64,000 nt of DNA from the NCBI GenBank assembly GCA_963803805.1, contig CAWDOD010000010.1:384001-448000 (forward strand), written 5' to 3'. Shown piece after piece: positions 1-64,000 of this stretch. The first letter of the stretch is position 1. The number at the start of each line of letters is the position of its first letter. Source of the stretch: an uncultured cyanobacterium (GTDB lineage: Bacteria; Cyanobacteriota; Cyanobacteriia; Cyanobacteriales; CAWCAG01). The notes beneath the pieces are model-generated. The model saw only the letters and a program-made list of their open reading frames with translations, searched no databases and was not told where the DNA came from. The position numbers were made by a program, and so were the translations under genes.

Positions 1-784
1 GATGATGACGAATAATAGGCAAAACTCCTTCCATCCCCCTAAGAGGTTGGCAAAGCTTTTCACCGATGAGAACGTGTTGGTTAATTAGTTTCCTCTCTTC
101 GAGGGTTAGTTTACCTTCTTTAAGCAAGACAGCATCAGGAATGCCTACTGTACCTAAGTCGTGGAGATAGATCGCTTTGATTAAATCTTTAACTTTAGCT
201 AAAGGAAGTCCTAAATATTCTCCAAAGGATTGGGCTAGTTGAATTAATCTTTCTGAAGATTTACTGCGATCGCTATCCCGTTCTCCTATGGCTTTAGCAA
301 TAGAAAAAAGTACCTGTTCGGTATGATCGAGGTCTTCATAAAGGCGCTTTTGACGAATAAAAGATTTAACCCTAGTGGCTAGTTCCAAGCGATCTAAAGG
401 TTTAGGAAGTAAGTCATCTCCCCCAGCTTCTAAACTTTGGGTATAAGTCTTTCTATCATTGAGTACGGTGATAAAAATAACCGGAATCGAAGCTGTAGTT
501 TCGTTTGCTTTAATACCTTTACAAATCTCAAACCCATCAAACTCAGGAAGCATTATATCCAGTAAAATCAAGTCTGGCTCTTGGGCAATGACATATTCTA
601 AGACTTTTTTACTATTTTCTAGCTCAATAACTTCATAACCTTCTATGGATAATAAAGCCGACACAGCCATACGGCTAGAAGCATTATCATCCACAACCAG
701 AATCTTCGCTGGTTGGGAATCTAGAATGCTTACGGAAGAAGAATTAATTTCTTTTAATTTATTTTCCCCTGACAAGATATTCAT
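1..784 (-). CDS. Response regulator with REC + HD-GYP domains (3' end runs off the window)
   Basis: Manual translation from ATG at 784: MNILSG...KILVVDDN...PDLILLDIMLPEFDG...KP (REC), then LHDLGTVGIPDAVLLKEGKLT...HVLIGEKLCQPL...IIRHH (HD-GYP). Absent from the ORF track because it is truncated. Confidence 0.88.
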   Translation of the reverse strand, partial: MNILSGENKLKEINSSSVSILDSQPAKILVVDDNASSRMAVSALLSIEGYEVIELENSKKVLEYVIAQEPDLILLDIMLPEFDGFEICKGIKANETTASIPVIFITVLNDRKTYTQSLEAGGDDLLPKPLDRLELATRVKSFIRQKRLYEDLDHTEQVLFSIAKAIGERDSDRSKSSERLIQLAQSFGEYLGLPLAKVKDLIKAIYLHDLGTVGIPDAVLLKEGKLTLEERKLINQHVLIGEKLCQPLRGMEGVLPIIRHH

Positions 785-932
785 GGGTATATTAAATGGT
801 CTAGCTTTAGTATGCTCAAAAGTATAGCGAGTTTAAATCGGGTTTTTTACTGAATTTGCTATTTGCTAATGGCTATTTGCTATTAATCAAGTGGTTAGTA
901 GGGATGAGGTGCTAGTTATCCCTACTAGAGCA

Positions 933-974
933 TAGCCATTAGCCATTAGCCATTAGCCATTAGCCATTAGCCAT
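933..974. repeat. Heptamer tandem repeat (TAGCCAT)x6, cyanobacterial STRR type
   Basis: Six perfect copies. The last overlaps the ycf23 stop codon. Confidence 0.95.
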
Positions 975-1725
975 TAAAAACAGAAACTCTAGAACGACTA
1001 ACCAAAGCTAAAGCTTCGACTAAGCTGCGTACAACAGCCACCATCGCTACTTCACTATCAAGTTGATTAATAGCAGAACCAACTCCTACTCCCGCAGCAC
1101 CAGCAGCGATCGCCATAGGAACCGTGACACTAGATAAACCAGAAGCACAAAGTACTGGGACTTGTACCCCCTGGGAAATACTTGTAGCCGCAGCTAAAGT
1201 GGGAGCAGCTTTTTCAATTAAACCTAGAGTCCCAGGATGCTTAGGGCTAGTGCTAGTGCCTCCTTCTGTTTGAATAATATCTGCACCTGCACTTACTAAC
1301 TCCTCTGCCAATTTAACCTGTTCATCCAAAGGAAGAATATGAGGTACGGTGACAGAAAGGGGAACATCAGGAAGTAAAGAGCGTGTTTTTTGAGTCAAAG
1401 CCAAAACTTCTGGGGCCTCAAAACGCCGTCCTTGGGCATAAAAGCTATCAAAATTACCAATTTCAATTAAATCAGCACCAGCGTTAATAGCTTCAACGAA
1501 TAACTCTGGTTCAACAGCAGAAACACAGATCGGCAGAGCAATTTGTTGACGTACAGCAGCAATTAAATCTGCATCAGCAGCAATATCCACAAGGCTAGCC
1601 CCCCCAGCCTGGGCAGCTTTCACCACAGCTAGAACTTTATGATGATCAAAGTTGTTTAAACCACTAATCACCTTAAGGACTTTTTGTTGCTGAAACAACT
1701 TCTCTAGTCTAGGATGGATGTTCAT
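967..1725 (-). CDS. ycf23: Ycf23/DUF561 family TIM-barrel protein
   Basis: LKVISGLNNFD, IEIGNFDSFY and IIQTEGG motifs, typical of this cyanobacterial/plastid family. Confidence 0.85.
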   Translation of the reverse strand: MNIHPRLEKLFQQQKVLKVISGLNNFDHHKVLAVVKAAQAGGASLVDIAADADLIAAVRQQIALPICVSAVEPELFVEAINAGADLIEIGNFDSFYAQGRRFEAPEVLALTQKTRSLLPDVPLSVTVPHILPLDEQVKLAEELVSAGADIIQTEGGTSTSPKHPGTLGLIEKAAPTLAAATSISQGVQVPVLCASGLSSVTVPMAIAAGAAGVGVGSAINQLDSEVAMVAVVRSLVEALALVSRSRVSVFNG

Positions 1726-1789
1726 AATTAATTTTTAGCTCCTAATCTAAAATTCAGCGATACTATAAGTAATACTAAGTATCCCTTGG

Positions 1790-3001
1790 GTGCATCCTTT
1801 GGTTTCAATTTTTTTTACCAAGGGAATGTTTACATTACCAAATAGGAGCATACCTAATATTTGGTTAAACAAACCTCGCTCCTCATCCCCAAAAGCCATG
1901 AATTTTCCTCCAGCGAACCTCTCTTCTTTCCACTCAGACGTTTTTGAAAAAACTGCCTTGGGTCAAATTTGCGGTAAAGAACAGCTTTTCCGCGATCGCT
2001 ACGAAGTTTTACGGATGCTCGGTAGAGGTGGCTTCGGAGTTACCTTTTTAGCTAGGGATACCTCTCTACCAGGAAATCCTAAATGCGTTATTAAGCAGTT
2101 ATGCCCAAAGGTTAGTGATGAGTCAGCTTTAGTAATAGCCCGCCAGCGTTTTCAAAGGGAAGCCAAAACCCTTTCCCTGTTAGGTCATCATTCCCAAATA
2201 CCCTTACTCTTGGATTATTTCGTTATTGGTGAAGATTTTTATCTGGTTCAAGAGTATATCCATGGCCTAACCCTAGCAAGGTTGATTAGACGCTATGGCC
2301 CCATGTCTGAAAATCTTGTTAAGCACTTTTTAGGGGAAATCATTCCCATACTAGAATATGTCCACAAACACGGCGTTATTCATCGAGACATTAAGCCCCA
2401 AAATATTCTTCGCTGTAAACAGGATGGTAGATTAGTTCTCATTGACTTTGGCGCTGTCAAAGAGCAAATCTCTCAACCAGGGGATAGTAGCATTCGGGGA
2501 GGAACAACTAACTTTATTGGTACTGTAGGTTTTGCCCCCCCAGAACAATTTTCTTTGCGCCCTGTATTTGCTAGTGATATTTATGCGGTGGGGGTAACTT
2601 GCTTATATTTATTAACAGGAAAAGCGCCCTTAGATTTCCAAACTAATCTCCACACCGGACAGATGAAATGGCGAGAAGTGGTAGAAGTCAGCGATACTTT
2701 TGCTCAAGTTTTGGATAAGATGCTAAAGATTTCTCTTCCTGAACGCTATCAATCTATCTCTGCGTTGAAAGTTGCTTTAGAAACACCCCAAACGGTCAAA
2801 GAATTAGGACAATGTATGAATATTCAATCTCGTCCTAGTAAAGAATATTCTTCCCAAAAAGATAGTCCCGAAGAAGTTCACAATCGCCATATTGCCAAGG
2901 TAGCCGCTTCTATCCGCCAATGGAAGAGTAAGCGCAGTCAGAAGAAAAGTTCCCCTACCAAAAGGGGCAATATGCGTTTGTTGAGTAGTTCAGGGAGTTA
3001 A
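1790..3001 (+). CDS. Ser/Thr protein kinase (true start may be the ATG at 1898)
   Basis: LGRGGFGVT Gly loop, CVIKQ lysine, HRDIKPQN, DFG, GTVGFAPPE. Confidence 0.93.
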   Translation: MHPLVSIFFTKGMFTLPNRSIPNIWLNKPRSSSPKAMNFPPANLSSFHSDVFEKTALGQICGKEQLFRDRYEVLRMLGRGGFGVTFLARDTSLPGNPKCVIKQLCPKVSDESALVIARQRFQREAKTLSLLGHHSQIPLLLDYFVIGEDFYLVQEYIHGLTLARLIRRYGPMSENLVKHFLGEIIPILEYVHKHGVIHRDIKPQNILRCKQDGRLVLIDFGAVKEQISQPGDSSIRGGTTNFIGTVGFAPPEQFSLRPVFASDIYAVGVTCLYLLTGKAPLDFQTNLHTGQMKWREVVEVSDTFAQVLDKMLKISLPERYQSISALKVALETPQTVKELGQCMNIQSRPSKEYSSQKDSPEEVHNRHIAKVAASIRQWKSKRSQKKSSPTKRGNMRLLSSSGS

Positions 3002-3150
3002 AAACCTTTTTTGTGGATCAAGGTTTGCGTCATAGGCTTAATTGTTTTGATTTCAATCTTAGCCAAAATATCGAAATTCAAAGGCATCGTTAAATAACTT
3101 ACATCTTTAGCTAAGATAATAATCAATTAGGTTGTACTCAAACAAAACCC

Positions 3151-3924
3151 GTGCTGTCTACCCTTATCGCTGATTTTCGGATTATTTTTGAACGTGACCC
3201 CGCCGCCCGTAACTGGCTGGAGGTCTTGTTTTGCTATCCTGGTTTACAAGCAATTCTGTTTCATCGCCTTGCCCACAGCTTGTATAAACTGAAGATACCC
3301 TTCGTTCCTCGCTTTATTTCTCACTTAGGTAGATTCTTCACTGGTATTGAAATTCATCCAGGGGCGCAAATGGGTAAGGGAGTTTGCATTGACCACGGTA
3401 TGGGTATCGTTGTGGGTGAGACAGCCATCATTGGAGATTACTGCTTGATTTACCAAGGAGTTACTTTAGGGGGAACAGGAAAAGAAAGTGGCAAACGCCA
3501 CCCTACCCTTGGAGAAAATGTTGTAGTTGGCGCTGGTGCTAAAGTTTTGGGTAACATCCAAATTGGTGACGATGTACGTATTGGTGCTGGCTCAGTAGTA
3601 TTGAGAGATGTACCTTCTGATTGTACTGTGGTGGGAGTTCCAGGCAGAGTTGTTTATCGCTCTGGAGTTAAGGTAAGCCCGTTGGAACACGCAAGTCTAC
3701 CAGATTCTGAAGCTGCTGTGATTAGGGCTTTAGTTGATCGTATTGAGTCTTTAGAAAAGGAAATAACTAGTCTCAAAAAACAACAGTGCCAAACTCATGT
3801 CCTCGCTGCTGTTGCTACTTCTAAGTTAGATATTACCGAAGAAGATACCCAAGGAAAATCTTGCCGTCTTAGCGACAAGGAGATACAAGAGTTTTTAGAG
3901 GGGACAGGTATTGCTAAGAGGTAG
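3151..3924 (+). CDS. cysE: Serine O-acetyltransferase
   Basis: RDPAAR, TGIEIHPGA, IDHGMG, TLGGTGKESGKRHPT and hexapeptide repeats. Confidence 0.96.
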   Translation: MLSTLIADFRIIFERDPAARNWLEVLFCYPGLQAILFHRLAHSLYKLKIPFVPRFISHLGRFFTGIEIHPGAQMGKGVCIDHGMGIVVGETAIIGDYCLIYQGVTLGGTGKESGKRHPTLGENVVVGAGAKVLGNIQIGDDVRIGAGSVVLRDVPSDCTVVGVPGRVVYRSGVKVSPLEHASLPDSEAAVIRALVDRIESLEKEITSLKKQQCQTHVLAAVATSKLDITEEDTQGKSCRLSDKEIQEFLEGTGIAKR

Positions 3925-4177
3925 ACAATATCTACCCTTTACCCCCGTTAGCCATTCTTGAGAAACTGAATTGTGAGTGTTTAAGCCGATTGAGTATTGT
4001 ACCCACTCCGGTTTACTATGGACTTGCGATGAAATATAGCGAATCAATGTTTTTAACTCCCGCTTTCTGTAGTAAACACGGCGACCAACAAGCGTGTACC
4101 CTACCTCCGCAAATATATCGTGCCACTAAACACAGACTTAGTATTAGTCGAATTTTGCTTAACCATTAGCAAATCTT

Positions 4178-4201
4178 ACATTTAGAAACATTTCTAAATG
4201 T
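4178..4201. promoter_or_regulatory. Perfect 11-bp inverted repeat upstream of the bicA -10-like element; candidate operator
   Basis: ACATTTAGAAA-ca-TTTCTAAATGT, followed by TAGACT at 4214-4219. Confidence 0.5.
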
Positions 4202-4243
4202 GTAGTCTTGGTATAGACTGAACCAAATGATAACTTTAAATCA

Positions 4244-4259
4244 ATAGATTTTTATCTAT
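4244..4259 (+). promoter_or_regulatory. NdhR/CcmR-type LysR operator ATAG-N8-CTAT
   Basis: ATAG-atttttat-CTAT lies 48 nt before the bicA ATG. bicA is a known NdhR/CcmR target in some cyanobacteria. Confidence 0.7.
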
Positions 4260-4307
4260 AAAAGTGCGTTTAAATCAAAGATTACTACTTAGACAACTTA
4301 CAAATTC

Positions 4308-6026
4308 ATGCAAATAGTTAACCGCATTCATTTTAGGAACCTACGGGGGGATATTTTCGGTGGTTTAACCGCCGCAGTTATCGCCCTACCAATGGCCCTC
4401 GCTTTCGGGGTAGCTTCTGGTGCAGGTCCAGCGGCTGGTCTTTATGGAGCCGTTTTAGTGGGCTTTTTCGCAGCCCTTTTTGGGGGAACTCCTACCCTCA
4501 TTTCTGAACCAACAGGGCCAATGACAGTAGTGATGACTGCTGTCATTGCTGACTTGACTGCTGCTGATCCTGAAAATGGTCTAGCTATGGCTTTTACGGT
4601 AGTCATGCTGGCTGGGGTGTTACAAATCATCTTTGGAGTCTTGCGCCTGGGTAAATACGTTACCCTCATGCCTTATACCGTAGTTTCAGGCTTTATGTCT
4701 GGGATCGGTATCATTCTGATTATCTTACAAATAAGCCCCTTTCTTGGACAAGCAAGTCCTAAAGGTGGTGTAGTTGGTACAATCCAGAATTTGCCAGATT
4801 TATTAGCTAATATTAATCCGGCTGAGTTAGCTTTGAGTGCTATCACCGTAGCCTTACTTGTATTTACACCAGGTAAAATTAAGAAATTTTTGCCACCCCA
4901 GCTTTTAGCTTTAATCTTGGGAACAATAATTTCTTTAACTGTATTTTCTAGTGTAGAGATTCGTCGTATTATCGATATTGGTAAAATTCCTACTGGTTTG
5001 CCATCTTTACACGTACCTGTTTTTAGCCCTGAGCAACTACAGTTAATGTTTGTTGATGCTTTAGTTTTGGGGATGCTTGGTTGCATTGATGCTTTGCTTA
5101 CTTCTGTGGTTGCAGACAGTCTCACCCGCACCCAACACGATTCTAATAAAGAATTAATTGGTCAAGGGCTTGGTAATATTGCTTCTGGACTATTTGGTGG
5201 AATTGCTGGTGCTGGGGCAACCATGGGAACAGTTGTTAATATCCAAGCAGGAGGACGTACGGCTTTATCTGGTTTAACTCGTGCCTTTATTTTGCTGGTT
5301 GTTGTCTTGGGGGCTGCTGGCTTAACAGAAAGTATCCCTCTAGCAGTCTTAGCCGGTATTGCCCTCAAAGTTGGTATTGATATCATTGACTGGGGTTTCT
5401 TGAAACGGGCCCACAAAGTTTCTTGGAAAGCAGCCATGATTATGTATGGGGTAATTATCCTCACGGTATTTGTTGACTTAATTGCGGCTGTTGGGGTTGG
5501 TGTATTTGTAGCTAATATTTTAACTATCGAACGCTTAAGCAAACTACAATCCAATGACGTGAAAGCAATTACCGATGCTGATGATGTCATTCTCTTAGAT
5601 GAAGAAGAGAAACAACTCCTCAATGCTGGAAATGGTCGTATTCTGATTTTCCACCTTGATGGGCCGATGATTTTCGGTGTTGCGAAAGCTATTTCTCGGC
5701 AACAAATAGCTATGGAAGATCACGATGTTTTAATTCTTGATTTAAGCGATGTACCTATCTTAGGTGTAACTTCTTCTTTAGCGATTGAAAATACCATTCA
5801 AGAAGCTTGCGATAAAGGCCGCCACGTCTTTATTGTGGGAGCTGCAGGAGCAATTAAACGCCGTTTACAAAAATTTGGTATTTTACAACTCTTACCACCC
5901 CACAATTTGGTAGTAGACCGTTTAGATGCTCTCAAACAGGCCGTTACTTTAATTAAGGGATATGAACCAGATTTAGAGCCAGTAGTTGCTGATAGAAATA
6001 TAGCTGAGGGTTCAAGTGCTGTTTAA
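4308..6026 (+). CDS. bicA: SulP/SLC26 Na+-dependent bicarbonate transporter BicA
   Basis: N-terminus MQIVNRIHFRNLRGDIFGGLTAAVIALPMALAFG, SEPTGPM, GAGATMGT and a C-terminal STAS domain. Confidence 0.9.
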   Translation: MQIVNRIHFRNLRGDIFGGLTAAVIALPMALAFGVASGAGPAAGLYGAVLVGFFAALFGGTPTLISEPTGPMTVVMTAVIADLTAADPENGLAMAFTVVMLAGVLQIIFGVLRLGKYVTLMPYTVVSGFMSGIGIILIILQISPFLGQASPKGGVVGTIQNLPDLLANINPAELALSAITVALLVFTPGKIKKFLPPQLLALILGTIISLTVFSSVEIRRIIDIGKIPTGLPSLHVPVFSPEQLQLMFVDALVLGMLGCIDALLTSVVADSLTRTQHDSNKELIGQGLGNIASGLFGGIAGAGATMGTVVNIQAGGRTALSGLTRAFILLVVVLGAAGLTESIPLAVLAGIALKVGIDIIDWGFLKRAHKVSWKAAMIMYGVIILTVFVDLIAAVGVGVFVANILTIERLSKLQSNDVKAITDADDVILLDEEEKQLLNAGNGRILIFHLDGPMIFGVAKAISRQQIAMEDHDVLILDLSDVPILGVTSSLAIENTIQEACDKGRHVFIVGAAGAIKRRLQKFGILQLLPPHNLVVDRLDALKQAVTLIKGYEPDLEPVVADRNIAEGSSAV

Positions 6027-6090
6027 GAGCAATTTCCGCTACTTGTGAGGTAAATCTTAATTAGTAATGGTGCATTTTGTACCACTTTTC

Positions 6091-6135
6091 AAAGGGTTAA
6101 AGGGAAGGTTTACTAGTATTTCCTTTTAACCCTTT
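6091..6135. terminator. Stem-loop between convergent bicA and the ankyrin gene
   Basis: AAAGGGTTAAAGGGAA ... TTCCTTTTAACCCTTT inverted repeat. Confidence 0.6.
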
Positions 6136-6162
6136 CTTAATTAAGTATCTCTACAACTAATA

Positions 6163-6693
6163 CTAAAAGTCAATGTTTGATCCATTTACGATACTTTGCA
6201 AGTACTCTGCGGATTTTTGTTTTTTGAGAATTGTTGCTTCCTCTAATGGCGTTGCGTAATCGTCTATTTCAGTCCTTATTGTTAGATCTGCCGCATTTTT
6301 AACTAGTATTCTTAATGCCTCAAGATCCTCTCTAGCTGCTGCCATATGTAAGGGAGTCCAATCATTTATTCCTTTCTTATTAATTGGTGCGCCACAGTCA
6401 ATTAGGAGCTGTATGATTTCATATTTGTCAGGCAGATCACGCTCTATGGCGCTTAAAATTGGTGTGTAGCCCTCGTCATCACGGAAGGACAAATCTACAT
6501 CCTTAGAAAGAACCCATTTCACCGATTCAAGAGAGCCACAATCTATAGCATTGGTTATCCACTGCCTATGAATAAAATCATCAACACCTTTTGGAAAGCT
6601 ATCGATAACTTTCTCTGCTTCTTCTAATAACTCGATATTGCTTTCGGCTAGCAAATTTATGAGGTAACTATACTCCTTGTAAGTGCCAGTCAT
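6163..6693 (-). CDS. Ankyrin-repeat protein
   Basis: GYTPILSA, WTPLHMAA and ATPLEEA ankyrin motifs. Confidence 0.85.
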   Translation of the reverse strand: MTGTYKEYSYLINLLAESNIELLEEAEKVIDSFPKGVDDFIHRQWITNAIDCGSLESVKWVLSKDVDLSFRDDEGYTPILSAIERDLPDKYEIIQLLIDCGAPINKKGINDWTPLHMAAAREDLEALRILVKNAADLTIRTEIDDYATPLEEATILKKQKSAEYLQSIVNGSNIDF

Positions 6694-6807
6694 ACCAAAT
6701 CCTGTTTAAATAGCCTAAGTTATCGGTAAGGGTAGGGAGTAGGCAGTAGAGTTTGAAAACTTTTTCGGTGAATTTTGTATTTAGTTTTTAATAACCGGAT
6801 TTGGCAT
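6692..6807. mobile_element. MITE-like element (~116 bp) with terminal inverted repeats
   Basis: Left end ATACCAAATCCTGTT versus right end (reverse complement) ATGCCAAATCCGGTT, 13/15 identical. GTCAT occurs on both flanks (6689-6693 and 6811-6815). Confidence 0.55.
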
Positions 6808-6862
6808 CATGTCATATAACTTTCCTTGTGCGATCGCTTCGCTGCCCCCGTGAGGAAACTAT

Positions 6863-6893
6863 TAGCAATTAGCAACTAGCAACTAGCAATTAG
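6863..6893. repeat. Heptamer tandem repeat TAGCAA(T/C) x4
   Basis: tagcaat tagcaac tagcaac tagcaat tag at the gmk stop codon. Confidence 0.85.
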
Positions 6894-7447
6894 AAATGAG
6901 CAAAAACAATCTGTTCGATATCTGCTAAAGCTGCTTCAAAATCATCATTAACAACTTGATAAGCAAACTCATCTGCTGCTGCAATTTCTTCAACTGCCCT
7001 TTCTAAGCGTTTGTTGATTACTGCTTCAGAATCTTTACCCCTACCTCTTAAACGAGCCTCTAATTCTTCAATCGAAGGGGGTAAAATGAAAATACGCAGA
7101 GCTTGAGGGAAAATTTCTTTGATTTTCCTCGCCCCGATTAACTCAATTTCTAAAATTACAGAATTGCCACTATTGAGTTGTTTCTCCACAGAGGAACGAG
7201 GGGTTCCATAAAAATTGTCGGCATATTGCGCCCATTCCAATAGTTCCCCTCCCTCGATCATGGACTGAAACTGCTCTTTAGTGACAAAATAATAGTGTTG
7301 CCCCTCAACTTCTCCTTGACGAGGAGAACGAGTAGTAGCAGAAATAGAAAGATAAAGTTCGGGAAAACTCAACCTCAGCGATCGCACTAAAGTTCCTTTT
7401 CCTACGCCACTAGGGCCTGTTAACACTATTAATTGGCCTGGTTTCAC
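6890..7447 (-). CDS. gmk: Guanylate kinase
   Basis: GPSGVGKGT P-loop, SATTRSPRQGE, YGT. Confidence 0.97.
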   Translation of the reverse strand: MKPGQLIVLTGPSGVGKGTLVRSLRLSFPELYLSISATTRSPRQGEVEGQHYYFVTKEQFQSMIEGGELLEWAQYADNFYGTPRSSVEKQLNSGNSVILEIELIGARKIKEIFPQALRIFILPPSIEELEARLRGRGKDSEAVINKRLERAVEEIAAADEFAYQVVNDDFEAALADIEQIVFAHF

Positions 7448-7468
7448 AATCTTTTTTGGTTAATTGAG

Positions 7469-7747
7469 TTAATTGTTGTTGTTATTATCTGAGTCTTTGT
7501 GAACAACAAAGCGATTAGCTACTGTTTCTGGCTGTATAGCCGAAAGGATAACATGGCTAGAATCAGTCATAATTACAGCACGAGTACGACGACCATAGGT
7601 AGCATCAATCAGTTGTCCACGATCCCGTGCATCTGTAATGATACGCTTAATCGGGGCAGATTCAGGGCTGACTATAGCCACCACCCTATTAGCCGAGACT
7701 ATGTTACCAAAGCCGATGTTAATTAGTTGAATATCCATAGGGAACAA
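7469..7747 (-). CDS. remA: RemA/DUF370 family regulator
   Basis: [40 protein letters not shown]; conserved linkage to gmk. Confidence 0.93.
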
Positions 7748-7861
7748 AGGACTAAGCCATTTAGAGAGAATTAAATCGATCTATCTCCCATTCTAAGAAG
7801 ATAAAACCCCTTTACTGCCAAAATAACTACTGATTTTAGTTTTTTTTGCTGTTTTTGGGCA

Positions 7862-9610
7862 TTGAAGAAGTTGAAAATGCAACCTGTTGACTTTACTACT
7901 CTTATCGCTACTTGTTCGGAATTGCGTCGCCATTGGCTTCCTGCCCGTTTAGAACAAGTTTATCAGCGCGATCGCTATACCATTGCTGTGGCTTTACGTA
8001 CTTTGGAAGGACGGGGCTGGTTAACGATTTGTTGGCATCCTCAAGGGGCGAGAGTTTGTCTTGGTGATCCTCCTCCTCGTACTCCTGACACCTTTACTTT
8101 TAGCGATCAACTACGCCATCAATTGGGAGGGTTTGCTTTGACGAAAATAGAAGTTATTGCCCCTTGGGAGAGGGTTTTAGATTTGCAATTTGCGAAACGT
8201 CCGGGAGAAGATCCCCTTTGGCATCTTTATGTAGAAATTATTGGTAAGTATAGCAATGTTATCCTCACCGATGCTAAAAACCTTATTGTTACCGTTGCCC
8301 ATCAAGTTAGCCAACAACAATCTAGTGTTCGTACTATCCAAACGGGACAACCTTACGAATTTCCCCCAGTTTTAACAGGTACTTTCCCCAGTTTAAAAGA
8401 ATCCCAGGCTTCCTGGCAAGAAAGAGTTAATTTGATACCAGGAACTCTCAAAAGCCAGTTGATGAAGAGTTATCGCGGTTTAAGCCCCCGCATTGCCCAA
8501 TCAATAATTCAAGTAGCAGGGTTAGATCCTCAACAATCTAATCAAAGTTTGTCAATTACGGATTGGCAAACTCTGTTTCAATTTTGGCAGCGATGGTTAA
8601 TCATTCTGGAAAAAGAACAGTTTGAACCGGGTTGGACTGAGGATGGTTATACCGTTTTGGGTTGGAATATAATCAAACCAAGCAAAGATGTCCAAACTTT
8701 ACTAAATCGCTATTATACCGACGCACTTAACCAACAAGTTTTCCAGCAGTTGCACCACCAACTAACTCAAAAGATCACTAATCTTTTAAAGAAGTTACGC
8801 CAAAAAGCCCAAACTTTTCAACAACGATTAGGACAATCTGACGAAGCAGATCGATATCGCTACCAAGCTGATTTGGTTATGGCACATCTTCAGCAATGGC
8901 AACCGGGAATGAAGATGATGGAATTGACTGACTTTGAGACGGGAAAGCCTGTGAAGATTGCGTTTAATCCGGAAAAAAATGCTGTACAAAATGCTCAAGC
9001 TTTGTATAAACGCCACCAAAAACTAAAACGTACCCGGCAGGCAGTAGAACCCTTATTAAAGGAAGTGGCAGGGGAAATTGCTTACCTAGAACAAATCGAA
9101 GATGCCTTGCAACAATCGGCTAAATATAATCATCCTCAAGACTTAAAAACTTTAGAAGAGATTCGCGAAGAACTTATTGAACAAAAATACCTCGCTTCTA
9201 AACAATATAGCCGTAGTAGCAAAGATGATTCTCAACCCTACCGCTATGTTTCTCCTGGTGGTTATGAAATTTTAATTGGACGTAATAATCGCCAAAATGA
9301 TATTTTAACCTTCCGTACTGCTGTGGATTACGATTTGTGGTTCCATACCCAAGAAATACCCGGCAGCCATGTATTATTACGCTTGGAACCAGGGGCTGTT
9401 GCCCAAGACGTGGATTTACAGTTTACTGCTAACTTAGCAACCTATTATAGTCGCGCCCGGAATAGTGATTCTGCTCCTGTAGTATATACTGAGCCTAAAA
9501 ATGTTTATAAACCCAAAGGGGCAAAACCAGGAATGGCTATTTATAAACAAGAACGCATCATCTGGGGTCATCCGCAAGAAGCGATTAGCTATCTAAAAGA
9601 GGATCGCTAG
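7862..9610 (+). CDS. rqcH: NFACT/RqcH (FbpA-like) ribosome quality-control protein
   Basis: ERVLDL, EIIGKYSNVIL, NAQALYKRHQKLK, IGRNNRQND, WFHTQEIPGSHV. Confidence 0.9.
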   Translation: MKKLKMQPVDFTTLIATCSELRRHWLPARLEQVYQRDRYTIAVALRTLEGRGWLTICWHPQGARVCLGDPPPRTPDTFTFSDQLRHQLGGFALTKIEVIAPWERVLDLQFAKRPGEDPLWHLYVEIIGKYSNVILTDAKNLIVTVAHQVSQQQSSVRTIQTGQPYEFPPVLTGTFPSLKESQASWQERVNLIPGTLKSQLMKSYRGLSPRIAQSIIQVAGLDPQQSNQSLSITDWQTLFQFWQRWLIILEKEQFEPGWTEDGYTVLGWNIIKPSKDVQTLLNRYYTDALNQQVFQQLHHQLTQKITNLLKKLRQKAQTFQQRLGQSDEADRYRYQADLVMAHLQQWQPGMKMMELTDFETGKPVKIAFNPEKNAVQNAQALYKRHQKLKRTRQAVEPLLKEVAGEIAYLEQIEDALQQSAKYNHPQDLKTLEEIREELIEQKYLASKQYSRSSKDDSQPYRYVSPGGYEILIGRNNRQNDILTFRTAVDYDLWFHTQEIPGSHVLLRLEPGAVAQDVDLQFTANLATYYSRARNSDSAPVVYTEPKNVYKPKGAKPGMAIYKQERIIWGHPQEAISYLKEDR

Positions 9611-9663
9611 AAAGATGATTTAAGCTAATTAGGCAAGTCTGTACCTTCTGTTACAATAAATAT

Positions 9664-9768
9664 TAAGAAATCTTACTAGCCTGCGCCTGGGAACGCAAAA
9701 GCTTGGATTTCCAACAATTAAGCGACAATATTTTTTTTGCCAGTAGTTGGGACTACTGGCTTTTTTTT
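9664..9768 (+). ncRNA. Candidate small RNA (~105 nt), family not identified
   Basis: Extended -10 TGnTACAAT at 9649-9657, no ATG-initiated ORF, and an intrinsic terminator at the end. Confidence 0.45.
9739..9768 (+). terminator. Rho-independent terminator
   Basis: GCCAGTAGT-TGGG-ACTACTGGC followed by T8. Confidence 0.9.
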
Positions 9769-9848
9769 ATTGCTATTTGCTAGTTGCTAGTTGCCTCTCC
9801 CTATTTCCCTATTTCCCTACCTCTCTACCTCCCCCATCAAGGGAAACT

Positions 9849-10454
9849 CTAGTCATCAATCGCCGCAGTTAATACTTCTATCAAACTCATATCTGCCATA
9901 TCATCCATTGTCACGGTATCGCAAATATCGAACTTAGCCCCTACTCCTTCTAGATCATCATCTAAGGCTTTGAGAAACTTTGTGGCACTCGCATCATTAC
10001 CAACTTGGATAAAAGAAACGGCCAACTCTTCATCTTTTTCCATTTTGCGAGTAGCATCAATGATAGTTTCTATAACGGCACGAAGGTTATCAGGGCTACC
10101 ATCAGTGACAACTAAAATTGTTTCACCATTAGGTTTAGTTTGGCCGTTAGCTTTGCGTTGAAAATAACTTTTAAAAGCGTCGTTGAGGACAGCAGCAAGA
10201 TTGGTAGTACCAACAGGATCATTTTCTAAAAAGATTTCCTCAACCTTATCAGCAGTAACGTCGTCGTAGCGTTTAAAGCGACTGGAAAATAGGTAGACAG
10301 TGATGCCATCAGGGTCAAATCTTTCACATTTACGGGCTAGGGCAAGGGTTGATTCTTCTGCTAACTGCCAGCGAGTCATGCCATTTTCAGTTTTAACAGA
10401 CATACTCCCGCTTTTATCGAGAATTAGGGTATAGTCACGGTCTTTCACTAACAT
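9849..10454 (-). CDS. Stand-alone vWA domain protein
   Basis: MIDAS motif DKSGS, GTT, VVTDG. Confidence 0.88.
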   Translation of the reverse strand: MLVKDRDYTLILDKSGSMSVKTENGMTRWQLAEESTLALARKCERFDPDGITVYLFSSRFKRYDDVTADKVEEIFLENDPVGTTNLAAVLNDAFKSYFQRKANGQTKPNGETILVVTDGSPDNLRAVIETIIDATRKMEKDEELAVSFIQVGNDASATKFLKALDDDLEGVGAKFDICDTVTMDDMADMSLIEVLTAAIDD

Positions 10455-10583
10455 TGCCTCTACACTATCTAAATTTTTACCGATTACTTAGCTACCACGT
10501 ATTTAAACGACATATCATCAATATGATTGGTACAAGCTAAAGTATTTAAGTTCAACTTATTACTTATTACTTAAGGCGGTTGG

Positions 10584-10952
10584 CTATGGGTTCAAAGCAT
10601 GGGCTTTTAAGTCTGCTAAACTCACATACTCCAAAGCTAAAGCATGGGTTGATTCTAATAGTACTGCTGGGGCAACACCCGCTTCAAGGGCTTCTTGCCA
10701 ACGTGAAGCACATAAACACCAGCGATCGCCTGGTTTAAGTCCGGGAAATTGGTATCCGGGATTAGGAGTACTAAGATCATTACCCTTTGCTTTGGAAAAT
10801 TCTAAAAACTCTTGGGTAACTTGGGCGCAAACAATATGTGCGCCCATGTCTCCGGAACCAGTATTACAAATACCGTCGCGATAAAATCCTGTCATCGGAG
10901 AGGTACAACATACCTGTAGATCGCTGCCTAAAACATTTGTCGCTGAAGCCAT
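10584..10952 (-). CDS. DUF2237 family protein
   Basis: NVLG, PMTGFYRDG, GNDLSTP, FPGLKPGDRWCLCA. Confidence 0.9.
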   Translation of the reverse strand: MASATNVLGSDLQVCCTSPMTGFYRDGICNTGSGDMGAHIVCAQVTQEFLEFSKAKGNDLSTPNPGYQFPGLKPGDRWCLCASRWQEALEAGVAPAVLLESTHALALEYVSLADLKAHALNP

Positions 10953-11107
10953 AATATCAAATTTGCTCTTATTACTTACGATAAATTTAGAGAAGTAGAG
11001 AGATGGGGAAGCCCAGAGGTAGGTAGTCTTTGCAACTATTATTTTTGTCTAACTTATCATCAGGATTGGAGATAACTGACCTACCGCACAACCCTCTTGA
11101 TAAATAA

Positions 11108-11152
11108 TAAATGTTAAATGTTGAACGGTAAATGTTAAATGTTAAATGTTAA
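11108..11152. repeat. Heptamer repeats TAAATGT
   Basis: Several TAAATGT copies at the start of the SGNH gene. Confidence 0.75.
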
Positions 11153-12083
11153 AGTGCAAATTTTGCTGATTATCCTAGCTATTGGTATTGGCTTAGTTGC
11201 AATCACCGAAATTGCTTTACGGTTGCTGTTTGGTTTTGGCAATCCTCCCCTTTATATTGCTGATGAGGAAATTGGTTATTTACTAGCCCCCAAACAAAAG
11301 TTACGACGCATGGGTAACTACATTGAGATTAATGACTATTCTATGCGTAGTGGAGAGGTTGTTCCAAAACCACCTCAGAATAGCCTGAGATTACTTTTAC
11401 TAGGAGATTCCGTCGCTAATGGGGGGTGGTGGACTGACCAAAAAAACACCATTTCTGCTTTAATTAGAGAGCAACTAGCTTCTCTTGATACAAACCAAGA
11501 AATTGAAGTCCTCAATGCTTCAGCGAATTCCTGGGGACCACGTAATCAACTAGCTTATTTACAGAAGTTTGGTACATTTGAATCCCAAGTCTTAATCCTC
11601 TTAATTAACACAGACGATCTTTTTGCCACAGCCCCTACCTCATTACCCGTAGGGCGCGATTCCAATTACCCCAATCAAAAGCCTCCTTTAGCTTTAATTG
11701 AAGTCTACAACCGCTACATCACCTCTCCCCAACCTATTCCTGGCATGGCAGAAGTGCAAAAAGAAGGAGGCGATCGCGTCGGTTTTAATTTAGAAGCGAT
11801 CGCGAAAATCAAAAATCTTAGGGATGAAAAAGGCTCAAAGTTTATTTTAGCCATGACTCCTTTATTAAGAGAATTAGGAGATAATGGGCCGAGAGATTAT
11901 GAAGTAAAAGCGAGGGAACGCTTGTTAGAATTTACTAAATTACAAAATATTGAATACATTGATTTTTTATCTCTATTTAATCAAGTAAAGTCTCCAAATT
12001 CTCTTTATCGAGATCATATTCATCTTAGCGTTTTAGGGAATGAGTTAGTAAGTGAAACTATTTCTCAAACAATTAAAAAATAG
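11139..12083 (+). CDS. SGNH/GDSL hydrolase family protein with N-terminal membrane anchor
   Basis: LLLGDSV block I, NTDD, DHIH catalytic DxxH. Confidence 0.85.
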   Translation: MLNVKVQILLIILAIGIGLVAITEIALRLLFGFGNPPLYIADEEIGYLLAPKQKLRRMGNYIEINDYSMRSGEVVPKPPQNSLRLLLLGDSVANGGWWTDQKNTISALIREQLASLDTNQEIEVLNASANSWGPRNQLAYLQKFGTFESQVLILLINTDDLFATAPTSLPVGRDSNYPNQKPPLALIEVYNRYITSPQPIPGMAEVQKEGGDRVGFNLEAIAKIKNLRDEKGSKFILAMTPLLRELGDNGPRDYEVKARERLLEFTKLQNIEYIDFLSLFNQVKSPNSLYRDHIHLSVLGNELVSETISQTIKK

Positions 12084-12098
12084 TGAGGAAATTATTCA

Positions 12099-13305
12099 TT
12101 GAAAGAGTTTGACAAACCCATCCCGTTAGAATGTATCAATATCATTAAAAAGACTAGAGCAAATCTATTTGCTTGGCGTGGTCAGTTTTCACCTCAGCTT
12201 ATTGAAGTTATATTAGAATTCTACTGTCTTCCTAATTCAGTTATTCTTGACCCATTTGTAGGTAGTGGAACTGTTTTGTTAGAAGCAGGAAATTTAGGTT
12301 TTGAAGCATATGGCTTTGAAGCCAATCCTGCCGCTTGGATTTTAAGTAGAACTTATGAACTTATCAATAATACTCAGCGTAGAAAAAATATTCAGAGAGT
12401 AAGAGAAAGAATAGACTCGAAATTCCCTTTTAAAATCTTTGATAATAATACTAAAGTAGATGGTTTAGCTGAAATTATTAGAGAAATTAAACAAGATTTA
12501 GATGAAGAGTCAAGAAAAGTCTTAGAAACTTTCGTGATTTTGCTCGATTCTTGACAAAAATGAGATTACTAATGAATTTATACAGGCTAAATTTTATAAT
12601 TTAGTCAATCTTATAGAGCAACTACCCTTATCTGAAAAGCAAATTAAGGTAGGCTTATCTGACGCACGCTCTCTACCACTTAAAGATAATCAAGTGGATT
12701 TTGTCCTAACTTCACCACCATACATAAATGTATTTAACTATCATCAAAACTATCGGAAATCTGCTGAGCTTTTAGGATGGAATTTGTTGAAAATTGCCAA
12801 ATCAGAAATTGGCTCCAATAGAGCTAATAGAGGAAATCGTTTTTACACTGTAGTACAATACTGTTTAGATATAGCTGAGACTCTTAGAGAAATTGCTAGA
12901 GTAAGCACAACAAATGGTCGAATTGTTTTGATTGTAGGACATCAATCAAATGTTCTTGGAGTCCCTTTTTACAATGCTGATATTATTGATGAAATTGGGA
13001 CTAAATCTGGTCTTTTTGTTAAATTAATTAGGCAAAAGAGGGAGTTCAAAAACAAGTTTGGTAAAATTATTAGAGAAGATATAATTAATTTTGTAAACAT
13101 TAATGATCAGTATTGTAAAAAAAAATTAGAAAATACAGCTAGAGAAGTTGCACTAGATGTATTAAAGAGCAATTTTTCATTAGTCTCTACTAAGAATCGT
13201 ACATACTTAAAAGCAGCAATTAACAAAGTTCAGGATATTAGAAAAACAGCTATTTTAGCTCAAGACCACTCAACTTACCTTTTACAAAAACATCCCTCTT
13301 CGTAA
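12099..13305 (+). pseudogene. Amino (probably N4-cytosine) DNA methyltransferase split by a +1 frameshift near 12548
   Basis: Motif I DPFVGSGT is in the first ORF and motif IV TSPPY in the second. The +1 frame is open from 12541 (LDKNEIT...DARSLPLKDNQVDFVLTSPPY). Removing one T in ctcgattcttgac gives a single 401-aa ORF. Confidence 0.85.
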
Positions 13306-13335
13306 GTCCCACTTATTTTTGCCTTTACTCAATCA

Positions 13336-14247
13336 ATGCCCGAACTTTCTCATCCTCATTACCAAAAACTAATAGCTTGCTTAAGTAATCGTCGGCTTCC
13401 TGAAGCTGATAAGAAAAGATTAGAAGAAGCAGTAATTCGTTACCATCAGTGGATTGCCATCCTTGAGAGAATTGAGCGTGGCCAAACAGACACAGTAAGA
13501 CAAATGGTTGAAGCTACTAATGACTATAAACGATTTATTGAACTAGATTTAATATTTGATAGTCCCGAAAACTTTTTGTATCGTCAAAAAGGGCAACTAA
13601 AGCTAGATAATACAATTTTAGAAGAGTTTTTACCTCAATTAGTTTTTCGCAGTTTAAGAAGAATAGATAATTCTTTTGAGTTAGGTCCGAGAAAAACGTT
13701 CTCAGGGCTTAGTTTTTTGTCTTCAATTGGGAACCCAGGACAGGGTGGCGAAGCTGTTGTAAAATCAAAAGATCAAGATTTTATACTTGGTAAAAAGCTC
13801 TACCTAAAATCATCCTTCGATGCAGAATTTAAAGATTATAAGCTAATTAAATCGCATTTAGGATATGTCTGTGCTGAATGTAAAACAAATTTAGATAAAA
13901 CCATGTTTCAGGAAGCTGTTGCTACCAGTAGAGATTTGAAGGTTGCTGTTCCTGGTTCGTTATATTTCCTAATCTGTGAATTTCTTGATATGACACCAGT
14001 ATCAATAGTTTCAACTCAGATTGACGATGTTTTAATTGTACGTAAGACTAAGCGTATGTCATCGAATATTAGACAAGAGTATAGAACACCGGAGGAAAGA
14101 AAACTTCGCCGACAGGAATATATTGACTTCTTGGATTCTTCTAAATATTACCCTGATGTTTTTCAAAGGATGATTGACAAAATTCAAGTTGTAATTGATG
14201 ATGCAAATCCATCAATACACAGGGTTCTTGAAGATGGACATTTCTAG
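13336..14247 (+). CDS. Bpu10I-family type II restriction endonuclease
   Basis: FLYRQKGQLKLDNTILEEF, KDQDF...AECKTNLDKTMFQEA (PD-(D/E)xK); directly downstream of the methylase. Confidence 0.85.
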   Translation: MPELSHPHYQKLIACLSNRRLPEADKKRLEEAVIRYHQWIAILERIERGQTDTVRQMVEATNDYKRFIELDLIFDSPENFLYRQKGQLKLDNTILEEFLPQLVFRSLRRIDNSFELGPRKTFSGLSFLSSIGNPGQGGEAVVKSKDQDFILGKKLYLKSSFDAEFKDYKLIKSHLGYVCAECKTNLDKTMFQEAVATSRDLKVAVPGSLYFLICEFLDMTPVSIVSTQIDDVLIVRKTKRMSSNIRQEYRTPEERKLRRQEYIDFLDSSKYYPDVFQRMIDKIQVVIDDANPSIHRVLEDGHF

Positions 14248-14326
14248 ATTATATCTCTTATATTCAGAAGCTCTTTGAGATTAGACAAATCTTTTACCAC
14301 ACACTAACACAATACACAAATAAACT

Positions 14327-15118
14327 ATGTGCCGAATATTAGGCTATCTTGGTTCACCTTTAAAATTAGAAAAAATTCTTTCTCAACCAGAACATTCCTT
14401 AATTGTTCAAAGTTATCAACCCCAGGAAATGATTTCGGCAACAGTTAATGCTGATGGTTTTGGCATTGGTTGGTATCATCCCAACCAAGATACTACTACT
14501 CCTTTTACTTACAAAAACATCTTACCTATTTGGAGTGATATTAACTTACCCCATCTTAGTCGCTATATAGAGTCAGGATGTGTTTTAGGTTATGTACGTA
14601 GTGCTACGGCTGGTTTAGCAGTAGATTTTAGTAATTGTCAACCTTTTAGCCAAGAAAAACTTCTTTTCTTACACAACGGTTTTATTCATAACTTTCGCCA
14701 TAGTTTATATCGCCAGATTAGGAATTGTTTAAATGATTATAGTTATGAATTAATTGATGGCAATACTGATTCAGAACATATTTTTGCTTTAATCATTAAT
14801 CATTTGCAACTTAATCCAGAAATGAGTTTGGAAACAGCTTTAGATAAAACTCTCCATCAACTCAATGAGTTAGCAAGCCATCCTAAAGTTCTTTTTTCTG
14901 CTAATGTTCTTATTTCCACAGGGAAAAAATTAGTTGCTTCCCGTTATGCAAATCGTTCCCCCGCCCCTTCTTTATATTGGCTAAAAAATGATCCTCATTA
15001 TCCCGATGCGGTGATTATTGCTTCTGAACCCCTATTTGCAGGAAACTGGAAGAGTTGTCCAGAACAAAGCCTGATTATTGTCGAGGAAAATCTTGAAGTT
15101 ACTATCCATCAACTCTAA
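14327..15118 (+). CDS. egtC: Ergothioneine biosynthesis amidohydrolase EgtC (class II glutamine amidotransferase fold)
   Basis: MCR N-terminal nucleophile, HSLIVQSY, NADGFG, VRSAT, HNG, TDSE; next to egtB. Confidence 0.9.
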   Translation: MCRILGYLGSPLKLEKILSQPEHSLIVQSYQPQEMISATVNADGFGIGWYHPNQDTTTPFTYKNILPIWSDINLPHLSRYIESGCVLGYVRSATAGLAVDFSNCQPFSQEKLLFLHNGFIHNFRHSLYRQIRNCLNDYSYELIDGNTDSEHIFALIINHLQLNPEMSLETALDKTLHQLNELASHPKVLFSANVLISTGKKLVASRYANRSPAPSLYWLKNDPHYPDAVIIASEPLFAGNWKSCPEQSLIIVEENLEVTIHQL

Positions 15119-16331
15119 ACGAGAAGTTATTAGGGAAGCTTTGCAGCAAAGTCGCAGCAGTACCCTAGATTTATTTACTAACCTTGATGCCAAAACTTTT
15201 TGTCAACAGGCACACGGAGATTTTAGCCCTGTGGGTTGGCATTTAGGACATATTGCTTATACAGAAGCTTATTGGATTTTGTCAGGTTGTGGCGGTTTGC
15301 CGACTCTGTTTCCTCAATATCAGCGACTATTTGCTGCTGATGGTTTACCAAAAGTAGAACGGCAGAATTTACCAAGTTACGATGTTATTAAAGATTATTT
15401 GGATACCATTAGGGAAAAGGTTTTAGTTTATTTAACCACAGCCCCTTTAGAAGAGGAAGAACGTCTTTGGCATTGGTTAATTCAACACGAAAGTCAACAT
15501 AATGAAACCATCAGTTTCATCTTACAAATGTTGCGAGGTGGTGATTATTATCCTGTTAAATCAGATTCTCAAAGAGAAAGTTTTCCTTCTTCGATGGTGA
15601 AAATTCCTGGAGGAAGTTTTATCATGGGAAGTAATTGCCTTGAAGCCCAGGATAATGAACGTCCTGCTCAAGAAGTTTGTTTAGATAGTTATTGGATTGA
15701 TACTTATCCTGTTACTTGTAGCCAATACCAAGAATTTATCAACGCAGGTGGCTATCAAAACTCTCGATGGTGGTCTAAACTTGGTTGGCAATGGTTACAA
15801 ACAAATCCGGTTAATCAACCTTTATACTGGTCTGATGGGCTAAAAAATAGCATTCGCCCGGTTTGTGGTGTCAGTTGGTATGAAGCTGATGCTTATGCCC
15901 GTTTTGTAGGTAAAAGATTACCTACAGAAGCAGAATGGGAAAAAGCGGCTATAGGAAATAGTAATACAGGAGAAAAAGCAATTTATCCTTGGGGTGAAGA
16001 TTTTCCGCAACCCCAAAGATGTAATCACAATAACTTGGTGGGAGAAACTACTCCTGTTAATGCTTATCTTCCAGGTAGAAGTAGGTTTGGTTGTTATGAT
16101 TTGTTGGGTAATGTTTGGGAGTGGACTAATACTTGGTTCGATGGTTATGAAGGTTTTACTGGCTATCCTTACCCAGGTTATTCCCAAGCCTATTTTGATG
16201 GGCAACACCGAGTTTTAAAAGGAGGAAGTTGGGCAACTCGTCCCTGGGCTTTACGCGCTAGTTTCCGCAACTGGTATTATCCAAATGTGAGGCAGATTTT
16301 AGCGGGTTTTCGCTGTGCCAAGGATAACTAA
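15078..16331 (+). CDS. egtB: Ergothioneine sulfoxide synthase EgtB (DinB + FGE-sulfatase domains)
   Basis: SPVGWHLGH, QHESQH metal ligands, RLPTEAEWEKAA, GNVWEW, GFRCA. Confidence 0.85.
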   Translation: MSRKILKLLSINSKREVIREALQQSRSSTLDLFTNLDAKTFCQQAHGDFSPVGWHLGHIAYTEAYWILSGCGGLPTLFPQYQRLFAADGLPKVERQNLPSYDVIKDYLDTIREKVLVYLTTAPLEEEERLWHWLIQHESQHNETISFILQMLRGGDYYPVKSDSQRESFPSSMVKIPGGSFIMGSNCLEAQDNERPAQEVCLDSYWIDTYPVTCSQYQEFINAGGYQNSRWWSKLGWQWLQTNPVNQPLYWSDGLKNSIRPVCGVSWYEADAYARFVGKRLPTEAEWEKAAIGNSNTGEKAIYPWGEDFPQPQRCNHNNLVGETTPVNAYLPGRSRFGCYDLLGNVWEWTNTWFDGYEGFTGYPYPGYSQAYFDGQHRVLKGGSWATRPWALRASFRNWYYPNVRQILAGFRCAKDN

Positions 16332-16400
16332 ATTTGCTTTTCTTCTACCTTTGTTTGGGAGGTAATTCTTGATTAGCAATCAAATAGATTTAATTTGAGT

Positions 16401-16633
16401 ATGCCAGCTAAAGACATATTTCATAATACAGTCTAGCTCTTGGTCAATGTCTCAACTACCGTTCAGCATTGAGCTTGACCGAACCTGATCGGATTTTGTA
16501 TTTAGCTATTCCAGTAGATGTTTATGATGAGTTTTTTAGTCGCAGGTTTATTCAAAGAATTATTAGCGAATATAAACTTAAATTACTAGTTTTTAATCCA
16601 GAGCAAGAGGAGATTGTTATATGGGGAGACTAA
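16401..16633 (+). pseudogene. xisH: xisH remnant with a large internal deletion
   Basis: MPAKDIFHNTV* is joined out of frame to LALGQCLNYRSAL...DRILYLAIP...LLVFNPEQEEIVIWGD*. It overlaps the xisI start in the usual way. Confidence 0.88.
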
Positions 16634-16950
16634 ATTATCAAGAAATAGTCCAAAAAATCTTGGAAATTCATGCCAAAAATCGCTCAAATAGTCAGACAGA
16701 AGTCAAATTATTATTTGACACTGATCGCGATCGCTATCAAGTTATGAATATTGGTTGGCAAGAGCTAAGACGAATATTTGCTTGTCTTATTTATGTAGAA
16801 ATTAAAGATGGTAAAATTTGGATTGAACGCGATGGTACGGAAATCGGAGTTGCTAATGAATTAGTAGAAGCTGGAGTTCCTAAACAAGATATAGTTTTGG
16901 CTTTTAAAGCTCCATACAAACGAAAATTTACTGACTTTGCTGTTAGTTGA
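16621..16950 (+). CDS. xisI: XisI family protein
   Basis: FDTDRDRYQ, IKDGKIWIERDGTE, ELVEAGVPKQDIVLAF. Confidence 0.92.
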   Translation: MGRLNYQEIVQKILEIHAKNRSNSQTEVKLLFDTDRDRYQVMNIGWQELRRIFACLIYVEIKDGKIWIERDGTEIGVANELVEAGVPKQDIVLAFKAPYKRKFTDFAVS

Positions 16951-16982
16951 AACCTTAGCAATACAATCTAATACCTGATAGC

Positions 16983-17558
16983 TCATTCTTCAGCCTTTGT
17001 TGGTGAAGGCATCAAACTTTCTTGGGCAGAAGCGGTAACAACTCTCGCCCCTTCATAAACTGGTGTGGGCATCTTGTCATTAATCTGCTGCATCAAACTA
17101 GACATTTCTAAAGCATCCATAGCATAACTCCAACCCAAATTACTTTTAATGCCAGCCCTTTCTAACGCTTGCTGCATCGTATCTGTAGTTAAAATACCAA
17201 AAATAACTGGTACTCCGGTTTGAAAACCCACCGCCGCAATGCCTTTCGCTGCTTCGGCTGCTACATAATCGAAGTGAGGGGTTTGTCCTTTGATAATTGC
17301 CCCTAAGCAAATTATGGCATCGTAGCCACCGGATAAAGCTAACTTGCGGGCGACTAAAGCGACTTCAAAACTACCTGGAACCCAAACATAATCAACTTGA
17401 CTACCATGGGGGTTAATATCGATGCCGTGGCGTTTTAAACAATCTTGACAGCCAGATAAAAGTTTGTTGGTAACAAGGTCATTAAAACGAGCAATAACAA
17501 TTGCGAAACGAGCGGGGGAAGAGGTCGTTGGTGCAAAAGTCCCCTCAAAAACTGCCAT
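16983..17558 (-). CDS. ribH: 6,7-dimethyl-8-ribityllumazine synthase
   Basis: [31 protein letters not shown]. Confidence 0.96.
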
Positions 17559-17635
17559 AATTTAGACTAAGTAAGGTTAAAAGGTTGTAGGTTGTAGATT
17601 ACCAAAAACTCACAACCAACAACCAAGAGAAAATT

Positions 17636-17824
17636 TTACACTACGAAAAAATTCAGGACTCCCACTACAACCACTAAAATAGTCCAGACACCAGAACCAA
17701 GATAAAGTAGTTTCTTAGATTGATCCCAATATTGAGGAGTAGCATAGGCAACAGGTACGCCGACTACCATAACAAAGGAAAACAAAACTAAAGCAGTAAG
17801 TGCTAATTGAAAAATAATCGTCAT
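17636..17824 (-). CDS. psbZ: Photosystem II protein Z
   Basis: 62 aa with two TM helices, FQLAL...VVGVPVAYA...W; next to ribH as in other cyanobacteria. Confidence 0.96.
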
Positions 17825-17882
17825 TTTATTAATCTCCTAAACAGTCTTAATTTGATTATCTTAAAACTTTTTTTACCATACA

Positions 17883-20597
17883 ATGGACTTAATTTTATGC
17901 CATCAAACCGCTGACTTCGATGCAGTAGGGGCAGCCGTTGGTTTAACTCGCTTAAAAGCTGGAGGAAAAATTGTCTTAACGGGAGGAGCGCATCCTACTG
18001 TTAGAGAGTTTTTAGCCCTACATCGCAATGCTTTAGCTATTGTAGAACGGCGCAGTGTAGATCCCCAAAAAATTCGTTCTTTAATTATTCCTGATACCCA
18101 AAAACGGAGTCGCTTAGGTAAGGCAGCGGAGTGGTTTGATTTACCCAATCTCAAAACTATTGAAGTCTACGATCACCATATGGGTGCGGAGATGGATATT
18201 CCCGCCACTTATAGTGTCATTGAACCTGTGGGGGCGGCTACAACTTTAATTGTTGAACAACTTCAAAAACATGGAATTGATTTAACTTCTGCCGAAGCTA
18301 CGGTGATGGCTTTAGGTATCCATGTTGATACGGGTTCATTAACTTTTGATCAAACTACTCCCCGTGATGCCCTAGCTTTGGCTTGGTTAATGGCACAAGG
18401 GGCCAACTTATCCTTAATTGCGGAATATAGTCATCCTAGTTTGTCGCCACAATTGCAACAATTGTTAACACAATCTCTAAATAATTTACGTAAAGTAACG
18501 ATTCGGGATTGTACTCTCAGTTGGATTTTACTAAAAACCGATACTTTTATACCAGGATTAGCTAGCTTAGCCTCAGAAATATTAAAGCTAACGGAAGTAG
18601 ATACTCTGTTGCTAGCCCATGAATATGGCACAAAAAAGCCTGAAGAGAAAAAAATAACGATTATTGGGCGATCGCGACTCCCGGAAACTGATTTCAATCA
18701 ACTATTCCAACCTTTAGGAGGAGGGGGCCATGGACAAGCTGCCTCTGTTACCCTACGCCTTAATAAAGATAAACCTTTTAAATTAGCAGAACTTGTCGAA
18801 AAGTTACAAAAACAAATTCCTTACCCCCTCACCGCCAGGGATTTAATGTCATCTCCTGTACGGACTATTCGCCCAGAAACCACCATTGAACAGGCACAGA
18901 GTATCTTACTGCGTTATGGTCACTCTGGACTATGTGTCGTTAATACCAGCGACAAACTTGTGGGGATTATTTCCCGTAGAGACATAGATTTAGCCCTACA
19001 CCACGGCTTTCACCATGCCCCAGTTAAAGGTTATATGTCTAGCAACCTCAAAACCGTTACCCCAGCAACCATCATCAGCGAAATTGAATCTTTGATGGTA
19101 ACTTACGATGTGGGTAGATTGCCGGTGCTAAAAGATGAACAGCTTATCGGTATCGTCACTCGCACCGATATATTACGCCAACGTCGAGGAGGAAATCAGT
19201 TAGAGAAAGAGGAAACTAGTAACGCTTCCCCTATAGCCTTTCTTCTTCCTCCTAATGCTCAATCCTTAATTTCTCAACAAATCCTCCAATTTCTTGATTT
19301 AGCCTCCACAGAAGCCGAGAAAAGGGGCTGGAACCTCTATTTAGTTGGGGGTGCAGTTAGGGATTTGTTGCTACGGCAGCAAAATGAGGCAAATCCAGAC
19401 AACATCTCGCCTCTACAAGATATTGACCTAGTAGTAGACGGCTTTCATGAGGCAGCCAATGCCAATGCCGGGGTAGAATTAGCCAAAGCCTTACAAATAG
19501 AGTTTCCTAACTGTCGCTTAGAAGTTCACGGTGCATTTCAAACAGCAGCTTTACTGTGGCATCATGACTCACAATTTGGTAATCTCTGGGTTGATATTGC
19601 CACTGCGAGGACAGAATTTTATCCTTACCCCGCAGCTAACCCTGTAGTGGAAGCAAGTTCCATTCGCCAAGACTTATATCGCCGCGACTTCACCATCAAC
19701 GCCTTAGCCTTAAAACTCACCAATTCCCAAACAGGGGAATTACTCGACTTTTTTGGGGGAATCTTGGATTTAGAATCCCATCAAATTAGAGTCCTACATC
19801 CCAACAGTTTTATTGAAGATCCCACCCGTATTTATCGTGCGGTAAGATTTGCTGTCCGTTTAGGGTTTACTATCGAGTCCCAAACAGAATCTTACATCCG
19901 TTATGCGATCGCTAGTGGAGTTTACGAACGTTCTCAAGCCGAAAATCACTCTCCACCCGCTTTAACTACCCGCTTAAAAACGGAATTAAAATATATTCTC
20001 CAAGCCCCTTATTGGAAACGGGCTTTACAAGTTCTCCAGTCCCTAGAGGCTTTACGCTGTCTCCATCCGGACCTTAAACTAGATAAGCAATTATGGTGGC
20101 AAATACGCTTACTAGACCGTTGGTTAAGAAAATTCGATCCGGACAACAGCCTTAACCATTGGCTAATGAGACTAGAACTAATCCTTGCTAAACTTCCTGG
20201 GGAAACTGGTAGCAAGGTAGCAACTAATCTGCAATTACCCCTCAATACTGTTCAAAGATTACAAAATCTTGCTTCAGTAGAAAGGAAAATTGTTAATGAA
20301 CTGAGACAATCTCTGCTTCCGAGTCAAGTAGTTAAACTATTACGGCAGTACAAACTACCAACCCTCGCTTTATTAGCAGTAAAAACTCCCCGTCAGATAC
20401 GCAAACTAATTTGGCAGTATCTTATCCATTGGAGGAATGTCCAATCGCCTTTAAACGGCAATGACCTCAAAGCCCTTGGTTATCAACCAGGGCCACAATA
20501 TCGCCAAATACTCGACGATTTACTAACAGCTAAGTTAGATAGCAAAATCAGCGATCGCGCTGAAGCAAAAAATTACTTACGAAGTAATTACTCATAA
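17883..20597 (+). CDS. tRNA nucleotidyltransferase (DHH-like + 2 CBS + class II NTase; probably the A-adding type)
   Basis: HQTADFD/YDHH, CBS pair, YLVGGAVRD, DIDL, DLYRRDFTINA, EDPTRIYRA. Confidence 0.9.
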   Translation: MDLILCHQTADFDAVGAAVGLTRLKAGGKIVLTGGAHPTVREFLALHRNALAIVERRSVDPQKIRSLIIPDTQKRSRLGKAAEWFDLPNLKTIEVYDHHMGAEMDIPATYSVIEPVGAATTLIVEQLQKHGIDLTSAEATVMALGIHVDTGSLTFDQTTPRDALALAWLMAQGANLSLIAEYSHPSLSPQLQQLLTQSLNNLRKVTIRDCTLSWILLKTDTFIPGLASLASEILKLTEVDTLLLAHEYGTKKPEEKKITIIGRSRLPETDFNQLFQPLGGGGHGQAASVTLRLNKDKPFKLAELVEKLQKQIPYPLTARDLMSSPVRTIRPETTIEQAQSILLRYGHSGLCVVNTSDKLVGIISRRDIDLALHHGFHHAPVKGYMSSNLKTVTPATIISEIESLMVTYDVGRLPVLKDEQLIGIVTRTDILRQRRGGNQLEKEETSNASPIAFLLPPNAQSLISQQILQFLDLASTEAEKRGWNLYLVGGAVRDLLLRQQNEANPDNISPLQDIDLVVDGFHEAANANAGVELAKALQIEFPNCRLEVHGAFQTAALLWHHDSQFGNLWVDIATARTEFYPYPAANPVVEASSIRQDLYRRDFTINALALKLTNSQTGELLDFFGGILDLESHQIRVLHPNSFIEDPTRIYRAVRFAVRLGFTIESQTESYIRYAIASGVYERSQAENHSPPALTTRLKTELKYILQAPYWKRALQVLQSLEALRCLHPDLKLDKQLWWQIRLLDRWLRKFDPDNSLNHWLMRLELILAKLPGETGSKVATNLQLPLNTVQRLQNLASVERKIVNELRQSLLPSQVVKLLRQYKLPTLALLAVKTPRQIRKLIWQYLIHWRNVQSPLNGNDLKALGYQPGPQYRQILDDLLTAKLDSKISDRAEAKNYLRSNYS

Positions 20598-20651
20598 GGG
20601 TGCATTTATTACGAAAAGTAACATAATAGGTTAGACAACCCAACGTAACTT

Positions 20652-21774
20652 ATGACCTGCACCGCAACCTCTTCTACCCTTAAAGATGGTAAATATTGCC
20701 TGAATGCCTCTATCGGTCAAGGTATCTTTAGCTGCACTTACCAGGGAATTGAACAACAATCTAAGCAACCAGTAATAATTAAAACTTTAGGGCAAAACTT
20801 AGTCACTCACCCTGACTTTGAACAGTTTAAAAGCAAATTTCTGTACCTTGCCCAAAAGCTGAGTACTTGTCGCCACGAAAATTTAGTTCCGGTGCTAGAT
20901 ATATTTGAAGAAGAGGGTAAACCTTATGTTGTTTATGAACGTATTATTGGACCAAATTTAGCTACTTTTATCGAACAAACAGGTAACTTAAACCCCGAAA
21001 AAGCAGTCCAATACATCAGTCAAATTAGTGCTGCTGTAGCTACTCTTCATCATGCCAATCTTCAACACCTTGATATTAAACCTCAGAATCTCATCCGCCA
21101 AAACAGAACTGGTAAAGTAATCTTAGTAGACTACGGTTTAACCTGTGAGTTGACTCCAGAAATAAAACAAACCCACGGTAACTTAGTATCTCCTGGTTAT
21201 GCAGCTATGGAGTATTATCTTCCCGAAAGTAGCCTTAACGCCGCTACCGACATTTATGCTTTAGGTGCAACCCTATTAACCCTAATCACAGGTAAAGAAG
21301 CAACACCAGCGCTTTTAAGGGCTAATCAAACTGTTCCTGAAGAACTGCGCCATGGTTTTCAAGAAGAAAATTCTGCCAAAAAGCTTAATCCTACTCTCAA
21401 AAAAGCAATTATCCAAAGTTTAGCAATTGAGGCAAAAGAATCGTCCCCAAACTATCCAGAACTGGCTAGAACTTTTACCTCAAGAAAAAGAACAAACAAC
21501 CTCTGCTCCTAACCTTATTCAACCATCTCAAACTATTAAGAAAATCCCTCAACCTAGTAAGCCCAAAAAAACCAAACTTAAGTCCTCAAAAAAATCTCAT
21601 TATCAATACCCCTTCAAAGCCTTAATAATGACTAGTATGGTGGCAGCTTTTGCCGGGCTTGGTTTTGGTTTAGCTATACGTCTTAATCGGCCTGAAGAAC
21701 CTGGTTCAACAATTTTTCATACTGAACAGTCTTTTCCAGAACGTCCAGACTGGCAAATCAAGGACAACCCTTAG
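20652..21774 (+). pseudogene. Membrane-anchored Ser/Thr kinase split by a +1 frameshift in the A4 run at 21434-21437
   Basis: Kinase motifs HLDIKPQN and DYG are in ORF 20652-21512. The subdomain XI motif NRPQT and a TM helix are in ORF 21427-21774. Removing one A gives 373 aa. Confidence 0.8.
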
Positions 21775-21782
21775 TTGATAAA

Positions 21783-21855
21783 CGAGCGCGGAGGGACTTG
21801 AACCCCCGACACCCAGGACCGGAACCTGGTGCTCTATCCGCTGAGCTACGCGCCC
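21783..21855 (-). tRNA. trnR-CCG: tRNA-Arg(CCG), no encoded CCA
   Basis: GGGCGCGTAGCTCAGCGGATAGAGCACCAGGTT-CCG-GTCCTGGGTGTCGGGGGTTCAAGTCCCTCCGCGCTCG forms a 73-nt cloverleaf. Confidence 0.97.
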
Positions 21856-21905
21856 TCTCAAGCTATTATTAACAATAACATATTATTCAATAATAAACCC
21901 TTACC

Positions 21906-22667
21906 TTAATAACTAGTACTTGCTTTCCAAAAGAAATAAATAGCTAAAATTACTAATAGGGTACGAAACATTAAACTAACTACTTTTTCCGGTAACTTTG
22001 GTAAGAAACGAGTACTAAATTGAGCGCCAATTAATCCCCCTGTACCTAAAACCAAGCCCTCTAACCACAAAACATTGCCTCTTTGTGCATGGCCTAAACA
22101 AGCAGCGATTGAAGAAATAACAATTGCTCCTAAGCTAGTTTGAATAGCGGCTTTGATTTTTTCTCCTAATAACAACATTTGCAAAGGAACCATAATTACA
22201 CCGCCCCCAACCCCAAATAAACCAGCTAATAAACCTGCTATTGCCCCTGTGGCAATACGGCTTAAAATAGGGTTAATTTTTACTTGTTGATTTTGCTTGT
22301 TTTTACTTAACGAATATTTACGTAAGGTTACTAAAAAAATGTTGGCAAGTAACAAAAATCCGAAGGCAGTTTCTTTAACATAGTCTGGTAACTTAGCGAC
22401 TAAATAAGCTCCCCATAAAGCAGTAAATATTGCTGGCAATCCTAATAAAATAATGTGCTGCCAATTTAAGTAACCCATACGCCAATTTTGTAGGGTTCCT
22501 GAAGCAGAAGTCATGACAATAGCCAAACTGCTAGTAGCTACACTTTGGTCATAGGAATAACCGAAAATAGCTAAAATCGGTACTAAAACCGTACCTCCAC
22601 CAATACCAAGTAATCCTGCCAAAAGTCCAGAGGAAAGTCCCCCCAGTGCAAGGAGCAACCAAATCAT
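21906..22667 (-). CDS. TauE/SafE family membrane transporter
   Basis: Duplicated GLLGIGGG..VP / GLFGVGGG..VP motifs, about 8 TM helices. Confidence 0.9.
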   Translation of the reverse strand: MIWLLLALGGLSSGLLAGLLGIGGGTVLVPILAIFGYSYDQSVATSSLAIVMTSASGTLQNWRMGYLNWQHIILLGLPAIFTALWGAYLVAKLPDYVKETAFGFLLLANIFLVTLRKYSLSKNKQNQQVKINPILSRIATGAIAGLLAGLFGVGGGVIMVPLQMLLLGEKIKAAIQTSLGAIVISSIAACLGHAQRGNVLWLEGLVLGTGGLIGAQFSTRFLPKLPEKVVSLMFRTLLVILAIYFFWKASTSY

Positions 22668-22861
22668 AAATAATTAAACCCCATACATTTAAGTATTTTT
22701 TCAAGGAAAACCGAAGATATCAGAGCAACTTAGTTACTTTTTTTATTCCTCTATTGTGGGTAAGTGTGATGGCAAATTCTTGTCTCCATAGATCAAAATA
22801 GTATAGAGAAGAACGAATGCCAATTAATCTTTAGTCAGAATAGCGAAAGGGGATTACTAGG

Positions 22862-25800
22862 ATGTACGTCTATCGTACCTCGCAATTCAACCGGGAATTA
22901 GAACGCCAAAAGAACCTGCAACCGCAAGTTGAACGGTTGTGTAGCGAGTTGGCTACCATGAGGTTAGATGAAGTGCAGTCACGGTTTGAACGAGTATATC
23001 CTTACCTGAAACGTAAAGAAGGCAATTTGCGCTTAATTGCCAGGATTTATCGCTTTGGTAAAGAACATATCCTTTGTTGGTTGGTGATTTTTCGTCGTGG
23101 CGATCGCAGGTATGAAGAGTTTTTGCGAGAGAGGGAACAGTTTAAGCATAGTTCTTGGGATGGGGAATTACAACCGAGTAAACTAAAGCAATGGCTCAAA
23201 GAACAAAAAGCCCTGAATCAAATTAAGCAACCTAGATCCCAGCCCTTAACCCCAGAGTTACTACCTTGGTTAGATCGCCCTAATTGGGAAATAGATACTG
23301 ATGGGGTATCTATTTATGAAAGCGAGTCTTGGGTAAATCAATTTCAAACCCCAGAAATAGAGAGTCGTTGGTTGGTTTTTAACCAGATGATTGCTGAGAT
23401 TGCTGATGCCGAGACTTTTATCGGCGAAGATACTATTTGGTCAGATGTTAAACTGCACAGCAAAGATGATTGCTATGTTCTCTACAGTAAAATTAATACT
23501 GCCGATACTCCTCCTTTAAAAGTAGTCTTTCTCCTTGCACCTTTTTTCAGCAACCCTTCCAGGGTACAAATTGCCAGAATTGTAGAACAAATCCCTTCTC
23601 CTTTAGCTTTAAAAAATCGCCAATTTTCCGCCCCCATTTCCATTGCAGCTTTGTTTAGCAATTTGAAAATAGACGAACTTAACCCTTTAGCTAAACGTGC
23701 CTATCCTGGTTATTTATTAGCGGATGAAACTAGTTGGCTAGCTATTGAAAAAGAAGAAACTGCTAACTTAGCCCTTTCCGCCGAAGAAAAGGCGATTCTC
23801 CACTCTGTTTCTACGGCTAAGGCTTCCTTACCCCTATTTTTAAACGGGCAAGCAGGTAGCGGCAAATCAACCATGCTTTTTCATCTCTTCGCTGATTATT
23901 GCTACCGCCACCTTTGCCATTGCCAAGCAGAAGGCAAAGATATTTTAAGCAAACCCCATCCCTTATTTTTGGCTTATAATGAACGCCTCCTCAAAGTTGC
24001 TAAAGAAAGGGTGATTCCTTTATTAGAATCCCATCACCGCTTCCTCGCCAGAAAAGAGGAATTAACCCAAATTCCCGATTTGAGTCCTTTTTTTCAAACC
24101 TTCAGAAGCTTTTTACGCAACCTTTTACCCAAAGAAGAAAGCGATCGCTTCAACGATGCTAAATATATTTCTTTCCACCGCTTCCGACAACTATACAAAC
24201 ATAACCCTTGGGAATATTCCCCAGAACGTTCTTGGTTAGTCATTCGTACCTTTATTAAAGGCTACCATCTTGATGAGCGAGATAATTACCGTTCCCCGGA
24301 AGATTATTTAGAAATTCCGAAACGAGAAAGAACAGTTCCCCCAGAAGAGTTTGCTGCCATCTACGAAAATGTTTGGAAGTGGTACAAACAAAGAACTAAA
24401 GAACAAGGGGAATGGGATGATCAAGATTTAATTAGGAGGGTATTGCAACTCAAATCCTATTGCCCAGAGTATACAGCCATTTTCTGTGACGAGGCTCAGG
24501 ATTTTACTCAACTGGAGTTGCAACTGATCATGCGCCTGTCAGCCTTTTCTCAATATGATTTGGAACACCAACATATTGAATGCCTCCCTTTTGCTTTTGC
24601 TGGTGATCCGATGCAAACCCTTAATCCCACAGGATTTCGTTGGGCTAGCCTTAAAGCAGGATTTTATAACGAGGTGATTACCGCTTTATCTCCCACAGGC
24701 AAATTGGGTTTGGAGATGAATTTTACTGAGTTAGAGTCAAATTACCGCTCCTTACCTGCCATTGTTGGAGTTAACAATTTAATTCAATTATGGCGAGTGG
24801 TTTTATTTGATATCCCGGAATTAAAACCCCAGAAACCGAGAAAAACTGGTGAATTTGTACCACAAAAATATATCATCGGGGAAAATATGCTCCCGGAAGC
24901 GGTTAAATATTACCTGCAAGATACGATTATTATTGTTCCTTGTGATGAAGGAGCAGAAGCTGACTACCTACAAAGGGACGAACATCTGCGTTATTTATTA
25001 GGGGAAGGCAATAACGTAGAGCCCCATTGGAATATTTTAAGTGCGATCGCCGCTAAGGGATTGGAATTTAGACAGGTGGTTTTATATAAATTTGGAGAAT
25101 TTTGCCAGCCGGAAGCTTGGGAAAGTCATGATCACGCCAATGAGGAAGTAAAATACTTTTTCAATAAACTCTATGTCGCCTCTAGTCGGGCAACAGAACG
25201 TTTGTTTATTGTGGATACTCCTTTGGGTGAAAGAAAATTGTGGCAAAAAGCTAGCGATCCCAGAGAATTAGAAGAGTTCCTTGGGGAGTTAAAGCAAGAA
25301 AAAAAACAGCAACAATGGCGAGAGGCAATTCAACTAATTAGTTTGGGAACCCGCCCCCATGAAATTGCGACAGATGACCTAGAATCAATCGCTAAAATCT
25401 TTGTTACAGAAGGGTTAAATACTGAAAATCCTGAACTTCTCCGCAGGGCGCAAGGTGCTTATCAACGCCTCAATAAACCTCAACAAGCGGCGTTGTGTGA
25501 AGCAAGGGCATTGAAGTTAGAAAAACAATTTCTTACTGCTGGTAATCTCTTCTTGAAGCAAAACCTTGTTGATCAAGCCTGGGATTGTTTTTGGCAGGGT
25601 ATGTGTTGGGGTAAGTTGGTTGTTTGGTATGAGTCTTTGGAAACTGGAGACTGGGAGAGGGAGAAAGAAACAGATGTACCGGAAAGTTTACGCCGAGAAA
25701 TAGAGGCAGACAGGCAAACTATCTTAGATCGTCGTGAATCCTATCGCCCTTTAGTCAATTTTATGGTGGCAGAGACTGATGAAGTTGAAGCGGTAGTGCA

Positions 25801-27175
25801 GTTTACTGAGTTTCTTGAAGCAGGGTTAAAAGATAATAGCTTAGAAGAAAATCGCTTTGCCCCCCAATGGCAAGAAGGTGTGCAAACCTATGTTCAACGC
25901 ATTACCAGATTGCTTAAAAATCAAGAAACCCCCGGAAATAAATGGGGAGAAGTTTTACAAAAATTGGCGATCGCCGGGTATAAAAATACCTATGAATTAG
26001 CTGGCAGGTGTTTTTATTTAGCAGAGAAACTGCCCCAAGCAGTAACAGTTTGGGAAGAAGGGAAATTCACCCACCTCAAAGAATACAATATTGCCAAAGC
26101 TGAAGTTGTGGGCTTGCCTGCTGGACTAGAATTTCTTGCCAAAGTTCAACCTAATGGAGGAGAGTTAATTTTAAGCGCTTGGCAACAAGCAGGCAAACCC
26201 CATGAATACCAATGGTTACGACACATTGCCCCCATTTTAGAAGCCAAACAACAATATGCTAATGCTTTACTGGTTTATACTTGGCTCGATAACTTAATCA
26301 AAGTTAAATCCTGCTTTGCCCAATTCTGGCAACAAACATCTTCCTCTCCTTGCCCTTCCCTGCCTCGCCACAAACCCCTCAAAATCATCCTAAGTTACTA
26401 CTTCAATTCTCAATATTGGCAAGAAGCGATCGCCGCCATAGAAGCCTATTTACCCCAAATTAATGACTCGTCTTTCCCTTTTACTTTAGTTGAAGAAATA
26501 GCTAACTCTCAACTAACCTCAGAAAAACTGACCAAAAATCAACGCCAACACTACCAAAAGTTTATCAGAGAACAAATTCTTGATAATCCTAACTGGTCAC
26601 AACATCTTTCAATCGAAAAAATTGGTATCGCTTTAGAAAAAATTGGCTCTTTAGTAGAAACACTAGAGTTTTATGAAAAATATCTCAAACATCCTGACAA
26701 AAAATTACGCCAATTTGCCTGCGATCGCTGGTTAGCTACTAAAACTAACCAAGCAAAATATTTCCTCAATCAAGGGCAAACCGATAAAGCCAAACGCATT
26801 CACTCAGAAATTGCCAGGAAAGCAAAAAGATGGCAAAGCCAAATTAACTCTGTTGAATCAACCCTGCCAACTCAAAAAATTAGCAAACAGTTTGAAGTTG
26901 ACAATTTTGTAGTTGAAGTAACCAAAAATACTCAGCAAGTTCTAATTACTGATACTATTTCTGGTCAACAAATCCATATCAACTGCGCTACTTGCCAAAT
27001 AACAGTTGGCTCTATCATCCTACAGGCTCAAAATTGCCCAAGGCTCTCTTTTACTGAAGAAAACGGTGGTTACAGTGCCGTACTTCTCAAAAAAAAGGAA
27101 CAAATAACTTTAGAAGTCAATTTCCACCGGATTTCCCGAACCATTGTCTTGAAGTTTAAGGGCGATGATGTTTGA
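22862..27175 (+). CDS. Large SF1 (UvrD-type) helicase with putative N-terminal RelE-like region and TPR-like C-terminal half
   Basis: Walker A GQAGSGKST, Ia FLAYNERL, Walker B IFCDEAQD, III AGDPMQT, IV LESNYRS, V AKGLEF, VI LYVASSRA; helical repeats follow. Confidence 0.8.
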   Translation: MYVYRTSQFNRELERQKNLQPQVERLCSELATMRLDEVQSRFERVYPYLKRKEGNLRLIARIYRFGKEHILCWLVIFRRGDRRYEEFLREREQFKHSSWDGELQPSKLKQWLKEQKALNQIKQPRSQPLTPELLPWLDRPNWEIDTDGVSIYESESWVNQFQTPEIESRWLVFNQMIAEIADAETFIGEDTIWSDVKLHSKDDCYVLYSKINTADTPPLKVVFLLAPFFSNPSRVQIARIVEQIPSPLALKNRQFSAPISIAALFSNLKIDELNPLAKRAYPGYLLADETSWLAIEKEETANLALSAEEKAILHSVSTAKASLPLFLNGQAGSGKSTMLFHLFADYCYRHLCHCQAEGKDILSKPHPLFLAYNERLLKVAKERVIPLLESHHRFLARKEELTQIPDLSPFFQTFRSFLRNLLPKEESDRFNDAKYISFHRFRQLYKHNPWEYSPERSWLVIRTFIKGYHLDERDNYRSPEDYLEIPKRERTVPPEEFAAIYENVWKWYKQRTKEQGEWDDQDLIRRVLQLKSYCPEYTAIFCDEAQDFTQLELQLIMRLSAFSQYDLEHQHIECLPFAFAGDPMQTLNPTGFRWASLKAGFYNEVITALSPTGKLGLEMNFTELESNYRSLPAIVGVNNLIQLWRVVLFDIPELKPQKPRKTGEFVPQKYIIGENMLPEAVKYYLQDTIIIVPCDEGAEADYLQRDEHLRYLLGEGNNVEPHWNILSAIAAKGLEFRQVVLYKFGEFCQPEAWESHDHANEEVKYFFNKLYVASSRATERLFIVDTPLGERKLWQKASDPRELEEFLGELKQEKKQQQWREAIQLISLGTRPHEIATDDLESIAKIFVTEGLNTENPELLRRAQGAYQRLNKPQQAALCEARALKLEKQFLTAGNLFLKQNLVDQAWDCFWQGMCWGKLVVWYESLETGDWEREKETDVPESLRREIEADRQTILDRRESYRPLVNFMVAETDEVEAVVQFTEFLEAGLKDNSLEENRFAPQWQEGVQTYVQRITRLLKNQETPGNKWGEVLQKLAIAGYKNTYELAGRCFYLAEKLPQAVTVWEEGKFTHLKEYNIAKAEVVGLPAGLEFLAKVQPNGGELILSAWQQAGKPHEYQWLRHIAPILEAKQQYANALLVYTWLDNLIKVKSCFAQFWQQTSSSPCPSLPRHKPLKIILSYYFNSQYWQEAIAAIEAYLPQINDSSFPFTLVEEIANSQLTSEKLTKNQRQHYQKFIREQILDNPNWSQHLSIEKIGIALEKIGSLVETLEFYEKYLKHPDKKLRQFACDRWLATKTNQAKYFLNQGQTDKAKRIHSEIARKAKRWQSQINSVESTLPTQKISKQFEVDNFVVEVTKNTQQVLITDTISGQQIHINCATCQITVGSIILQAQNCPRLSFTEENGGYSAVLLKKKEQITLEVNFHRISRTIVLKFKGDDV
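27096..27140 (+). repeat. Left copy of the diverged direct repeat bounding the purine island (inside the helicase 3' end)
   Basis: 39/45 nt identical to 37039-37083. Confidence 0.9.
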
Positions 27176-28070
27176 GCCAGTGTTGAGCAATATCTAAACG
27201 ACGACAAATCCAAACCTGCTTATGACCTTGAACGTAATCGATAAACCTGGCTAAAGCTGCAATACGTCCTGGTTTTCCGGCTAGTCTAGCATGAAGTCCC
27301 ACTGACATCATTTTAGGTGCAGTGTTCCCTTCTGCATATAGAACATCAAAAGCATCTTTAAGATAAGTATAGAAATCGTTACCGCTACTGAAACCAGGGG
27401 CAACGCAGTATTTCATATCGTTGTTATCAAGAGTATAGGGAATAATTAAGTGAGATTTGCCTTCTACTTCTACCCAATAAGGCAAATCATCATTGTAAGC
27501 GTCAGAGTCATATAAAAAGCCTCCCTCTTCCACAATCAAGGAACGAGTGTTTAGACTAGGTGCATAGCGACAGTACCAACCCAAAGGGCGATCCCCTGTA
27601 AGTTTTTGCAAAGATGCAACCGCTTTTTTAATATGTTCTCTTTCTTCGGCTTCGTCTAATAAATGGTAGCCTATCCACCGCCAACCATGACAGCAAATAT
27701 CATACCCTGCATCTACGATTGCCTTTGCTGCTGCGGGGTTTCTTTCTAATGCTAAGGCTGCACCAAAAATAGTGACCTGGATATCTTTTTCTTTAAACAG
27801 GCGCATCAATCGCCAAAATCCAGCCCTACTACCATATTCATAAACAGACTCCACCTGTAAGTCTCGCATTCCTTTGTCCATAGAAGAACCAGGAACTTCC
27901 CTAAGATATATTTCTGAACTCTCATCTCCATCAGGAATTGAATATTCTGAGCCTTCTTCATAGTTAAGGACTATTTGTAAAGCTATTTTGGCATCTCCTG
28001 GCCATTTTGGATGAGGTGGGTTTGCACCATAACCAATTAAATCTCTGGGATAAGACATTTGTAAAATCAA
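27156..28070 (-). CDS. puuE: Allantoinase PuuE (polysaccharide deacetylase fold); likely start is the ATG at 28058
   Basis: YPRDLIGYG, LNYEEG, ESVYEYGSRAGFWR, HGWRW, DDLPYW, MMSVGLH. Confidence 0.93.
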   Translation of the reverse strand: MILQMSYPRDLIGYGANPPHPKWPGDAKIALQIVLNYEEGSEYSIPDGDESSEIYLREVPGSSMDKGMRDLQVESVYEYGSRAGFWRLMRLFKEKDIQVTIFGAALALERNPAAAKAIVDAGYDICCHGWRWIGYHLLDEAEEREHIKKAVASLQKLTGDRPLGWYCRYAPSLNTRSLIVEEGGFLYDSDAYNDDLPYWVEVEGKSHLIIPYTLDNNDMKYCVAPGFSSGNDFYTYLKDAFDVLYAEGNTAPKMMSVGLHARLAGKPGRIAALARFIDYVQGHKQVWICRRLDIAQHWLKHHRP

Positions 28071-28092
28071 AAATTATAAGTTCTGCCATTTA

Positions 28093-28106
28093 GTAGTTTT
28101 GGCTAC
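28093..28106. promoter_or_regulatory. NtcA box match upstream of puuE
   Basis: GTA-gttttggc-TAC. Spacing to the minus-strand TATAAT (28078-28073) is 14 nt, which is non-canonical. Confidence 0.45.
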
Positions 28107-28151
28107 CGATATTTAAGATAATCATCAATCGATCTTAGTTTTAGAGTATTT

Positions 28152-28164
28152 GTATACAGTATTC
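28152..28164. promoter_or_regulatory. Putative GntR operator, copy 1 (puuE promoter region)
   Basis: GTATACAGTATTC, one mismatch to the island consensus. Confidence 0.7.
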
Positions 28165-28294
28165 AAAATAAGCCCTCTCCATAAATCTTTCTAAGCTTTA
28201 TTGGGAGAGGCTTTGAGTTCTTGGCAAGATGTTATTCGGATGTTACCACCTTTGCTTTAAGAAATTTCAAGCTATTATGGAGGTATAGACAAAT

Positions 28295-28310
28295 TGTATA
28301 TTCTGTTACA
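28295..28310. promoter_or_regulatory. NtcA box
   Basis: TGTA-tattctgt-TACA, immediately upstream of the AAGGAG RBS of the 62-aa ORF. Confidence 0.7.
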
Positions 28311-28326
28311 GAAATAAGGAGAAAAT

Positions 28327-28515
28327 ATGTTTAACAACAATCAAAACCAAAATTGGACTACCCAAAAATTTATAAACTTAAGTAAAGCCCTCGAACAGGC
28401 TTACTGCCTGGGAACGGATAATACAAAATCGAGCAAAAAAGCAGATTCTTGGACTACAGACAAGTTTGTAGAAATGAGCAGATATTTGGCTTCTGCCTAT
28501 GGTGTAGATTTTTAA
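28327..28515 (+). CDS. Unknown 62-aa protein with two internal repeats
   Basis: Strong RBS AAGGAG. Repeats WTTQKFINLSKALEQAY and WTTDKFVEMSRYLASAY, 32 codons apart. Confidence 0.75.
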   Translation: MFNNNQNQNWTTQKFINLSKALEQAYCLGTDNTKSSKKADSWTTDKFVEMSRYLASAYGVDF

Positions 28516-28529
28516 TATTAAACTGGTTA

Positions 28530-29051
28530 CTAATTATTGATTTCTACAGGGGATTCTGAGTTACTATCTGCTACTTGCAAGTCTTCAATACCAATAGCTA
28601 TTGCACCTATTACTGCCACTGCCATACCAGTTAAGAACCGTAGAGAAAATTGCTGACGGAAAATTAGCCACCCACCCAATGTAGTAAAAATTGGCATCAT
28701 GTTATTCAGCAAAGTTGAATTAGCAATACTGGTTTGAGTTAAAGACCATGCCCAAAGTGCTAAAGATATAGAAAAACTAATTCCTGCTATTAATAATAAG
28801 GCAATCGCTCTTTTTGTATATTCAGGTTTTTGATTTGAAGATTTAAAACCGTTCCAAATAGCAAAAGCTGTTGCCGCAATCAACAGGCGATCGCCGGTAA
28901 TGGTATTGGGTTCGATTTCTACTTCGGCGATCGCAATTAAAATTGAAGCTGAAGCAATTCCTAATAGGGCAAAGCACAAAGCTATTGGTGTTAGCCAACT
29001 TGCTTCTAATTTTACTTTTTGGCCAATTTTACTAAGTTGAAATTGGTACAT
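28530..29051 (-). pseudogene. DMT/EamA family transporter, half-length (probably C-terminally truncated)
   Basis: One EamA repeat (SLTQTSIANSTLLNNMMPIFT..GWL). It ends right after the fifth helix, where EamA proteins usually carry a second repeat. Confidence 0.65.
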
Positions 29052-29083
29052 AAGTGTTCGTTTGATGACAAAAGAATTAACTA

Positions 29084-29129
29084 GTAGCTAAGAATACATT
29101 TTTACTTGAGCTAATTGTATACAGTATAC
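29084..29129 (+). promoter_or_regulatory. Canonical NtcA-activated promoter whose -10 overlaps GntR operator copy 2
   Basis: GTA-gctaagaa-TAC (29084-29097), exactly 22 nt, then TACAGT (29120-29125), which lies inside GTATACAGTATAC (29117-29129). Confidence 0.85.
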
Positions 29130-29174
29130 GTTATGTCTGAATAAACTCTTAAGTACAATTCCTCAGTTCAACAA

Positions 29175-30568
29175 ATGACAAATCAAGAAATAACTTTGGA
29201 AACAGACGATGTGCAAACAGAAGTACCATCTAGGATTGAATCAGACCTAATTTATGGTCTAGAAGCTCGCCCACCTTTTGTCGAGACAATATTTGTGGCC
29301 TTGCAGCACGTATTTGCCTGTTTTGTAGGAATTATTACCCCTGGATTGATTATTTGTGGTGCTTTAGAAGTACCTCCTGCTGATACTACCTTTATTCTTA
29401 GTATGTCTCTGGTAGTTTCAGGCATTGCAACCTTTATTCAAGCCAAAAGATTTGGCCCTGTGGGTTCAGGTTTACTAAGTGTTCAGGGAACAAGCTTTGC
29501 TTTTCTAGCCCCATTATCGGAGCAGGATTAGCAGTAAAAGGAGCTGGTGGCACTCCTCAAGAAGCCCTAAAACTTATCTTTGGCCTTTGCTTCTTTGGGG
29601 CATTTATCGAAATTTTTATTAGTCGTTTCTTGCACCTAGCTAATAAACTTATTACACCCTTAGTTACAGGAGTGGTAGTAACTCTAATTGGTTTGACTCT
29701 GATTAAAGTGGGTATTACCTCTATGGGTGGTGGTGTACCAGCCCAGAATGCTGAAACTTTCGGTAGCCCAGTTTTTTTAGGGGTAGCATTTTTAGTTTTA
29801 GCAGTAATTATTGCCCTCAATAGCACAACCAATAACTACCTACGGATGGCATCAATTGTCATTGGCTTAGTAGTAGGTTTTCTGGTTTCTATCCCATTAG
29901 GGCTAGTAGATTTTAGCAATTTAGCTAGCTTACCACCCGTTGCTTTGCCGATCCCTTTTCGCTATGGTTTAGGATTTGATTTTGGCGCATTTATTCCTTT
30001 TGCTTTTTTGTACTTAATTACGGCAATTGAGTCTATCGGGGATTTAACAGCTACTTCGGCTATTTCTGGTGAACCAATTGAAGGGCCCATATACTTCAAA
30101 CGCATCAAAGGTGGAATCTTAGGGGACGGGATTAACTCAATTATCGCCGCTTGCTTCAACACCTTCCCTAACACCACCTTTAGTCAGAATAATGGTGTGA
30201 TTCAACTAACCGGAGTAGGAAGTCGCTATGTGGGCTATTTTATCTCCGTAATCTTTGTCATTCTGGGTTTATTCCCCATAGTAGCGGGAGTTTTCCAAGC
30301 CCTACCCCAGCCTGTATTGGGTGGTGCAACCATTGTGATGTTTGGTACAGTAGCCGTAGCAGGAATTAAAATTCTCTCTTGTGTCAATCTTACTAAGCGT
30401 AACTCTATTATCCTCGCCGTATCTCTTGGTTTAGGTTTGGGCGTTACCTTTGTTCCCGAAATCCTAGAGAATATGCCTCCTTTAGTTACAAGCCTTTTCT
30501 CCTCTGGTATTTCAACAGGAGGAGTTAGTGCATTATTGTTGAATTTAATTTTGCCAGGAAGAGAGTAA
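29175..30568 (+). pseudogene. NCS2/NAT xanthine-urate permease split by a 1-nt deletion at 29508-29512
   Basis: ALQH and QGTSFAF are in the first part; the NAT motif TTFSQNNGVIQLTG is in the second. Adding one base in ctagccccatt gives 464 aa (FL-G/A-PIIGAGLAVK). Confidence 0.88.
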
Positions 30569-30571
30569 AAG

Positions 30572-31735
30572 ATGTACCAACTAAAAGCAATTGTAATTGG
30601 CGCAGGTATGGCTGGATTAGCCACAGGAATTGCTTTGCGTCAAGCAGGATATGAAGTAGAAATTTATGAGAAAACCAGAAAGCTTCGTCCTGCGGGGGCG
30701 GGGATTTCTCTTTGGTCTAATGGCATTAAAGTTCTCAATAAATTAGGGCTGGGTAAAGAGGTTGCAGCTATTGGCGGGCAGATGAACCGCATGGAGTATC
30801 GTAACAAACAAGGTGAGGTCTTAAATAATGTTAACTTAATACCTTTAATGGAACAGGTAGGACAAAGACCTTATCCTGTCTCCCGTACCGACTTGCAGCA
30901 GATGATGCTAAATGCTTTTGGTGAAGCAGATGTCCGCATGGGAATGCGTTGTGTGGAAGTTAAGCAGAATGCCGATAGTGCTACAGCAGTGTTTGAAGAT
31001 GGTACTACTGCTACAGGGGATGTGGTCATTGGTGCAGATGGTATACATTCAGTGGTGCGTACTTACTTAAACGGTGACAAAGTTGAACCCCGCTATGCCG
31101 GTTATGTTAACTGGAATGGTTTAGTAGAAGCTAGTCCTGATTTAGCAGAAGGTGATGTTTGGGTAATCTATGTTGGGGAAGGAAAACGCGCTTCGATGAT
31201 GCCTGTGGGAGGAAATAGGTTTTATTTCTTCTGCGGTTGTCCTCAACCTCAAGGGACAAAGACACCTCCAGAAAAGATCCGGGCTGAGTTGCAAGAAATC
31301 TTTGCAGGTTGGGCGCAACCAGTACAAAACTTGATTGCAAAACTTGATCCTCAACAGGTTAACCGTCTGGAAATTAGTGATATTGACCCTCTTGCTAATT
31401 TGGTTGAAGGTAGAATTGCTTTGGTAGGAGACTCTGCTCACGCTACTACTCCTACATTAGGACAGGGAGGTTGCCAAGCGATGGAGGATGCAGAGGTATT
31501 ATGTCGCTATTTGGTAACAACTAATATTAGCGTTGAAGATGCCTTAAAACGTTATGAGGCTGCACGGAAAGAAAGGGTGGCAAAGCTAGTTTTGAAAGCT
31601 CGTAAACGTACAGATACTATTTATAATAAAGAGCCAGATTTAACTCAGCAATGGTATGAGCAATTAAAGCAGGAAGAGGAAAAAGATGTTACTGATGCGA
31701 TCGCGAAAATTATTTTAGGAGGCCCTTTACATTAA
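30572..31735 (+). CDS. hpxO: FAD-dependent urate hydroxylase
   Basis: GAGMAG, ISLWSNG, GQRPYPVSR, RYAGYVNWNGLV, VGEGKRASMMPV, GDSAH..TP.LGQGGC; followed by uraH and uraD. Confidence 0.9.
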   Translation: MYQLKAIVIGAGMAGLATGIALRQAGYEVEIYEKTRKLRPAGAGISLWSNGIKVLNKLGLGKEVAAIGGQMNRMEYRNKQGEVLNNVNLIPLMEQVGQRPYPVSRTDLQQMMLNAFGEADVRMGMRCVEVKQNADSATAVFEDGTTATGDVVIGADGIHSVVRTYLNGDKVEPRYAGYVNWNGLVEASPDLAEGDVWVIYVGEGKRASMMPVGGNRFYFFCGCPQPQGTKTPPEKIRAELQEIFAGWAQPVQNLIAKLDPQQVNRLEISDIDPLANLVEGRIALVGDSAHATTPTLGQGGCQAMEDAEVLCRYLVTTNISVEDALKRYEAARKERVAKLVLKARKRTDTIYNKEPDLTQQWYEQLKQEEEKDVTDAIAKIILGGPLH

Positions 31736-32082
31736 TGTCAGGAAAACTAACAACTCACGTTTTGGATACAGCCAATGGTTGCCCTGGTAAAGGAATTGCG
31801 GTCGCTCTTTGGAATTTGGATTCTAAAACTCTGTTAAAAACAATAGAAACTAATCATGATGGCCGTACCGATGAACCATTATTAAATTCCCAAGAAATGG
31901 AAAAGGGAGTCTATGAATTAGTGTTTAGTGTTGGTGATTATTTTGCCCAATTTTCTACCTATTCTATGCCTCTTTTTTTAGACGAAATTCCCATCCGTTT
32001 TAATATTAATAATATTGGAGTTCACTATCATGTTCCTCTATTAGTTTCTCCTTGGTCTTATAGTACCTATCGAGGAAGCTGA
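31735..32082 (+). CDS. uraH: 5-hydroxyisourate hydrolase
   Basis: LTTHVLDTA, DGR, HYHVPLL, C-terminal YRGS. Confidence 0.96.
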   Translation: MSGKLTTHVLDTANGCPGKGIAVALWNLDSKTLLKTIETNHDGRTDEPLLNSQEMEKGVYELVFSVGDYFAQFSTYSMPLFLDEIPIRFNINNIGVHYHVPLLVSPWSYSTYRGS

Positions 32083-32089
32083 TTAAATA

Positions 32090-32596
32090 ATGAAGGAAAA
32101 GCAATACACAATTGCCAACTTAAATCAGATGTCTCAGGAGGAGTTTACGGCTGCTTTAGGAGATATTTGGGAAGACACACCAGAAATTGCTAAACAATCA
32201 TGGCAAAAGAAACCCTTTGCCAATTTAGAAGATTTGTATCAAGAGATGGTGGCAGTTGTTGATAATATGTCTGACGAAAAAAAGTTAGCCCTCATTCAAG
32301 CCCATCCAGATTTAGGAAGTAAGGCAAAGATGGCAGAAGCTTCAGTCCAAGAACAAGCTGGAGTAGGTTTAGACCGTTTATCAGAGTCAGAATATGAGCA
32401 TTTTTTAGAACTCAACCAAGCTTATCAAAATAAGTTTGGTTTTCCTTTTATAGTGGCAGTTAAATACCATACTAAAGAGAGTATTTTAGCGGACTTTGAA
32501 ACTCGTTTAGAAAACAACCAAGAGCAAGAAAAAAAACAGGCTTTAAAAGAAATTACTAAGATTGCACGACTACGTTTAGAGTCAATGGTGAGCTAA
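32090..32596 (+). CDS. uraD: OHCU decarboxylase
   Basis: AHPDLG, SVQEQAGVGL, YQNKFGFPFIVAV, IARLRL. Confidence 0.95.
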   Translation: MKEKQYTIANLNQMSQEEFTAALGDIWEDTPEIAKQSWQKKPFANLEDLYQEMVAVVDNMSDEKKLALIQAHPDLGSKAKMAEASVQEQAGVGLDRLSESEYEHFLELNQAYQNKFGFPFIVAVKYHTKESILADFETRLENNQEQEKKQALKEITKIARLRLESMVS

Positions 32597-32664
32597 TTAG
32601 CTAGATTTAAAATGCCTGTTTAGTTTGTCTTTGATTACTATATATTCTTGACTTCAAGCCTAAT

Positions 32665-32679
32665 TGTATACTGTATACA
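32665..32679 (-). promoter_or_regulatory. Putative GntR operator, copy 3 (porin promoter region)
   Basis: TGTATACTGTATACA, the reverse complement of TGTATACAGTATACA. Confidence 0.8.
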
Positions 32680-32748
32680 GCAATACTTTTCTAACTAGTT
32701 AAAAATGCTAATTTTACTGATGAGAATTAGTTGGTGTGAGAGGGAAAA

Positions 32749-34581
32749 ATGAGTATCAAAGAAACTTTAAACAGGTTTTATCTTACCAAAAAAAGAATTA
32801 AGTTGATTAATAAATTAAGTTTGTTACTTTTTCCTTTAACCTTATTATCTACGACTACAATTAAAACCCTAGCCTCAGAAGAAATAGTTAACTCCTCCAG
32901 ACTAGAAAGTGCTAACACTTTTGAAAAAATAAATAGCCTTGATGACTCCGATTGGATGTCTCAAGTTACTAACGTAAACCAGTTACGAGATGTATCTCCT
33001 AGAGACTGGGCTTATGAAGCATTACGTTCTTTAGTAGAGGGTTATGGTTGTATCACAGGATTTCCTGACCAAACCTATAGAGGAAACCAACCCTTATCTC
33101 GTTACGAATTTGCTGCGGGTTTAAGTTCTTGTCTTGACAAAATAGAACAACTAACTTTTTCTGAAGGAGTTACTCAGGAAGATTTAGAAAAAATGCAACG
33201 CCTCAGCCAAGAATTTGAGGCAGAACTCGCCATTATTTCTGAGAGAATAGATGACTTAGAAGCGCGTACTAACTTTTTAGAAGAGAATCAGTTTTCGACC
33301 ACAACTAAACTATCTGGTGACATCTTTTTTAACCTAACAGGTGCGGGTGCAGGAGATAATGTTTCTGTCGAAACTAGCTCTCTTAATGCTCCTTTTGCTT
33401 TGCGTCGGGCAGGCAGAGATACTAATAATAACCCCTTAGTTAGTACGGTTACTAATGATCCTGCAACTACTCTGAGCTATTATGCCTGGATTAACTTAAA
33501 TTCTTCTTTCACAGGAAGAGACAACTTAGCTGTTCAGTTAGTAGCAGGTAACGGAATTTCTCCTGTCAATAGCTTTGTTTCCGCCGGACTTTTTAATACC
33601 TTTGGTACTCCTTTTTTAGATCAAACGGGTACATCAAGTGGGGCAGGTAGTGTAGAAATTCGGGAACTATTTTATGATTTTCCTGTCGGAGAAAAACTGC
33701 GGGTAGTAGTTGGACCAAGAATTAATTGGTATCGCTATTTTGATAATAATCGCTATACTTTTTTCCTCACAGGGGCAAGTAGCTTTAACGCTATTGGTGG
33801 TACTTTAGTTAACCCCATTGATCGTGGTTCAGGGGCTGTAGCAACTTATAAAGCTAATGATTGGCTGACTTTTAAATTAGGCTACCTGGGAGAAAATACA
33901 GAGTTTTTACCTGCCCCTTTCTTTAATACCTCTTCTGATCCTAGCAAAGGTTTATTTAGTGGTACACAAACCTTAACTGCTGAAGTAGATTTAGCGATCG
34001 CAGATCAAGCCAACCTTCGCTTAATATACACCAGAGGAACTTTAGACAACAATCAACCCCTTTTTGATACCAATGGCAATCTCACTGGTTTTGGTGTTGG
34101 TGGCGCTACAGGAGAGCCTATCTATGGAGTAGCAGACGATGGTTTTGGTGGTACAATTGGTGATGCTCCCAGTGATACTTTTGCTGTTAACTTTGATTGG
34201 GCAATTACAGAAAGATTCGGCGTTTTTGGGCGATATAACTACGGTAGCACCGACATTTCTCCTCAAAATACTACCAGAAGCTCAGGAGAAGTTAATGCTC
34301 AAGCCTTTCAAGGTGGAGTTGCCTTCCCCGACTTAGGTAAAGAAGGTGCGTTAGGAACTCTTTCTTTTGTGATTCCTTTTGATGTTCTTGATGGAGAAGA
34401 ATTTCTTGCTTCTGGTAATGGTGATGGAGGCACTCAGTATGAGTTTGAAGCTACTTATTTTTATCCAGTTAATCGTAATTTAGCAATTGTTCCGGCCTTT
34501 TATTTCATTGCTAATCCTAACAACTTTGAGAGTAATCCCAGTATTTTTGTGGGTAATTTGCGAATGCAATTTAGGTTTTAA
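32749..34581 (+). CDS. Cyanobacterial SLH + OprB-type outer-membrane porin
   Basis: QVTNVNQLRDVSPRDWAYEAL, SRYEFAAGL, QFSTTTKL, C-terminal F. Confidence 0.92.
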   Translation: MSIKETLNRFYLTKKRIKLINKLSLLLFPLTLLSTTTIKTLASEEIVNSSRLESANTFEKINSLDDSDWMSQVTNVNQLRDVSPRDWAYEALRSLVEGYGCITGFPDQTYRGNQPLSRYEFAAGLSSCLDKIEQLTFSEGVTQEDLEKMQRLSQEFEAELAIISERIDDLEARTNFLEENQFSTTTKLSGDIFFNLTGAGAGDNVSVETSSLNAPFALRRAGRDTNNNPLVSTVTNDPATTLSYYAWINLNSSFTGRDNLAVQLVAGNGISPVNSFVSAGLFNTFGTPFLDQTGTSSGAGSVEIRELFYDFPVGEKLRVVVGPRINWYRYFDNNRYTFFLTGASSFNAIGGTLVNPIDRGSGAVATYKANDWLTFKLGYLGENTEFLPAPFFNTSSDPSKGLFSGTQTLTAEVDLAIADQANLRLIYTRGTLDNNQPLFDTNGNLTGFGVGGATGEPIYGVADDGFGGTIGDAPSDTFAVNFDWAITERFGVFGRYNYGSTDISPQNTTRSSGEVNAQAFQGGVAFPDLGKEGALGTLSFVIPFDVLDGEEFLASGNGDGGTQYEFEATYFYPVNRNLAIVPAFYFIANPNNFESNPSIFVGNLRMQFRF

Positions 34582-34625
34582 TTAAACTAAGCCTTGTTAT
34601 ATTTCTACCCTACTCCTTGCCATAG

Positions 34626-35861
34626 ATGAAATTATCAACAACAACTCAATTACTCGTAAATAGCGATCGCCTCAATCAAAGCATTGCCCGTTTAGCACAA
34701 ATTGGTCAACTACCTAACGGTGGTGTAAAACGTATTGCCTATAGCAAAGAAGATAGAGAAGCCCGTAACCTAATCAGGCACTGGATGGAAGAATCTCAGA
34801 TGCAGGTAAGGATTGATGCAGGGGGTAATATCATTGGCAGATATCCAGGTAAGCATCTTGATGCACCTGCGATCGCAACAGGTTCTCATATTGACACCGT
34901 CCCTTGTGGAGGACATTACGACGGTGCTTATGGAGTATTAGCAGGATTAGAAGTTGTAAGAATTCTCCAAGAAAATCAGCTTAGGCTAGATCCCCCCTTA
35001 GAAGTAATTGTCTTTACCGATGAAGAAGGTAGCATGATTGGTTCTAAAGCTATTTCTGGTAGAGTAATCAAAGACTCAAATTATTATCGTCGCTCTGATG
35101 GTACAGATATTGCCACTTGTTTAGAGAAAGTTGGCGGTAACTGGCATAACATTACTCAAGCCCGTCTCAATCCCCAAGATATCGCTATCTTTGTCGAACT
35201 TCATGTCGAACAAGGGCCTGTACTAGAGTCTATGGGTAAACAAATTGGCGTAGTTGAAGGTATTGTCGGACAAAGAAGATTTGATATTACCGTCAAAGGT
35301 AGCGCCAATCATGCTGGGACAACCCCGATGCAGATGCGTTGTGACGCTTTAGTGGCTGCTTCTCAGGTGGTTTTAGCTGTTAATCAAATTGCTAACAGCC
35401 CTGGACAACAGGTAGCTACAGTAGGGAAAATGGCAGTTTTGCCCAATGCAGCTAATGTTGTTCCTGGTTGGGTAGAAATGAGTTTAGATATTCGTGATTT
35501 ATCTAGCTTACATATAAATAATTTGCTCGAACAGTTACGCCTTCATTTAGAAGAAATTGCTGTTACTACCAATACTCAAATTAGATTGATACCCTGTTTA
35601 GACAACGAACCAGTTTTAGCTGAGCCTTATATCCAAAAGGCGATTGCCCTTAGTTGTGAAAGCCTTAACTTAAGCTATACTCACCTACCCAGTCGTGCTA
35701 GTCATGATGCCCAAGAATTGGCTCAAATTACTGACATGGGAATGATTTTTGTTCCTAGCAAAATGGGAGTCTCCCACGATGCCAGTGAATATACCTCTCC
35801 AGAACAATGTACCCAAGGTGCGAATGTTTTGTTGCAAACATTAATTCACTTAGGTGGTTGA
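34626..35861 (+). CDS. M20 Zn-dependent amidohydrolase (allantoate amidohydrolase / N-carbamoylase family)
   Basis: GSHIDTV, YDG.YGV, DEEG, ELHVEQG, NHAGTTPM, HDA, SH. Confidence 0.88.
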   Translation: MKLSTTTQLLVNSDRLNQSIARLAQIGQLPNGGVKRIAYSKEDREARNLIRHWMEESQMQVRIDAGGNIIGRYPGKHLDAPAIATGSHIDTVPCGGHYDGAYGVLAGLEVVRILQENQLRLDPPLEVIVFTDEEGSMIGSKAISGRVIKDSNYYRRSDGTDIATCLEKVGGNWHNITQARLNPQDIAIFVELHVEQGPVLESMGKQIGVVEGIVGQRRFDITVKGSANHAGTTPMQMRCDALVAASQVVLAVNQIANSPGQQVATVGKMAVLPNAANVVPGWVEMSLDIRDLSSLHINNLLEQLRLHLEEIAVTTNTQIRLIPCLDNEPVLAEPYIQKAIALSCESLNLSYTHLPSRASHDAQELAQITDMGMIFVPSKMGVSHDASEYTSPEQCTQGANVLLQTLIHLGG

Positions 35862-36287
35862 TTGCTTTTGTTTATACATTGCCCAACCGCCCAGATTGGA
35901 AATATCGGGCCAGTTGTGTTTTTCGATTAATTCTTGAGGATAAAGCATGGCGATTGCTTGTTCTCCTCCTTCTAAATCCACCGTATCAGGATACATATGG
36001 GGAGGCTCATTTACCAAGAGATATTCGTACTCTTCCGTTGTCATTTCATAAATTTCCCCAGGAATGCTTACTCCCCCTGTTTCTACAGCATAAATTGCCG
36101 GATGCCAGCCATTTTCTGCGGCATGGAGGCGATATTTAGGAAGGGTTTTTGCTGCCTTAATGAACTTTGCAGACTGGAGATTTTGATGGTCTGGCTGACC
36201 TTTTAAAGCTGAACCACAGATAAAAACTTGCTTGATGCTTGATTCTGTTATTGTCATGAATTCATCTAGATATTTAAGAGATGCCAA
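35850..36287 (-). CDS. Stand-alone allophanate hydrolase C-terminal-like (gamma-glutamylcyclotransferase fold) protein
   Basis: ICGSALKGQPDHQNL, KYRL, IPGEIY and DISNLGGW follow the pattern of the allophanate hydrolase C-domain. It overlaps the gntR stop and is co-oriented with it. Confidence 0.7.
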   Translation of the reverse strand: MASLKYLDEFMTITESSIKQVFICGSALKGQPDHQNLQSAKFIKAAKTLPKYRLHAAENGWHPAIYAVETGGVSIPGEIYEMTTEEYEYLLVNEPPHMYPDTVDLEGGEQAIAMLYPQELIEKHNWPDISNLGGWAMYKQKQSTT

Positions 36288-36960
36288 TATTATTAATAAT
36301 TTCCAGTTCCTGCACTACTCTGACTTTACTAGCTATTAAATGTTCTGTAATCGTTTCTTGAGCAAAATTTGCATCTCCACCGGCGATCGCTTCATAAATT
36401 TGTCTATGTTCAAGACGAATTTCTAATACTTGGGGGTTATGTTTGGTGGTTTGTATTCTTAACAATGCCATTTTGTCAAAAACTTGTTCTAACAAAGTTA
36501 ATAGCCATTGATTACCAGAACTTTCTGCAATTAAATGATGAAATTGATAGTCTATTTCTAGTAGTTGAAGGGTATTAGATTTATCCTGCTGAGACTCTAG
36601 CAACTTCTCTGCCAAAAGTACGCATTTTTCTAATTTTTTTAGTTGTTTGGAGGTGATTTGTTCGCAAGCATCCGCAGCAGAAAGTTTCTCTAAAGCCATA
36701 CGACAATCATAAAGTTGTATGGCATCCTGAACAGAAAGGGTAGCGACCCTAAAACCGCCATTAGGGTTAGATACTATTAATTTTTCTCGTTGCAGTTGAC
36801 CGATTGCTTCACGAATGGGGGTGCGGCTAACCTGTAATTGTTCGGCTAATTTCGTTTCTACTACTCTTTCTCCTGAAGCTAAATCTCCTTTAAGAATAAT
36901 TTTTCTCAAAGCTTGATATACTTGTTGCCGTAAAGATTGACTTCTTTGAATAGCGAGCAT
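36274..36960 (-). CDS. GntR/FadR-subfamily (FCD) transcriptional regulator
   Basis: LAEQLQVSRTPIREA HTH, DYQFHHLI..SGN, EHRQIYEAI, EH. Confidence 0.93.
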   Translation of the reverse strand: MLAIQRSQSLRQQVYQALRKIILKGDLASGERVVETKLAEQLQVSRTPIREAIGQLQREKLIVSNPNGGFRVATLSVQDAIQLYDCRMALEKLSAADACEQITSKQLKKLEKCVLLAEKLLESQQDKSNTLQLLEIDYQFHHLIAESSGNQWLLTLLEQVFDKMALLRIQTTKHNPQVLEIRLEHRQIYEAIAGGDANFAQETITEHLIASKVRVVQELEIINNIGIS

Positions 36961-37017
36961 AACCTGAGTTTTTACTTGGGAAAGACTATTAAATGGTTAA
37001 GTGTTTTTATCCTTTGA

Positions 37018-37030
37018 GTATACAGTATAC
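37018..37030. promoter_or_regulatory. Putative GntR operator, copy 4 (autoregulatory)
   Basis: GTATACAGTATAC about 57 nt upstream of the gntR ATG. Confidence 0.8.
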
Positions 37031-37038
37031 GAGACACG

Positions 37039-37106
37039 AGGAACAAACAATTTTAAAACTCAATTTCCACCGAATCTCCCGAAGTATCATCATTAGAATG
37101 CCCTAA
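37039..37106 (+). pseudogene. Displaced second copy of the helicase gene 3' end (right boundary of the island)
   Basis: Translates EQTILKLNFHRISRSIIIRMP* versus the helicase EQITLEVNFHRISRTIVLKF. Confidence 0.88.
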
Positions 37107-37531
37107 CTATAGCTTAGGGATGAGGTGAAGTGTTTTTTCTTTATACATACTGACAGTTGTACTTAAAAAAGTAATCTGCTAGGGTGGAATTTCAGACTAA
37201 AATCTTCCCCTTTATACACAAAATCACAAAAGAAACAGCATTACTTCCAATTACTTATCTGTAAACCTCAATAGCCCTACATATTGGTATAAATAAATGT
37301 TAAGTACCAAATCCAGACAGAATGGTCAATGTAGCTCTCAACGACTCAACTAATCTGGGCAATTTCAATCAATTAAGGCTATCATTGCCACATATTTGTG
37401 CTTCTATATTGAGTTTAAGAAACTGTCAGTTTACGTTTATTATCATCAGGCATCAGCAGTAGCATCTCAGTTTCAGATATTTATAGGATCTAAAGAATCC
37501 CGAAATTCTAGGTTAGAGTTCGTAGGCAAGA

Positions 37532-40500
37532 GTGTATCGGTGTATAGGTGAGATGCTCCAACAAGCAATATTAAGCATTAATACGCTCAAATCCCCAGAG
37601 CGAAAAGAGAGTGCTACCGTACAAGTAGGTATTTTGCACTCCTTAAGTGGCACTTTGGCTTTCAGAGAAACTTCTCTTGTAGAAGCGGAACTGATGGCCA
37701 TAGAAGAGATTAATGCTACAGGAGGGGTACTGGGCAAAATAATTGAGCCAGTTGTTGCTGATGGAGCTTCTGACCCCACTGAATTTGAGCAACTGGCTAA
37801 AGAACTAATTCAAGAGTGTGGTATCAACAATATTTTTGGTTGCTATAGTTCCTCAATTCGTAAAGCTGTCTTACCAATCTTTGAAGAATTGAATGCCCAA
37901 CTTTGGTATCCGGCTCAATATGAAGGGCTAGAATCTTCTAAAAATATTTTTTATACAGGTTCTTGCCCCAACCAACAAGCTGAACCTGGAGTTAATTGGT
38001 TATTGAGTAATGGTAACAAGAAGTTTTACTTAGTCGGTACAGAGGATATTTTTTCCCACGTAGCTCACAAACTGATTAAACAACAGCTTGAACAAGCAGG
38101 AATAGTTGTTGGTGAAGTCTATATGCCTGAAGGCATTGAAAATTTTAGACCTATTTTAGGTAACATTCGACAAATTCAACCTGATGTTATCATTAATACC
38201 CTTAATGAAGCCAGCAATCTTCTGTTTTATAGACAGTATCGAGAGTTAGATTTTCCTGGTGATACTATCGTCATGGCCCTTCGTTTAAGCGAAGTAGAAT
38301 TGCAAGAGATTGGCAAAGATGCCCAAGGAACTTATGCCACTCGCAGCTATTTTCAAAATCTTGATACCCCACGCAACCAAGATTTTATTAGGAATTTTCA
38401 AAATCGCTACGGTAAAAAGCGAGTTATCAACGAAGCTATCGAAACAGCCTATACCCAAGTTTATCTATGGAAACAAGCAGTAGAATTAGCCCAATCATTT
38501 GATTTAGAAAGATTGCGGGTAGCTGTGTATGGAGAAACTTTTAAAGCTCCTAACGGGTTAGTACAACTTGAACCCAACCACCATATTTGGAAACCCTATC
38601 GTATTGCTCAAGTCTTACCCACAGGAAACTTTAGCATCATTCATACTGCTCCTCAACCAGCTAAGCCTCTACCTTGGCTCAGTTTAGGAGAAAATAGTCC
38701 TCACCACTCTGAGGTAGTTACTGGTTTACTTTCAGAAGTTTCTTTGTGGATTCAAAGAGCCAAAGACTTACAAAAAAAATCTTCAGATTTACAGAGCAAT
38801 ATGGCCCAGCTACAAAGGGAAATGGCTCAAACTCAGAGAATTTCAACTCCCTTACCAGAATCTGAAGCTGAACTACAGAGCCTCTTTGAGGCGATGACAA
38901 AACTAATTTTGGTAATTAACAACCAGGGACGCTATCTCAAAATCGCCCCCAACCATAGCGATCTTTCCTACCAAGATGGTAGTCAATTGTTGGGTAAAAC
39001 CCTAGATGAAGTCTTTGACCGTAACCAAGCTGACACTTTTTTAGGTTATATCCAAGAAGCCTTGGAAAGCCAAGAAACTGTTCATTTTGAATATTGCCTC
39101 ACCATTAGAGAAGAGCAATTTTGGTTAGCCGGGAGCCTTTCCCCGATTTCCACAGATTCTGTACTTTGGGTGGCTAGGGACATTAGCCAACAGAAACAAG
39201 AAGAAGAGAATCTTAAACAAGCCAAAATAGAATTAGAAGAGAAAGTTGCTGAGCGTACTGCTGCCTTAAAAGAATCCAATGATCGCTTAGTAGGCGAGGT
39301 TGTCGAACGAACTCAAGCAGAAAAAGAATTAAGGGCCGCTAGAGATCAACTCCAGGCAGTATTAGAAGCAGTGCCTGGAATAGTTTCTCGTATTAGTGAT
39401 GACCTGCACTACCTAGAGGTTAATAGCCATCTAGCAGATATGTTTGAGCTACCCAGAGGAGCCTTTGTCGGCCAAGATATTGGTTTTCTCAATAGTAGCT
39501 CCGAATTCAACGACTTTGTTCGCCAATTTTTTGCGAAAAAAGACATTCAAGATGAATATAAAGAGATATCTGCCATTGTTAAAGGTGAAAAACGTAAGTT
39601 TTTACTAGTAGCTCAAAAATACGACGAAAACCGAGCAACTTTCATTGTTGGTATTGATATTACCAAACGTCATCAGGCAGAACAAGAACTTCTAGAAGCG
39701 AAAGAGCAAATGGAAACGGTGTTAGAAGCTGTACCAGGGATTGTTTCTCGCATCAGCCATGACCTAAGTTACTTAGAAGTTAATAGCCATCTAGCAGAGA
39801 TGTTTGAGCTGCCTAGAGAAGACTTTGTGGGTAAAGATATTGGTTTTCTTAATAGTAGTTCCGAATTTAAAGAATTTGTCCGGCAATTCTTTGCCAAAAA
39901 AGAAGCTCAAGACGAATACACAGAGGTATCTGCCACCTTCAAAGGGGTGGAGAAAAGACTGTTGTTAGTAGCTAGGAAATATAATCATAACCAAGCAACT
40001 TTTATTGTCGGCATTGATATTACTCAACGCCACCGGGTAGAAGAGCAACTTGTAGATGCAAAAGGTCAAATGGAAGCGGTGCTAGAAGCCGTACCAGGAA
40101 TTGTTTCTCGTATTAGCAAAGACCTGAACTACTTAGAAGTTAACCGCCATTTAGCAGAAACGTTTAACTTGCCAAGAGAAGCTTTTGTGGGTCAGAATAT
40201 TGGCTTTCTCAATAGTAGCTCGGAATTTAATACTTTTGTCCGCAAATTTTTTGCTGATAATACGATTCAAGATGCTTTCCGTGAAGTATCAGCTAAGGTT
40301 AACGGTATTGAGCGCAAGTATCTAATTGTTGCTCAAAAATATGATCACAACAAAGCCGCATTTACTATTGGTATTGATATTACTGAACGCCAACAAGCAG
40401 AAGAACGCCTGCGCCAAGCAGAAGCTAAATATCGTAACATTTTTGAAAATGCCGTAGAAGGAATTTTTCAAACAACTCCAGAAGGATACTTTATTAGCGC

Positions 40501-42295
40501 TAATCCTGCCCTAGCACGCATTTACGGTTATGATTCTCCAGAAGATTTAATTATCAACCTGGGGAGTATTGGTGATAATCTCTACGTTGAACCAGGAACT
40601 AGAGCAGAATTTATCCGCAGACTCAATCAGTATGGTTCGGTAGTCGGTTTTGAAGCTCAAGTTTATCGCCGCGACGGCACTTTAACTTGGATTTCTGAAA
40701 ATGCCCGTACCGTTTGTGATGAAGAAGGTAATCTCCTTTTTTACGAAGGTACAGTAGAAGATATAGCCGAACGCAAAGAAGCTCAAGAAGCTCTACAAAG
40801 AGCAAACGAACAGTTAGAAACTAGAGTCGAAGAACGTACTGCTGCTTTAAGAGACTCCAACCGTCAGTTGCTCATTGAAGTTAGTGAACGCCAAAAAGTA
40901 GAAGCGGAATTGCGGGCTTTATTTGCTGCCATGACAGATGTGATTGCGGTGTTTGATGCTCAAGGACGTTATCTTAAAATTGTTTCTACTAATTCAGAAC
41001 TTTTGTACAATCCTTCAACGGAGAGAATTGGCAAGACGGTTTATGAAGTTTTGCCTTCTAGTCAAGCAAAACTGTTTGTCAGTCATATTCAACGGGCCCT
41101 CAACACGGGACAAACAGTTAATTTAGAATACAACTTGCCGGTGACTCCAAATGGTAAAGATGCTCCGATGCAAGAAATGTGGTATGCAGCAAATGTTTCC
41201 CCTATGCCAGATAATTGCGCTATTTGGGTGGCCAGAGATATAACAGAACGCAAGTATGCAGAAAAAGCTTTAGAAAAAGCCGAAGAAAAGTATCGCAGTA
41301 TCTTTGAAAATGCGGCTGAGGGGATTTTCCAAATTGCTCCTGACGGTCGTCATATAAGTGCTAATCCGGCTTTAATTAATATGTATGGTTATCTTTCCTT
41401 AAGAGACTTAATTGGCAGCTTACCTAATGTCAACGAACAACTCTATGTAAACAGGGAACGCCGTCAAGAATTTCTGCGACTTTTGGAACGGGATGAGTTA
41501 GTATCCAACTTTGAATCGCAAATTTATCGTAAAGATGGTAGTATCATCTGGATTTCTGAAAATACTAGGGTAGTACGAGATGAAGTTGGTAAGTTGCTTT
41601 ACTACGAAGGTACAGCCACAGATATTACTAAGCGTAAAGAAGCAGAGGAAGCTTTGCGAGAAGAACAGGCTCGTTCAGAACGCCTCTTACTAAACATTTT
41701 GCCCAAAACCATTGCTGAGCAACTCAAACATTACGAAGGTTCTTTAGCAGAAAGATTTGATGAAGCAACGGTTCTTTTCGCAGATATTGTTGAGTTTACC
41801 CCTATTTCTGCTGATGTTGCCCCGTTAGAATTAGTTAGCACTCTTAATCAAATTTTCTCTTGCTTTGATCAACTGGCCGAAGAGCTTGGTTTAGAAAAAA
41901 TCAAAACTATTGGTGATGCTTATATGGTAGCAGGGGGGTTGCCTGTTCCTAGAGCAGACCATGTTGAAGCGATCGCTGATATAGCCCTAGCTATGCAAAA
42001 AGAAATTGGTCGTTTCAAACAAGAAAATGGTAAACCATTCCGCCTCCGCATCGGTATTAATACAGGACCAGTAGTCGCAGGAGTAATTGGTATTAAGAAA
42101 TTTATCTACGACTTGTGGGGGGATACAGTTAATGTTGCTAGCAGAATGGAATCCCAAGGAGCCGAAGGAGAAATTCAAGTTACCGAAGCTACTTACAAAC
42201 GGTTGCAGGAAAACTATTTATTTATCCATCGAGGTAAAGTGAATATTAAAGGAAAAGGAGATATGAAAACCTATTGGTTAAAGGGAAGAAAATAA
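37532..42295 (+). CDS. Adenylate cyclase with N-terminal UrtA/AmiC-like binding domain and 7 PAS domains (likely start is the ATG at 37553)
   Basis: VGILHSLSGT, ADGASD, RKAVLP and YPAQYEGLE (UrtA-like). PAS repeats follow. Cyclase motifs FADIVEFT, KIKTIGDAYM and YDLWGDTVNVASRMES carry the ATP-specifying K/D. Confidence 0.9.
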   Translation: MYRCIGEMLQQAILSINTLKSPERKESATVQVGILHSLSGTLAFRETSLVEAELMAIEEINATGGVLGKIIEPVVADGASDPTEFEQLAKELIQECGINNIFGCYSSSIRKAVLPIFEELNAQLWYPAQYEGLESSKNIFYTGSCPNQQAEPGVNWLLSNGNKKFYLVGTEDIFSHVAHKLIKQQLEQAGIVVGEVYMPEGIENFRPILGNIRQIQPDVIINTLNEASNLLFYRQYRELDFPGDTIVMALRLSEVELQEIGKDAQGTYATRSYFQNLDTPRNQDFIRNFQNRYGKKRVINEAIETAYTQVYLWKQAVELAQSFDLERLRVAVYGETFKAPNGLVQLEPNHHIWKPYRIAQVLPTGNFSIIHTAPQPAKPLPWLSLGENSPHHSEVVTGLLSEVSLWIQRAKDLQKKSSDLQSNMAQLQREMAQTQRISTPLPESEAELQSLFEAMTKLILVINNQGRYLKIAPNHSDLSYQDGSQLLGKTLDEVFDRNQADTFLGYIQEALESQETVHFEYCLTIREEQFWLAGSLSPISTDSVLWVARDISQQKQEEENLKQAKIELEEKVAERTAALKESNDRLVGEVVERTQAEKELRAARDQLQAVLEAVPGIVSRISDDLHYLEVNSHLADMFELPRGAFVGQDIGFLNSSSEFNDFVRQFFAKKDIQDEYKEISAIVKGEKRKFLLVAQKYDENRATFIVGIDITKRHQAEQELLEAKEQMETVLEAVPGIVSRISHDLSYLEVNSHLAEMFELPREDFVGKDIGFLNSSSEFKEFVRQFFAKKEAQDEYTEVSATFKGVEKRLLLVARKYNHNQATFIVGIDITQRHRVEEQLVDAKGQMEAVLEAVPGIVSRISKDLNYLEVNRHLAETFNLPREAFVGQNIGFLNSSSEFNTFVRKFFADNTIQDAFREVSAKVNGIERKYLIVAQKYDHNKAAFTIGIDITERQQAEERLRQAEAKYRNIFENAVEGIFQTTPEGYFISANPALARIYGYDSPEDLIINLGSIGDNLYVEPGTRAEFIRRLNQYGSVVGFEAQVYRRDGTLTWISENARTVCDEEGNLLFYEGTVEDIAERKEAQEALQRANEQLETRVEERTAALRDSNRQLLIEVSERQKVEAELRALFAAMTDVIAVFDAQGRYLKIVSTNSELLYNPSTERIGKTVYEVLPSSQAKLFVSHIQRALNTGQTVNLEYNLPVTPNGKDAPMQEMWYAANVSPMPDNCAIWVARDITERKYAEKALEKAEEKYRSIFENAAEGIFQIAPDGRHISANPALINMYGYLSLRDLIGSLPNVNEQLYVNRERRQEFLRLLERDELVSNFESQIYRKDGSIIWISENTRVVRDEVGKLLYYEGTATDITKRKEAEEALREEQARSERLLLNILPKTIAEQLKHYEGSLAERFDEATVLFADIVEFTPISADVAPLELVSTLNQIFSCFDQLAEELGLEKIKTIGDAYMVAGGLPVPRADHVEAIADIALAMQKEIGRFKQENGKPFRLRIGINTGPVVAGVIGIKKFIYDLWGDTVNVASRMESQGAEGEIQVTEATYKRLQENYLFIHRGKVNIKGKGDMKTYWLKGRK
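39361..40440 (+). repeat. Three tandem 360-bp PAS-domain repeats inside the cyclase
   Basis: LEAVPGIVSRIS.DL.YLEVN.HLA..F.LPR..FVG..IGFLNSSSEF units start near 39361, 39721 and 40081. Confidence 0.9.
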
Positions 42296-42341
42296 AATAG
42301 CTTTTTTAAGTAGTTGCTAGTTGGTAGTTGCGCTGTTATTT

Positions 42342-42746
42342 CTATTTCAGATCAGATAAGTTATTGAATACTTTTTCTACTAATTTTTGAGCTTTTTCCT
42401 CTAAAAGTTCCCAATTCACTTCTCCTGTGTTAGATAATAGAGTTGTATCAATTTCTACTTCGTAACTGAAGTTAACCAAGTCTGTAACAACATGGATGCG
42501 TTCAGGGTTATAGTTACTGAAGCAGACTTGAAAACACAAATCCCAAATATCTATTTCAATTTTACTTTCTCGGCGAGATAAAACTAATTTATAACCAGGA
42601 AAAGGATTGTTGGCTTCTTGATAATCTGCCTTCCAAGTAGTTTTTTCAACTTGTTTGCGAAGATTGTCAAGTACTCGGATAAAAGTAGGCTGCATCAAAA
42701 TTTGCGCCTGTTGCCAAGCGAGGGTATTTTTAAATTTGGGTTTCAT
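42342..42746 (-). CDS. Hypothetical protein
   Basis: 134-aa ORF with no recognisable catalytic motif. Confidence 0.7.
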   Translation of the reverse strand: MKPKFKNTLAWQQAQILMQPTFIRVLDNLRKQVEKTTWKADYQEANNPFPGYKLVLSRRESKIEIDIWDLCFQVCFSNYNPERIHVVTDLVNFSYEVEIDTTLLSNTGEVNWELLEEKAQKLVEKVFNNLSDLK

Positions 42747-42787
42747 ATTATGACATTAATCATTAATCATTAATCATTTAACATTTA

Positions 42788-44467
42788 TCATTTTTGCTCT
42801 CCATTTGAAGTAACTAATTGCAAAGCTGAAGCATTTTCTAGCCACAAAGATTGACGAGGTGCGCCGATGGTTATGTTTGCTTCATCGAAGGCTAGTTTTA
42901 AGCGACGGCGAAACTCTCTTCCTAAGCCTAAATGCTTGCCGGGTTGAGTTTTCAAGAAGAACAAGATTTCAATCCCCCTACTGCTAATATTATTAACCCC
43001 TAAGACATTAACCGGGTCAATAACTGAATCTTGCCAGTCTGGATCTTGTTGCATTCCTTCTGCTACTTCCCGAATTACCATTAGGGCTTGATCAACATCA
43101 ACATTAGGACTAATCTCAATAGTTAAATCGATACGCGACCAATCTTTAGTTAAGTTATGGGCAGTGGTAATTCTACTATTAGAAACTGTACTTAAACGTC
43201 CCCCCGAACCACGAATTTGGGTCATACGGAGATTCATATTTTCTACGAAGCCTCTAGTTTCTCCCACATCAACTATATCGCCAATGGCAAACTGATCTTC
43301 CCAAAGAATTAAAATGCCGTTGATGATATCTCTAATTAAATTTTGTGAACTAAAGGAAACAGCAAAGCCAATTATTCCGGCCCCAGCTAATATTGGGGCA
43401 ATGGGAATATGTAGTTTGTGAAGGAATAAAATAGTACCGATGAAAATGCCTAAAAAAGTAATGAGACTACGACAAACTTGAGATAATGTTGTTAAACGAG
43501 CTATTTGTCGTGGGGAAGCAGTTGGTTTTTGCGATTGTTGTTCAAACCATCTTTTGAAGCCGTAATCAAGGAGGAAGATACTACCTCGAATTACCAAGAT
43601 AGTGCCGATAACAATTCCGACTAAAATTGGTTTAGTAAGTAACCAATCTTGAAATCGACGAGTGTAGGGAAACAAGCCAACAATCCAAGCTAAACCTATA
43701 ACCCAAAAGATAAATAAACTGAGTAGCAAAAGCGATCTTTTAAGCTGATTAATATTAAGCTGGCGTTGCCAAATGAGCTTTTTTTGAGCATATTTCATCC
43801 CCTCGTCTTCTGAGTCGAGGTGTGATTCTTTTGTTGGGGGTTGAGGTTGCCCTTCGTGAATTTTCTCCCAACTATGAATAAGACGTTGATGCCAAAATAT
43901 CCAGAGGAAACTAACTATAATTAATCCTAAAAGGATTCCTCCAGCTACCAAACCTTGGTGTTGTAAGTATTCTTTTTGACGCTCCCGTTGTGCTTGAATA
44001 AGAGCAGGGCGAATGATGCGAGTTAAATGTTGAGCTAATTCCTGTACAGATAAGCCGTGAATTTGGGCATCTAACTCTGTTACCGTCATTAAAGCTTGTT
44101 CTTTTAATTGCTTTTCATCGGAGACAAAAATAATAGTTTGACCTTGGCGATCGCGAGGTGTTACAGATAAACTGCGAGGCTCAAAATCTGTGGCGAGGAT
44201 TTGCGAGAGGGCAGTTTCATACATTTCTACTCGCATTTCTAAAGGAGAGATGATATTAGGAGAATTAGGATTATTTGAGTTGCCAATATTCGCAGCAATT
44301 TGAAATAAATTTCTCCCATCTAAGGTTATGGGTGCATAAACTATATTGCCTGGGGTGACTTCTGAGGTGGCGGCCATGAGAGGATTGGAACAGCTTAAGA
44401 TAGTTAAAGTTAAGCTGAGGAAACTGATAAATAAAAATCTTTTTAGGGAAGGAATAGCAGTTTTCAT
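42788..44467 (-). CDS. Mechanosensitive channel, MscS family
   Basis: LAGAGIIGFAVSFSSQNLIRD, EDQFAIGD, G.VE.MNLR.T; periplasmic N-terminal domain. Confidence 0.9.
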   Translation of the reverse strand: MKTAIPSLKRFLFISFLSLTLTILSCSNPLMAATSEVTPGNIVYAPITLDGRNLFQIAANIGNSNNPNSPNIISPLEMRVEMYETALSQILATDFEPRSLSVTPRDRQGQTIIFVSDEKQLKEQALMTVTELDAQIHGLSVQELAQHLTRIIRPALIQAQRERQKEYLQHQGLVAGGILLGLIIVSFLWIFWHQRLIHSWEKIHEGQPQPPTKESHLDSEDEGMKYAQKKLIWQRQLNINQLKRSLLLLSLFIFWVIGLAWIVGLFPYTRRFQDWLLTKPILVGIVIGTILVIRGSIFLLDYGFKRWFEQQSQKPTASPRQIARLTTLSQVCRSLITFLGIFIGTILFLHKLHIPIAPILAGAGIIGFAVSFSSQNLIRDIINGILILWEDQFAIGDIVDVGETRGFVENMNLRMTQIRGSGGRLSTVSNSRITTAHNLTKDWSRIDLTIEISPNVDVDQALMVIREVAEGMQQDPDWQDSVIDPVNVLGVNNISSRGIEILFFLKTQPGKHLGLGREFRRRLKLAFDEANITIGAPRQSLWLENASALQLVTSNGEQK

Positions 44468-44535
44468 GACGTTTATTGTAAGCCTTAATTAATCTAGCTT
44501 AGATGCAAGAAATACTACCATTAATAAGTGGTGTT

Positions 44536-45837
44536 TTAACTTTGGAATGTTAAAAGTCCCAGAACATCATCGGCTAATTTTTCCATTGTCTCCTTACTAA
44601 TCGAAGGTTGAGAAACTACAAAGTTAAAAATCATCTTACCTTGAAAGGTTGTTACTGCTACAGTTAAAGTTCTTCCAAAAATAACGTTGGCAGGGAGAAA
44701 GCTAATTTCTTTTAACTCCAACTCTCCATATTTTGTTGGTGTATTTAACCTACCTAAGTTAGTTACAGAACTTGTTAGAGAAAGTTGATCAGGATTTGCT
44801 AGAGAATAACTAGCAACTTGTTTCATTAATCTCAAAGGCTTAAAGTAATCTTCTCTGCTTAATCCTAATCTAATCTCTTTACTTATTTCCTGAGCTAATT
44901 GCCAAAAAGTTTTTTCTGGGGTTAGGGTGTGGAAAGTATTGATAAAAGAGATGAAAATTCCCATAGCACTGAGGGGAATGGCTGGTTTGGTACGTCTGCG
45001 TAAATCAACATAGGAACTACAAGAAACATTGATGTTTCTAATTTCGCCATTTCTAATTTGATTGGCTACCGCAATAGACATTGCAGCACATAAGGCTCCC
45101 TGAATTGTAGTGTTATTTCCTTTACTCAAATCAACTAATTTATTGGTTAACTCTACTTTTAAATACCTTTGAGTCATGAGGCAACTGCGAGATTCAAGAG
45201 GTACTTTAAGTTCATTTTCAAGACATTCTGGTTTAAACAAAAACATCTTAATTTTCGTTTTCAATAAAAACAAAGCACTTGCCAAAAAACCTCTATAACC
45301 CTGTATTTTTTCTAGTGAAAAATCCTTTTTTAACTGAAAACTAGAAAAATCACTATTAGGAGTGGGAAATTGTCCAGAGGCAACCATTTTGTAAAACTTT
45401 AATAGTTCTGCTTGTAATTGTACAGCAGATAAGCCATCGGCAATACCGTGGTGAATAGTGGCAATCAAATAAGTTTTTTGCTGATTTTTCCAAAGTACAT
45501 AACGTAACAAGCATTCATGACTATTGGTTGGTTTGTTTGACTCTTCTGCTACTATATCTTGCCAAGAATTATAAGAGTTGCTCTTTACTACCTGGAGAGG
45601 AATTTTCTTGGTTCCTTCCTCAGTGAACTTTAAGCTATTAAAAGAACCCGAAATACGCCAATTGAGCCGAGGATAAGTAACTTGAAGCAAATCCAAACTT
45701 TTCCTAAGAATTGCCTCGTCAACTTCTCCTTCAATACAACTAATTACTACTATATTTAAAGAACCACTATGGCGATTAAACAATTCCATAGCTTGTTCCC
45801 TAGAAACCAGGCTTCTATCTTTAACCATTAATACCAA
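44536..45837 (-). CDS. Stand-alone CoA-dependent acyltransferase (condensation/PapA5-like fold)
   Basis: HHGIADG (HHxxxDG), VDLRRR, VTNLG. Confidence 0.8.
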   Translation of the reverse strand: MVLMVKDRSLVSREQAMELFNRHSGSLNIVVISCIEGEVDEAILRKSLDLLQVTYPRLNWRISGSFNSLKFTEEGTKKIPLQVVKSNSYNSWQDIVAEESNKPTNSHECLLRYVLWKNQQKTYLIATIHHGIADGLSAVQLQAELLKFYKMVASGQFPTPNSDFSSFQLKKDFSLEKIQGYRGFLASALFLLKTKIKMFLFKPECLENELKVPLESRSCLMTQRYLKVELTNKLVDLSKGNNTTIQGALCAAMSIAVANQIRNGEIRNINVSCSSYVDLRRRTKPAIPLSAMGIFISFINTFHTLTPEKTFWQLAQEISKEIRLGLSREDYFKPLRLMKQVASYSLANPDQLSLTSSVTNLGRLNTPTKYGELELKEISFLPANVIFGRTLTVAVTTFQGKMIFNFVVSQPSISKETMEKLADDVLGLLTFQS

Positions 45838-45903
45838 AATATCTAAATTACCACGAATTTCTATGGCTACTAATTATCCGTATTTCACCATCAAAATAAA
45901 TTT

Positions 45904-46111
45904 GCTGAGGCGATCGCGATTTTTGAGGTAGTGTTAGAGCAATTTGTTGCAGTTATGCCATGCCGGAAGCAAAAATTATTCACCTTGCTACCCATAGCTT
46001 ACTTGATGAAGGGAATACTTAAACCTAAATATACCCGGTGAAGCGCTTTAGCTCCTTCCGCCACAGAAGATGACTTAACTTACCACCGGGAAAATATTTG
46101 ATCTACACTTA
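45904..46111 (+). pseudogene. Degraded fragment of a CHAT (caspase-like) domain gene
   Basis: Pieces in shifting frames: AEAIAI / MPEAKIIHLATHSLLDE / IPG / ALAPSATED / LTTGKIFDLHL. Confidence 0.75.
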
Positions 46112-46591
46112 GCCCCAATTAACCTCCTTTTCTACACCAAAGCCATCTTGAATGGTATGGTTAGTATAAGAATTTGCCCTTGATTGAACAACAAGCCAAA
46201 TAAGCTCTTCTGTAGCTGAAGTGTTTCTCAAACAACGTTCTCCTTGAGGATCTACTCGTACTGTTGTTCCCTCCCTTAAAGGAAATATTTGACCATCAAC
46301 TTGAAATTCTCCTTCACCACGAATAAAAATATAGATTTCTTCGTTGAGACGATGTTTGTGATAAAAAGGAATCGATTGTTGGGGTGGGAGATTGTTAAGA
46401 GATATTTCTGCACTAGTGAGGTTGAGAAGTTGCTTAAGAAAGACTTTGCCCTCAAACTTAAAAGATTTTTCCGGAACTTCAAAGCTGTACTGGTGTAGCC
46501 CAGAAAAGTTTCCCAACTCGGCAACAGCAAAGTTTTGTCCTATTTTGGGTGCAAGGGAAGATTGGGTCATAATTTTACTTGTAAATTGCAA
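46109..46591 (-). CDS. Cupin domain protein
   Basis: PFYHKHRLNEEIYIFIRGEG cupin motif 1. Confidence 0.85.
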   Translation of the reverse strand: MQFTSKIMTQSSLAPKIGQNFAVAELGNFSGLHQYSFEVPEKSFKFEGKVFLKQLLNLTSAEISLNNLPPQQSIPFYHKHRLNEEIYIFIRGEGEFQVDGQIFPLREGTTVRVDPQGERCLRNTSATEELIWLVVQSRANSYTNHTIQDGFGVEKEVNWG

Positions 46592-46625
46592 TTTAAAATT
46601 TATCTTAGGATGAGTAGCTTGTAAA

Positions 46626-47021
46626 ATGCAAGTAGTATTTTATTCAAGTAACTTTAATTCTTGTAAGATGTCCCAAGAGCAACGTTCCCCTTGTCCTATT
46701 GCCCGTACCCTAGATTTAATAGGCGATCGCTGGACGTTACTTGTGATTAGAGATATGATGTTTTTCGACAAGCATCGCTTTGAAGAATTTTTAGCCTCAG
46801 CAGAAGGTATTTCTACTAACATCCTCACCAATCGCCTCAAATCCTTAGAAGATTTAGGTTTAGTTAAAAAGCAGCCTTATAGCAACCATCGCCGTCGTAT
46901 GAATTACCAGCTTACAGAAAAAGGGGAAAGTCTGCGTCCTGTTTTAAAAGTAATCACTGCTTGGGGTTTGAAACATATTCCTGAAACAAGAATTCCTGAA
47001 GAAAAGGATAAATCAATTTAG
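46626..47021 (+). CDS. HxlR-family winged-helix regulator, divergent from the cupin gene (likely start near 46668)
   Basis: CPIARTLDLIGDRWTLLVIRD, GISTNILTNRLK, YQLTEKG. Confidence 0.9.
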   Translation: MQVVFYSSNFNSCKMSQEQRSPCPIARTLDLIGDRWTLLVIRDMMFFDKHRFEEFLASAEGISTNILTNRLKSLEDLGLVKKQPYSNHRRRMNYQLTEKGESLRPVLKVITAWGLKHIPETRIPEEKDKSI

Positions 47022-47142
47022 CTGCGGTTGTTTGTTTTTTTAGCAAACACTTAACTTAAACAGGGTTTGGTATCATAAACAGGTTCTGGCATAGCAGCCG
47101 TATCAGCCCACATCAAATTAGGATTCTTTCCCAACTAAGTTT

Positions 47143-47967
47143 ATGGAATTTCTAACTATCTTCCTCTCCAGCTTACTAGCTGCGGTTTCCCCCACAGGCT
47201 TAGTTTTAGATACGGTAGTAGAGAATCAGATTAGTTCTCGACTTGCAGAGGTAGAACAACTAGAAGTTCGCATTGATAACGCCCCTAGTTACCAAATCCT
47301 TCAAGGCAAAGTAGAAAAGGTACGCTTTGCTGGTAGAGGTTTATATGTAACCCCTGAGTTACGTATCAATGCCCTAGAATTAGAAACTGACCCCATCAGC
47401 CTTGATATTCAAGGTATAAGGCAAGGAAATTTATCTCAACTGCGTCAATCTCTGCGCCAACCTTTACAAGGAGGATTGCGTTTAGAGTTATCCCAAGCAG
47501 ATTTGAACCAAGCTTTACAATCTCCTGCTATCAAAGCCCGTATGCAAGCTGTTATTGTACGTTTGTTGAGTAGTTTTACAGGCTCTTCTAGTGAAGATTA
47601 CGAATTAATTAACCCTCGTATCGACTTCTTGGGCAACAATAAATTCCGCTTACAAATGGAGTTACGTCGTAATAATCCTGATGACTCTGGAAATAGCCAG
47701 CTTAACTTAAGTGTAGAATCTCAACTCTCTGTTTCTCAAGGCTATAAAATTGAGTTAGTTGAACCAACTGTAACCCTTAATGATAATCCCATACCCAGTT
47801 TTTTACTTCAGGGATTTACCGCCGGACTAAACAACCGCTTAAACTTACAAGAATTAGAACAGGCTGGGATTTTAGCAAGGGTCTTACAATTAGAAATAGA
47901 TGAAGAGGTAATGAATTTAGCCGCTTTTGTCCGTCTTGAACCTCTGCTAGCTAATTCTCTACCATAA
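47143..47967 (+). CDS. DUF2993 (LmeA-like) protein
   Basis: VRIDNAPSYQILQGKV, ELETDPI, ADLNQAL pattern. Confidence 0.7.
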   Translation: MEFLTIFLSSLLAAVSPTGLVLDTVVENQISSRLAEVEQLEVRIDNAPSYQILQGKVEKVRFAGRGLYVTPELRINALELETDPISLDIQGIRQGNLSQLRQSLRQPLQGGLRLELSQADLNQALQSPAIKARMQAVIVRLLSSFTGSSSEDYELINPRIDFLGNNKFRLQMELRRNNPDDSGNSQLNLSVESQLSVSQGYKIELVEPTVTLNDNPIPSFLLQGFTAGLNNRLNLQELEQAGILARVLQLEIDEEVMNLAAFVRLEPLLANSLP

Positions 47968-48071
47968 AATGAATAACGGGTGAACTTTTACTTTAAAAAA
48001 CTATAATTCACTTAACAATTGGTCTATAGTTATTTTTAAGCAAATACACTTATAAACTCAGGAGTAAAATC

Positions 48072-48707
48072 GTGGAAGAGCAAGAAAAGAGTCGTCAGTT
48101 TTCCTTCAGTACTATTGCGGGTATTTCCGCGGCAAGTCTCATTGCCGTAGGTTCGGTTACAGGTTTACTGGCTTGGCATATACTGACTTCTTCTACGGAT
48201 TTATCTTCATCAAGAAGTGAATATTCCCCTAGTTCTTCCCAAACAAGAAAACCCTCAAGCAATAAAATTCAACAAAAAGAAGCCCAGGTGTTTTGGATTG
48301 ATGCTTCTGGTAATAACATTGAGCTTGTCCCTAGCCCCATTGCTATTGAACAAGAGAAGTCCAATCAACCTGAAGCCGTCCTCGATAGTGCCTTTAAGCG
48401 TTTATTAGCTGGTTCTCCAGGAGAAGAATTAGCAACCAGCATACCAGAAGGAACAAAGCTTAATAATATTAATATTAAAGAAGATGGCATCCATATTGAT
48501 TTATCCAAAGAATTTACTACCGGAGGCGGTAGTGCTTCTATGATGGGTCGTGTAGCTCAAATCTTGCATACTGCAACTAGTTTAGACTCTCAAGCCCCTG
48601 TTTGGATTGAAGTCGAAGGAGAGCAGTTAGAAACTTTAGGAGGAGAAGGACTCCTACTAGAACAGCCTCTTACTCGTGCTAGTTTTAGAGAAGACTTTGA
48701 GCTTTAA
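48072..48707 (+). CDS. GerMN domain protein
   Basis: TSIPEGTKL, IDLSKEF..GGGSASM, LGGEGL. Confidence 0.85.
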   Translation: MEEQEKSRQFSFSTIAGISAASLIAVGSVTGLLAWHILTSSTDLSSSRSEYSPSSSQTRKPSSNKIQQKEAQVFWIDASGNNIELVPSPIAIEQEKSNQPEAVLDSAFKRLLAGSPGEELATSIPEGTKLNNINIKEDGIHIDLSKEFTTGGGSASMMGRVAQILHTATSLDSQAPVWIEVEGEQLETLGGEGLLLEQPLTRASFREDFEL

Positions 48708-49083
48708 GTTCATAAACCGAAGAAGAGATTTCACAGCGATTGCTAATCAATTGCCATAAAAATCCATCACCTGCACTAAATCTAATTGAGGACTAGCTTG
48801 GGCAATAAAAGCTTGGTGTTTTTCATGGGGAGCATAAACTTCTAAATCAGATAGTTGTGATCATAATTTTTGAAGTGTGCTTCCCTATCTTCAAGAGCTT
48901 TAAGCCCTAGAACAACTTCTAAGACACCAAGGTGGGCTGGTAATCAGGTTCGGTAATGGATTACGACATGAGCAAAAGTAATATGTAGCTTCCAGCAATG
49001 CTACGCAAATCTATCAATCGTCATCATAACCTGACATCAACGACCAAATTAGGGACAATAGAAACAGTTTTTGATTCTCAGGA

Positions 49084-50004
49084 GTGAACGTGAAATTATT
49101 TGCTGTTAAAAGTCTGGTTTTTTTCTTCAGTATAACTGGAACAACTTTGCTTACTGTACCTGTTCTGGCTCAAACTGAGGAAGCTGGATTAGAGGAGAAG
49201 GTTAATCTTGAGTTGCAATGGTTTGATAGTACCCAGAAACTAGAAGCAGCGGTTCCTCCTCTGGTTTCAACCAGTGCAGAAAACTCTGTTGAAGAGCAAG
49301 CATTTACTGCTACACAAGAGGATTTACTACCTCAAACCTTAGCAGAAAATTCCCTTAAGTCTGTTGAAAAGCAAGCAGAAATTATCTTAGAAGAAGATTT
49401 ACCTGAAGTTGTAGCCAATCAACCTGTAGAATCTCAAGAATGGCGACAACCCATAACCAACTCAGCAGCCCTGCAACCTCTACCAAAAGAAGCCGATAAC
49501 TTCAATCTTGAATCTAGCTTTGAGTCAGATATTCCCCTGTTAGCACAAACAGATATTGAATTAGGGCGCTTAACCCGTTCTAGCTTCAGTTATATTGGCG
49601 TTGGGGGCAACATTGGTTTAACTGGGGATACAGGGGTTGGTGAAGGAGCTTTTGTTGTTAATGCAAAAATAGCCCTTTCTCGCAGTTTATCTCTACGTCC
49701 TGCGGCTCACTTTAGTGATAATACAGCCTTCTTAGCTTCTTTAACCTACGACTTCAACCTTCCTGGGCGAGATCCTTTTGAGCCAGTGCAGTTTTTTCCC
49801 TTTGTGGGAGGAGGAATCATCCTCAATACCGAAGACGATAGCGCCAATAGTGACAGTAGCGATGTCGGCTTTTTGTTAACTGGAGGAGTAGATTACCCCC
49901 TCTCAAGAGATTTTACGGCCAACGCAACTCTAAATATTGGTTTTCTTGATGAGACAGAAGTAGGTATTGTCTTGGGGGTTGGTTATACTTTTAGTAGTTT
50001 TTAG
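49084..50004 (+). CDS. Secreted protein with C-terminal outer-membrane beta-barrel
   Basis: Signal peptide, acidic linker, SYIGVGGNIG, PFVGGG, GVGYTF. Confidence 0.75.
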   Translation: MNVKLFAVKSLVFFFSITGTTLLTVPVLAQTEEAGLEEKVNLELQWFDSTQKLEAAVPPLVSTSAENSVEEQAFTATQEDLLPQTLAENSLKSVEKQAEIILEEDLPEVVANQPVESQEWRQPITNSAALQPLPKEADNFNLESSFESDIPLLAQTDIELGRLTRSSFSYIGVGGNIGLTGDTGVGEGAFVVNAKIALSRSLSLRPAAHFSDNTAFLASLTYDFNLPGRDPFEPVQFFPFVGGGIILNTEDDSANSDSSDVGFLLTGGVDYPLSRDFTANATLNIGFLDETEVGIVLGVGYTFSSF

Positions 50005-50024
50005 CTAATAGCTATTTGAAGTTA

Positions 50025-50906
50025 TTAGACCAATGGACTAAATTCCATTACCTTTTCATAACTTAAAACTGTATTTTGTAATAACATTGCTACCGTCATC
50101 GGCCCCACTCCGCCGGGGACGGGAGTAATGTAACCAGCAACCTCTGCTACGGAGTCGAAATCTACATCTCCTACTAAGCGGGATTGGCCGGTTTTTTCAT
50201 TGACAATCCGGTTAATCCCCACATCAATAACTGTAGCTCCTGGTTTAACCATGTCCGCAGTAATCATGCCAGGGGAACCTACCGCCGCAACTAAAATATC
50301 TGCACGACAAGTTAAATCAATTAAATCTTGCGATCGCGAGTGAGCAATAGTCACAGTGGCATTTTCTGCTAATAACATCAGGGATAAGGGTTTGCCTACT
50401 AAAATGCTTCGTCCCACCACCACCGCTTGTTTGCCGCTCAAATCAATTTTATACTCTTTGCACAACTCCATCACCCCAGCAGGAGTACAACTGCGCAAAC
50501 CAGGTTCTCCTCGCAACAAACGCCCTAAATTAACTGGATGCAAGCCATCAGCATCTTTATCAGGATCAATCTGTTGTAGAAGACTCACCCCATCTAAGCC
50601 TTCGGGTAAGGGAAGTTGAACGAGGATACCATCTACTTGCTGATTTTCATTAAGTTCGGCGATAACTTCCTGGAGTTCTTGTTGAGTTGTATTTTTAGGA
50701 AAGTGCTTACCCATTGAGGCGATGCCAACCTTTTGACAAGCTTTCTCTTTATTGCGAACATAGGCTGCACTTGCAGGATTGTCTCCTACCATCACTACCG
50801 CTAGTCCTGGAGGACGACCAACTTTTGCTTTTAGGATAGCAACCTTTTCCTTAAGTTGTACCTGAATCTTTTGAGCTAACGCTTTACCATCTAAAAGCTG
50901 AGTCAT
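50025..50906 (-). CDS. folD: Methylenetetrahydrofolate dehydrogenase/cyclohydrolase
   Basis: [39 protein letters not shown]. Confidence 0.97.
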
Positions 50907-50990
50907 GGTTAATCAGTCCTAACTTTCGTTGCTTAGTGCTATAACAAATTAAATAATTTAATCTACGACAACGGCAAAGCCGTACAAATA

Positions 50991-51413
50991 TTGAACGTAC
51001 TTCAGCAGTCGAGTAAACCAATGATACAAAAATATAAAAGTGGTTTAATTACACTGCAATTACTTAGTTTACTTGGCTGTAGTCAGTGGCAGCGTTCCCA
51101 GGTAACTTTTCCTGTAGAAAAGAAACTTACCTTGACTCCCATTCAAAAACTAGAACAGCAGAATCTAGATTCTACAGTTTATATTAAGGGGCAAGTAAAA
51201 GAAAAAATTCCTTTGCTAGATGAAGGAGCCTATGCCCTAAGTGATTCTACAGGAACAATTTGGGTGAAAAGTGAGCAACATCTTCCTAAACCAGGAGATG
51301 TGGTTTTGATTAAAGGGCAAATTCAATATAAATCTATCCTGGTGGGTGAGCAAGAGTTGGGAGAAAGATATGTAGGGGAAATAGAACAGTTAGGGAAGCA
51401 AACGAATAAATAG
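50991..51413 (+). CDS. Putative lipoprotein with OB-fold
   Basis: Lipobox LLGC; VYIKGQV...YALSDSTGTIWV...GDVVLIKG. Confidence 0.65.
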   Translation: MNVLQQSSKPMIQKYKSGLITLQLLSLLGCSQWQRSQVTFPVEKKLTLTPIQKLEQQNLDSTVYIKGQVKEKIPLLDEGAYALSDSTGTIWVKSEQHLPKPGDVVLIKGQIQYKSILVGEQELGERYVGEIEQLGKQTNK

Positions 51414-51424
51414 TACAGTACAAA

Positions 51425-51871
51425 ATGAATGAACCAGCAGTTTCTATCGCCGTTGCTATCCTTTATTGTGAAGGGAAATTCCTGATGCAATTGCGAGACA
51501 ATATTCCTGGCATTCGCTATCCAGGACATTGGGGTTTTTTTGGTGGCCATTTGGAAACTGGAGAAACCCCATTAGAGGGAGTCAAAAGAGAATTACTTGA
51601 AGAAATTAGTTATACTCCTCCTTCCCTGAGCTTGTTCGACCGCCGTATTGAAGTTGAGGTGATTAGATATATCTACCATGCTCCTTTAACAGTTGGCAAA
51701 GAACAATTAGTTCTTGGTGAAGGTTGGGATTTTGATTTTTTAACAATTGAGGATATTCACCGGGGGAATTGCTATTCTAAAAAAGCGGATCAAGTACTTC
51801 CCCTCGGTCTTCCTCATCAGAAAATTCTGCTCAATTTTATTGAGAGTGCCAATTTATTCAGGGAAAGTTAA
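51425..51871 (+). CDS. NUDIX hydrolase
   Basis: GGHLETGETPLEGVKRELLEEI Nudix box; QLRD. Confidence 0.92.
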   Translation: MNEPAVSIAVAILYCEGKFLMQLRDNIPGIRYPGHWGFFGGHLETGETPLEGVKRELLEEISYTPPSLSLFDRRIEVEVIRYIYHAPLTVGKEQLVLGEGWDFDFLTIEDIHRGNCYSKKADQVLPLGLPHQKILLNFIESANLFRES

Positions 51872-52163
51872 TCTACCTAAGCTCGTAAAATCAAGAGCTT
51901 AATTGAAGCGCACAGACTGAGTAAACAGTGCAGTATCTTTGATTACCAATGTTAATAAAAAAACCTAACTTAAAGCCATGCAGCTAGAACCAACAGACAA
52001 TGAGAAAATTGGCACAAAAATATATCTAAATTTCTCACTTATTTAGTATTTTATTGATTAGACTAAAGATGGCTACCACTGCGATACCGAAGGTTGTAGC
52101 TCCCTCCCTAAGTCTAGGAAGATCGAAGATTATTCTCCTGTCTAACACGAAAATCACTTTTTT

Positions 52164-53489
52164 TTGAGCCAGCTAATGAACCAAGCCAACAAAAATTTCC
52201 CTGTGCTTCATCGTCTCTTGTTTGGAGGAGCGATTGCAACGTCTTTAGTTACTAGTTCTCTAGTGATTCCCGGCTTCATTCCTTCTGTGAGGGCAGCCTT
52301 GGATGATAGTCCGAAAACAGTGGTTGATGAAGTCTGGCAAATTGTGAATCGAGAGTTTGTAGATAGAAGTTTTAATCAACTTGATTGGCAAGTGGTTAGG
52401 CAGGAACTTCTCAGTAAAGAATATGATTCCACTGAAGAGGCTTATGAGGCAATTCGCCAGGCTTTGAAGCAGCTTAATGATCCCTACACTCGCTTTCTCG
52501 ATCCCCAAGATTTTCAGAACCTTACAGATCAAACTTCTGGAGAACTTTCTGGTCTAGGTATTCATCTAGAAATCAATGAAAAAACCCAAGTTCTTACAGT
52601 AGTAGATCCTATACCTAACTCCCCAGCTAGCGAAGCAGGGATTCAAACCGGGGATCAAATTCTAGCTATTGATGGTAAACCTACCTCTCTGCTCAGTTTA
52701 GAACAGTCGTCAGCACTAATTCGTGGTGAAGTCGGCTCAGAAATCACCTTGAAGATAAATAGAGCAGGGCAGGGAGAATTTGTACTAACCTTAGCCCGCG
52801 CTCAAATTGAATTACCTGCTGTTTCCTACAGCCTTAACCAAGAAGATAGCATTAAAGTCGGTTATATTAACCTTACAGAATTTAGTTCCCACGCTGCCGA
52901 ACAAATGAAGGTGGCGATTCAAGATTTAAGTAAAGAGCAAGTAGATGGCTTCGTTCTGGATTTGCGGGGGAATCCTGGGGGATTATTGTTTGCTAGTGTA
53001 GATATTGCTCGGATGTGGGTAGATACGGGTAACATTGTTCGTACAGTAGATACCCGCACTGGCAATCGAGAATTTGCTGCTAACAACACAGCTTTGACTA
53101 ACTTACCTTTAGTGGTTTTAGTAGATGAAAATTCTGCTAGCGCCAGCGAGATTTTAGCAGGAGCATTGAAAGATAACAAACGGGCTACGGTAGTAGGAAA
53201 CCGTACTTTTGGTAAGGGAACCGTACAATCGGTACATTCTCTATCTGATGGTTCTGGCTTAGCTGTAACTATCTCTCAATATTATCCTCCTAGCGGTGTG
53301 GATATTAATAAAAAAGGTATTGCTCCAGATATTCAACAAAGTTTGACAAAGCTGCAACAGCGACGTTTAACTGGCAATCCTTCCTTGCTAGGAACTAATG
53401 ATGATCCCCAGTATGTGAGGGCCATTAGTGTCTTAAACCGCTTAAGTCAGACTCAATTACCTAGCGAACCCATTAGCGTTGCCCAGTAA
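52164..53489 (+). CDS. C-terminal processing protease (S41A, Ctp family)
   Basis: DPYTRF, PDZ domain, LDLRGNPGG, SASASE, FGKGTVQ. Confidence 0.93.
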   Translation: MSQLMNQANKNFPVLHRLLFGGAIATSLVTSSLVIPGFIPSVRAALDDSPKTVVDEVWQIVNREFVDRSFNQLDWQVVRQELLSKEYDSTEEAYEAIRQALKQLNDPYTRFLDPQDFQNLTDQTSGELSGLGIHLEINEKTQVLTVVDPIPNSPASEAGIQTGDQILAIDGKPTSLLSLEQSSALIRGEVGSEITLKINRAGQGEFVLTLARAQIELPAVSYSLNQEDSIKVGYINLTEFSSHAAEQMKVAIQDLSKEQVDGFVLDLRGNPGGLLFASVDIARMWVDTGNIVRTVDTRTGNREFAANNTALTNLPLVVLVDENSASASEILAGALKDNKRATVVGNRTFGKGTVQSVHSLSDGSGLAVTISQYYPPSGVDINKKGIAPDIQQSLTKLQQRRLTGNPSLLGTNDDPQYVRAISVLNRLSQTQLPSEPISVAQ

Positions 53490-53511
53490 TAATAATTTAA
53501 TTTTTGCAGCG

Positions 53512-53559
53512 ATCGCCTTAATGAGCCTCAACTTAAAAAGGAAATCTCATTAAGGCGAT
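53512..53559. terminator. 14-bp perfect stem-loop downstream of the Ctp protease gene
   Basis: ATCGCCTTAATGAG ... CTCATTAAGGCGAT. Confidence 0.65.
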
Positions 53560-53727
53560 TTAATCTGTAGAGGGAGCTAAAAAACCTTTAGCCCAGAATC
53601 AACAAGAGTTTTAGACCTCAACTCACTAGGTAATAAATCAGGTTTACCAAGAAAATTTAACTTCTAACCATTCCTAATATTAGAATAAGGTGAATAAGTG
53701 TAAAGAAAAGTTTCCATAACTTTTCAA

Positions 53728-54564
53728 TTGTCCACCTTCAAAGATGTTTTTAAGCGCAAAATGCAACATCGTCTTATTCAAAAAACTTTAATATTCCTAG
53801 TTGCCTGTCTCTTGAGTTTATCTACTTGGGCGATCGCACCTGTAGCTTGGGCTTTTGATAATCCTGATTTATTGCCTGAAGTTGAAACACCGATCATTGA
53901 TTTAGCCAACTTCCTCCCTTCTCTGCAAGAAGAATCCCTAATAACAAATTTAGAAAGCTTTGAAGAAAATACAGGCTGGAAACTCAGAGTACTAACCCAG
54001 TATGATCGTACCCCTGGTAGGGCAGTCAAAAAGTTTTGGGGACTAGATGATCGCAGTATTCTCCTGGTTGCTGATGCTAGGGGGGGCAACCTTTTAGCTT
54101 TTAATGTTGGCGATGATATTTATCCTCTGCTTCCTCGTACTTTTTGGGTAGAACTGCAAACTCGCTACGGCAACCTTTATTATGTACGGGATGAAGGGGA
54201 AAATAACTCGATTGTCCAAGCCCTTTACACTGTAGAAGAATGCCTCAAAAACGGCGGTTGTAATGTCGTACCAGGATTACCGAAAGAACAGTGGATTCTG
54301 ACTTTAATTAGTTCTGTAGTTGGGGGATTTATTTTTGGACTGGCAGCAGTCCCCCGTAAAGAAGGTCAAATCTTTGCTTGGCAGTGGGCCTTAATTTTTT
54401 CACCTTTGTGGGGCATACTATTCATTGCTTTTGGTATCGGACCAGTTGTAACCAGAACTTCTGAGTGGTTACCCTTATTCAGAAATGTTATTGGTTTTGT
54501 TTTAGGTGCTTTAGTCGCTTACTTATCTCCTATGATCGCTCAATCAAATGCTTCAGAGACTTAA
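53728..54564 (+). CDS. TPM-domain membrane protein
   Basis: TGWKLRVLTQ, FWVELQTRYGN, C...C.VVPGLP.EQW; three C-terminal TM helices. Confidence 0.8.
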   Translation: MSTFKDVFKRKMQHRLIQKTLIFLVACLLSLSTWAIAPVAWAFDNPDLLPEVETPIIDLANFLPSLQEESLITNLESFEENTGWKLRVLTQYDRTPGRAVKKFWGLDDRSILLVADARGGNLLAFNVGDDIYPLLPRTFWVELQTRYGNLYYVRDEGENNSIVQALYTVEECLKNGGCNVVPGLPKEQWILTLISSVVGGFIFGLAAVPRKEGQIFAWQWALIFSPLWGILFIAFGIGPVVTRTSEWLPLFRNVIGFVLGALVAYLSPMIAQSNASET

Positions 54565-54656
54565 AAGTATAGAGAGCAAATAATTCGAGGGTGTTCTATG
54601 ATACATTTGAGCTTTCTAAGCAAAAGATACTTTAAGCTGATGGGAAACTAAGCATC

Positions 54657-55277
54657 ATGGAATGGCATACAACCGATGCCCAAAGTCTATCTATTATTGA
54701 CCGAGAAGTTGGTGAACATATTTTTTCTCCTGCGGAGTATGAAATTGTTCGTCGCGTCATTTATGAAACAGCAGACTTTGAGTATAAAAGTTTAGTACGC
54801 TTTTCGGAACGTGCGCTTCAAGCTGGGGCAGCAGCTTTGGCTGCTCGTACTACCATTGTGGTAGATGTACCTATGGTACAGGTGGGTATTACCTATCATA
54901 TTCAAAACACCTTCGCCAACCCTGTTTATTGCGCTATGGAAACCTTAACTAGGCCGCAAAAAGAAAAGACTCAAGCGGCTTGGGGCATTCAAACTTTAGC
55001 AAGGCGCTATCCCGAAGGTATTTTTGTGGTTGGACAAGCTCAAACTTCCCTCACGGCTCTAGTAGAATTGATTGAAGCAGAGGAAATACGCCCAGCTTTG
55101 GTGATTGGTACTCCTTCTGGCTTTGTGGGGGTAGATAGGGCCAAGTCTAAGTTGAAAGATACCTTAACTCCTCATATTCGTATTAAAGGGCGTAAGGGTA
55201 GCTCTGTGGTGGCGGCTGCAATTGTTAATGGCTTGGTGGATTTAGCTTGGGAAGCTTATGGTAAGGAGGAAGGCTAA
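54657..55277 (+). CDS. cobH: Precorrin-8X methylmutase CobH/CbiC family
   Basis: SLSIIDRE, VRRVIY.TADF, VIGTPSGFV, GRKGSS. Confidence 0.8.
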   Translation: MEWHTTDAQSLSIIDREVGEHIFSPAEYEIVRRVIYETADFEYKSLVRFSERALQAGAAALAARTTIVVDVPMVQVGITYHIQNTFANPVYCAMETLTRPQKEKTQAAWGIQTLARRYPEGIFVVGQAQTSLTALVELIEAEEIRPALVIGTPSGFVGVDRAKSKLKDTLTPHIRIKGRKGSSVVAAAIVNGLVDLAWEAYGKEEG

Positions 55278-55307
55278 GAAGTAGGGAGTAGAATTGAAGA
55301 GTTAGGC

Positions 55308-56093
55308 TTAAAGCAGGACTTGTAAGAGAAAAGAAAGAACTCCTCCTAAAAATCTGCCTACACCACCTCCAGATCCCCCAGAGTTACGATTCTCGGCAGC
55401 TTGGCGGGCTTCTTCTATACTAACTAGGAATTGATCAGAAGTTTCTTTGCCCTTAACATTACCTTGTTTTTCAAACAAAGTACTAGCTATGGTGGCATTT
55501 TTAATCGCTTCTTCTTCATCGCGGAGGCGATATAAAGTCCAAGCACTTCCTAAATAAGCTGCGGCTAATTCTGGATCTAAAGCAAGAGCTTTATTGTAAT
55601 GTTCTAGGGCAGCAGCATAGTTTTGCCGATTAGCTTCCATAACCCCCCAAACATTAAATTGTTCGGCACTAGCAGCATCTAAAGGAATACCAATAGTTCC
55701 TTGAATATAAGCTGAGGCTAAACTAGTATCTTCGAGTTTGGCATCAAACAAGTAAGCATCTCTTAAGTCTGTACCATTAAGAATCGCCCCCCGAAGATCG
55801 GCCCCGGTTAAGTTAGCGCCGTTAAGGGAAGTACCCGTTAAGTTAGCACCCCTTAAATCTGCACCGCTTAAATCTGCCCTACTGAGGTTAGCGCGAGTTA
55901 AATTTGTTTGGGTTAGTTGAGCATTAGAAAGTCTAGCTAAAACTAAACCCGCCCCAGTTAAATCACACTGAACACATTGCTTTGTATTTAATAATTGACT
56001 TAGTTGAGTTAGATTCTCTGCCTTGGCAGGAGTTGCTAAACTAATTGTGGTTAAAAGTACAGCAGCAGTTACAATTTGAGGTTTCATAATCAA
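55308..56093 (-). CDS. Pentapeptide-repeat + TPR protein with signal peptide
   Basis: CVQCDL followed by A(D/N)Lxx repeats; TPR-like AALEHYNKALALDP. Confidence 0.88.
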   Translation of the reverse strand: MIMKPQIVTAAVLLTTISLATPAKAENLTQLSQLLNTKQCVQCDLTGAGLVLARLSNAQLTQTNLTRANLSRADLSGADLRGANLTGTSLNGANLTGADLRGAILNGTDLRDAYLFDAKLEDTSLASAYIQGTIGIPLDAASAEQFNVWGVMEANRQNYAAALEHYNKALALDPELAAAYLGSAWTLYRLRDEEEAIKNATIASTLFEKQGNVKGKETSDQFLVSIEEARQAAENRNSGGSGGGVGRFLGGVLSFLLQVLL

Positions 56094-56234
56094 GTTACTT
56101 GAGCTTAGATAAAAGCTTTTTTAGGCAGCATTTATGTTCCAGGATAGCTTTGCTTTTCTCTCTTAGCCTAAGAAGTTATTTATTTGTTAAGCTGATGGGC
56201 ATTCTTAACAAGCATTTTTTATACCTGATAGCTT

Positions 56235-56534
56235 ATGCACGCTCTTTCTATTCCTACCTGGGTTATCCATGTTTCTAGCGTTTTTGAGTGGATAGCGGCG
56301 ATTTGGTTTATTTGGCGCTATGGTGAGGTAACGAATAATAAAGCTTGGTATGGGCTTTCTTTTGCGATGTTACCTGCTTTGGTTAGCGCCATGTGTGCCT
56401 GTACTTGGCACTTCTTTGATAATCCAGTTTCTTTAGAGTGGTTAGTTACTGTCCAAGCTTCTATGACTGTGTTAGGGAATTGCACTCTCTGCGTTGCAGG
56501 TTGGTGGATTTATAGAGAACAGGCAATAGAATAG
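56235..56534 (+). CDS. DUF2499 (Ycf49-like) membrane protein
   Basis: MHALSIPTWVIHVSSV.EW, AMCACTWHFFDN. Confidence 0.85.
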   Translation: MHALSIPTWVIHVSSVFEWIAAIWFIWRYGEVTNNKAWYGLSFAMLPALVSAMCACTWHFFDNPVSLEWLVTVQASMTVLGNCTLCVAGWWIYREQAIE

Positions 56535-56589
56535 TATTTTACTTGCCACCTCCGTTACTGCTCCCCGCTCCCTACTCCCTTCTTCCTCA

Positions 56590-56898
56590 ATGATTTCTAA
56601 AGATACTTTATTTGCTCTTTCCCTGTTTCCTTACTTAGGATTTTTGTGGTTTATTACTCGTTCTGGAAAAGCACCGCGTTTGGCTTTAATTGGGTTTTAT
56701 GTCCTGCTAGTTTTTGTGGCTGTTACTATTCCAGCAGGAATTTATGCTCAAGTGAACTACCACAAATCTTTAGCCAATGTAGACTGGCTTCATGGCAGTG
56801 CAGAAGCTTTTTTAACCCTTTCCAACATTTTAGTCGTGCTTGGTTTTCGCAAAGCGATTATTGAACACCAAAAAGATTCAGCAGAAGCTGAAAGTTAG
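56590..56898 (+). CDS. DUF3593 membrane protein
   Basis: LFALSLFPYLGFL, LANVDWLHGSAEAFLTLSN; usually paired with DUF2499. Confidence 0.85.
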   Translation: MISKDTLFALSLFPYLGFLWFITRSGKAPRLALIGFYVLLVFVAVTIPAGIYAQVNYHKSLANVDWLHGSAEAFLTLSNILVVLGFRKAIIEHQKDSAEAES

Positions 56899-56934
56899 CA
56901 AGCAATAGGCAGCAGTTTTGCCTAGTCTCCCCAT

Positions 56935-57918
<984 letters not shown>

Positions 57919-58118
57919 TTATCAGTTCTTACTTTCGGTTTATCATACCAAGCTAAGTTTGATTGAGTTTCTTTTTGTTACTTAATTCTATATGTCAATT
58001 TGTTAAATTTCCTTGGCAAAAAACCTTTTTTACTCCTTGAGATGATATTATGTATGTGGTTAGAAATGTGCGTTCTTAAAAATAGGTTTTAAACAAGTTT
58101 TAAAAGTGCGATCGCCGC

Positions 58119-58165
58119 AAAAAAAATGAATTAGGCGCTCACCACAGTGAAATAAACCTAATTCA
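58119..58165 (-). terminator. Putative terminator of the 58195-58566 gene
   Basis: TGAATTAGG...CCTAATTCA stem followed by T8 on the minus strand. Confidence 0.6.
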
Positions 58166-58194
58166 AAAACTCATACAACCGAAGCACTAGTCAA

Positions 58195-58566
58195 TTAATC
58201 AATAGCGTCTTTAGCATTCTCAACAGTTTCTTCTACTTTTTCTTTCGCTGTTTCTGCTGCTTCTTCAACACCTTCAGAACGTTGGTCAATAATTAGCTTT
58301 GTAGTTTCGGGGATATTTTCTGGTAACTCACGGATATTCTCTAAACCCGTGTCACCAATATCATCACCACCAAAATCTTCCGCTTTTTGTTGAATTCTTT
58401 TGACAGTAGCAGCATCTACTTGTTCAGTGTTGTCATTATCCAAGAATGGCAAAGCTTGTGCTGGTTGACTAAATGCAGCTACAGTAAAAAATGCTAATGT
58501 TGCCACAAAAAAGGCAGCTATTTGGCGTAGGCGTAAACTCCTAACCTGAGAAATGAATTTTCTCAT
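58195..58566 (-). CDS. Hypothetical exported protein
   Basis: Signal-like N-terminus (PAQA) and acidic helical C-terminus. Confidence 0.7.
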   Translation of the reverse strand: MRKFISQVRSLRLRQIAAFFVATLAFFTVAAFSQPAQALPFLDNDNTEQVDAATVKRIQQKAEDFGGDDIGDTGLENIRELPENIPETTKLIIDQRSEGVEEAAETAKEKVEETVENAKDAID

Positions 58567-58700
58567 ATATAGATTTAAGACTCCGTTACTTATGACTTCA
58601 TTTGAAATATTAAGAAATCTTGCCTTAACTAATCGTCTTTCCTGAGAAGGTTTTTTGCTTAACTAAACTCTGCCTTTCGTCGTAGGTTTACCCTGCTTCT

Positions 58701-58889
58701 TCAGCTTTCACAATCTGTATCAATTTCAATATCAAGGGTATCTTCATCAATACGGATATAGAGGATGTTGGGGCGACAACAAACTTGACAATCTTCTGTA
58801 TAGGATTGTTGCAAACCAGCACTAATATCTATAAAAGTTGTACTCGGTTCGCCACAAAAGGCACAATAATATTCAGCCGTATTTTGCAT
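58701..58889 (-). CDS. CPXCG-motif cysteine-rich (zinc ribbon) protein
   Basis: CAFCGE ... EDCQVCCRP. Confidence 0.85.
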   Translation of the reverse strand: MQNTAEYYCAFCGEPSTTFIDISAGLQQSYTEDCQVCCRPNILYIRIDEDTLDIEIDTDCES

Positions 58890-58912
58890 AGGGATTAATA
58901 AATAATCAATTG

Positions 58913-60532
58913 TTAAATGCTGCTGGATTTTGAATGAGTAAACGCTTCTTGCCGATGCTTCAGGAGAGTTTCTTGAGGCAGAAGCCCTTGGAGATGATTC
59001 CAGGGTAAAATTTGCTCAGTAGACCAGTTTTGATGGACGTAGAAATCTAGGTTGGGTAACTTACCTTGTAATTGCTTAAAAGCGCGTTTGTAACTTCCTA
59101 AAGAATCGCCGTAGTCGCGAGTAAGTTCTAATAATGGTGTCAAACGCCTATCCCCCCTGGATATTAAAGCTTGAATCACTGACCAATTGTAACTCTCTGG
59201 CCGAAAATCAACGCCTTGGGAACGTAATTGTTTTTGTAGGAATTTGAGACGCTTTTGAGATTGGGAGTTAACCCCAAACCATTGAAAAGGAGTGTGGGAT
59301 TTGGGTACAAAGGTGCTGCAACCTAAGCTTAAACGTAAACCGGGGGCAGCTTTTTTAATTGCTTGCATCATGGTTACTGTTGCTTCAACATCTTCAATTT
59401 CTTCCCCAGGAAGCCCCACCATACCATATAACTTTAATCCCTTTAATCCGCCAGCTTTGGCATTAATGGCTGCTTGAATTATTTCCTCGTTTGTCAACTT
59501 CTTATTAATAATCTGGCGTAATTTCTCTGAACCAGTTTCTACAGCGACGGTAAGGGAATTAGTGCCTCTGTTAGCTAAGGTTTTTGCTAAGTTTTCTGTT
59601 ACGGTATTAGTACGAACTGAAGCAATACTTAACCTTACCTGTTCATATTTAGGTTGAGAAAGATAAGCTAATAAATCATTGAATTCTGGATGTTGGGTTA
59701 CTGATGCCCCTAATAAACCGATACGATTAGTAACTTTTAGTCCCCTTTCAATGGCTGGAATTAAGGAAGTTTCTAAACTGGCGCTACGAAAAGGTAAAGT
59801 AAGATAACTTGCTAGGCAAAAGCGACACATTTCTGGACAACTGCGTACCACCTCCACCATATAAATGTTTTCCCAAGCAGCTTTTTCCGTCACTACTGTA
59901 GAAGCAGAAAGAATATTACCTCGGTAGGTTTGTTTATAAATTTGGGGAGGAATATCCTCAAAAATAGGTTCAATGGTTGCGATCGCCCCTTCTGGATCAG
60001 TGTAGGTTACTTCATATAAACTAGGAACATAAATTCCTGGAACCTTTGCTAAATGCTTTAATTGAGTTAAGCGTTCTGCATTCCTAACTTCTTGATAAGC
60101 ATTAATAAAATCATCAAGGAGATTTTCTCCATCTCCCAGAAGAATAATATCAAAAAAAGCGGCAAAGGGTTCAGGATTAGCGGTTAAAACTGGTCCTCCA
60201 CCAAAAACCAGGGGATGGGAATCATTTCTAATTTTGGAATGAAAGGGAATAGCTAACTTTTCTAACAGGTTGAGAATGTTGATGTAATCTAATTCCCAAG
60301 AAAGGGAAAAACCTAACAATTCCGAATTTCTTGGTAAGGATTCTTGAGTATCTGTAAACAGACGACTAACATCTAAATCAGAGCGTTTGGCTAAAGTAGC
60401 CCAAACAATTTGATAACCTAAACTAGTAATACCGACACTGTATTGATTAGGGAAAGCGAAAATAACCGGAATAGCATCGTGATCCGGAGAAGTTGGGGTG
60501 AAAAGAAGGTTTTCTTGGTTAAATACGCTCAC
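58913..60532 (-). CDS. B12-binding-like domain radical SAM protein
   Basis: FPNQYSVGITSLG, GGPVLTANPEP, CPEMCRFC (CxxxCxxC). Confidence 0.9.
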   Translation of the reverse strand: MSVFNQENLLFTPTSPDHDAIPVIFAFPNQYSVGITSLGYQIVWATLAKRSDLDVSRLFTDTQESLPRNSELLGFSLSWELDYINILNLLEKLAIPFHSKIRNDSHPLVFGGGPVLTANPEPFAAFFDIILLGDGENLLDDFINAYQEVRNAERLTQLKHLAKVPGIYVPSLYEVTYTDPEGAIATIEPIFEDIPPQIYKQTYRGNILSASTVVTEKAAWENIYMVEVVRSCPEMCRFCLASYLTLPFRSASLETSLIPAIERGLKVTNRIGLLGASVTQHPEFNDLLAYLSQPKYEQVRLSIASVRTNTVTENLAKTLANRGTNSLTVAVETGSEKLRQIINKKLTNEEIIQAAINAKAGGLKGLKLYGMVGLPGEEIEDVEATVTMMQAIKKAAPGLRLSLGCSTFVPKSHTPFQWFGVNSQSQKRLKFLQKQLRSQGVDFRPESYNWSVIQALISRGDRRLTPLLELTRDYGDSLGSYKRAFKQLQGKLPNLDFYVHQNWSTEQILPWNHLQGLLPQETLLKHRQEAFTHSKSSSI

Positions 60533-60651
60533 AAATACAAGTACGATAAAGTATGGGTAAAATCTTAATTTTTAATTTTTAATTTTCTCTTATGAGAAGC
60601 TTAAGCCAATAATTTTTAATTAATACTATCCCCTATTCCCTTTAATAATAT

Positions 60652-60984
60652 ATGGATTACAAAACCGCCCGTAAATTTCTAATTAAACAAGGAACCCTAA
60701 CTGATCCTAACACTGAGACTTTACTCAAACGTCTCCGGGAAAGCCAAGCCCCTATACCAGGTCAAGTAACCAATATTTTGCTGGCTTTAAAAATCTTGTG
60801 GGAAAACTTGCAAAAATCCCCAGAACTAGAAAAAGAATTAATTTACCCTCTTTATTTATTAGCTTATAAAAGCAGACAATTCTATGAACAAGGACGTAGA
60901 TCAAGGGTGAATTGGCCTCCATTATTAGATGAAGACTTAGAACGCATTGCTGAGGCGGTAGGTAAAGTTTTTTCTAGTCATTAG
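60652..60984 (+). CDS. Hypothetical protein
   Basis: 110-aa helical ORF (PIPGQVT.ILLALK, WPPLLDEDL) with no nucleotide-binding motif. Confidence 0.75.
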   Translation: MDYKTARKFLIKQGTLTDPNTETLLKRLRESQAPIPGQVTNILLALKILWENLQKSPELEKELIYPLYLLAYKSRQFYEQGRRSRVNWPPLLDEDLERIAEAVGKVFSSH

Positions 60985-61165
60985 ATTACCATTCTCCTGC
61001 TGCAAATATTTGTTTTGCACTTAGATTTAATTTAGGGAAAGTTGGGGAGACGATCATCTCATCTCCTCGAAACTGTTGCATCTGATACTCACCGTCTACT
61101 AAAGTACAAACAGAGAATGTAGGTTGCTTGGGGGAACCATTGTTCTACAGTTATACCACTTCTGC

Positions 61166-62485
61166 TTAAAGGGCTGAGTCCTGAGTTTCTATAAATTCAG
61201 GGAATTTCGTTATCCCTAATTCTCCCTCTTCCGTTACCCTCCAAACCTCGTAACTACCTACTACTACATCACCATTATTATCTAAATCAACATTACCGCT
61301 AACCCCTTGATAATTAATAGCTTTGCCTTCCCGCAATAACTCCATTCCTCGACAAACATCCTTAACCTCTTCTTTCTCCTCTGGCTTTTCTCCTGGATTT
61401 GCCACTGCCATAAGGTTACTTTTAATGCCTAGTCCTGTATTTTCTTGGGCTGCTTCTGCTGCTAGCATCAAAAGCATCGTTGCATCCCAAGTTTGGGCTA
61501 AAAAAGGAGTAATATTTTCCCCCGTTTGCTGATTCCAAAAAGAAGCGAATTCCGACAGCCCCATACCATTTGCCCCAGGTATTAGCCCCAAAACCCCAGT
61601 AATAATCGATCTATTATTGCTATCTTTAGGCATTTGTTGAGGAAAAGCTAGAGAATAAATACTATCGGTAGGAATAAATATTGCTTGCTTATTAAAACCA
61701 TGATTGTAAGCAGACTCTAACAACAAATTTCCTGTTTCTAGATTGCCCACAATTAGGACAGCTTCAGAATTACCATCAAAGGCTGCCATGGCTTCTTTGT
61801 CGAAATTGACTGCCGTAGGATCATAATGTATAGGTTCATCTTGATTGGTAACAATGCCTCCTTGGTTAGTGAAAGCATTAATAAATTCTTCCTCAAAGCC
61901 AATACCGTAATCGTTGTTAATCGCCACTGTTGCAATCTGGGTAAAGTCTTTTGCTAAGGCGAGTTTAGCAACTTGTTGGGCTTTAAGAATATCGCTTGAT
62001 ACTGTCCTTGTCCAATAACCCGCATAAGCCCTTTCTTCTCTCACCCTTTCTGTAAATACAGGACTAGTACTAGCCGGAGAAATTAGCATTACTTTATTAC
62101 GGGCAGCTATTTTCACAGCGCGATCACTTACACTGCTGGTAAAAGCCCCAACCACTCCAGCAACTTGATCTATTTCTACTAACTGATTCATCGCCTCTTC
62201 CCCCACAAGAGGATCAGCTTTGGTATCTGCAACAATTAATTGAACGGGTTGGTTATTAACACCACCACATTGATTAACTTTCTCCACTGCTAAGCTTACG
62301 GCTTGAGAAAGATTGTATCCTAGCAAAGTGGGGTCTTTTGTTTCTGGTAATAAAGCCCCTATTTTTAAAGGTTTTTCTCTTACCCCGCCAAATCTATTAC
62401 CCAGAAAAGAATTTTCGCAACCACTACTAAGTAAACAGATTATTAGGGCGATCGCAAGGAATAATTGGCGATTTGCTTGACCCAT
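61166..62485 (-). CDS. Branched-chain amino-acid-type ABC substrate-binding lipoprotein
   Basis: Lipobox SSGC, KIGALLP, ISPASTSP, NNDYG, INYQGVSG. Confidence 0.85.
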   Translation of the reverse strand: MGQANRQLFLAIALIICLLSSGCENSFLGNRFGGVREKPLKIGALLPETKDPTLLGYNLSQAVSLAVEKVNQCGGVNNQPVQLIVADTKADPLVGEEAMNQLVEIDQVAGVVGAFTSSVSDRAVKIAARNKVMLISPASTSPVFTERVREERAYAGYWTRTVSSDILKAQQVAKLALAKDFTQIATVAINNDYGIGFEEEFINAFTNQGGIVTNQDEPIHYDPTAVNFDKEAMAAFDGNSEAVLIVGNLETGNLLLESAYNHGFNKQAIFIPTDSIYSLAFPQQMPKDSNNRSIITGVLGLIPGANGMGLSEFASFWNQQTGENITPFLAQTWDATMLLMLAAEAAQENTGLGIKSNLMAVANPGEKPEEKEEVKDVCRGMELLREGKAINYQGVSGNVDLDNNGDVVVGSYEVWRVTEEGELGITKFPEFIETQDSAL

Positions 62486-62527
62486 AATTTTGTGAATGAT
62501 AAAGTTTTTTATTTAATTATCAAAAAA

Positions 62528-62735
62528 GTAGTGGCGTGACACGCCTAAAATGTTGCAATAGTAGAGGCGGGTTTACCAGTCAAATTGTGAGATTAACCTT
62601 AAACTAAATAAACCTGCCCTAATACACAATCTTAGCTGGGTCACACTAGTAGGGTGTGTTAATGAAATGTCACCCATCATTCATTATGAAGCTTCTAAAA
62701 AAAAGGTGCGTTACGCTACTGCTAACACACCCTAC
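62528..62735. repeat. Cluster of GTAG-type REP-like palindromes
   Basis: GTAGGGTGTGTTA (62649-62661) is inverted as TAACACACCCTAC (62723-62735). Also GTAG-AGGCGGGTTTA...TAAACCTGCC (from 62561) and GTAG-TGGCGTGACACGCC (from 62528). Confidence 0.75.
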
Positions 62736-62741
62736 GGTTTT

Positions 62742-63749
<1,008 letters not shown>

Positions 63750-63808
63750 TTATGCCAGCCTTTATATATTTATCGCAAACTGTTAATTTTATCTCAAAAG
63801 AGGATGGG

Positions 63809-64000
63809 TTAAAAATTATAAATTGTTAACAGAGGGTTAGAAGTTGCCAAAAATAAACAAAACCCAACAATCAATAAACAAAAAATACCAGCAACACCAG
63901 CTAAGGGTTTATTACCAATACCCGCTAACCATTGCCCTCCTTTACCTGTATAGGAAATTAATTCTGCTGAATCTAGGCAAGATAGTCCCCAAATCCAACT
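63809..64000 (-). CDS. 3' end of an unidentified membrane protein (starts beyond the window)
   Basis: Open frame SWIWGLSCLDSAELISYTGKGGQWLAGIGNKPLAGVAGIFCLLIVGFCLFLATSNPLLTIYNF*. Confidence 0.5.
   Translation of the reverse strand, partial: SWIWGLSCLDSAELISYTGKGGQWLAGIGNKPLAGVAGIFCLLIVGFCLFLATSNPLLTIYNF

Follow-up and report, generated by a model that had tools for sequence, protein, structure and literature searches.

How did a set of catabolic genes come to lie between two unequal copies of the 3' end of a single gene? We addressed this question for a stretch of 64,000 nucleotides from an uncultured cyanobacterium (hereafter the window), in which a large UvrD-like helicase gene has its end represented twice in the same orientation, once attached to the gene and once ~10 kb downstream (Table 1). 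'Helicase' is used here as a working label, since the protein exceeds the Pfam cut-off for UvrD_C (30.4 bits; cut-off 25.6), falls below that for UvrD-helicase (22.1 bits; cut-off 23) and matched no NCBIfam family. The reading that we favour, at a probability of roughly 0.55, is that the cluster entered the helicase 3' end by recombination and brought a heterologous tail allele with it. The architecture is the scar typical of DNA recombined into a gene end.

The urate-catabolism cluster and its surroundings

The interval between the two copies (27156–37037, 9,882 nt; hereafter the island) is a coherent and, judged by its predicted products, self-contained urate-catabolism cluster under a GntR-type regulator. 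Five predicted urate-pathway enzymes (PuuE, HpxO, HIU hydrolase, OHCU decarboxylase and allantoate amidohydrolase) exceed their NCBIfam cut-offs. An intact gene, metabolic or regulatory in kind, stands at either end of the island, and PuuE on the left terminates in ...KHHRP, resembling the ...KHHPPL of its relatives. Of the YddG profile, the EamA-type gene covers no more than a C-terminal stretch (positions 186–285 of 297). In the split permease gene, the Xan_ur_permease profile is covered at positions 2–73 by ORF 29175–29531 and at positions 116–389 by ORF 29630–30568, and the second frame is open from 29402, reading on through the break. With its five pathway enzymes, NCS2 permease and GntR regulator, the island resembles the HpxO/PuuE-type urate clusters of bacteria, from which it differs by its location on a cyanobacterial chromosome, its SLH/OprB porin and its candidate 13-nt palindromic operator. 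A full-text literature search found no description of HpxO/PuuE-type clusters in cyanobacteria.

Table 1. Features of the island, its borders and the adjoining genes (window coordinates)
Feature	Position	Strand	Evidence
UvrD-like helicase/TPR gene, large (1437 aa); insertion at its 3' end	22862..27175	+	ORF, Pfam
Left tail copy, 21 codons KEQITLEVNFHRISRTIVLKF; discordant allele, includes the 45-mer 27096–27140	27095..27157	+	Alignment, triplet sites
Junction-made extension KGDDV plus stop, antisense of puuE 3' end	27158..27175	+	ORF, relatives' ends
puuE allantoinase, left-most, intact; database form 300 aa, start 28058	27156..28070	-	NCBIfam TIGR03212 461.5 bits, cut-off 424.6
Operator-like palindrome 1, imperfect, upstream of puuE	28152..28164		Motif search
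EamA-type transporter gene, truncated (173 aa; single EamA domain)	28530..29051	-	Pfam EamA
Operator-like palindrome 2 (GTATACAGTATAC), between EamA fragment and permease gene	29117..29129		Motif search
Xanthine/urate permease (NCS2), frameshift-split near 29505–29515	29175..30568	+	Pfam Xan_ur_permease; NCBIfam pbuX, ncs2
FAD-dependent urate hydroxylase HpxO	30572..31735	+	NCBIfam NF033623 614.9 bits, cut-off 500
5-Hydroxyisourate hydrolase	31735..32082	+	TIGR02962 127.8 bits, cut-off 87.45; Pfam Transthyretin
OHCU decarboxylase	32090..32596	+	TIGR03164 197.2 bits, cut-off 96.25
Operator-like palindrome 3 (GTATACTGTATAC), upstream of porin gene	32666..32678		Motif search
SLH/OprB-type outer-membrane porin	32749..34581	+	Pfam OprB, SLH; NCBIfam por_somb 325.4 bits, cut-off 100
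Allantoate amidohydrolase (M20)	34626..35861	+	NCBIfam NF006771 446.3 bits, cut-off 399
Small protein resembling allophanate-hydrolase C-terminal domain/GGACT	35850..36287	-	Pfam AH_C 95.6 bits, GGACT 50.8 bits
GntR/FCD regulator, right-most island gene	36274..36960	-	Pfam GntR, FCD
Operator-like palindrome 4 (GTATACAGTATAC), upstream of gntR	37018..37030		Motif search
Right tail copy EEQTILKLNFHRISRSIIIRMP plus TAA; displaced native helicase 3' end	37038..37106	+	Orthologue alignment
Adenylate/guanylate cyclase, UrtA-like periplasmic-binding domain and PAS repeats; right flank, outside island	37532..42295	+	Pfam Peripla_BP_5, PAS, Guanylate_cyc

The island could not be distinguished from its flanks in GC content (0.393 vs 0.395–0.396), tetranucleotide usage or HIP1 density, and the several HIP1 sites mentioned in a preliminary description of this DNA proved to be seven GCGATCGC sites. 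That description also proposed an origin of the cluster in a related cyanobacterium; the uniform composition speaks against this part of the proposal, and the discordant left tail described below speaks for it.

No integrase, transposase or recombinase domain was detected by Pfam in 53 ORFs (ten of the island, five flanking and 38 elsewhere in the window), in line with the earlier remark that neither an integrase nor a transposase lies between the copies. No excisionase or integrase remnant was seen in the island or the 64-kb window, no plasmid match was found, and the only tRNA gene of the window (Arg-CCG, 21783–21855) is not at an island border. The hallmarks of a transposon were lacking: the 53 ORFs gave no transposase domain, and among the 25 longest inverted repeats listed for 22–43 kb none pairs the island ends. 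A duplication of ~60 nt is also far beyond the usual target-site duplications.

The two helicase tail copies

Self-blastn recovered the direct repeats at 27096–27140 and 37039–37083 as originally reported (39/45 nt identical, 86.7% over 45 nt, E 8.7e-8); they rank fourth best in the window, behind three PAS repeats within the cyclase gene. The similarity does continue at the protein level, spanning 21 codons (27095–27157 vs 37038–37100) with 46/63 nt and 11/21 residues identical, a nucleotide difference of 27%. Its 5' onset is abrupt and falls in both copies at AGGAACAAA, a 9-nt identical block exactly at the edge of the homology. No homology was found for the right copy upstream of 37038, nor any similarity of 36960–37037 to helicase sequence upstream of 27095, indicating that the right junction was made without homology. 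The differences between the copies are mostly synonymous or conservative, as had been observed (crude dS 0.51, dN 0.29 over the 21 codons), which is what would be expected of a long-evolving coding allele rather than of a mutational burst.

Could such a pair be due to chance, to a short repeat dispersed through the genome or to a chimera made in assembly? Multiplying the probability of at least 39/45 identities by all direct pairs in the 64-kb window gave ~5e-8 pairs expected by chance. A 22-nt core of the repeat occurs exactly twice in 64 kb (≤3 mismatches; 0 expected) and had no match in 80 loci of other cyanobacteria, so within the sequence covered by these searches the repeat is not dispersed. 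The longest identical run between the copies (13 nt, 27117–27129) is too short to mislead an assembler, and the right copy stays in frame up to the family stop with an orthologue-like tail. We therefore regard these explanations as very improbable and close to refuted.

Both tails were then compared with helicase orthologues. We found 22 homologues in 5.8 billion proteins, the nearest two (P0002 and P0003) being 88% and 80% identical overall, with the tails ...EEQTILKLNFQGLSRSIIIRMP and ...EGQVILKLNFQKPSRKIVIRMP. The right copy, which has its own stop as first described (TAA, 37104–37106), is identical to P0002 at 18/21 residues and to P0003 at 14/21, and like both it ends in ...IRMP-stop. Its triplet sites (four in class 12, one in class 23) did not differ from those of the gene body (165:46; Fisher p=1.0), the tail statistics being drawn from 21 codons and these two close relatives only. 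Its closeness to P0002, its stop at the position shared with the relatives and its congruence with the gene body identify the right copy as the gene's original tail, now a non-coding and probably young relic ~10 kb downstream. It would have been non-coding only briefly so far, since it is conserved better against P0002 (86%) than the adjoining coding region (55–72%).

The left copy, in contrast, matches P0002 and P0003 at only 8/21 residues each, and its triplet sites (one in class 12, eight in class 23) differ from the pattern of the gene body (p=6e-5) and also from that of residues 1320–1411 (p=0.007). The nearly invariant E of the family (L-E-x) is still present here; the right copy, P0002 and P0003 have K instead. 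The attached tail is thus phylogenetically discordant with its own gene body; upstream of the repeat no divergence of the left allele could be demonstrated, residues 1400–1411 being ambiguous. No left-type tail was present among the 22 homologues. These comparisons support the view that the cluster is bordered on either side by a homologous helicase tail, the two stemming from alleles of unequal divergence.

Both copies nevertheless share H-R-I as derived residues of the loop, in place of the Q-G-L of the family consensus and P0002, and H and R lie within the 13-nt identical block. At the loop, the copies would thus be sister alleles, which complicates the foreign-allele reading. The preliminary description held that the cluster integrated at the helicase 3' end and left one allele's tail at each boundary; this agrees with the differently diverged homologous tails, but so simple a picture would not predict the shared H-R-I, which would call for a fast-evolving tail in a closely related donor, for conversion of a short patch or for convergence.

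Common descent within this genome is the simplest source of a shared H-R-I, as in a duplication in situ, in which the cluster would have been inserted 8 nt before the helicase ORF end with a target duplication of ~60 nt. The attached copy would then have diverged very fast, under relaxed or compensatory selection after the natural end was lost, and the detached copy would have stayed nearly unchanged. The equal composition of island and flanks and the failure to find a donor allele among the 22 homologues fit such a course. A neutral relic should, however, change at least as much as a coding tail, yet of ten differences between the copies nine were derived on the left, none on the right and one was ambiguous, placing 9/9 polarisable differences on the coding copy (binomial p=0.004). 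The crude dS of ~0.5 and the retention of the ancestral E in the left copy, when it is lost from the right copy and both relatives, also weigh against it, and we know of no insertion mechanism that yields 60-nt target duplications. We consider a duplication in situ unlikely.

The polarity might also be the reverse, with the left tail and the cluster native and the right copy brought in with the cyclase flank from a P0002-like relative or by a chromosomal rearrangement. No close cyclase orthologue is among the matches listed for the P0002 helicase contig, the data for which are incomplete, so that the helicase–cyclase adjacency is not demonstrated as ancestral; the nearest homologue of the cyclase is 82% identical over residues 1–460. 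Such an arrangement would, however, make the native tail discordant with its own gene, since the gene body (165 vs 46 sites) and the right copy both side with P0002 and the left copy does not. This renders the reverse polarity improbable.

The junctions and a proposed route of insertion

At the left junction, the helicase ORF runs to 27175 and that of puuE begins, with its stop, at 27156, giving the run of 20 nt into the antisense of puuE that had been pointed out. The puuE stop codon (27156–27158) lies exactly at the expected position of the helicase stop. In an alignment, 30/30 relatives terminate no later than one column past the residue that corresponds to F1432, so the natural stop of the helicase was lost exactly at the puuE stop. 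We propose that the lost stop and the five-codon run-on into puuE antisense arose because puuE already abutted the helicase stop in the donor, most likely a related cyanobacterium from which the left tail came with the cluster.

Under the preferred reading of an insertion with a heterologous tail, 27156–37037 would have entered the chromosome by recombination at the extreme 3' end of the UvrD-like helicase gene, and the original last 22 codons and stop would have been cut off and left before the old downstream region (37038–37106). The helicase 3' region may have provided the homologous anchor, with a crossover at or upstream of the shared AGGAACAAA, and the other end would have been joined without homology at 37037/37038. 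The left copy corresponds to the last two β-strands and the loop of a predicted all-β C-terminal domain (pLDDT 85, pTM 0.73); by keeping these strands the substitute tail would leave the helicase gene whole, which may be why it was retained. The candidate routes are homology-facilitated illegitimate recombination and the integration of a circularised fragment by a Campbell-type single crossover, probably with no transposase or island-encoded integrase involved.

The closest analogues appear to be e14 with icd and icdC, and homology-facilitated illegitimate recombination. For the cryptic prophage e14, the available part of the report describes the 3' end of Escherichia coli icd duplicated at both insert edges, icd continuing into a diverged functional tail supplied by the element and the native fragment icdC lying beyond (PMC13626634). 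As a prophage, e14 brings its own machinery for site-specific recombination and is excised upon SOS induction. Within that account, the present locus is like e14 in having the helicase 3' end at both insert edges, a substitute tail attached and the native fragment beyond, and unlike it in that the insert is a metabolic cluster without an integrase, the tail is only 21 codons long and the divergence between the copies is much larger (27% of nucleotides).

The likeness raises the possibility of site-specific integration, in which the cluster, now or formerly a mobilisable cassette with the helicase 3' end as attachment site and an integrase encoded elsewhere, would have supplied a replacement tail just as e14 supplies one for icd, with AGGAACAAA as the strand-exchange core. 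In keeping with an integrative element, the repeats derive from the target 3' end and the attached copy restores the gene in frame, the arrangement of attL and attR around e14 as far as described (PMC13626634). The identical block sits exactly at the 5' edge of homology, and the left tail is wholly of one type and the right wholly of the other, as for a crossover at that edge. Against this stand the absence of a tyrosine or serine recombinase near the attachment site among the 53 ORFs, of any remnant in the 64 kb and of a plasmid match, together with the intact genes that fill both island ends. Moreover, a displaced tail was found at 0/70 other helicase loci with downstream sequence (score 64 for the window, ≤47 for the others, ≤43 for controls), suggesting a one-off event and not a habit of the family. 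The 80 loci of other cyanobacteria, ≤69% identical, showed no synteny with the window, and no empty-site allele was seen. Site-specific integration is thus quite unlikely in our view.

Partial 3' copies of tRNA genes border some genomic islands, for example in marine cyanobacteria. The present island shares with them a direct repeat of a gene 3' end at both borders; unlike in theirs, the target is a protein-coding gene and the repeats are diverged, not near-identical.

For homology-facilitated illegitimate recombination and C-terminal displacement in Rhs and T6SS effector–immunity arrays, the available parts of two reports describe one homologous anchor in a conserved gene, a second end joined without homology and an old 3' part orphaned downstream (PMC5361080, PMC3240628). 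To the extent described there, the island is similar in its proposed helicase anchor, its second junction without homology (37037/37038) and the old 3' part shifted downstream. It differs from these arrays, with their variable toxin tips, immunity genes and recurring events, in being a homologous tail swap with a 9.9-kb catabolic regulon in what looks like a single event. Jackson et al. (2009) is cited in the same connection. An anchor crossover of this kind is proposed for the island, and uptake may have been by natural transformation.

Operator-like palindromes of the island

A 13-nt palindrome recurs within the island and is a candidate operator. The motif GTATACWGTAT gave eight strand matches at four sites, all of them intergenic and within the island (1.39 expected), and 0/100 shuffles reached eight matches. 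The right tail copy begins 8 nt after the end of the fourth of these palindromes.

Two copies of the helicase tail and the left joint

The preliminary description had placed direct repeats, identical at 39 of 45 positions, on either side of the purine island, and both self-blastn (86.7% over 45 nt, E 8.7e-8) and a repeat search of the window recovered them. Under the base composition of the window, the probability of at least 39/45 matches multiplied by all direct position pairs is 5e-8, and only three repeats in the 64 kb are stronger than this pair, all of them PAS-domain repeats within the cyclase gene on the right flank. The 22-nt core of the repeat is present in exactly two copies in the window at up to three mismatches (0 expected) and in 0/80 helicase loci from other cyanobacteria. 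Set against these figures, chance similarity, a dispersed repeat or a mis-assembly is scarcely credible. Short dispersed repeats of two other small families (length 25-63 nt, identity 76-88%, some copies inverted; see the Table) also occur in the window and are unrelated to the helicase-tail repeat.

Translated in frame, the helicase ORF ends at the left copy in KEQITLEVNFHRISRTIVLKF-KGDDV-stop, and the right copy gives EEQTILKLNFHRISRSIIIRMP-stop, with the stop of its own that had been assigned to it (TAA at 37104-37106). Across 21 aligned codons the copies share 46/63 nt and 11/21 amino acids, with a crude dS of 0.51 and dN of 0.29. Their homology starts abruptly at AGGAACAAA, which is common to both, and upstream of 37038 no resemblance to the helicase gene was found. 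At the left joint the helicase and puuE ORFs are convergent and overlap by 20 nt, as had been described, and the KGDDV-stop is read from the puuE antisense. When the last 100 residues were aligned with those of 30 relatives, all of the relatives ended at, just before or one residue past the F1432 column. The puuE stop (27156-27158) and the codon following F1432 overlap, indicating that the helicase stop was lost exactly at the joint.

Features of the urate island and its surroundings (positions in the window; scores in bits, cut-off in brackets)
Feature	Position	Score (cut-off)	Remark
Dispersed repeats, family 1	6865-6905 / 9761-9794 / 856-880		
Dispersed repeats, family 2	11102-11163 / 42732-42793 / 14777-14805		
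DNA-methylase fragment, then restriction endonuclease gene	12099-14247		fragment 151 aa; endonuclease Bpu10I-type
tRNA-Arg(CCG)	21783-21855 (-)		sole tRNA; 1 kb upstream of helicase start
Helicase ORF	22862-27175 (+)		UvrD-like/TPR; 1437 aa
Left copy, aligned codons	27095-27157		
Left direct repeat	27096-27140		
Identical block, 13 nt	27117-27129		
PuuE allantoinase		NCBIfam 461.5 (424.6)	
EamA transporter	28530-29051		truncated to one domain, 173 aa
62-aa ORF	28327-28515		no NCBIfam match
NCS2 xanthine/urate permease	29175-30568		frameshift-broken near 29505-29515
HpxO urate hydroxylase		614.9 (500)	
HIU hydrolase		127.8 (87.45)	
OHCU decarboxylase		197.2 (96.25)	
SLH/OprB porin			
Allantoate amidohydrolase		446.3 (399)	
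Small protein			resembles allophanate-hydrolase C-terminal domain
GntR/FCD regulator	36274-36960		
13-nt palindromes	28152-28164, 29117-29129, 32666-32678, 37018-37030		first site imperfect
37-codon ORF	36993-37106		ATG start; no family match
Right copy, aligned codons	37038-37100		
Right direct repeat	37039-37083		
Cyclase gene	37532-42295		1587 aa
Tandem PAS units	39338-40357		three of 360 nt

Polarity of the two tails

A search with helicase residues 1000-1437 against 5.8 billion proteins gave 22 homologues, only two of which were close, P0002 (88% overall) and P0003 (80%), ending in ...LLKQEEQTILKLNFQGLSRSIIIRMP and ...LLKKEGQVILKLNFQKPSRKIVIRMP respectively. The right, detached copy matched P0002 at 18/21 residues and P0003 at 14/21, and the left, attached copy matched each of them at 8/21. 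The ending IRMP-stop is common to the right copy and both relatives, and the left-type tail, ending ...ITLEVNFHRISRTIVLKF, was absent from the 22 homologues found. We then compared the window protein (P0001) with both relatives as a triplet, counting sites shared only by the window and P0002 against sites shared only by P0002 and P0003. The gene body before residue 1412, which served as the reference, gave 165 and 46, the right tail 4 and 1 (Fisher p=1.0 versus the body), and the left tail 1 and 8 (p=6e-5 versus the body; p=0.007 versus residues 1320-1411). Ten residues differ between the copies, nine being derived on the left, none on the right and one ambiguous (binomial p=0.004); all of these tail statistics are based on 21 codons and two relatives. 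Judged from these comparisons, the right copy is the native helicase tail, and the attached left tail is the anomalous one, the substitute. An in-situ duplication, which would bring in very asymmetric divergence of the copies to meet the nine-to-none split, is unlikely though not negligible. The right copy is 86% similar to P0002, compared with 55-72% for the neighbouring coding region; being nearer to P0002 than the adjacent coding region is, it can have spent little time drifting as non-coding DNA, which suggests that its displacement was recent. The earlier claim of an allele tail at each boundary thus holds for the two diverged tails, which can now be polarised (right native, left substitute), and stays conjectural as to mechanism and donor.

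Two characters within the tail conflict. H-R-I is found in both copies versus Q-G-L in P0002 and the family consensus, and a nearly invariant E is kept by the left copy, the right copy, P0002 and P0003 having K. As H and R fall inside the 13-nt identical block, a short conversion patch could explain the common H-R-I, the alternative being that the donor was closely related and its tail fast-evolving. Given the triplet counts, a reverse polarity or a rearrangement is very unlikely.

The C-terminal 100 aa of the helicase (window 26873-27172) were predicted by AlphaFold2 to form a ten-strand all-beta fold (pLDDT 85.3, pTM 0.73), for which a fold search against the PDB gave 0 matches at E<=0.001. 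The duplicated tail makes up the last two predicted strands, at residues 77-84 and 89-96 of this 100-aa stretch, with H-R-I-S as the predicted turn between them. On this model the tail is probably needed for completing the C-terminal domain, and such a need would explain why the substitute tail was retained.

The cluster between the copies and its bounds

By their family matches, the ten ORFs between the copies form a urate-catabolism unit. The break in the permease gene lies at a run of four C, after which the second frame reads straight on, and the split gene is either a pseudogene or the product of a homopolymer sequencing error. The truncated EamA gene and the adjoining 62-aa ORF suggest an earlier rearrangement within the cluster. 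A 13-nt palindrome, GTATAC[A/T]GTATAC, occurs at four sites in the window, all of them intergenic in the urate cluster (8 strand matches versus 1.39 expected; 0/100 shuffles reached 8), and these sites are candidate operators of the GntR/FCD regulator. Since the last palindrome ends 8 nt short of the right copy and, on the left edge, puuE is intact as far as its stop, the insert is tightly bounded at 27156-37037 (9,882 nt). The 37-codon ORF spanning this palindrome and the relic tail is probably spurious, and a terminator/promoter scan around the right copy left the plus strand empty after the relic stop.

Scans of the 10 island, 5 flanking and 38 further window ORFs detected no domain of an integrase, a transposase or any other recombinase, in agreement with the reported lack of an integrase or transposase between the copies, and no inverted repeat pairing the island ends was among the 25 longest inverted repeats listed. 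The sole tRNA gene is not at an island border. Plasmid megablast with 26800-37300 gave no match, and Rfam on 22-43 kb a chance-level match only. Displaced tails were found at 0/70 other helicase loci with downstream sequence (window score 64, others <=47, upstream controls <=43), arguing that the helicase end is no recurrent hotspot in the genomes available. Beside these results, a site-specific cassette mobilised in trans is distinctly unlikely. We consider highly improbable the wider reading of the urate cluster as a mobile cassette devoid of an integrase, which targets the 3' end of a helicase-family gene, through a trans recombinase or the competence/recombination machinery, and keeps its target gene alive with a replacement tail of its own; if true, cyanobacterial metabolic regulons could travel as gene-end cassettes marked by displaced tails.

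Ancestral site and proposed route of insertion

A genome-contig profile search with the helicase and 10-kb flanks returned 80 loci; identity was 69% for the best, located on a 5.2-kb contig, and <=52% for the others. No empty site was seen among them, and there was no close relative and no synteny; TauE, cyclase and core urate-pathway genes lay near the helicase at 0/80 loci, the only island-type genes being EamA-type in one locus and OprB-type porin in two. These 80 distant loci are uninformative on the ancestral site. In the best locus (L001, Symploca sp. SIO2E6) the helicase is split between ORFs 104-3418 and 3444-5060, owing to either an interruption of the gene or a mis-assembly. The island resembles its flanks in GC (0.393 versus 0.395-0.396), in tetranucleotide distance (0.0865, inside the 0.080-0.118 range of other windows) and in HIP1 density (0.71 versus 0.57 per kb), which implies a compositionally similar donor, long residence, or DNA that is not foreign. 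The best named matches of PuuE (88-93%) are mostly Pleurocapsales, and the nearest named helicases are the 69% 'Symploca' contig and then Spirulina (about 51%); because PuuE is so conserved, this contrast of taxa was rejected as evidence of transfer.

In the simplest interpretation, the cluster arrived together with a diverged helicase-tail allele, and we infer its donor and mechanism as follows. The donor would be a relative that already had puuE directly against the stop codon of its helicase gene. The helicase 3' region would anchor recombination, with a crossover at or upstream of AGGAACAAA, and the junction at 37037/37038 would have formed between non-homologous ends; an equal product would result if a circularised fragment were integrated by a Campbell-type single crossover. 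A crossover inside the 13-nt core of identity is unlikely, since it would require both alleles to resemble P0002 in one half only, the resembling half being the opposite one in each (5/8 versus 0/8 differences per side, by hand count). A mosaic test along the helicase was also set aside, its best breakpoint, residue 1329, lying in a fast-evolving linker with no clear donor tract; the C-terminal third of the helicase is less conserved in every pair.

The insertion logic proposed here would be that of homology-facilitated illegitimate recombination, and equally that by which C-termini are displaced at Rhs and T6SS loci (PMC5361080; PMC3240628). The e14 element in icd, with its icdC fragment, has the same architecture as the helicase end (PMC13626634). 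The scar is real and well resolved, the event is of a known kind, and no new mechanism is revealed. On the simplest reading, the displaced tail dates and orients the gain of the cluster at single-nucleotide resolution, giving the old side and the joints (27157/27158 and 37037/37038), and the target gene was kept whole through the substitute tail. Displaced-tail scars are a cheap, annotation-free marker of recent acquisitions that lack an integrase and a compositional anomaly, such as the urate island, which would escape island finders that rely on GC, k-mers or mobility genes. The cluster indicates urate use as a nitrogen-scavenging trait and offers a candidate regulator-operator pair.

Farther from the joints, the cyclase on the right flank carries a UrtA-like (urea-binding-protein-like) periplasmic domain as well as its tandem PAS units, and a DNA-methylase fragment precedes a restriction endonuclease gene in the left part of the window.
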